Translations under genes and position numbers: made by a program
NCBI GenBank assembly: GCA_964247055.1
Contig: OZ176056.1
Span: 4,340,001-4,404,000, forward strand
Length of the DNA stretch: 64,000 bases
Reading direction: 5' to 3'
Source: Paragordius varius
Lineage: Eukaryota > Animalia > Nematomorpha
In this document: positions 1 through 64,000 of the stretch, piece by piece
Layout of the letters: every line of letters begins with the position of its first letter
Position numbering within the stretch: position 1 is the stretch's first letter
Notes under the pieces: model-generated
What the model saw: the letters and a program-made list of their open reading frames with translations, nothing else
Told to the model about the DNA's origin: nothing
Database searches by the model: none

Positions 1-111
1 AAAGATAAAATATTTAATAGATATCAGTCTCAAACATAAGTTTTTTATAAACTATATTATTGCATATTCTGGAAATATTATTTAAAATCAATACGGTCCC
101 CCCCTCACTTG

Positions 112-372
112 ATATACTTACAATTCAAATTTACCCTTATACAATTTTAATTCACCTTCATAAATTATGTGTTTTTGGGCTAATATAACTCCTATCTAAT
201 ATGAAATATATCTTTATGGAATAATTAAATAATTAATTATTTTATTTAATTTTAACAAAATATTTTATAAAAATATAGGTAATTTTTCATTTTAAAAACA
301 CATAATATAAGGGTGAATGTTCGAGGGTGATTTGAATTGCTCAAGGGGGAATTCGAGGTTTAAATGATATAT
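112..372. mobile_element. MITE family 1 copy
   Basis: CAATTCAAATTTACCCTT... / ...AGGGTGATTTGAATTG arms with the same core. Confidence 0.7.
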
Positions 373-474
373 ATAATTCGCGCAATTATTATTTATAACC
401 ATTATGCCAATTGTCATAAACGAATATTCATCATTTTTGATTGCCAAAACAATATTTTTATGTATTTTCTTTAG

Positions 475-3400
475 GAATCCTGTCAAGGAACCAAGGGATG
501 TACCCTTAGTAAAAGTCAATCTTTTATGATTAAAGAATCACCACTAATCACTGAACACCAAATTAGGGAATGGAAAACAAGGCCAAAGGTAACATTAAAC
601 ATCAAAATTATACAGACAAAAAAACAATTTTTAAAAAGACAACCATGCATTTTATATTTTAATTTTTTATAACTCCTTGTTTTACAGTCAGTCATATATC
701 CTTTATTTTATCAAAAATTTATTTTTTAACGTTAAATGGGTATAAATATTTGGTAAATTTTATAACTCCTCGTTTTACAGTCAGTCATATAACCTTTTAT
801 TTACGTTGAATGGGTATAAATACTTGGTAAAGAATGGAAAAAACAAGAGGTTTATGGTAATTCTTATACTTTTTTGATCAATATGATATTGTTAATACCA
901 TAGAGCTTTTGTTTTTTTCCATTTTTTACCAAATATTTATACCCATTTAACGAAAAAAATAATTTTTGATAAAATAAACGATACATCACTATAAACTGCA
1001 AAGTATAGATATAAATTGGTAGCAAAATCGATTGTGTATTTAACAATTTTAATTAAATGATTTTTATCGGACAATTAAGGTTTTAAAAAGTATGGTTTCT
1101 TTTGAAAAAGGAATTTTTTCTTTATATAATACATTTTTATACGCTTATAATTTAAATTTTTACGTTAATAGTTTTGTATATTAATAAAGAATAACTTTGA
1201 TAGATTCTTTTTGATTTTATATGTCAACTTGGGACGTGGTCTGAGTGGTCCCCATGTACAGCATATTGTGGAATGGGTTCTAGATATCGTACTCGAGAAT
1301 ACATTCCTCAAATACAAAATTTGGACATGTTGCAAAAATGGGATGACAAATTTTCGTTTTTCGTTAACGCCAATATTTTGCCCGAAATCGGAACTGTTAT
1401 TAAAAGTCAACCCAAAAAACATCGAAAATTTATTGTTAACAATTCATTTCTACAAGATAATGCATCTTCTTCTAATTTTAACATTGACCTTCCAATGATT
1501 TGTAAACGATTTGCCGAAACTCTTATTGAAGCAGGAAAAACCAACCCGTCTGAAAATCGGACAAGTCTACCAAGCCACCATACTAATTTAGCTAACGATT
1601 TCAATAGCGCTATATTAATGGAAGAAGAGATTTGTCAGGGTATTGATTCCAGCTGCGTACTAAATATTAGCAGAAGTTCAGGTTTACACATAAATAAATG
1701 ATGTATTTTATTAATAAAATTTTATTGGTTACATAAGTCCTTTTAAAATGTACAAGTATTTTTTTAGGTTTTTTAAGACCTGCATTGCACTGTGAGTATA
1801 CCAGCTACTTTTTTTTAATTATTGTCAGACAGCAGCGCATATAATACGGTAAAAACAATTATTGTTGGCTTAAAAGTTATTTTCATTTTTTACTATTATT
1901 GGGATTAATAATGCTCTTTGCTGTATACTATAATATGCTATCTGGCAATATTCAATGTAAAACACTAGCAATTTATTCTTATTCACGCTGTAAGTCATGC
2001 TTTTAACAATAAAATTAACAATTAGTAACAATACGAATTTGCCTTATACTTTCATAAAATTAACACATATTTTTTTATTTTAATAAATTTTTATAAAGGA
2101 TTTTAGTAAATTATTCGTCATAAAATTTCCAAAATATTTTGGGGTAAAAGATAATACTTCACAGTATTTTATTTTACAATTTTGTTTAACTTTTTATTTT
2201 AGAAATATGTCTTTCTCCAGTTAAAAGGGGTCCCTGCAGAGGACCTTTCCAAAGATGGTACTTCAATAGTGATTTGGGTATTTGTCGAAAATTTTGGTAT
2301 GGCGGATGTCATGGTTCGCCCAATCTTTTCAACACGTATCTTGAATGCAAACAAATGTGTGAGGATATGATTGAAGGTTTTTTCATTTAAACTTGGTCTG
2401 TAGAATAAAGCTTTAAATTTTTAATCAAGAGTAAAAATCAGAACAGAACTACATTAGAATTAAAATTTTATAAACTCAATCATCAAATAATGTAAATATC
2501 ATAGTAGTGTTTTAACCAGGGGTATCCAACTCATATATCTTCTCAGCTGTTTCGATAATTTTTGGTTTTTATTTATTTATTTTGAGCCCAATATCGCATG
2601 ATATATCATCTAAATGATTATAAATTTTGGATTGAAATCCAATTTTTATTTTTTTAACATTTTTTAAAGCAGTTTTGCGCACCTAAAAAAGCGTGTAAGG
2701 CATCTCTGGTTTAAACTTTACGCTATTTCGGTTTTCTAAAATGATAAACTAATTCTTTACTAGTCAATATTATATATAAGATCTTTGAATAAAATAAAGA
2801 TAAACCAAAGAATAAATTCTGGGCTTTTTTAGATTCCACCGATAATATTTTAAGTTATTTGTTTTCCGGATTACATTAAATTTTGCTAAAAGCTCATAAT
2901 AGGTTAGTAATTAAGTTTCATTATATTTTAGAGATTATGGGAAATAAGATCATTGATGCGAATCATATAAACGAAGAGGAGAATAGTAGACATACTTTTA
3001 CAGATTGTGTCCTTTCCGCCTGGACGCCTTGGAGTAAATGTTCTAAAGCGTGTGGAACAGGTCAAATATAAACATTATTTCTTTAAATAGTTAAAAAAAA
3101 ATGATATTTTTATTTTAAAAATAGGGTTTCAAGAACGAACTCGTGAAGTTTTGACTGAAGCAAGCAATGGAGGTAGGCCATGTGACAAAAAACTTTATGA
3201 GTTTAAATACTGTCACCAGTCGGAATGTCGTAAGTTTTTATTAAAATTTATGTGATTTGGCATTTATTTTATGAGACAATGTGTTTCATATCGACTTTTT
3301 AATTCCGTCGATCCTTTCTTCTTTATTATTTATAATAAATTAAATATCCAAAATCTATTTTAAATTAAAAATGTGTAATTTTAATTGGAATACATAAAAT

Positions 3401-3656
3401 TATTAATTTAGAAAATAGCAATTGTATATATGGTCCTTGGTCCGAATGGAGTAGATGTGAAAAATGTATGATAGGTACTTTTCAAACGCGATACAAACCT
3501 ATTCTTTACCAAAAATATAAAGATACTGAAACTCAATCATCCACAAATGTCAATACGACCCTTGGAAACAGCAATGGGACACAAAAGGGAAAATGTCAGA
3601 AAATTATTGAACAAAGAGAATGTACACATTCCTTTGAATGTACTAAAACTATATAA
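475..3656 (+). CDS. F-spondin/spondin-1-like extracellular protein, 3' portion (TSP1 repeats flanking a Kunitz domain); 5' end lies outside the window
   Basis: Manual exons with GT-AG sites and compatible phases: 475-588, 1204-1681, 2203-2376, 2932-3060, 3125-3229, 3412-3656. TSP1 motifs: CQLGTWSEWSPCTAYCGMGSRYRTR, CVLSAWTPWSKCSKACGTGFQERTR, CIYGPWSEWSRC. Kunitz domain: ICLSPVKRGPCRGPFQRWYF...CRKFWYGGCHGSPNLFNTYLECKQMC. The TSP-Kunitz-TSP-TSP order matches invertebrate F-spondins. Confidence 0.8.
2517..2708. mobile_element. hAT (Charlie-like) MITE
   Basis: CAGGGGTATCC ... GGCATCTCTG with a near-perfect 8-bp TSD (GTTTTAAC / GTTTAAAC). Related right ends GACACCCCTG occur at about 13380 and 46038. 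Confidence 0.65.
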
Positions 3657-4090
3657 TTATATTAAATTCAATAAAAATTCCACTTTATTATATCTTATTT
3701 GATTCATGCAAAATTCATGAAACGATGCATGCATATAATAAAAAACTGGAATACTAAATCATGAGATCTTTACATAAAACAATAAGTTTTTTTGCATATA
3801 TTTAGTGGTATATATTTGTACGGCAAAAGAAATATTATAAGGTCAAAACGCAAAAAAATATGAGGCTAATATAACTACATTTTTACCTTGGTTTTTAATA
3901 TAGCATATCGTTTCGGGTCGCAAAATTAAGAAACAGATGGTAAAACTATATTTTACAGCTGTAATCTATAAAATAAAGGTTAAAAAATGTATGGCTGTGC
4001 TTTATATAAAACATTTGTCTTTACGTGTTTACGTTTTGTCTTTATAAATTTATTTTTACTGTACAACACCTATTGACAAGTTTTTGACTT

Positions 4091-7000
4091 TTATTGAGTT
4101 TCAGACACAGAGCGGTGTTGATTGATATGGTTTTGAATAGTTTCCACAATCCAATTCATTTGATAATGAACACTCACAAAAACAGGTGGATATTGAAACA
4201 TATCACATTGAGGCCCAGGGCCCCAACTCATTATACCCATCAAATACCATTTTCCATCATCCAATTTACATGTCAGTGGGCCTCCTGAATCGCCCTAAGA
4301 ATTATAGATTAGTTGTTTGCTTAGTAAAAATATTTTTCGGGCATTTCATTAATTAACTACATTTCTACTATATGTTTAAGATAATTACGTAAATATTGTG
4401 TGCAAAATTATATTAAACATTCCACTGACCATAGAGAGAAATTCTATATAACACCAAAACAAAAAATAATATATTTTAAAATCCAAAACAGGCCTTTTCA
4501 TTATAAGTGTTAATACTATATTTTAAATACATTAATATTTTGCAAAATTATATTAAAAAACATTTGGTTATTGATATGAAAACACCGATCCATGGACGGA
4601 AATTTGATAGAACAATAATACAAAAAAATATGTTAATACCCAAATAGGCCTTTTCTACTATTTAAAAGTGTTAATACGTACCACACATGTCGAGCTTTTT
4701 CCTTCAGCATTTCCAGCACATATCATCCCATGGATGCTTTTATTGAGGTGATTGTAAATTTCTTTACATTGCACCGGATTAATATATTGGAGGCACGCTT
4801 CTTGTAAATCTCTCGTTTTTTTGTAGCCAGCTATAAAATAATTTTATAGAAGTTTATGAGATATTGATTTGTAATTAGGTTTTACGATGTTTTGAATATA
4901 TTTATGGGATAGATAACCTTAAACAATTAGTGTTCTTTATAAAGCTTAAACCTTGGCCCTTTTTATTATATAATAAATAAAAAATACCTGGTGAATAACA
5001 ACCGTCAAAGCCCAGTTTAATTATTTAATTCTCGATAGAAACACATTTAGCTAGATATGACAAGTTATGCAATTTGATAAACCCGATAACTTCCTTCCAT
5101 ATACGTCTTAGTCAAAGTTCACATTAAATAATTTAAGCCACAAGGGAAATCAATAATAATGTTGTAAATTGTTGCATTTAAAAATATGAATTAATCAGAA
5201 TTTTGAGGTAATTAAACAACCAATAAAGGTATTTTTTCTTTATTCGTCATTACCAATTTTTCTACATATGGTGAAGCAACATATAATTTCATAATTTTAT
5301 CATTCAATAAATATTAATTCTATAATTTCAAAAAGATTTTAAGCTTTATTTCATGGTTCAATAGGGCAAATTTAACTTATTCCATGATTGTATAACAACC
5401 CTGCTTGAAAATATTTTAAATATACGTTTTATGAGTGCATTTAAATCATATTGCATAAGTTTGATTAATTAAGGAGGTAATTGTCAAGTTTTTATTTTAT
5501 AACCTAATGAATTTTAATCTTGGGTTGAATAATTTCTATTTATTGAGTATAAAAAAGTTGTTTTTCATATAACATAGTTAAATTTATATATGCAAAATAT
5601 AGGGTTTATCGGGTGGTATACAGTGGTCTACTTGTTAACACTTGTATACAACACATTCATTTTAGTCCTTCGATTCAAATTGGGGTAGTTAAATACCCCA
5701 GGCCTGTTTAAAATTAAATTTTTAAAAAATGGTAGGAATCAAAACCATGACAAAATTTTGCACTTACATAACATTAATAAACCGAAATATATAATAAATT
5801 TTATTCTAAAATTCCTGATAATACCTTTTTTAAGATAAAACCGACGGAAAAATTTGGCCAACGTGACATGTGTGCAATAGTAAAATTGAAAAATAATCCA
5901 AAATAAACCTCTTTTTCTATTTCTATCAATGTTAGATGTAATTTAAATAAAAAAATAGCTTAAATTTTACCCTTTGAATTAAATGAAGACGATATTTTGC
6001 AAAAATTGTGCAAAATAAAAATGGCGTCGAAGTAGTTTGACATGGAAATTTTTTTTCAAAACAAAATTTTATTTAGATATTTTGGCATATTTATATAATT
6101 TTTATTAGGATAGAAGCATAAATTTAAATTGGGACCGTTTCATTCAGTAGTTTTTTAAACCGAAATCAAATTTAGTCTGTGGTATTTAAATACCCCAATT
6201 TGAATCGAAGTGTTAAACAAAACAGGATATTCTTATGTTAAAATCAATGGATTGTCTAACATTATTATTGAAAAGTATAAAAAAACATTACCATATGTTT
6301 AAAATATTTTGTCGAAATTTTCAAGAAAGGCAAATAACTTAATTTTTATGACACTTTAAAATATTTATTTATTTGTATATTAATGAAATATAAAAAATTT
6401 AATTTTAGAATGAAAATGCGATAATATACTTTTTTCGTGATAACCAATAGCACCCCATCCACTTGTGTAGCAATCTTGGTGTTGTTTTGGCCAATAACAA
6501 TTGCTCAAATTTATTTTATCCTTCTCTCCCGTTACATTTTCATTTTGATTTTGACATGATTGGCTTAACAAAGTTATGTTTATATTGTTCCAGTTGTAAT
6601 TATTGGAGAAAGAAGAATCCATATTTTTAGATTCGTCCTTAGTAAATTTTGTTGAAAGGACTGGTAAACATACAATATTAAGGTTTTTGGAAATATTAGC
6701 CGGACTTTCCAAAACCAACAAACTTATATCGTTGGCAGGGATGGAATCAGTTTCTGCATCATATGTATAAGTGTTGTGATCATAAATGTGACTTATACGG
6801 GATATCCATATATTTTCATTCAACTTTTTATCTTTCGAATCCAATAAGGGTGGTTTAATGTGCGTAACATTACCTACTACCCTTAATCTCGTGATATTCC
6901 TGAAATAACATTAAAAACAATTATGTTAAAAAGATATATAAAATGTCAATATAATATATCTAAAGTAGGGCTTTGAACCAGGCCAAAAAACATGAAACTT

Positions 7001-9593
7001 CAATGAGATGGTTTTTTGGAAGGGGTGAATTTCGAAACTAGCGAGTTTTTTAAAATTATTGGAGCCGCAATCACACTGGTTCTAAAATAATGCAAACAAT
7101 TTAGGGCTGATTCTGAAGATTCGAAAGCGGTTTCTAACTTCTGTTTTTTCTAACATTAATTTTCACATATTCGACTTCGAAGGATGTCGTATTATGTAAA
7201 TTTTTGCCCAAATAAAATTCTTATCTTATTTGTTGTCCAAAGCATTAAAAGTTTACCATTTGAATTAAAATTGAAAAATTACATAATGATTTATTGTTTC
7301 CCTTTATCACCTATTATAAACATCATTTTATCTTTTTGGATAAAAATATGAAAATCACATATTAGTGAAATTGAAATAGAGGTATATATTGATGGTTAGA
7401 ATCGGAATAAGGGTGATAATTAAATTAAAGTATTGGGGTGGATTTTAAATATTTAGAATCATACCAGTTTGGTTTAAAGCTATAAGAACTGCTCTCAATC
7501 TCATAAACCAAATAGAGTTCCGTTTTGATTCATGTTCAAAGCCCAAATTGCAGGTATACAATTTAACCAAAATTAAGGTAAAATTATAAATTTACAAATT
7601 AAAATCAACATTTACTTTTTATGTAAGTGAAAACACCAAAATTATAATTGGTCGTCATAAATTTTTAAAATGATAAAAGTACAGTAGCGTATGGCATAAA
7701 AAATAATAGTCCATGAAAGAATAAAAAATGTTTTTTTTATTAAACAAGGGAAGATATTATGTATATGTCTGTATACAACTAGGCTTGTTTTTTTAATAAA
7801 AACATTTTTTTATTCTTTTATGGACTAATAATGTTTTATGCCATACGCTACTGTTATAGAAAATGGCATATTTACATGCGTTGAGTACAATGTGCAGCTG
7901 TTAAGGCAAACGAGGGATCAATCAAAATTGCACCACACAAAGGATATCCATTGTGAAGAATGGCTAACTTTAATAAAATGTAAAAAAATCCTGACAATAA
8001 TTATATAGATGTTTAATATAACATTAAACTACATTTTAAATACAGTTGAAACTCCCATCCTTTGCTCTCATAATGTGAAGAAAGACTTTTAAAACAGCTC
8101 TTCATAAAGTACAGTCATGTACCCTTATCAAAAATTTATTTTCTTTCGTTAAATGAGTATAAATATTTGTTAAAGAATGGAAAAAACAAACGATCTATGG
8201 TATTAACAATATCATATTCATTAAAAAAGTATAAGAATTAACATAGAGCTCTTGTTTTTTCCATTCTTTACCAAACATTTATACCCATTTAACAAAAAAT
8301 AAATAAATTTTTGATAAAATAAAGGATACATGACTGTAATTAGCTTTTGCGGATGATCGTGTACTTTCCTGATTTTTAAATAGAAGCTTAGTTTTTGAAC
8401 TTATCAATGCGAATTAACCTATTAGTTTGTGGTTATTACGGAATCTTCATGATGAAAATCTCAATATTTTATTATTTTATAAAATTATAAAAAATAATTG
8501 ATATCTAATCCTATAAAGAATGAATTATGTAAATTTTTACAACAAAGGACATTAATGCGAGCCAAGTATTTTTTAACTATAGTCGTGTTATGAAGGTATG
8601 CGGGTGTTCACTGCACTTCCGAAAATTATCTTTATAATTTAACTTTTGTCTTATTTGGATTTTAACTCAATATAAATATATGATCAATAATTATAAAATA
8701 AATTTTTGATTAATATATTCTACGATACCTAAATTATTTGGTAAATATTACAATATCTTTTTGCTGATCACCGAATTTATAATATTATATCAAAACAAAT
8801 TCGAAAAAATCACTTTAAACAATTTTATCAACCTATAAAGAACAATTAATTTTGATTACGGTTCCCCTCAAATGTAGAGCTGAAACCATTATTGATCTTT
8901 ATATTATTCCATATAAAATGAGTGATATATATAATCATTTAAAATGAGTTTCAAGATTAAAAGAATAGTGTTACGAAAATTGGGATTTACAATAGAAAGT
9001 CTAGTCAATAATCAGATGTCTATAAAAAATATTTTTACTTATATTTATAAGGAAATATTTTGAAAATTACCTGCCAAGGCCAAGTGCCTAATTTAGAGTT
9101 TGTACCTCCTACGATATGGGAATGAGGTAAACTGCAATTACCGATACTAATTCTGTTATCTGATATACCACATTTTAACCAAGCCTGTCCTAAAATATTT
9201 GATTTATATATGTACTATTTTTTCAACCAAATGCAACATTTTTTCAAAAAATGTTGCTTTTGACTGGAAAATGGTATGAAATAATTCTTTTACAATTGTA
9301 AACATAAGAAAATGTAATAAAAATTTATATGGATTTGAAACAAAGTATTGCGGCGTAAATTTATAAACGCTTTTTCACAATCTAATCCAACCCTATTTAA
9401 AATTTTTTTGCAAAATAAAAATTTTAAATTTATTTAAAGTAAATATTTAATGTGTGGAAAATATTTTTTATTTATATTGTTAAGTAAAACGGATTACAAT
9501 AAATATCTAGGGATTAGTACCGCATGTGTAGTCCAGAATCCAAAAAATTGTAAAAGATATTATGATAACATTATAATGGCAATTAAAGTACAT
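4091..9593 (-). CDS. Secreted S1 (chymotrypsin-fold) serine protease with intact catalytic triad
   Basis: Exons 9593-9521 (signal MYFNCHYNVIIISFTIFWILDYTCG), 9189-9071 (CG...HSH-IVGGTNSKLGTWPWQ), 7967-7876 (LCGAILIDPSFALTAAHC), 6899-6430 (NDISLL, VCLP, CYTSGWG), 4830-4682 (MICAG), 4294-4091 (GDSGGPLTC...GIMSWG). Phases are all compatible. Confidence 0.93.
5639..6212 (+). mobile_element. TTAA-flanked MITE family 2 (piggyBac-like), full copy
   Basis: TTAA at 5635-38 and 6213-16. Ends are CACTT...TTCGATTCAAATTGGGG / CCCCAATTTGAATCGAAGTG. It lies in a protease intron. Confidence 0.8.
7682..7853. mobile_element. Palindromic MITE with the same CAGTAGCGTATG terminus as 30267-30690
   Basis: CAGTAGCGTATGGCATAAAA...TTTTATGCCATACGCTACTG. 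Confidence 0.75.
8112..8336. mobile_element. TA-flanked MITE with long TIRs; a related copy with an internal duplication lies at about 683-995
   Basis: TA|CAGTCATGTACCCTT... / ...AAGGATACATGACTG|TA. The arms share TTAAATG(A/G)GTATAAATATTTG...GAATGGAAAAAACAA. Confidence 0.75.
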
Positions 9594-9929
9594 ACGATTG
9601 TAATATTGTAAAAAACTGATAACTAATAATAATTAGGGACAATATTGATTGATTTTTACTGTTTAGCTTTTTTTGCACTGCAGAATAAAATTTTTATTTA
9701 TACAAGTGTTTGGTTTTTTTCATTATTGTATTTTGATTGCTTTTTGGAATGATACAACATACCATTTACAATTTAAAATCACCCTTTAATAATTCGAATT
9801 CACCCTGAAAATATTAATTTTCGCGCTAACATTACTCATCATTATGGCATAGTTTATTATTTTTTCAGATTTTAATTTAAAACAAAATTTTATTTTTCAT
9901 CTATAAATTTATAAAAATGTAAAATACTG

Positions 9930-11849
9930 GCTTTGGGATCTGTTTACGGGAAATCTTAGACCCATTCACCAAATGTCGAAAAAATATAATCATTAATGAA
10001 TGTCTCCACAATAGCTTCGCCCTTTTTTAAAATAGGCCCCCACTTCGGGCCCACCCAGTGTGAAAAACGGTTTTTTTGAAAACAGAAGTTTACAAAAATC
10101 GTGTCTTTGAGACAATTTCCCGAAGAACGTGTTGGACCATTCAAATTCAAATATGATTTTTGTTTAGTTATTTTCGATTGCGCCGAACATAGTCGTCTTG
10201 CTATTTTTATTTAGGCCCTCTTTTATCCGCTCCCCCGTAAAATGCCATTTTTTTCAAAAAAGCAAAGTCCACAAAAATAATTTTTTGAATTATTTTTCGC
10301 CCAAGGTAAGAGACCGTAAAAATTAAATCAGGATTTCAGGTATTGCCTGTTGAAAGGCAAACATTTTAGCCGTGCGTTTTTTTATATTGGCTACTGGGTA
10401 GGGAGATACCCACTAAAAACTGCACGTTATATCGAAATAGCGTGCCTTTTGGGCTAAATTTCAGAAAACCTATCCGGCCATATGAGTTCTATTGATGGTT
10501 AAAATATTACCTTAACAATGCAAAAATTTAGGTAGTGCGGTTTTTAAAATTATCCGTTAATTGGTCCCTTCACGCCCTGAAAAATGCGCCACCATAGAAG
10601 GATTCTTTAGTTTTGAGGCAATGTTTCCAAAAACCAATGAAAGCATATGGAACAATCCTGATTCCAGGTATTCTTCGTAAAAAGGCAAAAATTTTAATCG
10701 AGCGCTTTTTTGTATCAGCCTCTGGGTAGACAGCTACCAGCCAACAATTGCGCCACCATGATACAACGTGACTTTGGAGGCAAATTTTAGAAAACTTATC
10801 AGGCCATAAGAGTACAATAAGGGCTTGAAATATGTCAAAAGGCAAAAATTTTAATATAGCGCATTTATTAAATTACCCTTTTGCCTAGAAAAATGCGCCA
10901 CCATAGAATGGCTTTTTGGTTTAAGGCAATTTTTCGAAAATCCCACGAAATTACCCGAATTAAGGCTGGTTAGGGGACCCGCGTAAAACTGCGTTACCAT
11001 ATCGATACAGCATGCCTTTGGGCTAAATTTCAGAAAATTTATGAGAATGATAGAGGAACATATGGAATCCATGATAATTCCAGATTTTCCCCACATTAAG
11101 GCAAAAATTTTGCCCAAAGCTTTTTTACCTGTCCCTGGGTAAAGAGGTACCCGCCAAAAACTGCGCCACTATATAAGCGTTGAATCTAATTTACAGAAAA
11201 TTTATGGAGCCAAATGAGCTTATTAAAAGGTGAAATATTACCAGTAACTAGGTAAAAATTAAGGTCAGGCGTTTTTTTATTTGCCGCTAATTTGGGTATG
11301 CCCTGAAAATACGCCGTCATATAACGATTATTTGGTGTTAAGGTAATTTTTCGAAAAACCCATGAGACGATGTTTCAAATAATTCCAATTTCGCCTATAA
11401 AGGCAAAGAATTTAACTCAGCGATTTTCGATATAAGTCTATTGGTAAGGGTCTCCCGTAAAACTGAGACACCATATAAAAATGGCGTGGTTTTAGAGCTA
11501 AAGCCATACGAGTTCAGTTAAACACATTTCTGGGTAAATTCTTTCCTCTGAAAAGAAACCACAAATGATTTGCTTTTTATATCCCGTAATCCCAGCTGTG
11601 TGAACACAATTTCAAAATTACAATTTTAACCATGATTTCGAAAAAGGAAAATCTAAAAATAAATCCAATAATAGTTTAATATTAACTTAAATAAGGGACA
11701 GTTTAAATATGGTTAATTTCGAGTAGCCTATGCTGTAATAGAATAATAATTAAAACATTCTTATCTCCATTATCTCTATTTATTGCAAATTATTAAGAAT
11801 AATTATTGGTGAGACTGCGTCAGAGCGAAGTATGACAGGGCCAGCTAGT
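9930..11849 (+). mobile_element. GC-enriched element with degenerate internal tandem repeats and a Helitron-like 3' end
   Basis: The motifs CTGGGTA...AAA(C/A)TGCGCCACCATA...GGCTAAATTTCAGAAAA recur at about 10395, 10722, 10965, 11135 and 11443. The element ends GAGCGAAGTATGACAGGGCCAGCTAG|T. The 5' boundary is approximate. Confidence 0.5.
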
Positions 11850-12063
11850 AAAAATATAATAGGTAATTTTTAATCTTAAAAAGTGACAAAACAATTTTTT
11901 AATTTAAACATATAAGACACAACTCACCAAGTACATGATTTTTGCAAAAACACATCAAGGTATCAAATCAAAAACTCGCATTTAACAACAATACCAATAA
12001 TTTATTAATTTATTTATGCGCACATATATATATATGTGTAAATTATTTATAAATATAATCTAT

Positions 12064-14663
12064 CTATCCCCTTAACGCTTGTAATCTTTGTTTCATTTCA
12101 GCCATATCTTCTTCACTAACCTCGGGAGGGGCATTATTTACAATTTTAGACCCAGAGTTAGTAGTTAACGCAATTTTTTGACCCGAACTGGTTATTCCGG
12201 TTTTAGCGGCTTGCGGAACGTTAAGAGACGTATTAGGGATTGGTTCGGCCCGACCAAGTTGACCTAAAATAAATGTTGGAATAATTTATATGTAAATAAT
12301 ATTAGTATTGCTTCATTGGGATACATTAAATTAAGGTGGGTGAATAAATGTAATTTTAACTCAAAGTTATTATACAGTTTACCCCCCTGTGCAGTTCAAA
12401 ATAAACAGCGCAAAGTAATAATAGATGTCCTCATAAAGAGACAAAATCAATTAAGAAACTAAAATTTAATCACCGAAGATCCCAAAAAAGTAAACTTAAA
12501 ATTAAATATTTCCCAATAAAAATCGATTTTTTTCCATTCTTTTTTTTTCAAAAATCCACAGAATATAATCAATAAACATTGAGTTATTTCAAACAGGACA
12601 TATTACCCATACATACCATTCCAAGTTAAATTATTATTCAAAAACATAACACAATATTTATATAATTATTAGTTAAACAATTCCAAAAAATTCAAAAATG
12701 TCCACAAATATCATCCAAACCTTGAATAATTTGAATAAACTTATCCATTAATATTACCAAAAACGAGAAATAACATAAAGTTTACATTTATTCATATTAA
12801 AAACTACTTCCATTGTTTTACAAAAAAAATCAAACACTTGTACAGAGCCAATCTTAAAGTAATTTCAAACTTTTAATCATATAAAAAAAGTTACAAGTTT
12901 CCAATTTTTTCCCTCAAAATATCCATGGAAATAAAATTATCAAAAAACCCAAACAAACCTTGAGTAATTTCAAACAGGACTTTATCAACCTCAGCGGCAA
13001 TTTCATCGTCTTCAAGACCTAAATCTTGATCTAGGGATTCAAAAGTGTCCTCCATCATTTCTTCCACTATACCGCTTTTCATCATTTCACGACTCAGTTC
13101 ACGCATAGTTGACAACATTTCTGGCATCTAAATTTATTTTATTTTATTTTTATATAATTTAAAAAAAGAGGTATCGAGAAATTTCATATATACAAATTTT
13201 TACAAAAATTAAGCGAAAAAATAGTTTGTTGTAAAAAAAATTTTCTTAATACGGCTTCCCACGTTTTGTCGATGAAAGCAAAAAATGCACATATAAATAC
13301 TGGTTTTTACAGTTTCTTATCTTTGAAATTTTAATACAATATTGTAATGTCCATAAGCCATTTGGGCTGGACACCCCTGATATAGATTATGCACATTTAT
13401 GCTGACCAAATTACATTATAGTTAGGCAATCGGCATTACAGTATCGTGTGTGAGTAAAAAACAACAAATGGTGTTAAAATTAAAAATGTTTAATTTTTAA
13501 TCTTACACAATAACATATTTGTTTATTTAAATATGGGCCTTTGTTTTATATCATATGCTACTGTTTTACCAATTGGTCAACATAGAAGAGCATATTGTAA
13601 TATATTAATATATAGTAAAAATTCAAATTATACATACAGATAAAACGTAAAAACTAAGCATATATAATATAAAACACACACTTATTTTTCTAGAAATTAT
13701 ATAAATACATTTTGAAAATACACGTTGAGGGTGTTAGCAATTTACATATATGATCAATAATTACAAAAACTAAGGTTAAAAAAGCTGGTTACCTTTTTTA
13801 AAATAATATTTGTCTTTAGAGTATATTTTGTGTGCAAGATTTCTATTCTTCTTAGAGAATAAGAAAACTAAAAGATTTTTTGATAAAATACAAATTTATC
13901 GGATCAAAAAATTTGTAGGGTTTTAGGGTTAAAAAATTTTATTAATAAAAAACCCTCTAAATAGTAGTGTATAGATTTGTGCACTACATAAACTGTTATT
14001 GAGCCTATTATTCTAATGCTTTTAAATAAATAAGCATAAAATTATGATAAACAAAATTTTGGTAAAGAAAGTTTTTACGGATTTTTGTGTGCTAAATTAT
14101 ATACGGATAAAATTAAATCGAGTTATGAAAAATTAAATATTTAGTTATATGACAACTGGCAATCCTAACGATTACGTGCATAAATAATTGATATTTAAAA
14201 ATTACCTTATTTAAATTTCCTAGGCTTTTCATAATTTGGGTACTTTGATCTACGCTTGAAACTAATTTCCCTAATGAAACTTGATTTCTTACAGCCATTA
14301 TAATGCTATTAATTTCGGCTTTTGCACCGTGAAGTCGTGCGATAGTTTTTCGTGATCTTACAATTTCTTTCGCTAAAATTTGACAGGATTGTTTATTATC
14401 AGTGGTTGATCGTTTTGCCGTATCCTTTAGCAACGCAATAGTTTTATCCTGTTCCCTTTGTATTGCTAAATAAATATTTAGTTGTTTTGATAGAAAAACT
14501 CAATTATGCAAAATTAAAAAGTACATCTAATTTGTCGATCTAACAATCTTGATTCTGTCCGAAGTTTAGAGACCCACGATTCCATCTATGCGATCATATA
14601 ATAATAGAAAAGAACTTGAGTTTTTGGATCTTTAGATTTCTGTTTTCCAAATAAAGATGCCAT
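12064..14663 (-). CDS. CHMP3: ESCRT-III subunit CHMP3/VPS24
   Basis: Exons 14663-14616 (MASLFGKQKSKDPKTQ), 14585-14525 (WVSKLRTESRLLDRQIR), 14465-14206, 13127-12959 (MRELSREMMKSGIVEEMMEDTFE...EVDKVLFEIT), 12263-12064 (C-terminal MIM-like EMKQRLQALRG*). Confidence 0.92.
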
Positions 14664-14777
14664 ATGGAGCTTAAGATAATAATAATAGGACAAGGTATTT
14701 TATACACACATTCATCTCTGTGAAAATAAACCATATGTATTGTTAACATACGGACGGATTTATATATCTAAGGTTTT

Positions 14778-23216
<8,439 letters not shown>

Positions 23217-25875
23217 TAGATTTTAACACAAAAAAGTTTTTAAATTACCTGTAAATTAATAGTTGTCATCACTTTTATAAATATACTTAGAGAGGTATCT
23301 ATTGTTCTAACGGTGCATTTAATCCTAACAATATGTATTACTTAAGAATTACAATTTTTGGCCCACGTATAATCACGTCAGATTTTATATATTGAATTTT
23401 TATTTAATTACATATATATTTTCATAAATTTATTTTTTTACTTATTGCAATTTTTAGTTTAGTTTAAAATAACAGAAATAAAATCAATGAAATCAATCGC
23501 ATTTAAACTATATTATTATATCTCATGCATTCAAAATGAATTTTGTAGCGTTTCACCCTATAATCTCATTTTTATTAATTTTACTCTTTATTTATGAATA
23601 TGACTCTGTAATATTTATATAGGTGTATTTTCAATCAAAATATTATGTTGTTTTTTGGAATACTCAAACGATAACTAAATAATTTTTATTTAAACTGAGA
23701 AATAAAGGTATTAATTAAAATTCAACCGCATCATTTAGTTTTTTTTTGTTTTTATTTTTCAAGCAATTAATTGTATTTCAAATGTATGTATATCTTTTAT
23801 ATCATAATTTTATATGTAAAAATTAATATTAAAGGATTATGAAATAAATAAAATATGTAATATTATATAATCGATGCATTAAAATATTTATAACTTGGTT
23901 AAAATATTAATTTACACATAGATACTAGTTGAAATTAACCATCAATCCAAAGTGTCAATTAGGCTGTTTCTTTAAAAAGATGCGACGTATGAACCATTGG
24001 AAATCAGTTTTTAATTTAAACCTGGCTGCCTAATATATCCATATATTTAGGATTCGTTTTGTGAGATTTTATATTAGAATGGGTGTTATTTTTGCTTTAT
24101 AGTTAAATTCAATTTCATTAATTTAAAATAAATTTTTTTAGCTTAGAACTCATCTAGACTTTAAATTCCGAATTTAGTGTCTCAGAAAATAATATTTCAA
24201 AAAATGTTTTAAATGTTTGGATACTGTTCCCACCTTTTACAAGCCTTTTTATGGGTTTTCAGGGTATACTATCAATTCAATTCTTATATTACGGATAAAA
24301 ATCATTATAGTTGAAGTTTAATTGGTATAAGAACGTTAAAGATGTCGCTTTCATTCTATTATATAGGGTAATGTCCCCAATATTTTCAGACGGTAAAGAC
24401 ATTGTTTTTTTAATTTTAATTGACAATAACTTTAAGGAGAGCGCTTAGAGTGGTCTAGCCTTCTTTTACAACATTTATTTGGTGAAGATATCCAAGAAAT
24501 TTTTTGATATAATTTTATCGTTTAAAGATTTAATATTTGCTTAGAGCACAAAAATAGGATATTCTTGGGTGAAAAGTTACCTTAAAATGTCCGTAGTAAA
24601 AATAAATTAATTTTTAAAATATTTATACTGTAATGATAGTTAAATGAAAAAAATACTGAATATTTTATTTCATGATGAGTAAAAATATTACGTTGGAATT
24701 TTTTAAAATCATATTAATAAACTTACTTTGTTTAAATACTTGAAACAAGTAATTAAAAAGCTTTTAAGCTATATATGTCTTTAGGTATAATAATTGTTAA
24801 AAATGGAGTCAAACCTTTATGAAACATACTCATAAAATAATTTAAACATATCAAAACCCTAAAATTAAATTATTTGTGTCTGTCGAAAACTTCATGACCT
24901 TTTCACTTTTTTGTCCTAGTTGACATATTGGGCTAGTATTATATTGTACATGAACTACAGATTTAGATGTTATTTTAGTTAAAATATCATTTTCACTTTG
25001 ATATATAAAAAGCTTTTATTTTTAAATTGAAATATCCAAAACACGATTGAAACGAACGGCTGATTTGAAATTAAAAATATATCAAGTTTTGCTGGTAAAA
25101 TGTAGCCTGAAATTCGTATTTTTCCGTAATATACATTGTTTTGCCTTTTGCAAAGCGATTAAAAAATGAGGATATTTTTACAATATTACATTTTTAAATT
25201 TTTTTATATGTTCTAAAATATTAAAGAAAGCATATTTTAAAATTCGGCAGAATATTTTAAATACTTTTTGAGATATAATCGCTCTTATAAAACTACCCCA
25301 AAAAGTATTGGAATGTTAAGTAATTAATATTAAAATATGAAATATTCAATATGTTTATCTTTATTTTGTTGATATTATATATAATAATGATAATATAAAT
25401 AAATTTTAATTCTTAGCGACTGTGTATAAAACAATAATATTACCAATAATTTTTTAGTGAAAAACTATGCTAAAAATGCGTTTATTTAGCGCAGAAACAC
25501 ACGTATCTTAGGGCGAATTTGATATTATGAGAATGAATTCGAAATGTATAAGGGTCATTTGAAGTTGAGAGGCAAGTTGTGTAAGATTTAACCTATCAAT
25601 CTCGATTATAATATACTATTAGTTTCGTAATTATTCATATTACCTTAATATATAAAGGTTATGAACCACCCAAAAAATCAAAAAAGAACTTAAAATTAAC
25701 TACACCCCAATAAAATTGTTTTAAATAAATTATAAAACGAAATAATTTATTAATATATAAATTATGCTGTGTTATTAATTTACATTAATTACCCAAATGC
25801 GGTCAAATATATTTTTAAAGCATTATTTATAAAAATTAACTATTTTCTATCAAAATTAAACTATGTTGCGACATT

Positions 25876-26372
25876 TTATACGCATAAATGCTTTCGGGCT
25901 ATGGCCATGGCCTTTTTTTCAAATGTGGTAGATTTAATCGGAGTGTTTATGTCATAAAAAGGGTTGAGTAAAAACTAAAAATATTATTCCATTTTACTTT
26001 TACGTAAACTTCATACATTTCAGTAAAAAAGTTTTTTATACCATCATCGTTCTTAACATCGTGTAACATAACAAAACGAGTCTCTAAAAATAATATAAAC
26101 GATACTTCCAGCCGTTACAAAGGCGGAAATTAACCATTCGTTAAATTTATCAATCATTTTTAAATACATACTATTGGTGTGCAGCATGTGCTCCTCGATA
26201 ATATCTAATGAAGCATGAGCAATAAATTGATTAAGATGCCGTTGATCCTCCTAAACAAATTAAAAAGAATATTTACCTTATATTCAGCAGTTGTAGGATT
26301 TGATTTAAATTCTAACTCAAATAATGGGTTATCATAGTGGCCAACTATTACAAAATAATAATTTCCTGACAT
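25876..26372 (-). CDS. TRAPPC2: Trafficking protein particle complex subunit 2 (sedlin); four exons separated by 26, 22 and 23 nt introns
   Basis: Exons 26372-26277 ([22 protein letters not shown]), 26250-26106 ([12 protein letters not shown]...[15 protein letters not shown]), 26083-25998 ([27 protein letters not shown]), 25974-25876 ([20 protein letters not shown]). The protein aligns end to end with sedlin. It is not annotated in the ORF track. Confidence 0.95.
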
Positions 26373-27618
26373 CAAATCAAATTTTTTGGAGCATTTTTTT
26401 TACATTCACATTTTGGACTGTGATGAATATGTTCAAAATTAAATATTGCAAAAAATATGGGAGGAATTGAAAGCATGGCAAAAGTTTGCACCTAGATAAC
26501 AACCCAAATATTATTTTTTAGGTAAAACCTCAAGGTATATAATTAGTCAACATGACAAATGTGCATTAGCTAAATTTAAAAATAACATAAAATTAGCAAA
26601 TTGTGTGTTTCTATAAATGGTAGATGTGATTTAAATAATAAATAGCTTTAACTTAAATATATTCTGAGGTATTAAGGCACCCCAATTTGTATCGAAGTGA
26701 AACATATGCATTACGCAGCGCATAAAAATCAGGGGGTTTAAAAAATTATTCTGATAGATAATGTATCAGAATAATTAGGAAGCTTTTTGTTTTGACCTTA
26801 CGTTCCATTTACCTTATTCATATAATTTTAATTAAGGTAGAAGCACAAGTGTAAATTCAAGCAATTTGTTTAAGTAGTTTTTTAAAATATCAACTTAGAT
26901 ATTGTCTGATTGAGAGACAATTCAAATCGTGTGTTTAGCAAAATATCCATTTTTACGGAACTTTATGCATTAGCATGTTATAAAAATATTTATCACGTTT
27001 CGGCATTTTGCGCTTAGTTTAATAAGAGCTTTTTGTGGGAGCCTCCAAAAATAGACATTCAGAGTCCATTTAAAATTTTAAAAAATATTGTTTTGCTTTT
27101 TATATGTATTATTAGTGATTTTTGGAATGAAGCATTAAATTTTACCCAAAAAATTATTTGGTAAGATATGCGCAATTTGTCATTTTCTGATATGGAGCTG
27201 TTGCCACAAAATAACTTCCTTTCATCACTAATGCCCAGAACCAAAAGCTCATAAAGAATCGTGTTATAATATAAAAAATTCTATTTTATGGAATATTTTT
27301 TAGCGTTTTCACTAAATGTAACAGCTTTTTTAAAATTTACAAATTATCATATAGAAGTAAAGCTTTTAGCATATATCTCTCTCTTATTAATTTAGGCCCA
27401 TCCTTTTAATTTAAAAATCGATTATAAAACACAAATCTTAAATTTAAATATGATACAGCCAAATCTAACAAAATAACATTCAATCAATTTAGCCTAATGA
27501 TTCGTCGAGTGACATATAAAAAATTAATATTATTCTGATGATTATATATCATGATTTTCATGGTGCATTTGATATTAGCCATAAGAATAGATTGGGCAAC
27601 TTCAAGAAGCATTATGGA

Positions 27619-29922
27619 TAAGGTGACCAGACGTCCCGCTTTTGGCGGGGCAGTCCCGCTTTTTCACACTTTGCCCCGCGTCCCGCTGCGTTTTTGAAAT
27701 GTCCCGCTTTTTCACGATTATATAAAAAAAAATTTTTTAATACATTTAAATTTTTTATAAAAAATTTATTTTTTTATCCGTTTGAATTTATCATTAGTTA
27801 TCTTTAAAATCTATATCAATTTTAAATTAAAGTTTTTCATTTTTAAATTAAAAATATTTATTTTTTTCAAATTTATATTATATGATTATACACTTTGTTT
27901 CCTAATCCTACTGCCAACATTATCAAAAAGACAAATTAATATCGCAAATCGGTAGCTTATACGTTTACTCCAGAAAATTAAGGTAATATAATATTTTTTT
28001 ATATTAATATTAGCTTAAAATGTGAGTACAAAAAGAGGTTGTAAATTTAACGATGATTAAATGAAAGAATCTTTTATCAAAAAAACGAAGAATGAATCAT
28101 TTGTTAAATGCTTTATGGGAGGGGTTCACCCTACCACATGGCGGTAAGCATGATATGACAAAGCATATGGAAACTCAGAAACATAAAAATGTTTAGATAT
28201 GGTGGCATCATCTTACAAAATGAGCGATTTTTATCGTAAAACCGCTTTTGGAGAGGAAGAAAAGAATTTGGCACTAGCCCAAGGCGTTTTATATTTTCAT
28301 GCCGTTAATCACAATCATTCCTTTAGATCTATGGATTGTAACTCACATGTTATTCGTGCCCGTAAAGGCTGAAGCCATTGTATGCATTGACCTTTCGCCA
28401 CATGCATTTTCTGAATACAAGATTTGCTGAAAATTAATTTCATATCGCCATACTACGTTAATAAAATATTTTGGTCTAGAAACCGGAGTAGAATTAAAAT
28501 TTTATTTCTCTACCCGGTTCGAATTCCGACATAATTTTACTTCAATAATGAATATTCTAGGAAAAAATAATTCAAAAGACAAAATCATCGCATATTGCGG
28601 TGACAACACCAATACGAACTTCGGTGGAAAAGCAAGGAGGGGAACAAAAAATAATTTTCAGTAATTAGCAGATAATCTTAATCAAAACATTATTGACGTT
28701 GGGTATGTAGCGCATATAACACACAACGCTATTCAAACAGCTGCTGATTTGTTACCCCTAGATGTGGAAAATGTAGTTGTTAAGGTATATTCCTATTTTT
28801 ATATACACGGTACGCGTTGAAACGCTTAAGAAATTCTGTGCAAATGCAGAAGTTTATTATTAAAAAATGCTTGGATATTGTAAAACTCGTTGGTTTGCTC
28901 TTCTGCCAGCTATCGAAAGAATTTTAAAAAATGATCATTTAAAATCCTAATTTTTTATCACAGGACAAATGTCCTACAACTTTGGAAGTTTTGTGATAGT
29001 GATTCTTCAATATGGTTAGAGTTCCTACATAATCAAGCTTCTTTCTTTCAAAATGTTATTAAACTGATAGAAAGTGACAAAACTTCGGCCATCGAAGTAG
29101 CCAATGAAGTTAACCTAAAATTCCAATGTCAAGAAAGGTTATAAAATAATTTTATACCAGTAACCATCCGCAATATTATAAATAATTTAAAAAAACAAGG
29201 CTTAATAAAACGCCTATCCTGTACTATTAAAAATGTTTCATACAAACTGTAAAGATTATTGGAAGACTGGACGGTGCAATTTAATGAAATTGATCATTTT
29301 TATTGGATAACATAAAACCAGAATTTAATTGGTGCGATGATCAAAAATCATTTCTGCATCTCCCAAAAATTATCATAAAGTAACCTTTCAGAAAATATCT
29401 TTTTTCTAAAGTATCATTAGTTATAAAATATATTAATAATGAAAAACTTAAATTATGGACAACAGAAAAAAATACAGTAGAAAAGAAATGGTTAGAAATA
29501 TTTCATCATTTTGAAACAAACTATGTTCCATACAATATTTTAAAAATTGTAGAATTTGCATTATCTTTACGTGGAACCAACGCTGCTACTGAGCGCGTTT
29601 TTTCCACAGTAAAACAGATGTGGACATCGGAAAAATCAAATTTAAATGTTGAAACTTTACCATTTTATCTGTCAAATATAATTTGACCAATTCTTGTGAT
29701 TTTACTATAAAATGATGACAATCTGCTAAAACGCATTCACTCGAATAAAAAATATACCAATGAATTAAATATTTTTTTATATTTATCATGTATTTGTGTA
29801 AAAACTAAATAAATACTACAATAAATTTTTTGCATAAAAATTTTTTGGTTGTACACCACACCTCATAACCCCCCTTTCTCAGATTTTTCCCGCTTTTTCC
29901 TTCAAAAAATCTGGTCACCTTA
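27619..29922 (+). mobile_element. Decayed hAT DNA transposon, Blackjack-like (about 2.3 kb)
   Basis: TIRs TAAGGTGACCAGA ... TCTGGTCACCTTA with subterminal CCCGCT repeats. The transposase is disrupted: zinc-finger remnant HGGKHDMTKHMETQKHK at about 28.14-28.19 kb and hATC dimerisation motif GTNAATERVFSTVKQMWTSEKSNL at about 29.57-29.65 kb, with many stops and frameshifts. No matching 8-bp TSD was seen. Confidence 0.88.
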
Positions 29923-30266
29923 GCCATACGTATGAAAAAATGAAAGTTACCACTTTGGAGTAACTGCTGTATAGCATAAAATAGAATCTGGACATTGTTA
30001 AATAGAAATCATTGGTGACTAAATATGTTACCCAATAACATTTTATCCAACAGTCAAATATGTATTTTCAACAACAAAATATGTTATCAAATAACATTTT
30101 GGTGAAATAAAAGTAAATATTTTTTAACTAATAATTATATTTACCACACATATTTAAACAATCAAATAATTTCCCAACAATCAAAATGTTTTACCAAATA
30201 GCATTTGTGATATCAGTAATCAATTATTTTCAAACAATATCAAATAATTAACCATACATCTTTATA

Positions 30267-30690
30267 CAGTAGCGTATGCAGTAAAAGATTGTTAGTGCAA
30301 AATAATCTTAACACAAAACAGGGGGACAATTTTCATATATTAATTATCACAGTCCTATTTATAAACATATCCATAATATAACAGTTGTTAAAATCCGTAA
30401 TATAACGATAAAGGATAATTAAATAGTTGTGTCGTACTGATGAGTGCTAACAAGCACGAAACTAGTCTGCGATTACTATTGATGAAGGGTTTCACATATC
30501 GTTTATAATTTCTATTTATAATTTCATTTAATTCTATTTAATTATCCTTTATCGTTATATTACGGATTTTAACAACTGTTATTACAAAACATAACCAATC
30601 CGTTCATTACCATTACAATATCCATAATATCCCCATGTTTTGTGTTCATTATTATTTTGCACTAACAATCTTTTACTGCATATGCTACTG
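30267..30690. mobile_element. TA-flanked Tc1/mariner-type MITE carrying the nested hammerhead fragment
   Basis: TIR CAGTAGCGTATGCAGTAAAAGATTGTTAGTGCAAAATAAT / ATTATTTTGCACTAACAATCTTTTACTGCATATGCTACTG, with TA on both sides. Confidence 0.8.
30422..30480 (+). ncRNA. Minimal type-I hammerhead ribozyme (Penelope/retrozyme-like)
   Basis: CTGATGA (30437-43), stem II GTGC-TAACAA-GCAC, GAAA, a 2-bp helix III within the palindrome ACTAGT, and GTC cleavage triplet ending at 30467. Helix I is GTCGTA/TGCGAT, extended by AATAG/CTATT. Confidence 0.85.
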
Positions 30691-31175
30691 TAATATAGTT
30701 TAACAATAAAAAATCTTATTCAATTACATTCAATGTTTAATCAACCATATATATCAACAATAACATTTTCATATATTTAAATGAAAATAATATTGCAAAC
30801 AAACAAAATATGTTTCCGATTAACCTTTAATTACCAACAATAAATTATATATTTTCAACAATCAAATATTTTTTCCAAAATTAAAATGTTGTGATCCAAT
30901 AATTTTACGTTCCACAATTTAACCTAACCTAGTTTTTTCAATAATCAAAATTTATTATGACTAAGAATGTCTTTGCTCAATCATATAGTCTCAACAATCA
31001 AATAATTTTTCAATAATAAAGGTTTACCAATTAATATTTTACTATCACAACAATCAATCTATATCTTTCCACTTCAATGAATTACTCACACGAAGATTTA
31101 TCATTTATAATGTAATTTAAATCAGGTTCGTAAAAATATATACTATGAATACAAATTATTTACAGAGAATATAAC

Positions 31176-32360
31176 ACTGTGTGCAAAATAATGTGAATTT
31201 TTTTAACAAAATTTTATTTCCAGAGATAGCCCATAACCAGCAAATTTATTTCCTGTAAGAATTTAAGACCTAGTTTTTGAAATATTTAGAGAAAATAATC
31301 GGGCAAAAAATGAAAATTAGGGATAATCAAGGATAATTCAAAAAATAATAATAATATTTGAGATATTATGGTTTATTATTATTTTAGGTGATATTTTAAA
31401 TAATGAATAGTCTAAAATCATATAGTCAGGGTGTCTATGAAATCTCAGCTCAAAAGATGGCCACTTAATTTTTTATAAAACTATATTAAAATAATTTTTT
31501 ACTAGCTAAATTCACTTAAAATCTTAACATTCATATTTTATTCGGTAAAAAAACTTATATATCAAAATTAAACCAAAAAAATATTGTTTTTTATTTTTTA
31601 ATTTTTTGGCATCTAGTTTATAAATATATAAAATTTATACGTTTTATTTTGGATTCTTACATGAAGGGAGTTATAAAGTATATAATTTATGCAAAAGAGG
31701 ATTTAAATAGTGGAATTTTAACCAACAATCCTTACAAATCCCTTTAACAAGTCTGTTTAAGGACAAATTAATATTTTTATTGGGATTTGCACGGTTGTTG
31801 GTTGGTATTCCACTACTTTTAAGTGATACTTGCATAAATTATATGCTTTATGATTACCACTCATGTAAGAAATTCAAAATAGAACATTTTTATGCACTCA
31901 TAATCCAGATGACAAAAAATGAAAAAATAAACAATATTTTTTGGTTTTATATTGGTATATAAGTTTTTTTTACTGAATAAAATATAACTGTTAAGATTTT
32001 AATAATGAGTTTAGCTAGTAATTAATGAAAAAAATTATTTTAATATAGTTTTATAAAAAAATTTTTGTCTTTTAAGTGTGTTAAAAGAATAACGCCATCT
32101 TTTGGGCTGAGATTTTATAGAAACCCTAAAACTATATGATTTGAGGCTATTTGGATCTTGAAAATATCTTCTTAAATGATAATAAACTATAATGTTTCAA
32201 ATTATTATGCTTCTTTTTCACTTTTTGCCCGATTTCGACTTTCTCTCAATATTTTAAAAACTAGGTGGTAAACAAATAAAAAAATTTGCGGCAAATAAAT
32301 GCGCTGGTGATAAGCTATCTTAAGAAAAAAAAATTATTTCATTAAAATTTTTCACACAGT
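31176..32360. mobile_element. Large foldback element (about 1.2 kb, with inverted arms of about 350-375 bp)
   Basis: 31176 to about 31530 is the diverged reverse complement of about 31985-32360 (e.g. AAATCTCAGCTCAAAAGATGG / CCATCTTTTGGGCTGAGATTT). Ends are ACTGTGTG / CACACAGT. Confidence 0.7.
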
Positions 32361-32601
32361 AAACTAAAAATTTTTTTAAACAAATTTCGCTCTTTGAAAT
32401 CGAATTGAATCGCTTTTGATTTCAGAAAACGGACAATATGAATCGATTATTTTGTTAAGTGTTATAAAAATCCTTTCTTAACAATATATACAATTATACA
32501 ATGAATTTCTATCTTTTTACAATTGAAAAGTAAAAATGTGTGCATATAACACCATTATATAATAAAGTCATTTATGATCATGTACATCTTTGCAAGCTAT
32601 T

Positions 32602-32633
<32 letters not shown>

Positions 32634-32655
32634 ATATCGAAAATATTAGCTTTTA

Positions 32656-35600
32656 TTATAATTTGGGTATTCGCCTTAATTCATGTGTAAGCCAAATAGC
32701 AATGCTAAGAACAGTTAAAGAACCGGCTTGATGACATGAAGCCAGGAAAGTCGGAACATATAATAATAGCGTTGATATTCCCAAAGTTACCTAAATTAGA
32801 TAATTTATATATATTTGGCAATTTGAGAGTAATATGATAAATTTTTGGTTCACAAGAAAGGCTTAAAATATTGTTAAAATCATAAAACTATATAAAAAAA
32901 TTACTTTATAAATAAGTTTTAAATGCAGTATCAATATAATATATCAAAAAAAGCGTTTGATCAGTATATTGCAATAAACTTAGGAAAAAAAATTTCACTA
33001 TGCATCACATAAACATTTAGAATTGTCTTAAAACAAAGTTGAAGAGGGGTATAGTTTGACATTTTGTTCGGTATTTATCTGTAATTGTCTGAGGACGAAT
33101 AATGAATCGAATACGCTTTTAGCCGCCTAAAAGGCAAATTTCATTTGAATTGAGATATGCTGAGCGATACGATTTTTTAGCATGTTTCAATTTCAACCCA
33201 GGCTCAAGAAGTTTAAGGGCCTGTATAAGGAGAAGTTTAGAATCCTCTATTTTTAAAGCTAGGATAAAACTTTTTTCCCAGTCTGTGGGTAATTTCATTA
33301 CAACTATTATTTTGTTAGATAAATTTGTTAAATGCATGTATATATTGGCTATCAATTTTATGCAAAACTATTTCACTTGATTTCATGTCTTAGGCAATTT
33401 CGATTTGTATTGTAAATCTTAATACGCCACAACAAGGATCTCTGTCAGAAATCATGATGGGGTGTTAAAGGGTTATTTATATTTTGTTCCATATATTTTT
33501 GCCATATTTGTAAATTATTATTATTAGCTTTTATACATTTAAACGTTGGTATATCGTTTTATTATTGTAATGTTTCATATGTTTGAAAATTTATAATTTT
33601 GGATTAACTTTTCCAATTTATCAACAATATTTAGCCTTACCATTCATTAATTTATTTATTTCCTGTTGTACCTTTTTCGTTAGTCGCACAGTCAGTTTTG
33701 GCCATATTGAAACATATTTAAAGTCCTGATCCCAAATATCCAGCTTTCATTTATCAGACAAGCTTTTTTGGGGTGCATATACGGAAATTATATTGGTGAG
33801 GATCGATATGTTATAATATATCATTCAAACTTGAAACATCCTATCGCTGAATAGTGTCACGCTGATTAGTATCGTTGGATTTCTTTCATCGTTATAGCGA
33901 CAATCCTATGTAGATTTCCGCGTGGTGATGTGAAACTTACAAACTGTATAAAGCTGACGGAAAAGGTTGTTTTGAGAAGATCGTCGTATTTTTAGACATT
34001 TTCTAGCCTGGTAGAGCGAATAAGGTACTCTGACTCTGAATTAAAAGGGTTGGTTTATAAGGGCATATAACCCGTAAAACCTTACCCAATTGCAAAACTT
34101 TGAATAAACGACTTATAAAAATGATTGATGCTAACTAACCTTTATTTCAAATCGATATAAATGATAATATATTAAATAATGCTAATACACTTATAAAAAC
34201 AAAATATGTAATCATACAAATAATAATTCAAAAACAATAAATTGATAAACCAAGTACAAATGAACAACCAAAATAAAAATAAGATACATGAATCCGAATA
34301 AAAACTTCAAATCTATAACGGAATAGTTCTAAACTGGTTCTTGGAATGTTGGATCAATTGTAAATAAGCAATGGATGGTTATAGATACGGTGCGAAACTT
34401 AGTCCTAAACATATAGGCTGTCTACAAGAAGCTCCATATAAAAAATGCAGGTGTGAAAAACTCTAATGAATATTTATTATTGGAATCTGGCGTCGCCATA
34501 ATGTTTAAAGAAACCCATCGACAGAATTTAATCAGCGATAGGTAAATTCAAGCTCGAATGATATAATAACAAGTCAATCCTCAATATAATTATTTTGTCT
34601 ATATAATTTGAAATTTTTACTGTAAAGCATTTTTTTAGATTATAAAAAATACTTGAGTGATCCCAGCTATGGCTAATGCATTACTGGCTAATTTTAAACG
34701 CCGTATTGATTGATTTGTAGCCAATTTTGCATTGCCAAGTATAGCTGTGTTAATGGCCTTTCGTGTAACAAACCAGGTTGAAACAATCGCACCAAATGTT
34801 ATGTAACCCTAAATTGTAAAGGAAATATATATTTTTAAACATTAGCAATACTATGCGTATATTAATGTAAAATGAATAAAAACAAAAAGAGATATGATAT
34901 ATACCATTTAAAATTCAAATTACCCTTGAACAATATAAATTCACCCTTGAACAATTCAAATTCACCCTCAAATAAAATATATGTATTTTAAGATTAAAAA
35001 TAACCTATATTTTTATATATTTTTGAAAAATAAAATTTTTTAAATTAAAATAATACTGAAAAAAATAAATGCCATAAAGATATATTTTATATTTATAATG
35101 AGTTATATTAGTTCGAAAACACATAATGGACGGATCAAAAATTTGTATGTATATTTTAATGAAAAATTACAATTAAAAAAGACAACTGTAAAAAAAATTA
35201 TTTCAAACTTATTATTAACTAATAAGTAATTAATAATCATAATGATTTTTTTCTAGTAATTATCTTTATGTAAAGCTCTAGCAAATTATATACTTTATTT
35301 TGGGTAAAATTATACCAATAATCGATGATCAAATTGAACAGTGGACGGATTTTCAAACAAATTTCGCCAAAAAGGTCGAAAATACGTTAATTCAGGAGTT
35401 GGTGGTTTCCAACTTTCACCCATAAGTGGGAAAGAATTATATATGAGACCTGCGTCTAATCCGGCCACGAATGCTCCTTAAAAAGATTGTTGTAAAGATT
35501 GGAAATTTACGAAAATTGATAAAAAGTTATAGATTGTCATATTTTTTAATGTAGACCACCATATTTTTATTTTATTTCTTTTCTTGATTACCTACATAAT

Positions 35601-38308
35601 AAAGGAGTCGAAATACGAAATGGAGATTAAGTGACATGAACAATATTTTATATTTGACAAGATAAATAAGTTGGTATAAGCAATATAATTAAAAAATGTC
35701 TTTTGAAAAAATCATAGTTTACTTTTATGTTTCCTGTATTTATATAATATTTTTTTATGCGAAACTAAATTAATAATTTACCCGACAAAGCTGTAAGAAA
35801 TATTAAGGATTTCGTTCCATGGGCAAAACGTCTAACAATTTGAAAGGGTGGTTTTTTAACATCAATCTAAATGTAAAATAAAAAATTTTTATTTAAAAAA
35901 ATTTATTTTATCAAAAATATTTTTGCTCTGAACCTTATATGAGAGTAAAAGTTGGCTTTTGATAAATAATTTTATTATTATAAATAAATAATTTAAATCT
36001 AACAAAAAGTTATAATTGTTAAATAAAATATTTTAATAAAATTATAGTTATTTTAGAATAATATAATGCAAACATCTAGAACGATCCAATCAGTATTAGA
36101 GAATGTCAAATTTTTGATAAACATATTTTGAATATTATATACAATAGTGCCCCTTATAAGGACACACACTGCTGAAATATTTTAAAAGGCTCTGCAACTA
36201 AACTCATGTTGATCATCATAGACTTTTCCGTGTCACCGTTTATGTTTCATGCCAAATTAAAACTTTTACAAATGACGCTTAAACAAATTTTACTTATAAT
36301 ATTATTTCCAAAATTTTAAAACATCAAACTTTTAAAAAGTTTTAAAACATCTATATGAAACGTATATAAAATGAAAATATAAAACACTTCAAGTTTAGTG
36401 GGTAGGGTATAATTGAATGTTCCCCACAGTAACAGGGAATACAAGATAAAAGCTGTTCCAAGATGTGCAGCCAATCTATAAGGACTAACTCTAACAGGCT
36501 GTTGTTGTTCTTCTTGTCCTGAGGAATGATAAGACGTGCCGAAATTAATCGGTAAATATTTTAAAATATTATCGCTTTCAAGGTTTTCATTTTCATTATT
36601 TCTATTTTTATTGTGGTCCTTTATTTTTGGATCTATATTGAATGTGGGTATGTTTGGCAATGTAAGTCCAGATTTAACCATATACCAACCTAGTAGACCC
36701 TATATGGAGGACAAAACAATTAGATGTTTGGATTCAATAAAATTCAAGTGCTTAAAGCATAATATAATGGTTTAATGGCAGTGTCATTTATAAGTAATTA
36801 ATTTAAGGGAGTTACATAAAATTATCTGAACAAAAGAAGTAAGCAAACCGAAAAAATGGATTTTTTGCAAAACAAAATGTTTTTGACAAATAGAATTAAT
36901 TCTAAATTTTTTATATAAGCGTTATATAAAAATAAACTTATTTTGCAAGATTCCTAATTTCCTCAGCAAAACAATGGTAAATTCATGTATACCCAATTAA
37001 ACTATACTTGAATAAGAAAAAGTCCTGAGATTGCGTACATTCGTTTAACAAATACGATTGGCATAGCATGTTTCAGCATAAAACCAATAGCGGGAACCAA
37101 AAAAATAAAACCACTTAGCCTCCCGGCTTGTCTATGAGCATATTCCATCCACCAAATTCGTTTGAAATCTCTCAGAGTTATATCAGAGTTTTTTCTATAA
37201 AACGAATACAGGTAAAGGAGGTTTTTATATAGTGCTCATAATATATATTTATTAGTAATTTTTGACGATTTCCAAAAAGGAATGTTTTTGGCATAATATA
37301 AAAGATATAAGCCTTTATACGTATAGAGAATTCAAATCAAAATATTGGGTAAAATTGCAATCCAAAAACTCTTAAAAATGTTAATAAATAATTTTAGAAT
37401 TTGTACCATTTGCAATACCGTTTACCAAAAAATCATTAAATTTATAAAAACGGGTAAATTATTTAAATAAAAATATTTTTTTTCACTTTTAAAAGATTTT
37501 ATGGAATAATTATTAGTAAATAGCAAATAATTTCCATAATTAATGCAAAATCTGTAAGAGATATATATAGTATATAATATCTACTTTTATCATTTTATTG
37601 TTTTGATTATTATTATTGACCGTATTGTATTGCATAGATTTGAGTTATTTAAATATAGACGTTTTGTTTAAAAAATGTATGCAAACCAAAGTATTTCGTA
37701 AACCAAACTTTAATTGCAACAAGTGTCAAGTTTTTCTAAAAAATACGTAAAAACTGACCCTAATTTTTAACATGGTTTTAAAAGGATCGGTAACATAAAA
37801 ATATTTTCGTTTCCAAAAAGTCAAAAACTAAAGCCCATTAAATAACCCGTTATAAACCCGTATTATTGCGTTTTTTGTGGAAATGGTACATAATTTTCTA
37901 GAAAAAAAAGTTGATTCGCAAAAAATATTACATTTTAAATTCAGGATATTGCTTATATTTTTCAAATTCTATCTCCCATTGTGCATGTGACTTGGGTGGA
38001 GATTCCTTAAAAAGACTCCATGTAACCATAGACAAACCAGATTCTGTAAGCCGGGTAATTCCACCAAGAATTATCGTGCAAAATACGGCACCAGTTGAAG
38101 TGGCCAACCAAATTCCCATATATTTTCTAATTTTCACATCTCTTGCTGTCATATTTTCCATAAAAACAATATTAGGCGCAGCATTGTGCGTGTTTTTAGC
38201 AAATTGGGTATTTAATCGCAGACAATGATTCTACAACATGTAAAAGTAAAAATATACCCTAACAATGGACTTATGTATAGCTTTAAAAATTTGGTTTGAA
38301 AACCACAT
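32656..38308 (-). CDS. COX15: Heme A synthase COX15
   Basis: Exons 38308-38258, 38230-37932 ([17 protein letters not shown]...[12 protein letters not shown]), 37194-37008 ([15 protein letters not shown]), 36699-36388 ([12 protein letters not shown]...[11 protein letters not shown]), about 35866-35782, 35476 to about 35316 ([10 protein letters not shown]...FDHR), 34808 to about 34653, 32790-32656 ([24 protein letters not shown]). Confidence 0.95.
33000..34060 (-). mobile_element. Degenerate RTE-like LINE fragment (APE endonuclease plus RT remnants) in the last COX15 intron
   Basis: Minus-strand SDR...[20 protein letters not shown] at about 33.85-33.72 kb, and [10 protein letters not shown]...PLFNFVL at about 33.3-33.0 kb. 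Confidence 0.65.
34325..34560 (+). mobile_element. Second RTE-like APE endonuclease N-terminal fragment, inverted relative to its neighbour
   Basis: [11 protein letters not shown]...LQE...SGVAIMFKE...ISDR. It shares nucleotide similarity with the minus-strand copy around the VAI...SDR segment. Confidence 0.65.
34899..35126. mobile_element. MITE family 1 copy, right arm missing, in a COX15 intron
   Basis: ATATACCATTTAAAATTCAAATTACCCTTGAAC plus the family core. Confidence 0.7.
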
Positions 38309-38864
38309 GGATTTATAGTTCAAGCATAAATACAAATGATGTCTTAAATTTGGTATATTGTTAAAATTACATATTTAACAACACATTAAACCTTGGTTTC
38401 GCTTTAAAATTTATAGTAGTTATATTATAAAAATATTTATAATAAAATCCTAATGTAATATCTTGATACTATTTGCATGTAAGCCATCAAAAATATCCTG
38501 ATATATATTTTCTGATAAAAAAGAATTTTTATCTTTTGGTAATCACGAATGATATAAAATGTTATCTGCACTTTAGTAACTTAATAAAAAATAATTCCAA
38601 AATACCTACATTTTAAAAATAATTAATGGTAATAAATGCTTCATTTCAAAAAAATATATCAACAATTTATTCAAATCTGTAACTAGTGACGCCCAGACAA
38701 ATAAATGATATTATTTAAAAGCTACTGTAAGGGACGGTTTCATAAAATTATTCTTTATCCTAAAAAAATTGGATAATATAGCCTTAATATCTATATAAAA
38801 ACAACGCATTTTTACATTTTTGCATTATATCATGTTTTTTATTCGTCCAAACATCTAGCATTCA

Positions 38865-39400
38865 ACACTCCGATTTAAATTGAGGTATATAAATACCCCC
38901 GACCATATTAAAGTTGATATTTTAAAAAAAATTGAAAGAAACGGTCCCAATTTAAATTTATGTTTCGATCTTAATTAAATTATATAAATAGGCCGAAATA
39001 TCTAAATAAAATTTTGTTTTTATAAAAAATTTCCATGTCAAACTACTTCGAAGCCATTTTTGTTTTGCAACATTTTTGCACAGTATCGTGATTTTTAAAG
39101 CTAAAATGAAAGTTAATTTTTCATTTAAATCACATCTAACATTGATAGAAACAGAAAATGTGGTTTATTTTTTATAATTTTTAAATTTAGATAACGCACA
39201 CATGTCATGTTTACTATATTTTTACCTTTAGGTTGTACCTAAAAATAAGTAATTATCAAGTATTTTTGGATGAAATTTTTTATATATTTCGGTTTATTAG
39301 TGTTATATAATTGACTTCAAGCATTTAATTTTAAACAGGCCTGCGGTGAACTACCTTAATTTGAATCAAAGGACTGAATTGAATGTGTTGTATCCAAGAG
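38865..39400 (-). mobile_element. MITE family 2 copy (reverse orientation)
   Basis: Reverse-complement match to 5639-6212; ends ...GTGTTGTATCCAAGAG|TTAA. Confidence 0.75.
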
Positions 39401-39720
39401 TTAAACAAAATAGTGTTTTATTTTACAATTTTATATATCTAGCTAAACATGTCACATTGTCTGAATATTTAGCTTCAGTTTTATTCATAAAGAAAATTAT
39501 ATCATTTTTTAAATACTTATTGTATTTAGGTCGTGCAATGGTTTCAATTTTTTCCATATTTTTAGAAATATATTATTTAAACAGGCTTGGACAAGGCCCC
39601 AATTTAAATTAGAGGAGTAAGAATATGTGCCAATCAAATTATTATTTTATTCCAATTTTAAATCCGTAAAATAATGGTAAAAAATTAAATAGAAAATTAA
39701 TTGAAAGTTATATTTATTAA

Positions 39721-40300
39721 CACTTGGATACAACAGATTCATTTTAGTCCTTCGATTCAAATTGGGGTAGTTGGATACCCCAGGCCTGTTTAAAAACACA
39801 TACTTTAAAAAGTATGGAAGCAATCGAAACCATGGCATAATTTTGGACTTTTATAACATTAATAAACCGAAATATATAAAAATTTTATTCAAAAATACTT
39901 GATATTACTTATTTTAAGCTAAAACTGAAAGGTAAAAATTTAGTCAACATGGCATGTGTCAAATTGTAAAATTAAAAAATAATACAAAATAAACCGCTTT
40001 TTCTATTTCTATCAATGTTAGATGTAATTTATATAAAAATTAAGCTTTAGTTTTACCCTTAAAATTAAAAGAAGACGATATTTTGCAAAATTTTTGTAAA
40101 ATAAAAATGGCGTCGAAGAAGTTTGAGATGGAACTTTTTTTCAAAACAAAATTTTATCAAGATATTTTGGCATATTTATATAATATTTATCAGGATAGAA
40201 GCATAAATTTAAATTGGGACCGTTTCCTTCAGTAGTTTTTTAAAAATTTTAATTTAAATTTAGTCTGGGGTATTTAGATACCCCAATTTGAATCGAAGTG
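39721..40300 (+). mobile_element. MITE family 2 copy, full length with TTAA on both sides
   Basis: TTAA at 39717-20 and 40301-04; collinear with 5639-6212. Confidence 0.8.
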
Positions 40301-40339
40301 TTAACAGAAATTATAAACAATATGTAAAACCTTTTCGTC

Positions 40340-40396
40340 AATAGTAATCGTTGACTAGTTTCGTGCTTCTTAGCACTCATCAGTACGACACAACTT
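40340..40396 (-). ncRNA. Second copy of the minimal type-I hammerhead ribozyme
   Basis: The minus strand reads GTTGTGTCGTA-CTGATGA-GTGC-TAAGAA-GCAC-GAAA-CTAGTC-AACGATTACTATT. The core is the same as at 30.4 kb, with a loop II change and an A.A mismatch at the first helix I pair. Confidence 0.8.
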
Positions 40397-42500
40397 ATCA
40401 TTATCATATGAATTCGACAACTGTCATTACAAAACATAATCAATTCGTCATTTACCATTACAAAAAATATTTATATTGAATTAGATAGACAGGCTCGAAA
40501 GTCGTAAATTTTAAAACTGCTCTAATTACTCATTTTCTTAAATAAACGGGAAAATTCGGAACTGAGTAATAAAAAAATTAAGAATGCATATTTTTCCTAA
40601 TTATTTGGCAAAATTTATTTAAAGGCATGGTGGAAACGGGATAAAAATGTTTTAAATAATATAAAAACTGTTTAATATTTAATGTGCTGACCATTTTTAT
40701 CATCTCAGAATTTTATTTAAAAAATTAATTTGTATTAAAATTTGGGTAAATTTTGTGAAAACACATTTATTCGACGCCGGTGATCGAAATTTTCTGTATC
40801 ATCGAATTATATAGAAATTATATTTGTTAACTTACAGTATATCGTAATTAACATCAATTAATTTGAAATATATATCCAGATGACATTTTTGATTTATATT
40901 TGCTATTATGATATCATGTTATCAGGACTTATTTTAAATTATTTTATATTAATTTTCATTATTTACTAAAACATTTTTATAACGGTTTGACCATTTATAT
41001 CACTAATTAGCTTCAGCAACACTTAGCCAAAATATAAATTTTTAACAAAAATAGGCTATTTTAACATTTATATATATCATTATAAGTTTAATAATTTAAG
41101 TATCTTGTTTCATTAATCATATTAAAAATAAAAGGATTTTTATTTAAATTTTTTTGATCGACTGGAAAATGGTTGTAGTCGAGTCGATTTTTACAGGTGC
41201 CATATATAAAACCTATCCATAATTTGAATATTTTTTTGAAATAAAAAAATTGTTTTATTATCAGTGCTGTTTTTACCATACGTACTAATGTAATTGATCT
41301 ATATGTTTATAAAGATGTAGAATGTCGGGCTTTAGACAATTATGGGAAAAACTTATATAACCATGCTTTCAAAGAGGGTGTTGTAATTCAAATGTACCTC
41401 GTGTGAAAGAGGAATTTAAATTAGTACCTTAATTCGACCCCGCGTGCGTGCTAATGGAAACGTTTTAATTAGAATCCAAAGAAATATTTTTCCATTCAAT
41501 TTTCATAAGTAGTCATTATATTTGCTCGTTTAGGTGCGTCCCGTTTTAAAATCCGAATTAGAAAAAAACATTGGTTTAGTTTTAATTATCCAGAAATTCT
41601 GTAGCTTATTCATTTTCAAAACCGTTATATTTATTTATAAATGTGTCGACGGCGGCATTGTCATTTTACTTCCCTCCTTAGTTCATCCCCATCCCCTAGC
41701 TGGAGTTCTTAAACAAATATAGGAAGATTAATTTTATAGTTTGCAACTCTTATCTCCACCCAGGCTTTTGAAAGAATACATATTGGCTTTGAAACGATTT
41801 TCTCAAAAACGTATAAAAAATAGTTTTAAGTTTCTATATTGTCTCCAAGGTGAAGAGCCAATCTTTTAGCCGTTCTAATCACGTTGTTCGAAAAAATAAA
41901 TAAATCTTGATTTCATCTATATTTTATTAAACGTATAAGGGCGTAGATATTATTATTAAACCTATTAATTTCTATTTTAAGGGTAAAGTGTCAAGCACTT
42001 TTTAGTGCGAAGGCCATGGCTCCACCTTTGAATACGCGAGATTATGTAAATTAAAAAAACTTTGTTATTACTACAGCATTATTTTCATACGATCCCTTTC
42101 TGGGCTGAAATCAAGGGGGAGTCATTTTTTAAACTCTGGGATTTGTTGCTAACCTGTGTAAATATATCCTAGATTGAACTTTTTGATCATTTTTTAGATT
42201 AAAATCTTGTATTGTAATATAATTATTATTTGAATATGAGCAATTTGAAAAGGCACATTTTTAATAGACAATAATAAAGGGATAGTTAGGATTCATTTTT
42301 AGTTGGCATTTAAGGCACTGAGGTATGACCCCTCGTGAGGCCAAACAGTTATTTATAAAATATCATTTTTTTATTGTAAAATTCTTTTTTGTTAAACTTA
42401 TGTTCTTCACCTTTTGCCCAGCGTTGCAAATAAATAAAATTGAATATTTTGAGTAAGATAAACTTTAATTTAAAATTATATTTGATTGGATTTGATAAAA

Positions 42501-44333
42501 ATGAAAATATTTCTTTCAATATTCATTGTATATGGTAATTTTTTGGACAAATTAACAATGTCAATAAATATTAATGTTAACCCATGTCAAATTTAAACTT
42601 TTGGTTTCTTAACAATTTATAAAATTTATTAAGTTTTAATTATTAAAAAGATAAATAATATAATATCAACTATCGGTCCGAAAAAACTAATTAATATCTA
42701 TCAGATTGGAATTAATATCTGTGTCTTAAATTTATTTATGCCAATTTTTAAATTTTTTATGTAAAATATAGGGATAGTTTTACACTTTAAAGCAAAAATC
42801 TATTTTTACAATATATATTGACTGCATTATTCAAAAAATTTAAAATCGCATTTATTAGATTTTATGCTAAACATTTGAAACATAGTTTATGACTAAAAAA
42901 TTGATATGCTTTTTGCCTACCATTTTTACACATTTTTTTTATTCATGGTTTATAATTAGCTTTGTAATTTAAATTTAAATTTAAATGCAATCGGAATTTC
43001 TGACCTTAAAACTTACCTCTAAATAATAAATGATTAATTATCTATCATAAATGTCGAAAACAGGCCCAATATCACATATAAAGGTAATGAAGCTTTATAT
43101 ATAAAATATAATTATATCAAAGGATTTGTATTAACTTTTGAATAAAAGGAATACAATTTAAAAATGATTTCTAATTTTTTTCATTTTAAATTGAAATAAA
43201 ATCCGAGGTTATCCCATTTTAATCTCATTATGCGGACAAATAAATTTTTTAAATGTTAAATTAATAATATATATTTTAAGGACATTCCATAGCTAATGGC
43301 TATTTTAACGACACAAATACGAATCCCAATCATATTCCAATTTGGCCAACTTTGAACCATAAAAGGCCAGGTAAGAGCATATATATATTTTTATAATTTG
43401 AATATGTATATATATGATTTCAAAGTCTAATTATATAAAATGAATTAAAAAGTATATAAAAACACTTCGTATCCAATAATTGTTAAACATCAGTCAGGGC
43501 AAGTTATCATTAAGCTTTCATAAAATTTACTACCAATGTATAGAAAGGGGTTTTATATAAAAAATGGTGACCAACATAAATGCCTTAGCGGGCCAAATTT
43601 CTAACTCGAAAGCCGCATTTCAAATATATATGAACAATCATTAATAATTGATAAATTCAAACATAAAACTGTAAAATATGTATACACAATATAACAATTT
43701 TTTAGACTTATTTTCATAAAATTATTTAAGAAATATCCATTTTACTAAGATTTTGTGAACATATTTTTGTTTATGAAGTTTCATACGCGGGTGGCGTGTT
43801 GGTCACCCTTAAACCTAACAAAAATAAAGCTATATTAATCAACAAAAATAGATTGGCAAAATATGGATAAAAGTATGGGTAATAGCCATGCCATTGGAAA
43901 TATTACTACGAACAGAATTGATGAAGTTTATGCAAAGCCTAAGGCATACAAATTTACCAAGAATGGTATCCCTGCTAAAATATAATTATTATTGATTCAA
44001 ATATTTTTTTAATTAAGTTTGTAATTACAATGATATTGTTGTTTTCTATAGATTTAGACTTAAAATTAAATAAATCTCGTACGGTTTTGGCAAGTAATAT
44101 TTATTTATATTATAAATTTTAACCAAATTATATCGTATAACCCTGATATAGAAGTCAAAACAAGATCAATTTCTGATTCCAACTTTGTTTTAAGGATTAA
44201 TGGTAAAACATTTTAATATGTACGTTTTTAGTGAGGGGTTAATTTTATATATATATATATATACTTTAATATGTAAGAGAAAAAATTTTTTTGTTACTCA
44301 TCCATTCAAAATTTAGATAGCTTCCAAAATTAG
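42501..44333 (+). CDS. Unknown secreted glycoprotein, paralogue A: N-terminal exons (and a possible short isoform ending DSFQN*)
   Basis: Exons 42501-42534, 43281-43370, 43852-43965, 44052-44093, 44152-44202 and a stop-containing exon 44317-44333. They give MKIFLSIFIVYGHSIANG/YFNDTNTNPNHIPIWPTLNHKRPDWQNMDKSMGNSHAIGNITTNRIDEVYAKPKAYKFTKNDLDLKLNKSRTVLAKVKTRSISDSNFVLRIN. The signal peptide is split over exons 1-2, all introns are phase 1, and differences from paralogue B are mostly synonymous. Confidence 0.8.
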
Positions 44334-45025
44334 ATTAACATTTCTAAATTTTTAAATGACGAACGCGTCTCTCAGATAGAGATAATATAGTGGAATGACA
44401 TTGGTAATTATATTCGGGTCCTACTATCCAAAAATTATGATTTAAAAAAATTTAGGTCTAAAAAAATTATTTATACCAACATTGAAACCTAGGTAAATGT
44501 ATCCTCCTATTGTTATTTTCAATAACTAAATAAATTAAACAGTCCTTAACTCGTATCTTTTAATCCTAACAACTTAATCTGCAATTTTAATATTATTTTG
44601 CCAGATCTCTACAATATAAAATAAATTCTTTGGATATGCTCAACATTAAATTATCTAATTTAAATATTAAAATTCGGTGCATATTGTTAAATATAGAAAT
44701 CTATATGAAACAATTATATAGTTATTCCAAAAATAATATATTTTTATTTGTAATTTTAGGTTAATGTCAAACATTAAGTGATATTATAATAATTTTTAAC
44801 TATATTTGCAACAATCAATTATCGTTTAAAGCATTTTTAAATTTTTGCCTCAAATGTGACATAATTAATTTAGGGGTCTAGGAAAGCTGGTTTTTTTACT
44901 TTCTTTAGACATCAAAATATTACATCAATATAAATGGTAACAAACTCAATTTCTTAAAATAGATTTTATAAAAAAATTTTAATATCATAAATGTTTATTA
45001 AGCCTTTACATTGCAATTATTTTAG

Positions 45026-48000
45026 ACACTAAAAATATCACGGCAGAGGTTGAAAAATGGATTCAGGATAAAAATATATCGGAAAATATTCCCGGTCAGC
45101 ATTTGTAATTTTTGTGATTCATTGGCCAAATTTATATAATTTACTAAACATTTTATCTCTGAATAATTTTAGAATTTAACTATACAAAGTTATTGATCAT
45201 GGCACCCAAAGATAAAACAAAAGGTTTATAAATTTTGTATAATGAATTCATGAAAAATGGAAATTCCTTAAAATTTAAATCTTTCTATTATTTTATACCA
45301 ATTCAGCCTTGTGATTTGTCCAATATAACTCGTATCTCTATAAATTTGTTAACAAAAAATAAATTAATATATTAATTTGATAAATTTATATCCGGGGTTT
45401 TCAAATGTCTTTGGATTATATAATTTTCATAGGTCTTATTATGATACCCATTTTTTCAATTTAGCCTTTGTTCAAAATTAAATGTTCCCTTAATTTTTTG
45501 CAATTCATTAGAAAGACAAAATATATATTTAAAGCAATTTCGTCCATATATATTTTTTAGAGATATCCGATATAGTGGCAAACATATCCCATGCTTCCAG
45601 TGTCAATGTTTCTCAAGATACAAATACGCATGGTTTATTGACAATCTATAATTATATATTTTATTTTTTATTTAATTATATTTTATCAAAAGTAGACGTT
45701 GTTTTAGGTAAATTTTGGTTATAACATGCTTAAACTTACTGATATAGTATTGCAAATCGGTAATTTCTTTCATTCACATATAGATCAATGGTGTTAAACA
45801 CGTGGCTTGCGATAAATTTCAAAACAAAATTTTACGAAATCTATTTTCTTCAAATTTTGAATTTCCTAAATTTGGCAATTAACTAACCAAAAAATGTTAA
45901 AATAAATAGTTGTTTTTGTCGACTTAAGTCTAAAAACCAATAAAATATTCGTTGATGCCCATATATTTTACAAATGCGGCCCGCCTGATTTTTTGTTTTT
46001 AAGTTCGGTCCCTGAAGCCATTTGTGCTAGACACCCCTGATATATAAATTGTGTGCTAAATTTCAAACCTTTTTAACGTTTTAAAACGCTAAATTTTGTG
46101 ATAGAATGCTTCTCGCAATTTTAAATTTAAAATGTAGATCTTGTAAGATATAAGAAATACAATTATAAAATATTCAGTACTCAATTTTATTATATATGTT
46201 TTATTTTTTTAGTTTAAGGTTTTTTACTTGATATTTTTTATAAAGTGGTACTAAGATTATATTAATAAATCTGGGTTCTAGGAGGTGTGTGAAACTCTAT
46301 ACACATAATTATAAAATAGCTATATATAAAATATTTTAGGTGGATACTCAGGTAAATAATATTGCAACCATATCGTTATTTATTATTTAACTATTCATTC
46401 ATTAATTTCTGTATATTGCTTTTGAAAGGTTATTTAAAATTCATACTGTTTTCATGATTGAAGATAGATATTAACATTTAATATACCATTTACAAGTTTA
46501 AATTCACCCTTGAACAATTCAATCGAACAATTCAAATTCTCCCTTGAACAATTCAAATTAACCCTAAAAAAGAGTTATCTGTTTTCGAAATAATATAACT
46601 CTTTATTAATATGAAATATATCTTTGTGGCATAGTTTACTATTTTTCAGTATTATTTTAATTTAAAACAAAATTTTATTTTTGAAAATATATAAAAATAT
46701 AGGTAATTTTTAATTTTAAAAAACATATAATTTATTTGAGGGTGAATTTAAATTGTTCGAGGGTCCATTTGAATTGTTTAAGGGTGAATATGAATTGTAA
46801 ATGGTATATTTACAATTTAACTTTTGCATATAATGTTAATATTTATTACCTAAGTAATATTAGAAAATATATCCTATAACCTATGATAAATTGCATATTT
46901 TTTTACAGTCATTGGCATGTTGTCTTGTGCAATAGGAGCAAAATTAGCTATGGATTCAACAATTACTACAATAAGTGCTCCAAGTATAAATCCTTTTACA
47001 GTAAAAATTAAAATTATACGATCAACATACGTAAAAATATAAAGACAAATATTTTTATATAAAAGACAAACCATACTTTTTGAAACCCTAACTTTTTCCT
47101 ATGTAAGTTATTTAGTTACAATAGTAAAATGATATTTTGTTGGTAACATATGTCTATCATGCCATTTTAATCAAGTAATATTTAAATATCAAGATAAGTG
47201 TCATTGTCTTTTAGAAAAAAATATTCGTCTTTATATTTTTATGTTTGTCCGTATACTTTCAATTACTGTAAAATCTATGCTGTACATAATTCTGAACCTA
47301 ATCAACACAGCAAATATTAGACGAAGAAATTTTAAGTTTTGTAAATTTATAAACTATATGAGAAAACCCTGTGAATATAATTAGTATGTCAGGCGTCGTT
47401 AAAACGCTTGCTTTTGTATGCGGACTCTAAGATCAATGGATAAATAAAATAAATGTATGGTTTTAAGATTTTAACGATTAGTATATTGATTGAAAGAAAT
47501 CTGTAACTTTTGTTTTGTTTAAAATTTTTTGCAGAGTTAAATTTAAAAAATGTTTAACATTTATTTATACATATTTTACACTTTTCAATCGGTTGATATA
47601 ATTTTTTATTCCGATATAATTATTTTGATTAATTTATTTTGGGTATTTATTATACATTTTGATGGTTGTTTATTTCACACTATAGTAGGGCAATTTGCAA
47701 CACAGTAGTTTAATATAAAAAAAGACAGGAAATAATTGTTTATTCAACAATTTGTTGTTTTTTCAATTAACTATTGTTTTGCGAATTGCCTTACTATATG
47801 GTGAAATAAGCAACCATTAAAATGCATACTGTATTATCGGTTATATTACATCTAATGTTTTCTAAGCTAGTCATAATCAGTAAAATCCCAAATATATCGG
47901 TGAAAAATTTACATTACAAAGTGATGTTATTTAAGTTAAAAAATTTAAAACATTTGGCCTAAATTCGATTAATATAGTTTATGCCATTATGTTTTTTGCT

Positions 48001-50565
48001 AAGAAAGGAAAACAAAATTTTTCTAAAATATATATATATTTTAAAAATTCGAAAAAAAAATTATGGTTCAAATGTTTAAAGCTAAAGAAACCTAAAGTAG
48101 TTAGAGAATAAATAAAAACTCGCATAGAAGTAATTTTTAGGGCCATGTGAATGAGCCAATTTTCAAGCTCATTCACCTGGATTATGGATTATGAGGAAGC
48201 ATATGTTTGAGGGAGGTGATTGAGTTTTTGAGGTGGGAGTTTTGAAAATTTTTATCAGTATGATGGATAACAGTTCTACACGCGATTTAGGTTATTTTGT
48301 TCAAATAATTTATAGATATCCATTCATCTTTATGATCCGTAAATAAATTCAGCAATGACAAAAAGCTTAAGGTCTGGGAGGCTTTAGCCGAAGAAATGAT
48401 CAATATTTAAATTGGGCAATCACAAAAACATTAGAATCGAGATTGAAAAGAACGGAAGACAAAATGCTATATAATGATAAATTCTACCATTGAACTAGAA
48501 CCAATAACAGCTTTTATCAGAATAGACTTCGGTATTTTGGACACATAGACAGATCCAGTATAGACTCACCTGCAAAAGAAATTCTTGATTTACAGATCCC
48601 TGCCCTTAACCGAAAAGGGAGGTCTAAACAACTGACTCAAATCATAGAACAAGACTTTAAATTCCTGAACATACCTCGAAACGCAACAAATGATAGAGAC
48701 ATATATCGTAAATTAATCCTTGGAATCCCAATAACTGGGCCAAACCAATAATACATTTATAAAATATATTCATTTATTGTGTAAAAATAAATTATAAATA
48801 AAATTATGTCAAATTAATTCTTTTTTCCGATCTACTCCTGTCTGATGGCTATTCAATATAGGTGTTGTCTGCTCTTCTGATAAAAGTTTGCTAACTCATT
48901 TTCGTCAATGTTACCTATCGCTTTTATAGAAATATGTATTACCGAATACTCCGATTATCATTAGTAAGTAGCAGAGTTTCATGTCTAAAATAAACCAAAT
49001 TTAAAATACTCGATAGTATTCCTGATTATTTTACCATTTAGAATGGTTTCTTCTAAATTCTTGAAAAAACATATCAGTAGTTATACAATGATTTTCTAAA
49101 TATTCAGTAAACTTGATTATAAACTCGAACTAACTACCATTTCTTGCCTAAATATATAAAAATAAATCATCTAACCTTTAGTACGCATTTGCCCGAAAAA
49201 TATTTTTTAATCCATGTCCAAAATTTCCAAAACCTACCATATACATATATTAAATATACTTTATTAAGGCATATACAGTTTGCAGATTCCAAAAATTCTT
49301 CCTAGTTCTCGAGATATCGGCTTTTGTAACAAGCTTAATCCTGAAAAAACCAGGATTAAAAATTCCTCCATCTCAACAGGATGAGCGAGGCTCATTCACC
49401 TGGATCATTAAAAGTGGTGAATGAGCCTGTTCAATTGGCTCATTCACATGGGCCTTAATGTAAAAGGTTACCTGTGAAATTATTTTTTATCCGCCATATT
49501 GGAATCATCACACAATCTTTTATTATTTTAGTTTTTTGCGCTTCTAAGACATACCATTAACAATTCAAATTGACCCTTAAACAATTCAAATTGACCCTTA
49601 TACAATTCATCACCCTTGAACAATTCAAATGTACCCTCGAATAATTTAAATTTACCCTAAAAGAAATTATGTGTTTAAAATAAAAATTACATATTTCTTT
49701 ATATATTTAATAAAAATACGTTTAAAATTAAATTGAAAAAAAAACTAAGCCACATATATGTTACTGATGATATATATTAGCCCGAAAACACATAATTTAT
49801 TTTTAGGGTGAATTTGAATTGTTGAAGATGGAATATATATTAGCACATCTCATATTTTAAGTTAAAAGCGGAAAATAATGATGATGTTCAATATTTTTCA
49901 ATTTTTCAAAGTGCTCATAAAAAATTCTATTGTAACTGATTGGACTCGTTAGGGTGCATATATCTTTCCAAAGATTAGATATGTTTGTAAACAACATATT
50001 TTTAATTTGTCAACAAAATACATTAAAAAATATATAAACTAAAGCGTTTTTAGTTATCATTTTTTGCAATTTTAGGTTCAATAGCACTGAACACAATTGG
50101 TTCACAAGTACCGTCATCCGTTTCATCACACAGTTAGTCAACATTTTGTAACGTAGTACAAATTTTAAATAAAACAAAATAACCAAATTTACAGTACTGG
50201 AAAGAGTAATCTTTTCTCGGGAGTCGTAACTTTCCAAAATAAAATATTTAGGCCGCAAATTTTGTTAAACTAATGCTTTTATATCATATGTAGTATGTTG
50301 GAGTGTTGAAATATATTCAACTTTTTAAATTAATTTCAACCAGCTTGGCAGGTGCCAAAAGGCTATAAATTTAGCTATTTATCAAAAATAGGTTTTGTTA
50401 ATCGTCCCTCATTCATCCAAAATTTTTTTTGATTAGCGACAGAAAAGACCTATTCTTTTGTGAAGAGGAATATAGAAATTAGGTTCCTATGGTATTTATC
50501 ATGATAATTAAATTTTACTGAAACGTTTACGACTGGTTGGTTAAAAATAGCAGTTTCTGGCAAAG

Positions 50566-50621
<56 letters not shown>

Positions 50622-51349
50622 AAAATTGAGATTATACGGACAAAACGTAAAAATATAAAAACATTTTTTTTTCAAAAGACAACCACTTTAACCTTAATTT
50701 ATCTAATAAAAAATAATCACATTCGTTAAATACATATTTGATTATGTTACCAATATAAATCTCTATTTCATACTTTACAGTTTAAAACAAAGAATCATAT
50801 TTAAGCAACTTAACATTCAAAATATGGTTGGTTGTCTTTTAGAAAATAATATTTGTCTTTATAATATTAAGTTTTGTCCGTATAATTTCAATTTGTACAA
50901 TATATATATAATAATATAAAATTGCAGTTAACATATAAATAAAATTTATTTTGCATTTTATTATCTTATAATGTATTTCCAGGGATTTACTAATATATTT
51001 ATTTTCTTAACATAATCACACCGTTTTAAAAATTATCTCTTAAAAAGAGTGTTTTATTGTTATATAATTTTAGGTCAATCTTTACCTTCGTTTTCATCGT
51101 CCAATTCGCTTCCGTCTTTACGAGAAACTGGGTTAACTGGATCCATACCCAATTTGGGGGCAACAAATATGGCCGGTTTAGTTGGTTCCATAGCCAGTTT
51201 GGGGGGATCAATTAGTGTGGGCGCTATTTCGCAAGCCTCGTCTTTAGGGTTAAGTTCGTTTGAAACTCAATCTGCAAACACGCTTGATTTTGATTCCCTA
51301 GAATCAGTCTCAGAATCAGATGTTAGTGAAATCACGGAAAATACGGATG
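45026..51349 (+). CDS. Middle exons of the micro-exon locus (phase 1-1, lengths divisible by 3)
   Basis: Well supported: 45026-45094 (69 nt), 45173-45223 (51), 45561-45632 (72), 50076-50132 (57), 51074-51349 (276, Ser/Gly-rich then acidic). Tentative: 45696-45707 (12), 45748-45759 (12), 45910-45927 (18), 46340-46351 (12), 46909-46983 (75), 50483-50491 (9). Connectivity is inferred only. Confidence 0.6.
46481..46809. mobile_element. Foldback-type MITE family 1 (type copy)
   Basis: TIR ATATACCATTTACAA / TTGTAAATGGTATAT. The arms are built from tandem 21-bp AATTCAAATTCACCCTTGAAC units. Confidence 0.8.
47660..47817. repeat. Short hairpin element (MITE-like)
   Basis: ATGGTTGTTTATTTCACACTATAGTAGGGCAATTTGCAA / TTGCGAATTGCCTTACTATATGGTGAAATAAGCAACCAT. 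Confidence 0.6.
48140..49454 (+). mobile_element. PIF/Harbinger-type non-autonomous element with a MADF-like remnant
   Basis: TIRs GGGCCATGTGAATGAGCCAAT / ATTGGCTCATTCACATGGGCC flanked by TTA on both sides, with internal repeats of CTCATTCACCTGGAT. Remnant peptide NKFSNDKKLKVWEALAEEM at about 48.34-48.40 kb resembles a MADF domain. Confidence 0.7.
48430..48755 (+). mobile_element. 5'-truncated RTE-like LINE 3' end nested in the Harbinger-type element
   Basis: QNRLRYFGHIDRSSIDSPAKEILDLQIPALNRKGRSKQLTQIIEQDFKFLNIPRNATNDRDIYRKLI matches the RLRWxGHVxR...GRP...W...DR..WR C-terminus of RTE-clade ORFs. It ends in a TAATAA tail. Confidence 0.8.
49551..49836. mobile_element. MITE family 1 copy
   Basis: ATACCATTAACAATTCAAATTGACCCTT... 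with five units on the left arm. Confidence 0.7.
50567..50618. repeat. (TA)26 microsatellite
   Basis: Read directly from the sequence. Confidence 0.95.
50619..50897. mobile_element. MITE family 3 (TATACGGACAAAAC...AAAAGACAACC arms) inserted at a (TA)n tract
   Basis: Inverted arms at 50619-50690 and 50825-50897. Related remnants lie at about 4010, 13620-13820, 16100-16330, 22030-22320 and 47020-47285. Confidence 0.65.
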
Positions 51350-51949
51350 GTAAGGATAAAGAATGTCATTCTATTTTTTTCCTCATAAACGATCTGAAAT
51401 AACATTATTATTCAACTTAGAGTACTTGTAAACGTGATTATTGTACTTAAATTTACTTATAACTTACTTTTAGACCTAAAATAAGTATATGGTAGCAGAT
51501 TGATGGTTTAAAATAATTTTATTATCCTTTAATTACATTTCGGCTGTTATGGAGTATGTATTTTATAAAAAAATAATAATTTAAATTTATTTGAATGACT
51601 AAAACTGCCTGTATTCAAATCTGCATTAAAACCTACACAATTATTAAATTGATTAATTATTGCTGAGAGATTTTTCTCAGTTGTTTAAGAGATGAATCCT
51701 CCTTCAAGCTAGTAACTCAAATTTACAAATATATAAAAACAAAAGATAAATATTATACTTCATAATTTGCCAATTCTGGGATGTGTCTGTCTGTTTGATC
51801 TATTAGATTTTATATACCTGGCCTATAAAGAAGTTTTTACCAATTTTCGGTAAATACATACGTAATTTAAAATATTAATTTAAATTTCATTAAAAATATT
51901 GTACATAGGCTTCTACACATTTCCCCATCTCTTAGGTAATATATGAATG

Positions 51950-52790
51950 CTACTCAAAAACTGATTGTCTTTTGCAAAAAACCATTCGTCATTTCATTTT
52001 CTAACTTGATTGAAGTGCTGCTCTACGACGGTGTCCCATTGATGCGAAGTTTATTAATCAAATGGCGCCAGGCCAGGAGAGTTTAATTGATGCGAAAAAT
52101 TCCCTTCAAAGCGATTTTGAGGTGTCTTTCACTGGTTTTGTAGTGTGCGACGAAGCGTAGAACAAATTTAAGAGAATTCAAAAAGTTTATAATACACAAT
52201 CCCGCTCTTTTCCGACACAGAGCATGGTTTTCCTGCTGAAGTGATTTGGCCTGTGGATACAGCTTGACAAAACAAAAGCCACGACCTTTCCGCTTTGGTT
52301 TTATAAAATAAAGCTATTACTCGTCGCCTGTCTTAATTTGATTCAAAAATAATTTCTTTAAGACGTTTTGAAGAAGGATTTCACAAGTAATTTAACGATT
52401 TTTATTTAATGTTGATTGATTTATGTAGGACCATCGTGTTTGTTGGTCTTTCCCATTGGTTGTAGAAATCTATTGATTGTTTTTTGTGATACATGTAATG
52501 TTTCTGCCAATTGTTGTAAAGTGTAATTGGGTCTTCATTAACTTGCAATTTAGCTTCGCAGTTATGTGGTCCACCAGAGTGCCTTAAGTCTTCACATAAA
52601 ATCACATTACAATATTTCAAAATATGTTTCACATGTGTGATAGATCATGTTAACCATATATTTCTACCAGCAAACTATAATAAACAGCCTTTTTCTGGAA
52701 ATGCGTGCCGCAAATGTTCCTTTCGAACACAAAGTTCGAAGTAATTACTGAATGATAAAATAAGTCGCTAAATTTTGATAAACTCTTGTC
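51950..52790 (-). mobile_element. Mariner (IS630-Tc1-mariner) transposase relic inside an intron of the micro-exon locus
   Basis: Frame-broken motifs on the minus strand: EDLRHSGGP (compare ED..RSGRP), FLNQIKTGDE...KPKRK (compare FL.RIVTGDEKW...NPKRK), KTMLC...GIVYYKL and NSPGLAPFD (compare YSPDLAPSD). TIRs were not resolved. Confidence 0.8.
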
Positions 52791-53446
52791 GTTTAATGTT
52801 AGATGAATAAAAATTGCATTAATCGTCTGCTTACTTTTCTATCTTCTCTCAATTAAACCGGTAACTTAGGAATACTTTTGGAAGGGGGAATAAAGATTAG
52901 AATCTCAAAATGAGTACCCACTATATTAGGATATAATTAACTAATAACTAGTTACAACAGCTGACTATAACTTGAACTGAAAGATTTTTATATTTAAGGA
53001 GATTTAGCTTTTTTAACTGTTTAGTTTTTAACATGCGTAAAAGCAAATTTTTGGGTTGATATTAGTTTAAATATAAAATTGCTAATTTTTAGTAAATAAT
53101 TTCGTTAATTGCAGCATATAATTTCAATAATTATACATGCCCACCTAGAAAAATTTTGTTTGGTTTTAATTATAAATACATAAATGTTATTCAATAATAA
53201 TTATGATAGTAAATAAATTTTAAACTTTATAAATTTCAAATTTTGCATTGAATTATTTAAAATTTAGGTTTTGCTGTTTTAAATAAGCATGAGATAAGGG
53301 AGGGATTAAAATTTTAGCTTATTAAGCTATATTAAATTTTGACCGAAGCCTTTCTGATAATATAGAATGATGAATAATCTAAAAAATAATTATTAGTTGA
53401 ATCTTGCATAAATTACCAATTGAACACTAGATATATATAAATCTAG

Positions 53447-56400
53447 TTTCCGTATCGGAACCACCACATGTTTGTAAGTTATTTTTGAAATTAAAATGAA
53501 AACTATCAAGGATTATATTAAAATTTATTGTATGCTAATCGCTCTAGCCATTTTTATTTATTTTAAATAAACTTAGAAATAATTATATTATATAGTACAA
53601 TTACGAAGGGAGATTGAAGCTTTATGTTAGTTATTAAGTTTTATTAATTTTTAAAGCAAATTATATTGGAGCCAGTTGTAAGATATATATTAATATTTAT
53701 TTTAGTGAATAAATCTTTCCAGAAATTAGTTTTCTGATTTTTAATAAATCCTCTTTTATTAGATCATAGTATGATACGTAATGCCCTAACACGTGGTTAC
53801 AACGGTAATTAAAATTAATTATGAAATTTTATCTAAATCTTTTTATTAAATATTAAATTAATATTAATATTATATATAGCTATATTTAATCAAGGTAAAA
53901 CCGCTATACTTAACATTTTTAATGCATGCCTACTTATTAGCAATCCAATCACCCTATGAAAGTAATTGTATATTAAATAAAATTAATTTTTATAATTTGT
54001 TAACAAAATGTAATTGGTTACATTTATTTTTTTGTAGTTTTTCAACAACACGGTACGTTTTAGTTCGATAGAGTTAATTAAAATTAAACATTCAATATAA
54101 AATAAAAGACAATTTTTTTTGAAAAGCCAACCATACTTTTTTAAACAACTTTACTTAATTAAATGTAACTCATCGTTTTGGAATGTAAACTAGGGGATAA
54201 ATATGTAAATTAATGCATTCAATTATTACAAATAAATTTGTGATTATATAATTTAAAGTTTTATCCTTTCAAATCAAATATTTATTTTTTAGTTTAAAAA
54301 TTTTATCTCTATAATTTAAATTATTACTGTAATTTTAAATACTCGTTTAATTATTAAATTTTATCATATTAACGCGATAATAACTTTATTAATTTCTTAA
54401 ATAAATATACCATTTACAGTTCAATTCAATACACCCTTAAATAATTCAAATATACTTTCGACCATTTCAAATTACCCTTAATCAATTTAAATTCACCCTA
54501 AAAATAAATTATGTGTTTTCGAACTAATATTACTCATTATTAATATGAATTATATCTTTATGGCATAGTTTATTATTTTTTCAGTATTATTATAATTTAA
54601 AACAAAATTTTATTTATTAAAAATATAAAAATATAGGTAATTTTTAATCTATAAATATATGAGTTATTTGAGGGCGAATTTGAATTATAAATGGTATATT
54701 TCAGATAATACATTTGATATTACAGTAATAGATATACTTTGCTAGAAAGTTAATTATTGCCAAATAGTAAATACAACAAAGGATGTTATTGGCTTATAGT
54801 TAATTTTTTCACTTTTTAAAATTATTAACCAATAATACTGCCCTTTGTTGTATTTACTATTTGGCAATAATCAATAACTTTCTAGCAATGTATACTTACT
54901 CATACTGAAATTTTAAATGTATAATACCATATCTGGCTTTAATTACGAGATATATATAAAAAACCTTGCATAATAAATTTGGATTTAATATTTTTCAAAA
55001 AAATGTATTAAACCGAGGTAGGACGATAATTTTAAGTACTTGTTCATTTCTAAGACTCGCATTTTTTAATTTTAAGTGATTTAATTATTATTATTGTAAT
55101 AAACTTGCTTACCATAAAGAGTGTGTTTTTGTTTGTCTTTAAATTTAGCCAACTGAAAACAAAATATTATAAAAGTCATTTGATCTCAAATATGTAAAAT
55201 ATTGAGCAAATAATTAAATTAATGCTTCTGAGTACGGTAAAATTTGACTCTCAAAACGCTTTTTAGATTATCAGCCTAATGTTTATCAGTTGTTGTTGAT
55301 CAATAATCGTTTCTATCAAAATAAGTTTGACCAATATAAAATTTGGCCTAACATTACGCCTAAAATTTTAAGTAGTTAGCTAAAAGGTAAATAGACGTGA
55401 TTATAACGGGTATTATGTAAAACGTAAGTCAATATAAATTGTATTTTGTTATTAGCCAAAATTAAAAATCCGATTAGGTCGAATTATATAATCGCCAAAA
55501 CAAATAATTTTATTTTGTATAAATAATTAAGATGCTTCTAAATATTAATTGGCATTTATTTGGGCATCATAATGAGTTATAAAAATCAAACTTATTATTT
55601 TACTATAGTTTGATTGCAATCATTTAAATTTAGCAATGATTGTATTTGTTTGAAACATGAATTTTCGATTACTACTGATAATCTTTGAAATTTAAAAATA
55701 AAAAAATGGTTGTTCTACACTCACAATTATAAATCAGAGGGTTTTTTTCATCGCTTATAACCGCTTAAAATAATTGGCTTTTATAAATTATTTTTTCCCA
55801 TCTGATTTTATTCGTTTGCCAAAAACATATAAATATTTAAAATACAATCTAGGTGTGAGGGATATGCTGGAACGTATGATTTTTTCATTATTCATTATGT
55901 ACCCAAAATTTAATTTTATGTGTCCAAATTTTGCACATATTAATATTTTAATCGGATTTTACAAGTCCGACTTTTCTTTTATACAATTAATATGTCGACT
56001 ATACTCCCCCTCCCTATAGCCTCTAATTGTGGAAAACATGGGTGATATCCACATCATGCCTTTTTTTAGATATGTAAAATTATTTTTTTTGAAATTTGAA
56101 TTTGTAAATTACAAATATTTCTTTTATTAATTTTGACTAATTTTAAGGATTTTCTACTCCTAGTAAGTTTGTAAGAAGTTATGCTAGTGTGATTATAGCT
56201 CAAAAATTGGGGACTGATATAAAAATCAAAAAATGCATGGATTACCGCGATGTAATTGGTTTATAGGCAATATTTAATTGAAAAATTTATTATAATAGAT
56301 CTTACTTTATATATTAACTTATGAATAATATTATTTAAAAAACATAGTTTATCGTCACTTAAGTAAAATTTTTAATTACATACTACCGCCAATATATTTA

Positions 56401-56981
56401 ATATATTCTCTACATACTACACATATATCTAATTTCAGACACCTTTCAAAGTAAAATATTGTTTTTTATGTGACATTAATATCTTGTCAATTATAGAAGT
56501 TTCCGATGTCGCAGAAGGTTAACAAACTTTATATTTAACTTTTCAGATTTAGTAAGTTTGTCTGAGGGTAAGTGTTTTTGTGCCTATAAATATCATATTA
56601 ATAAATAAGAAATGCAATCTTTCTTGGAAGGTACGATTGATAGATATTATAAAATATAGAGGCTAAACATTTCTCCCAGGGTAAAATTATTAAAAAAAAC
56701 TCATTTTAAACATATAATGAATTTATTATAGCTGAGCCTGAATCATTGTCAGGTAAAATTACTCAAACTAATCAGTAATTTTTTTAGAATTAAAGGATTA
56801 CCTTACAGGTTGGTTTATGATTTCTTTGATAAATTTTTTTATTATATTAATATAATAGAGCGCATTAGTGTCTTTATGAGTATGCAGCATTATCCACAAT
56901 ATTTGAATAATTAAATTGTATAGCTCGTAACAATTTCGGTATCAATCAAATTTTATACATTTAGCGGAAATGGAAAATTAA
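53447..56981 (+). CDS. 3' micro-exon arrays of the locus, ending ...TRNNFAEMEN*
   Basis: Exons 53447-53473 (27), 53596-53625 (30), 53657-53677 (21), 53763-53804 (42), 53880-53894 (15), 53941-53961 (21), 54038-54052 (15), 55267-55371 (105), 55395-55424 (30), 55853-55873 (21), 56439-56450 (12), seven 21-nt exons at 56497-56879, 56924-56938 (15), and terminal exon 56965-56981. All are AG/GT bounded and stop-free in phase 1. AATAAA follows at 57031. Confidence 0.8.
54405..54699. mobile_element. MITE family 1 copy
   Basis: Same TIRs and internal sequence as 46481-46809. Confidence 0.8.
54733..54894. repeat. Short near-perfect hairpin element (MITE-like)
   Basis: TTGCTAGAAAGTT...TTGCCAAATAGTAAATACAACAAAGG / CCTTTGTTGTATTTACTATTTGGCAA...AACTTTCTAGCAA. 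Confidence 0.65.
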
Positions 56982-57300
56982 TATGAACTCCTACTACTAA
57001 ATATTTTTTTCAATATTTATATTCACTGCCAATAAAAATAAATTCAATTTTGATTTTTATTTGTATTATTTGAACTTAATTATACAAAATTTAAATATCC
57101 AAATGATTGATCACAATTTATTTGGACTCTATTTAAATTATGAAGATTAAATTTCAATATGATTTATCTTAATTATTTTATCACACAGTGGTGCAATTTA
57201 ATATTTTAATTATGAAACATATACAAATTCATAGAATGTTTGTATCGAATTGATAAATGCGGTAAAAATACTGATAAAAAGTTATGTTAATATTGATATT

Positions 57301-57845
57301 TACATTTCGATTTAAAATGGGGTATCTAAATACTTTAGACTAAATTTGACTTTGGATTTTTAAAAAGTAGTGAAGGAAACGGTCCTAATTTAAATGCTTC
57401 TATCCTAATAAAAATTATATAAACATGCCAAATATTTTGTTTTTTTAAAAAAAATTTCCATGTCAAAATATTTAGACGCTATTTTTATTTTACAAAATTT
57501 TTGCAAAATATCATTTTAATAAGGCTAAAATAGCTAAATTTTTATTTAAATTACATTTAACATTGTTGGAAATAGAAAAAGCGGTTTATTTTGTATTATG
57601 TTTTAATTTTACCATTGCACACATGTCACGTTGAATAAATGTTTACCTTTCGGTTTTAGCTCAAAATAAGTAATATCAAGTATTTTTGAATAAAATTTTT
57701 TACATATTTCGGTTTATTAATGTTATATAAATGAAAAATTTTGTGCTCTCAATTCCTTCAATATTTTTTTAAGAATTTATTAAACAGGCCTCGGGTATTT
57801 AACTACCCCATTGAAGGACTAAAATGAATGTGTTGTATCCAAATG
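57301..57845 (-). mobile_element. MITE family 2 copy (reverse orientation)
   Basis: Reverse-complement match to the family; ends ...TGTGTTGTATCCAAATG|TTAA. A further partial right end lies at about 59520-59665. Confidence 0.75.
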
Positions 57846-59519
57846 TTAAAAACGAAAACAATTACATTTTCATTGTAGTTAGGCAGGATAAAAATACACA
57901 ATCAAAGACCACCTAATTATTAGTAGTTATATGGTATAAACTTATATCTCCTAAGAACAATATTTTATTAATTAATTTAAATTTTTCCAACTAGAAACAC
58001 CTTAAAAATGTATAAGAAGTAATGGTCATCGCACTTTGGCCTCGAATTTGAGTAAAAGAATTATAATTTCATATATTTATTATATATATCTCGACCACTC
58101 TGCGTTTTTGAGTAAATTTAAATGCGCGTTTACACCGTTTCCATAATATTTTCAATATATATGTATTTACTAGACTCTTTAATAAAAAAAACCATCAATG
58201 CATGGTTTTATATCAATAGACAACAATTTTAACTTTTTTTAACTGCCATTCTTGTAAATTTTAAATTTATTTTATTAAAGTACATAATTAGTATATCTGA
58301 AAAAAAAAATTGGTCTAGCATGCAAGAATTTTTTTATATTAGAGTTTATCGATAATTTTTGGCCCCGATTTAACATTAAACTCGAAATTTCGAAAATTAA
58401 AAGTTTTAGATATGAAGCCATGTATTTTATATCATTCAAAAGAGCGCAAAAAACTGCATCTTTTAAATGGTAGTAAGTCATTTAAATCAATCGGATGTAA
58501 AAGTTATTTGGATTTATATGGTCGAAATTTTCAATCCTTAAATAAGTCAAGATTTTTCACATGCAAACCAATTTGAAAATCATATAAATTATTTTAATAT
58601 AATTATTAGGGTTATATTAGTATTTAATTTAAAAAAAATGTTTGAAAAAGCTTTTGGTTTGCTTTTTTAATATAAATTATTATTATCAAAAATATTTTAA
58701 CTAGTGGATATTAAAATGCATAGTTATAACTGTAAATTTATTACATAATGGCTATAAAAGATCAAAAATACCTTAAACTTTGTTTTTATCTTTAAAATTT
58801 CGAAATTATTAGCCTCGTAAAGAAAATAAATTAATATTGATGAGATGATAATTTTTAAAAAACAAAAAAATTTAAAAATCGCTGTTTTGAGTGTCATAAA
58901 AGCAATAAAAAAATGTTTCAATCAATAAAACTTCTTGTGTTATCTTTTTTAAACATTCATCACCATCTAGACAAAGTTTGAGCTATTTTAATCCATTAGT
59001 TTTAAAATAATAATAATAAAAATGCTCTCGCTTCGCGCGTTTGTCGCTCTGTCCAATATTAACTGTCGATGTAATAAATATTAATATGCATTTTATAGAG
59101 TTTTATTACTCTTTCGAATGATATATTACAAATGGGCATTACTTGTATATTTTGAAAAAAAAACATTTTGTAGTAAAATTTTGATAAAGAGGGCGCATAA
59201 TCGAAAAAATCAAATTATACAAAATTCTTCCAACGAGTTATAATTTTTATTTCATATTTACTGTTAAAATGTTACTAAATATCAGAAATTGCAAAAAACT
59301 CGAGCGGCAGAAAAATTTGTTGTCCAGTGAATTCATACTGTATATTGATTCCATTAATCTTTAATTTTATTTTCAAATTTACTATTCTATATTATTATAA
59401 TTTTTAGTGTTTTAAATAATTTTTAGACGGGAATTTATGTTATTATTATTATTTAATGGTACTTAAAAATTAAGAATGTAGTACAGAAATTTTTAAAAAA
59501 TTATTTTTTTTTAAAATCA

Positions 59520-62500
59520 AGTGTCGAAGAATTTTTGGAATATTTTCACAGATATTTTGGCATAATTATATAATTTTATTATATAGACGCATAAATTTAA
59601 ATTGTGACCGTTTCCTTTAGTATTTTTTCAAAATCCTAACATAAATTGAGTAGGTATTTAGAACCCCAATTTGAATCGAAACATTAATTTAAAAAATTTG
59701 GGTAAATTTTGTGAATGCAATGATAGAAATTTTCAGTATCATCGAACTATATAGAAAGTATATTTATTATACAGTAAATCGTAATTAGCATCAATTAATT
59801 TGAAATGACCTAAATGACATTTTTAATTTTGGAAAATAGTTACAATGATATCATGTCATCAGAATTTAGATTTTTTTATTATATACTATAACATTTTTTT
59901 ACCTTTTTGACCATTAAAACCATAAAGTATGCTTCAAAGTTTTGCGAATATTTCAATTTAGAAGAAAAATAAGCATTTTTCTATTTAAACTTATATTTTA
60001 AATATATTTTATTTTTTAGAGTAGTTATTATATATCCTTTTTATTTATCATTAAAAATAAGATTTTTATTAAATGTTTTTTGATTGAGTGGAAAATGGTT
60101 GCAATCGAGTCAATTTTTACCGAACTACAGTGGCATATATCAAACCTATCCGTATAATTATAACATTTTTTGAAATATAGCGTAAAATTTGTTCTTTTAT
60201 CAGTGGTGTTTTTCATACGCTCTTATGTAATTGATCTAATGGTTATAAAGATGTAGAATGTCGGTTTTTAGACAATTGAATAAAAAAAACATATATGACT
60301 ATATTAAAGAGGGTGTTTATAATATAATATGCCGAGAGTTTAAGAGAATTTTTTTAATTAGTCCCTTAATTCGACCCTGCCTGCATGTAAATGGGCACGT
60401 TTTAATTAGAATCCAAAGAAATATTTTCCGTTCTTAAATCTCATAAGCAGTCATATTTATATTTGCCCTTTTAGGTGCGTCCCGATATGAATCCTGGCAT
60501 AGATATAATTATCCAGAAAACTTGTAGCCCATTCATTTGCAAAACCATTATATATATTTGTAAATGAATCGACGGCGGCATTGTCATTTACTTCCCTACT
60601 TAGTTCATCATTCCCTAGAAACTGAAGCTCTTAAATAAAATATCTTTTATCTTCACCCAGGTTAAATAAATGGCTCTAATAAATTCTTGAAAGAGGTGTA
60701 GGCTTTTTGAATTTACAAGAATTATATAGTAGGCATTGTCATTTTTATTTTACCCTTATTTACTGTCCATTCCACAGAAAATGGAGCTCTTAAATAAATT
60801 TATAACTTCATTTATAGTTTGTCACTATTAGCCACACAGCCTTTTGTCCAATAATTTCTAGTATTGTGTCCAAGGTGAAAAGCCACTCACATAAGCGCTC
60901 GTATTTAGCCCTATCATATTTTTTAATAACAACTAACCCAGATTTTAGCTATTTTTCAGTAAACGCATTAGGGCATGGTTATCAGTTTTGGACCTATTAA
61001 TTTCTAATCTGAGGGTATATCTGGCACCTTTTTTGTCCTTTGACAAGAATTCCACCTTTAAATACGCGAGATGTGAATTACAGCTTTATTTTTACCCAAC
61101 TCCTTTCTTACAAGTTTTCACACCTTTCGGGCCTAAAAAACATGGAAGAGTTATTTTTAACTCTCGGATTGATTGTAAACCTGTGTAAATGTATCATAGT
61201 ATGAAAGTTTTGACCATTTTTTGAATAATTAATAGTTAAATATGAATAATTTGAAAAAGCGCAGTTTCAATACACAATAATAAAGGTATAGTTAAAAAAT
61301 CATTTTTCGTGAATATTTATATTTTGTCATTCACTTTATCTGTATTCTTGTTAATTTCATTTCTATTTGGCCGATTACCAATTATGTTTAACATTGAGGC
61401 ACGACCCCTCGTGAGGTCAAAATATTTATAAATATCATATTTTTTAGTGTAATTTTTTTGAAACTTAGGTTGTTCACCTTTTACCCAGCAATGCAACAAA
61501 TTAAATTTAATATCTATATATATTATACATTGAGTAAGATAAATTTTAATTTAATATTTTTATTGATTGAATTAAAATGAAAATATTTTTTTTAATATTC
61601 ATTGTATATGGTAATTTTTTGGACAAATTAACAATGTTACTAAAATGTTACAAGCCAAATTTAAACTTTGGTTTCTGAATGATTTATAATTTTTATTGCT
61701 AAGTCATAATATATTAGGATGTTAAAGGATACTAAAAATATAATATTATAACTTTTGGTTTTAAATAAACAAATTATTATCTAATTGGAAGCTTAATACT
61801 GTATTTAAATTTATTTATGCCAATTTTTAAAATTTTATATAATATATGGTACACTTTAAACAAAATTTAAATATTTTTACAATATATATTGACTGCACTA
61901 TTCAAATAATTTATCATCGCATTCTCATCTCAAACTTTGTGTCCTCGAATGTTTTAATATGTCGAACATTTGACATATTTTATGACTATCCTTTTGAATA
62001 AAGGAATACAATTTAAAAATGATCTAATTTTTCAATTAAAACTAAAATAAAATCCGAAGTTATCCCATTTATAATTTGATAATGCGGACAAAATGTTAAA
62101 TTAAAATATATATTTTAAGGACATTCCATAGCCAATGGCTATTTTAACGACGAAAATACGAACAATCATATTCCGATTTGGCCAACTTTAAACCATAAAA
62201 ATCCAGGTAAGAACATATATCTTATATATATATATATATAATATAACCATTAATAATAGAATAAATTTTAAACATTAAACTTTATGCACAATATAATAAT
62301 TTCTTATGTTTTGCCCCTTTTATAGACTTATTTCCTATAAACTATGATTTTATAAACATTTTTGTCAATTATGAAGTTTCATATTTTTTGGGTGGCGTGT
62401 TAGTCACCCTTGAACCTTACTAAGCTATATTAATCAACACCAATAGATTGGCAAAATATGGATAAAAGTATGGGTAATAGCCATGCCATTGGAAATATCA

Positions 62501-64000
62501 CAACGAACCGAATTGATGAAGTTTATTCAAAGCCTAAGGCATACAAATTTACTAAGAACGGTTTCCCTACTATAATATAATTATTATTGATCCAATAATT
62601 TTTAATTATGTATGCACCATGATTTTTTCTTCAGATTTAGACTCAAAATTAAATAAATCTCGTACGGTTTTGGCAAGTATTATTTATTAATATAACAAAT
62701 TTTAACCAAATTATATCGTACCTGATATAGAGGTGAAAACACGATCAATTCCTGATTCCAACTTTATTTTAAAGATTAATGGTAAAATATTTTAATATAC
62801 ACGCTTTGTTAGTATTATTATGTATATATATACTTTAATATTTCTTAGAAAAAATCATTTTGTTACTTATCTGTTCAAAATTTAGATAGCTTCCAAAATT
62901 AAATTAACATTTTTAATTTTTGAATAAAGCACCTCTCAGATAAGCATATTAATAACATCCGTATTTATTTCAGGTCCTACTATCCAAAAAATTAAAAAAA
63001 AAATTTGATTATGAAAATTAAAACCCAAGTAAATGGAGAATCCTACTATTGTTAGTTTTAATGAGTAAATAAATTAAACAGTCATTAACTAGCATATATT
63101 AAAATTAAAATTATTTTGTCTCGTTTGGCAGTAAAATGGTATTTTGCTAGAAAATCAAATTTAATTTACAATTTTAATTTAAATTATATTGCCCTATCTC
63201 TACAATATTAAATAAATTCTTAACAATACCCAGAAATGAATCATCTAATTTGAATATTTACTTTTTTGTAAAACATAAAAATCTATATGATACAATATAT
63301 GGAAGAATAATAATTATTTTTTTAATATTAATTTTTGTCTTGAACAACAGGTAAATTCCAAACAATACATGATAACCATAATGATTATATAGCATATAGT
63401 ATATTTGCAACGATCATTATCGTTTAAAGCATTTTTTAAAATTTTACCTCAAATGTGACATAACTGACTTAGAGGTCAAGGAAAACTGGTTTTTTACTTC
63501 CTTTAGACATCAAAATATTACATCAATATAAGTGGTAACAAAAACAAAATCCTTAAAAATAAATTTGTTCATAGCGATGTCGATTTTGTGTTTTATATAA
63601 AAGATTTTAACATTATAAATGTTAATTAAGCTTATAATTATTTTAGATACTAAAGATATCACGGCAGAGGTTGAAAAATGGATTCAGGACAAAAATATAT
63701 CCGAAAATATTCCCGGTCAGCACTTATAATTTTTGTGATACAATTGGCTAAATTCATATGATATGCTAATTTTTTACTTTGATTGATTTTAGAATTCAAC
63801 TATACAAAGTTATTGGTTATGGCACCCAAAGATAAAACAAAAGGTTTATAATAATATTGTTAAATTAGCTAAAAAAGCAATCAATTTTTTTTTGAAACAA
63901 GGAAATTTATATTAGATTATTTATCACCAATTCAGCTCGTATTTATCTAGTTTAACTCTACTCTATAAATATGTTAACAATGAATAAATATAAATAAAAA
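59520..64000 (+). repeat. Segmental duplication, copy B (runs off the window)
   Basis: Collinear with about 40080-45370; it lacks the roughly 430-bp segment that carries the hammerhead in copy A. Confidence 0.9.
61577..63843 (+). CDS. Paralogue B of the secreted micro-exon gene (continues beyond the window)
   Basis: Exons 61577-61610, 62120-62206, 62447-62560, 62635-62676, 62731-62781, stop exon 62886-62902, then 63647-63715 and 63793-63843. Splice sites and phases are the same as in copy A; begins MKIFFLIFIVYGHSIANGYFNDENTNNHIPIWPTLNHKNP. Confidence 0.8.

Follow-up and report, generated by a model that had tools for sequence, protein, structure and literature searches.

A predicted chain of symmetric phase-1 exons forming an orphan gene with a tandem paralog in the horsehair worm Paragordius varius

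The forward strand of a 64,000-nucleotide stretch of Paragordius varius contig OZ176056.1 (the window) carries, at 42501-56981, an orphan gene with a predicted chain of symmetric exons. The model comprises 31 predicted exons encoding 444 aa, and all 29 internal exons (12-276 nt) are multiples of three flanked by phase-1 introns. The locus had been recognised in an earlier note, whose observation is confirmed here with corrections, among them a tandem paralog that it missed, whose start at 61577 lies 19 kb downstream of the start of the gene. Comparison of the two copies shows purifying selection on exons 1-7, the part over which it was measured. We give about an even chance to a single gene, specific to this lineage and present in a second, tandem copy, whose roughly 31 exons are mostly spliced constitutively and encode a secreted glycoprotein of about 444 aa.

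Gene model and candidate exons

The stop codon lies at 56979-56981, as in the earlier note. Internal exons encode 4-38 residues each, with one of 92, and 18 of the 29 are 36 nt or shorter, together making up 25.8% of the coding sequence. Introns are short (16 of 30 below 100 nt; median 86 nt), and repeats or transposon remnants make up 33-62% of each long intron. The ultra-short introns noted earlier elsewhere in the window are supported. The genome is AT-rich. The features are as follows, with the evidence for individual exons in brackets.

40709..42500 (+): upstream region copied along with the gene, matching 59668-61576
42501..42534 (+): exon 1, ATG and signal-like hydrophobic core, phase-1 donor (32 of 34 positions identical in paralog)
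43281..43370 (+): exon 2, 90 nt, predicted signal peptide end and NDT sequon (model, paralog)
43852..43965 (+): exon 3, 114 nt (five synonymous changes and one replacement against paralog)
44052..44093 (+): exon 4, 42 nt (model, paralog comparison)
44152..44202 (+): exon 5, 51 nt (model, paralog comparison)
44317..44333 (+): putative alternative terminal exon, in which five residues precede TAG (in the paralog, TAA); weak acceptor
45026..45094 (+): exon 6, 69 nt (model, paralog comparison)
45173..45223 (+): exon 7, 51 nt (model, paralog comparison)
45561..45632 (+): exon 8, 72 nt, carrying the last sequons (model, splice scan)
45693..45707 (+): exon 9, 15 nt, or 12 nt with an alternative acceptor (model)
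46340..46351 (+): exon 10, 12 nt, flanked by very strong splice sites (splice scan)
46909..46983 (+): exon 11, 75 nt, with the first of the weakly hydrophobic stretches and the sole Cys of the product (model, composition)
50076..50132 (+): exon 12, 57 nt, Ser-rich (model)
51074..51349 (+): exon 13, 276 nt, rich in Ser/Gly, with the second of the weakly hydrophobic stretches and an acidic end
53447-53473, 53596-53625, 53657-53677 (+): first three of six micro-exons (27, 30, 21 nt)
53763-53804, 53880-53894, 54038-54052 (+): last three of the six (42, 15, 15 nt)
55853-55873, 56148-56162, 56439-56450 (+): three micro-exons (21, 15, 12 nt; model)
56497..56879 (+): seven 21-nt exons in a row, starting at 56497, 56547, 56610, 56660, 56732, 56788 and 56859, separated by introns of 29-51 nt
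56924-56938 (+): 15-nt exon
56965-56981 (+): terminal exon with TAA; AATAAA at 57031
61577-61610, 62120-62206, 62447-62560, 62635-62676 (+): paralog exons 1-4
62731-62781, 63647-63715, 63793-63843 (+): paralog exons 5-7; the paralog extends past the window end

An earlier hand model counted 32 exons in a frame uninterrupted from ATG to TAA, with 30 of 30 internal exons symmetric and in phase 1; it differed by a 27-nt candidate at 51909-51935 (+), which was dropped because it is multi-copy and runs antisense to the codons for the C-terminus in a mariner transposase remnant. A 28-nt candidate at 44909-44936 (+) has good splice sites in both gene copies and is not a multiple of three; an 8-nt exon with an 18/19-nt intron would bring it into frame, and was not adopted because its acceptor scores 1.0 and 0.5. 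Also outside the model is a well-flanked, asymmetric 23-nt candidate at 53706-53728, while a 9-nt candidate with a weak acceptor at 50483-50491 is optional. The phase-1 symmetry described earlier is uniform among the 29 internal exons of the model, which leaves out the 27-, 28- and 23-nt candidates. The 28-nt and stop-bearing candidates of intron 5 are unexplained and count against our preferred reading; an Rfam search of the conserved intron-5 block found no RNA family.

Selection and the predicted protein

Over exons 1-7, dN/dS between gene and paralog is 0.20 (p 9e-5), the other two frames carry 10 and 18 stops, and exon content is identical in both copies. Only one of 80 indels is exonic, a 3-nt change in exon 2. 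Additionally, a contig of paralogous DNA aligns solely at 51070-51358 with a net gap of 6 nt, conserving exon 13 to its edges.

The signal-like start lies where the earlier note had placed it, in exon 1 with its phase-1 donor, and reads MKIFLSIFIVY-GHSIANG (hyphen at the exon junction): MK is followed by nine hydrophobic residues (KD 2.8) and by small residues that would form the cleavage site. The core of nine residues is short, which counts against our preferred reading. The claim of a sequon-rich N-terminal part is borne out by nine N-glycosylation sequons in residues 1-180 against 3.1 expected (p 0.0005), and the 246 residues after residue 177 hold none (3.4 expected, p 0.017). The product contains one Cys in total and two weakly hydrophobic Ser/Gly stretches, neither scoring as a good membrane span. 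In the C-terminal part, the hydrophobic moment peaks at 102 degrees (p 0.0003), predicting a helix with one heptad per 21-nt exon. An AlphaFold model of exon 13 was uninformative (pLDDT 50).

Homology queries were the separate short exons, so that remote relatives of the complete protein may have escaped detection, and the spliced model was translated solely for composition. The orphan status claimed earlier was upheld by these exon-wise searches: Pfam gave a sub-threshold best E of 0.04, and NCBIfam and PDB no significant match. Exon 3 found no homologue with HMMER against 1.84 billion representatives or in JGI metagenomes, and its glyoxalase-like resemblance in the ESM Atlas (at most 0.87, with 75-89 shared features) was rejected as chance. 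Exon 13 had no match in the ESM Atlas, nor its ORF in a 5.8-billion-cluster collection, and protein collections with as many as 15 billion sequences yielded no piece of the gene. Since no homologue was found, function is inferred from composition.

On this basis, the signal peptide would be cleaved from a protein with a heavily N-glycosylated N-terminal region (residues ~19-175), a flexible, Ser/Gly-rich middle part that includes both weakly hydrophobic stretches, and, at the C-terminus, an acidic helix made up of seven heptads. This helix may join chains as a coiled coil or dock them on a membrane, and a coat, matrix or gland secretion would then present the glycosylated part. Uniform phase 1 may be a trace of growth, in which frame-neutral exons were duplicated behind a phase-1 signal exon, one heptad per exon.

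Alternative readings

The best-surviving alternative, which we regard as unlikely, is a MEG-like generator of variation, in which skipping, above all of heptad exons, would yield a secreted pool with varied helices at a host interface. All 29 internal exons are frame-neutral, and dropping a 21-nt exon would shorten the helix by exactly one heptad without upsetting its register. The scores of several splice sites are low, and amphipathic helices are known from some MEGs (PMC5825161). Identical DNA also occurs at depth 3-5 in run X5, whose label names another organism, which would be compatible with a host sample. Against this, the mature regions of MEGs have high dN/dS (PMC4350168) while exons 1-7 here have 0.2, the heptad-cluster introns measure 26-51 nt as opposed to 0.1-5 kb in MEGs (bioRxiv 2023.06.21.545858), exons 1-7 do not vary in content between copies, and an ordinary spondin-like gene in the window is also phase-1 symmetric. 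Uniform symmetry permits exon skipping, and its use for skipping or variation is not supported so far; a host-interaction role in a parasite, raised in the earlier note, we infer as a possibility.

Rather improbable is a type I single-pass membrane protein whose glycosylated ectodomain would come from exons 2-8 and whose span, residues 177-198, would come from exons 9-11; the Ser-rich part, with the coiled coil at its end, would then be a cytoplasmic tail. The distribution of sequons, all nine before the exon 9-11 stretch, would suit it, as would the 19-residue Kyte-Doolittle mean of 1.66, the 18 uncharged residues and the sole Cys there. The summed biological hydrophobicity is nevertheless unfavourable (+2 to +4.5 kcal/mol, a position-independent approximation), no basic cluster follows the stretch, and exon 13 has a second one of similar hydrophobicity.

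We hold it a little more doubtful still that the locus splits into at least two transcription units or makes a short alternative product, exons 1-5 ending at 44317-44333 (~115 aa) and the rest being another gene. The AG at 44316 yields a stop in both copies, an AATAAA lies downstream inside the conserved block, and gaps of 3.1, 2.1 and 1.8 kb break the locus; yet this acceptor scores only 2.4, exons 6-7 evolve in the phase-1 frame, the long gaps are filled with transposons, and a search of the locus for a conserved second ATG-plus-hydrophobic exon, the start of a second gene, found none. The earlier choice between one gene and two to three tandem genes leans to one, as a single start-to-stop chain, with the unit itself tandemly duplicated.

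The symmetry, for which the earlier note had proposed a test against random AG...GT pairs, was compared with background using a splice-site matrix that was applied frame-blind; its training set was limited to exons of neighbouring genes (Abl, CHMP3, COX15, sedlin, trypsin-like and spondin-like). At three thresholds the locus held 34, 23 and 16 open 1-1 candidates, about twice the background, against means of 17.6, 10.6 and 6.6 in the other eight phase classes (p 0.0009-0.003) and 16, 9 and 6 on the minus strand; the 1-1 class showed no excess in 20.9 kb of intergenic DNA. Under a nearest-donor rule, multiples of three numbered 8 of 8 in 55800-56960 (p 1.5e-4) and, without significance, 19 of 50 over the whole locus, which indicates a high background and makes single small exons in long introns uncertain. 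For contrast, 5 of 13 Abl exons are symmetric. The 21-nt exons are slightly alike (0.32 vs 0.27, p 0.011), and RNA runs X6 and X8 had no reads on the locus exons. It is very improbable that the 3' micro-exons are cherry-picked chance AG...GT pairs, even with about half of the low-threshold 1-1 candidates expected by chance and the whole-locus result above, given the 8 of 8, the GC of 0.38 in exons against 0.19 in introns of the 3' cluster, and a heptad periodicity that emerges in the spliced peptide though it was no selection criterion.

Known systems and significance

Aphid bicycle genes (Stern and Han 2022, PMC9168663), which are expressed in the salivary glands of hemipteran insects, share numerous short internal exons, nearly all of which begin in codon position 2 (here 29 of 29), a signal peptide (here a signal-like start), orphan sequence and tandem copies. 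The published bicycle structure formula gives z 9.98 and 0.99995 against a cut-off of 0.72; it was trained on aphids, so passing means likeness, not kinship. The present gene differs in its lack of a CYC motif (with its single Cys), its 31 exons against about 17 on average and its heptad-per-exon C-terminus, although the bicycle family includes divergent members without clear CYC (PMC9168663).

With schistosome MEGs, flatworm genes that yield protein variants through exon skipping, the gene shares symmetric micro-exons, a signal peptide (signal-like here), lack of homologues, and a disordered Ser/Thr-rich part with an amphipathic helix (predicted here). The MEG-like label fails because of the purifying selection in exons 1-7, where the mature MEG protein evolves fast (PMC4350168), the short introns (median 86 nt vs 0.1-5 kb; bioRxiv 2023.06.21.545858) and the 26% of coding in exons of 36 nt or less, against about 80% in symmetric exons of 6-36 nt in the definition of MEGs (PMC5825161). 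The product is also longer (444 vs at most 189 aa), and exon-by-exon searches detected no sequence similarity to MEGs. To class 1-1 modular extracellular proteins built by exon shuffling (PMC8001218, PMC1626468), it is alike in the phase-1 intron near the signal-peptide end, the symmetric 1-1 exons and the predicted secretion; it differs in that its exons have no known domain (no significant Pfam, NCBIfam, PDB or ESM Atlas match) and the unit is a heptad rather than a folded module.

A search of an incomplete body of literature brought up no report of genes of this kind from Nematomorpha, and automatic annotation easily overlooks genes built in this way. Speculatively, and with low probability, secreted genes with phase-1 micro-exons may form a genome-wide class that evolved independently in the horsehair-worm lineage, giving a third origin next to those of MEGs and bicycle genes; skipping of one-heptad exons would then adjust the length and surface that a secreted helix presents at the host interface. 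The locus makes it testable whether symmetry is kept for skipping or is a mere trace of exon duplication, with the seven one-heptad exons as a clean read-out. If flukes, aphids and a horsehair worm arrived at this design separately, secreted proteins of the host interface or of matrices would repeatedly bear the mark of uniform phase-1 micro-exons, and such genes could then be found from structure alone.

The exon chain and its surroundings

Read by hand, the locus at 42501-56981 yields 32 exons whose reading frame stays open between ATG and TAA; all internal exons are multiples of three and all introns are in phase 1. One candidate exon, at 51909-51935, was left out: it is antisense to the final codons in a mariner transposase remnant, and the contigs that cover it are multi-copy. 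The final model comprises 31 exons and 1335 nt encoding 444 aa, and the build described in the earlier note is present in all 29 internal exons. The median intron length is 86 nt, and 12 introns out of the 30 do not exceed 60 nt; the long ones consist of 33-62% MITE, LINE or mariner sequence. Ordinary intron-containing genes in the same window include an Abl-type kinase, CHMP3/Snf7, COX15, a trypsin-like gene and two that we take to be sedlin-like and spondin-like. The surrounding AT-rich animal DNA has a GC content of about 25%, consistent with the 26.9% reported for the horsehair worm Gordionus montsenyensis (bioRxiv 2023.06.26.546503), though such a fit does not prove a horsehair-worm origin.

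Features of the locus and the window
42501-56981 (+): the gene
61577 to window end: second copy of the gene (paralog)
48141-49456: inverted-repeat element in intron 11, containing a LINE reverse transcriptase tail at 48494-48748
51890-52900 (-): broken mariner/Tc1 transposase remnant, whose final codons, read from the opposite strand, resemble a 27-nt symmetric exon
15859-23216 (+): Abl-type kinase; long Asn-rich insertions lie between the SH2 and kinase domains and also within them
25876-26372 (-): Sedlin/TRAPPC2-like gene, introns of 26, 22 and 23 nt, frame uninterrupted across all three
40327-40398 (-): weak match to hammerhead ribozyme HH9 (26.6 bits, under the gathering score), resembling an inverted-repeat element at about 30400-30620
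5629-6216, 38864-39412, 39692-40319, 57285-57871: 600-nt repeat family; the two copies within 38864-40319 are inverted relative to each other, and a further one flanks the gene's 3' end
10326-11365: tandem array of three diverged copies, unit about 320-400 nt, GC raised

A tandem paralog and purifying selection

The second copy, absent from the earlier note, starts 19,076 nt downstream, and the upstream region is duplicated with it. Across exons 1-7 the paralog keeps every splice dinucleotide. Changes between the copies in the model frame are synonymous in 14 cases and replacements in 13 (pS 0.169, pN 0.038, dN/dS 0.20, Fisher p 9e-5); stops number 10 and 18 in the other two frames. Only one of the 80 gaps in the alignment of the copies is exonic, and its length is 3 nt. 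In the 3' half, a 2945-nt contig from the DNA run X1 aligns at 51070-51358 only, which covers exon 13 and its edges; the alignment shows 46 differences and a net gap of 6 nt. Of the differences listed for a probable allele, 8 fall within 145 intron bases and 1-2 within 137 exon bases (p 0.04-0.10). The paralog changes, the gap pattern, the exon 13 contig and the probable allele show that this is a real gene, kept under purifying selection in the parts where selection was measurable. No RNA run covers the region, and two RNA runs that share the species label had nothing on any exon in 51050-57049, which is not evidence of silence. Run X5, labelled as another organism, contains identical DNA over this interval at depth 3-5, and could come from a host or from contamination, or could carry a different label.

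Predicted product and known systems

The predicted protein opens on MK, followed by nine hydrophobic residues and then a putative cleavage site of small residues. The sequon richness reported earlier amounts to nine N-glycosylation sequons in residues 21-166 (p 0.0005). Beyond them, a region of 32% Ser+Thr includes two Gly/Ser/Ala stretches of weak hydrophobicity (177-198 and about 260-280). The acidic C-terminus includes the product of seven consecutive 21-nt exons of one heptad apiece, hydrophobic mainly at positions 2, 5 and 6 (moment peak 102 degrees, p 0.0003); these exons are slightly similar in DNA (p 0.011), as would be expected from an old tandem duplication. Exon-by-exon searches returned no homologues, in line with the absence of a recognised domain family.

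Schistosome micro-exon genes (MEGs) have long introns and encode proteins of up to 189 aa. About 80% of their coding sequence lies in symmetric exons of 6-36 nt (PMC5825161), and their mature regions show high dN/dS (PMC4350168). Our gene departs from them in coding share, intron length, protein size and dN/dS and is therefore not a MEG, although its build and amphipathic helix are MEG-like. In aphid bicycle genes, nearly all internal exons begin at codon position 2 (PMC9168663), and the structure formula of that family, trained on aphids, scores our gene 0.99995 (cut-off 0.72), but the gene lacks the CYC motif. It is thus built like MEGs and bicycle genes and is a member of neither.

We give roughly even weight to a working in which one mostly constitutively spliced transcript encodes a secreted glycoprotein, whose C-terminal heptads would drive oligomerisation or membrane docking, so that the glycosylated region may be displayed in a coat, matrix or secretion; any host role would be putative. 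MEG-like exon skipping appears unlikely. Somewhat less likely is a type I membrane protein: no sequon occurs beyond residue 177 (p 0.017), as this topology would predict, but the hydrophobic stretch at 177-198 gets a poor score as a membrane span.

Symmetry and probable unity of the locus

The earlier note left one gene versus two to three tandem genes unsettled. One gene is more likely, because the locus has a single start and a single stop, no conserved internal ATG-plus-hydrophobic exon that could provide a second signal exon was found, and the changes in exons 6-7 follow the phase-1 frame; split genes are accordingly improbable. Two elements of intron 5 stand outside the model. In both copies, use of a weak acceptor at 44317 would lead to a stop, and a 28-nt piece (44909-44936) is flanked by good splice sites but breaks the frame. 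The latter lies, with a possible 18/19-nt intron, in a block about 90% conserved between paralogs (44790-44945 and 63390-63545), for which Rfam gave no match.

Exon symmetry was compared with background using a frame-blind splice-site matrix, whose training set of 30 acceptors and 26 donors came from neighbouring genes only. At three thresholds, open plus-strand candidates between two phase-1 introns numbered 34, 23 and 16, above the means of the other eight phase classes (17.6, 10.6 and 6.6; p 0.0009-0.003), with 16, 9 and 6 on the minus strand and no such excess in intergenic DNA. Under a nearest-donor rule, all eight exons in 55800-56960 are multiples of three (p 1.5e-4); over the whole locus the rule gave 19/50, which is not significant, and isolated small exons inside long introns are therefore individually uncertain. 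Symmetric internal exons in Abl number 5 of 13. A chain arising by chance is very improbable.

The locus is a real, hidden, orphan gene of unusual and statistically supported architecture, and it contributes a paralog-based selection test and a heptad-per-exon tail.

Follow-up and report, generated by a model that had tools for sequence, protein, structure and literature searches.

Seven consecutive putative exons on the plus strand of AT-rich animal DNA, each exactly 21 nt long and each encoding one heptad, raise the question of whether exons of so small a size are real, to which gene they belong and what kind of protein would be assembled one heptad at a time. The window, that is the whole 64-kb stretch of DNA that was analysed, has a GC content of 0.22-0.35 per 2-kb bin and of ~0.26 overall, which is compatible with the value of 26.9% given for a hairworm genome (bioRxiv 10.1101/2023.06.26.546503).

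The exon-intron structure proposed by the first-pass annotation can be read directly from the sequence. All seven exons lie at the coordinates given there, with AG and GT bounds, a length of 21 nt and phase 1-1, preceded by a 12-nt exon and followed by a 15-nt exon and a terminal exon that ends in TAA. The nine introns between the 12-nt exon and the terminal exon measure 46, 29, 42, 29, 51, 35, 50, 44 and 26 nt, all of them within the range of 26-51 nt that had been claimed. Joining in phase 1 reproduces exactly the peptide predicted, HTFQ/KVSDVAE/DLVSLSE/EMQSFLE/EAKHFSQ/AEPESLS/ELKDYLT/ERISVFM/TRNNF/AEMEN, followed by the stop codon. To this set a further 21-nt exon is added here, so that the 3' part of the locus comprises the following features:

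55853-55873, plus strand: eighth 21-nt exon, additional to the seven described earlier, with an AG acceptor, a GTATGA donor, an exon score of 11.6 and the same heptad pattern.
56439-56450, plus strand: 12-nt exon, AG/GT bounded, encoding 4 residues that separate the first heptad from the second.
56497-56879, plus strand: array of seven 21-nt exons (56497-517, 56547-567, 56610-630, 56660-680, 56732-752, 56788-808 and 56859-879), each with AG upstream and GT downstream, in phase 1.
56924-56938, plus strand: 15-nt penultimate exon, AG/GT bounded and in frame.
56965-57060, plus strand: terminal exon with 14 coding nt and TAA at 56979-981, then a short 3' UTR, as read from the sequence.

Exons and introns differ markedly in base composition, with a GC content of 0.33-0.52 in the exons as compared to 0.12-0.25 in the introns; the introns that separate the 21-nt exons of the array are 29-51 nt long with a GC content of 0.12-0.21. 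The same contrast is seen at the newly added exon 55853-55873 (GC 0.52 vs 0.11 in its flanks), which is located 565 nt upstream of the 12-nt exon 56439-450. Its last base, a C, opens the His codon that continues into the 12-nt exon, and hence the tail comprises eight heptads, the first of them followed by an insert of 4 residues. One heptad together with this insert amounts to 11 residues, a hendecad-like stutter that is also compatible with a helix. Two AATAAA motifs in the 3' UTR, at 57031-036 and 57037-042, point to a polyadenylation site. When the 21-nt exons are compared position by position, they share a nucleotide pattern of 7.6 identical positions out of 21, as against 5.45 for shuffled sequences, and this could reflect either an ancient shared origin or a shared constraint.

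At the protein level, hydrophobic residues occupy exon positions 2, 5 and 6 in 5/8, 7/8 and 5/8 of the eight 21-nt exons, respectively, while acidic residues are found at positions 1, 4 and 7 in 5/8, 4/8 and 4/8 of them. The hydrophobic moment, calculated for the 49 residues of the seven array exons, is maximal at 102.9 degrees, which corresponds to exactly 3.5 residues per period, with a z value of 3.07 that is reached by 0.3% of shuffles, and the same residues give no periodicity signal at beta-strand angles. The amphipathic pattern described earlier, with hydrophobic residues at positions 2 and 5/6 and an acidic face, is thus borne out by the position counts as well as by the moment. The tail is acidic (16 D+E vs 6 K+R), and this net charge argues against a simple parallel homodimer. 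A proline is present in the sixth of the seven 21-nt exons and probably splits the tail into a helix of ~38 residues and another of ~26. The amphipathic helix that had been proposed therefore stands as an acidic, heptad-periodic segment, as indicated by the moment peak, but probably not as one continuous helix, since the proline suggests two.

Concerning the behaviour of these exons in splicing, retention of any of the nine short introns would bring in an in-frame stop codon within 1-15 codons and hence truncate the tail. None of the 55 conceivable exon-exon joins creates a stop codon, which upholds the earlier contention that skipping of any exon keeps the frame and makes the heptad cassettes formally interchangeable. 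Furthermore, six consecutive exons end in G, so that skipping among them leaves the junction residue unchanged. Such features could be taken to favour the view, put forward in the first-pass annotation, that 21-nt exons are skipped singly or in sets to yield a ladder of tails differing by whole heptads, as in the micro-exon genes (MEGs) of schistosomes, the more so as flatworm micro-exon genes are described as making protein variants through exon skipping (PMC7653826). However, the terminal G is equally explained as part of the donor consensus, and splice-site scores are similar across the exons with no evident weak cassette exon among them. In the chicken BG genes, variation of the tail has been documented as intron read-through and as exon number differing between genes, with no skipping ladder (PMC5938342). 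Moreover, a transcript of any isoform was not found: five RNA-labelled runs with the same species label contained none of the sampled words from the region or from the terminal exon, two of them yielded nothing that aligned to the region, and a search restricted to the terminal exon matched DNA runs only. Exon skipping as a designed source of variation is hence regarded as unlikely, and the array is preferably read as a constitutive part of its gene.

As to which gene this is, the array appears not to be a unit of its own but to form the C-terminal tail of a much larger gene, given the phase-1 exons upstream of it, an upstream exon cluster that ends at a donor without a stop codon, and further exons supported by a tandem paralogue. 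Upstream exons were found by a scan for phase-1 symmetric exons followed by chaining, which extended the model back to ~43.3 kb, where exon 2 begins at 43281. The main features of this upstream part and of the paralogue are:

42501-42534, plus strand: probable first coding exon, opening with ATG and reading MKIFLSIFIVY, with a phase-1 end at a GTAAT donor; it is an island of 93-100% identity to the paralogue with a poorly conserved flank.
43281-45223, plus strand: N-terminal exons 43281-370, 43852-965, 44058-093, 44152-202, 45026-094 and 45173-223, phase 1-1, based on islands of 90-100% identity to the paralogue (62.1-63.9 kb) and on exon scores.
49279-49416, plus strand: tentative exon with a 16-residue hydrophobic stretch (which includes a Glu) followed by KK; AG/GT bounded, open, phase 1-1, GC 0.38.
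51074-51349, plus strand: largest exon of the provisional model, 276 nt, Ser-rich, acidic and of low complexity, with the best exon score in the locus.
53447-54052, plus strand: upstream micro-exon cluster with exons of 27, 30, 21, 42, 15, 21 and 15 nt, all phase 1-1, obtained by the phase-1 exon scan and chaining.
60061-63851, plus strand: 5' part of the tandem paralogue, which runs off the end of the window, identified by tblastx and MAFFT alignment against 41135-45231.

The resulting provisional model contains 32 exons and 533 codons over 14.5 kb, is open from the ATG to the TAA and is nearly all in phase 1-1, its exon list between 45.3 and 53.4 kb being provisional. Micro-exons account for 23 of the 32 exons of this provisional model, with 17 of them consecutive from 53447 to 56938. 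In pairwise alignment, the introns of the two paralogues are 50-80% identical with many indels, and the predicted exons emerge as islands of 90-100% identity amid these divergent introns, which validates the six N-terminal exons. The short hydrophobic N-terminus encoded by the first exon is signal-peptide-like as judged by eye and is conserved in the paralogue. The exons that follow are rich in N-X-S/T sequons, and over the whole model the N-terminal 255 residues contain 10 sequons against an expectation of 4.0, while the C-terminal 263 contain none against an expectation of 3.0. The sequon-bearing and the sequon-free half lie on either side of the 16-residue hydrophobic stretch with its KK, all 10 sequons preceding this stretch. 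A scan of hydrophobic windows is dominated by AT-rich noise and yields one weak span candidate in a plausible exon, so that the stretch in 49279-49416 is at best a weak candidate for a membrane span. Taken together, these features hint at a type-I membrane protein whose ectodomain is glycosylated and whose cytoplasmic tail is acidic; a span at this place would mean that the product is bound to the membrane and not secreted.

Because the cluster 53447-54052 ends at a strong GTACGT donor without a stop codon, the gene must continue downstream, and the link across the 1.8-kb intron 54053-55852 is drawn from three features, namely the matching phase, the absent stop codon and the exon pattern. The array is hence most likely the 3' end of a micro-exon gene of ~32 exons that extends from 42501 to 56981. 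Within the introns of this model a probable transposon remnant is present at ~51.95-52.9 kb and a small hairpin element at 54733-54894. Elsewhere in the window, fragments of Trypsin, Snf7 and COX15 were noted, and a search of the window against Rfam at gathering thresholds gave no match.

An in-frame ATG at 55865, within the exon 55853-55873, leads to the alternative that an independent small gene is transcribed from just upstream of this codon and encodes a cytosolic, acidic helical peptide of ~66 residues unrelated to the upstream exons, and the 1.8-kb gap with its small hairpin element ahead of the ATG would suit such a separate gene. This is nevertheless improbable, since the exon that carries the ATG is exactly 21 nt long from a good AG acceptor, the heptad pattern is already present in the three codons preceding the ATG, and the upstream cluster ends in phase 1 with a strong donor and no stop codon. 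The array as the 3' end of the large gene thus remains the preferred assignment.

Whether the exons are coding can be addressed using the natural variation of this organism. Variants were taken from alternative haplotypes in the organism's own DNA runs from two samples, where the haplotypes appear as assembly-graph bubbles of approximately equal depth with common start and end points, and differ from the window by ~5-8% substitutions in addition to indels. Four other runs, considered as those of related species on account of containing 6-17% of the sampled words, were rejected, as they yielded 151-nt, depth-2 contigs identical to the window (carry-over) and spurious matches of ~37 nt. The counts given below refer to the best-supported variants listed, beyond which lie a further 39 substitutions and 21 indels.

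Among the variants listed, nine are exonic substitutions, and seven of these nine fall at third codon positions of the spliced frame. Six of the nine listed are synonymous in the spliced frame, compared with one in each of the other two frames; by chance a synonymous share of ~19% would be expected, or 27% with transition bias (P ~0.003-0.016). Two of the synonymous variants, 56440 and 56498, fall in codons that are divided between two exons and arise only through the proposed joins: the first of them (C>T) is located in the codon split over the 55873/56439 join, and the second in that split over the 56450/56497 join. The three replacements listed (V to I, S to N and H to Q) occur at exon positions 3 and 4, off the hydrophobic seam. 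All indels listed within the array are intronic, and in the haplotype of the second sample covering 56410-56631, for which the list of gap letters is complete, all nine are intronic, so that introns differ in length between haplotypes and the exons keep their 12 or 21 nt. No variant of a splice dinucleotide is found among those listed. In neither sample could the other haplotype be aligned, at a likeness of 80%, over the segment 56820-56920, which holds the last 21-nt exon. The pattern of the listed variants indicates that the exons are very probably coding and under purifying selection.

The same data bear on the possibility of a decaying or silent copy, in which the structure is real and the expression has been lost from a redundant member of a tandem family. 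The locus is indeed tandemly duplicated, the RNA-labelled runs with the same species label provide no match, and a haplotype segment that covers the last 21-nt exon has diverged too far for alignment. On the other side, the frame and all splice dinucleotides are intact in the reference, the splice dinucleotides are untouched by the listed variants, and the variants listed are biased towards synonymous changes. A silent copy is hence held to be improbable.

Regular spacing of this kind was also compared with what the window as a whole and simulated sequences contain. Units of AG-(21 nt)-GT spaced by 20-80 nt form a longest run of 7 on the plus strand of the 64-kb window and of 2 on the other strand, and for other unit lengths of 12-39 nt, on either strand of this window, the longest run is at most 4; no other run of 7 occurs in the window. 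Among 150 windows simulated with a first-order Markov model under the open-frame condition, the longest run was 2 in 116 instances, 3 in 31 and 4 in the remaining 3. Although AG and GT are common and AG-21-GT sites number 122 on the plus strand of the window, an arrangement of AG and GT by chance in AT-rich DNA is effectively refuted by these run statistics and the variant pattern, with the GC contrast, the heptad periodicity and the codon-position bias of the variants all agreeing against it, and it retains next to no probability.

That the array is not a recent tandem repeat, as had been stated, is sustained at the DNA level: Tandem Repeats Finder reports no repeat within it, and no second copy of the 1.3-kb array region is present in the window, which together rule out a DNA-level tandem-repeat origin. 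Given the run statistics, the GC contrast between exons and introns and the way in which the variants fall in the spliced frame, the earlier claim of coding micro-exons in a locus resembling micro-exon genes is well founded, and the 21-nt exons are, with considerable confidence, genuine spliced coding exons.

Searches for relatives of the encoded protein were uniformly negative within their scope. Neither the spliced 69-residue tail nor the 116-residue ORF over the largest exon 51074-51349 has a database match among candidates of 0.55-1.75 times the query length, Pfam and PDB return only sub-threshold matches to unrelated helical segments, and hence no homology to a named MEG family was detected for either query. 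In the three larger exons tested, Pfam does not identify an Ig domain. Furthermore, neither "micro-exon" nor "microexon" was found in the hairworm literature searched.

The explanation that we consider reasonably likely as a whole is that the array encodes a constitutively included helical tail through which a secreted or membrane glycoprotein interacts. It would represent the constitutive 3' end of a large micro-exon gene that has been duplicated in tandem and whose product has a sequon-rich N-terminal half that follows a signal-peptide-like exon and is presumably extracellular and glycosylated. The protein may cross the membrane once, and the last ~70 residues of its acidic region would be encoded as one heptad per 21-nt exon. 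This tail most likely folds as an amphipathic alpha-helix, or as two helices parted by the proline of the sixth exon, and the hydrophobic seam formed by exon positions 2, 5 and 6 would drive self-association or the binding of a partner, as is thought for the tail of BG proteins. We propose that exon length is fixed at 21 nt because a departure from it would displace the frame and the register of the helix alike, while the introns would be free to vary in length. The array probably arose from an old duplication of a unit made of a 21-nt exon and a short intron, whose copies would since have diverged beyond recognition at the DNA level. Splicing, helix formation, oligomerisation, membrane topology and the origin by duplication are thereby all inferred from genomic sequence. 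A bolder extension, which we regard as doubtful, would be that a non-flatworm parasite lineage, possibly of hairworms, has independently evolved MEGs in the style of flatworms together with a tail in the style of BG, that the cassette of seven or eight exons serves as the C-terminal module of a multigene family distributed over many chromosomes, and that skipping or intron retention tunes the tail by heptads between life stages.

Micro-exon genes are regarded as peculiar to parasitic flatworms, and 21-nt heptad exons in series as peculiar to the avian BG and vertebrate butyrophilin family. A gene that unites both designs in an unrelated AT-rich invertebrate would be a clear instance of convergent gene architecture, and would support the selection of exon length to match the period of a secondary structure. 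Since ORF-based and most automatic annotation overlooks such genes, the gene set may lack a whole family of proteins that are probably secreted or exposed at the surface.

Exons whose length follows a structural period are known from the fibrillar collagens, in which each exon of the triple helix, classically 54 bp long, comprises an integral number of 9-bp Gly-X-Y units. The array resembles this arrangement in that exon length is tied to the period of a secondary-structure element that repeats and exons become interchangeable units of structure. It differs from collagen, where the repeat is a triplet of 9 nt, the structure is a triple helix, the exons are much larger and the phase is 0.

Closer similarities exist with the micro-exon genes of flatworms, for which micro-exons are operationally defined as shorter than 70 nt and divisible by three in length (Olson et al. 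2020, PMC7653826). The internal exons of the array span, with 12 nt, seven times 21 nt and 15 nt, are all below 70 nt and divisible by three, and the locus as a whole, in a model whose middle part is provisional, falls under the micro-exon-gene definition applied to Hymenolepis, Echinococcus and Schistosoma (PMC7653826). In common with flatworm MEGs, this gene has a long series of symmetric exons divisible by three, a first exon that is signal-peptide-like (here by eye) and a tandem expansion of the family; it is without homologues outside its lineage, here among candidates of 0.55-1.75 times the query length, and is overlooked by ORF-based views. Schistosome MEGs are described as having exons of 3-81 bp and introns of up to 5 kb (bioRxiv 10.1101/2023.06.21.545858). 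In contrast to this mixture of sizes, 21 nt dominates here and the introns of the array are confined to 26-51 nt. In addition, the product is unlike those of schistosome MEGs in being large, with ~530 residues, and several ordinary exons of 90-276 nt are included. The genome, with a GC content of 26%, is also unlikely to be that of a flatworm.

The chicken BG genes are a closer structural precedent than the schistosome micro-exon genes. Their cytoplasmic coiled-coil tail is encoded by runs of 21-nt exons in which the first codon is split 1+2, and the length of this tail depends on how many such exons a given gene has and on read-through of introns (PMC5938342). Thus, the novelty implied for the principle of one exon encoding one heptad was overstated, as BG tails built from 21-nt exons with a 1+2 split are already known (PMC5938342). 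The correspondence extends to runs of exons of exactly 21 nt in phase 1 with the 1+2 split and one heptad per exon (PMC5938342), to the location at the 3' end of a gene whose product bears a signal peptide (here signal-peptide-like by eye), to acidic patches in the tail and to membership in a tandemly duplicated gene family. Intron read-through truncates the BG tail, and each short intron here carries an in-frame stop codon within 1-15 codons. Several differences are nonetheless evident: BG genes contain 27-38 such exons as compared to 7-8 here, no Ig-V domain was found in the three larger exons tested and no clear membrane span in the present gene, and there is no detectable sequence similarity between the two. 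BG is a vertebrate gene, whereas the array belongs to an AT-rich invertebrate genome. In BG the hydrophobic a/d residues are encoded by codons 4 and 7, while in the array they are at codons 2 and 5/6, and this difference in register points to an independent origin. The likeness to BG hence points to convergence, and neither to homology nor to membership in that family. What is new is a one-heptad-per-exon design that would have arisen independently within a micro-exon gene of an unrelated invertebrate.

A tandem duplication at 41135-45231 and 60061-63851 covers the 5' portion of the micro-exon gene, a provisional model of 32 exons at 42501-56981 on the plus strand, and the second copy extends past the end of the window. 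Between the two copies exon identity amounts to 90-100% and intron identity to 50-80%, with numerous indels in the introns. Two elements are located within introns of this gene:

51950-52900, GC-richer intronic stretch holding a 76-codon ORF at 52402-52632 on the minus strand
54733-54894, MITE-like inverted repeat (small hairpin element) within the 1.8-kb intron that precedes the 21-nt exons

The first of these is probably a transposon remnant. In the hairpin, the two arm segments measure 26 and 33 nt and are 88-97% complementary.

Using the DNA runs of P. varius itself (X2 and X3, two samples), the region around the 21-nt exons at 55800-57100 was found to be highly polymorphic. At least three haplotypes, differing by ~5-8% in substitutions and additionally by indels, are present across the two samples and show up as bubbles of equal depth, and at 56820-56920 the other haplotypes of both samples are too diverged for alignment. 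Contigs of 151 nt at depth 2, identical to the window at 55800-57100, were also observed in runs labelled as four other organisms (X5-X8), and these matches look like carry-over among co-sequenced libraries rather than shared sequence.

Upstream of the micro-exon locus, three exon-sized ORFs with Pfam matches are ordinary animal genes, all encoded on the minus strand:

6383-6844, minus strand, Trypsin
14116-14433, minus strand, Snf7 (ESCRT-III)
36319-36681, minus strand, COX15

Across the whole window (1-64000) zero Rfam matches were obtained at gathering thresholds, and hence the candidate hammerhead ribozyme at 30375-30620 falls below the curated score.

The acidic C-terminal half of the predicted micro-exon protein contains repeated Ser-x-Glu motifs, which occur in the Ser-rich large exon (51074-51349), in the first exon of the upstream micro-exon cluster (53447-53473) and in two of the 21-nt heptad exons. 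Ser-x-Glu is the consensus of secretory-pathway casein kinases, and the acidic C-terminal half, if extracellular, could be that of a phosphoprotein.
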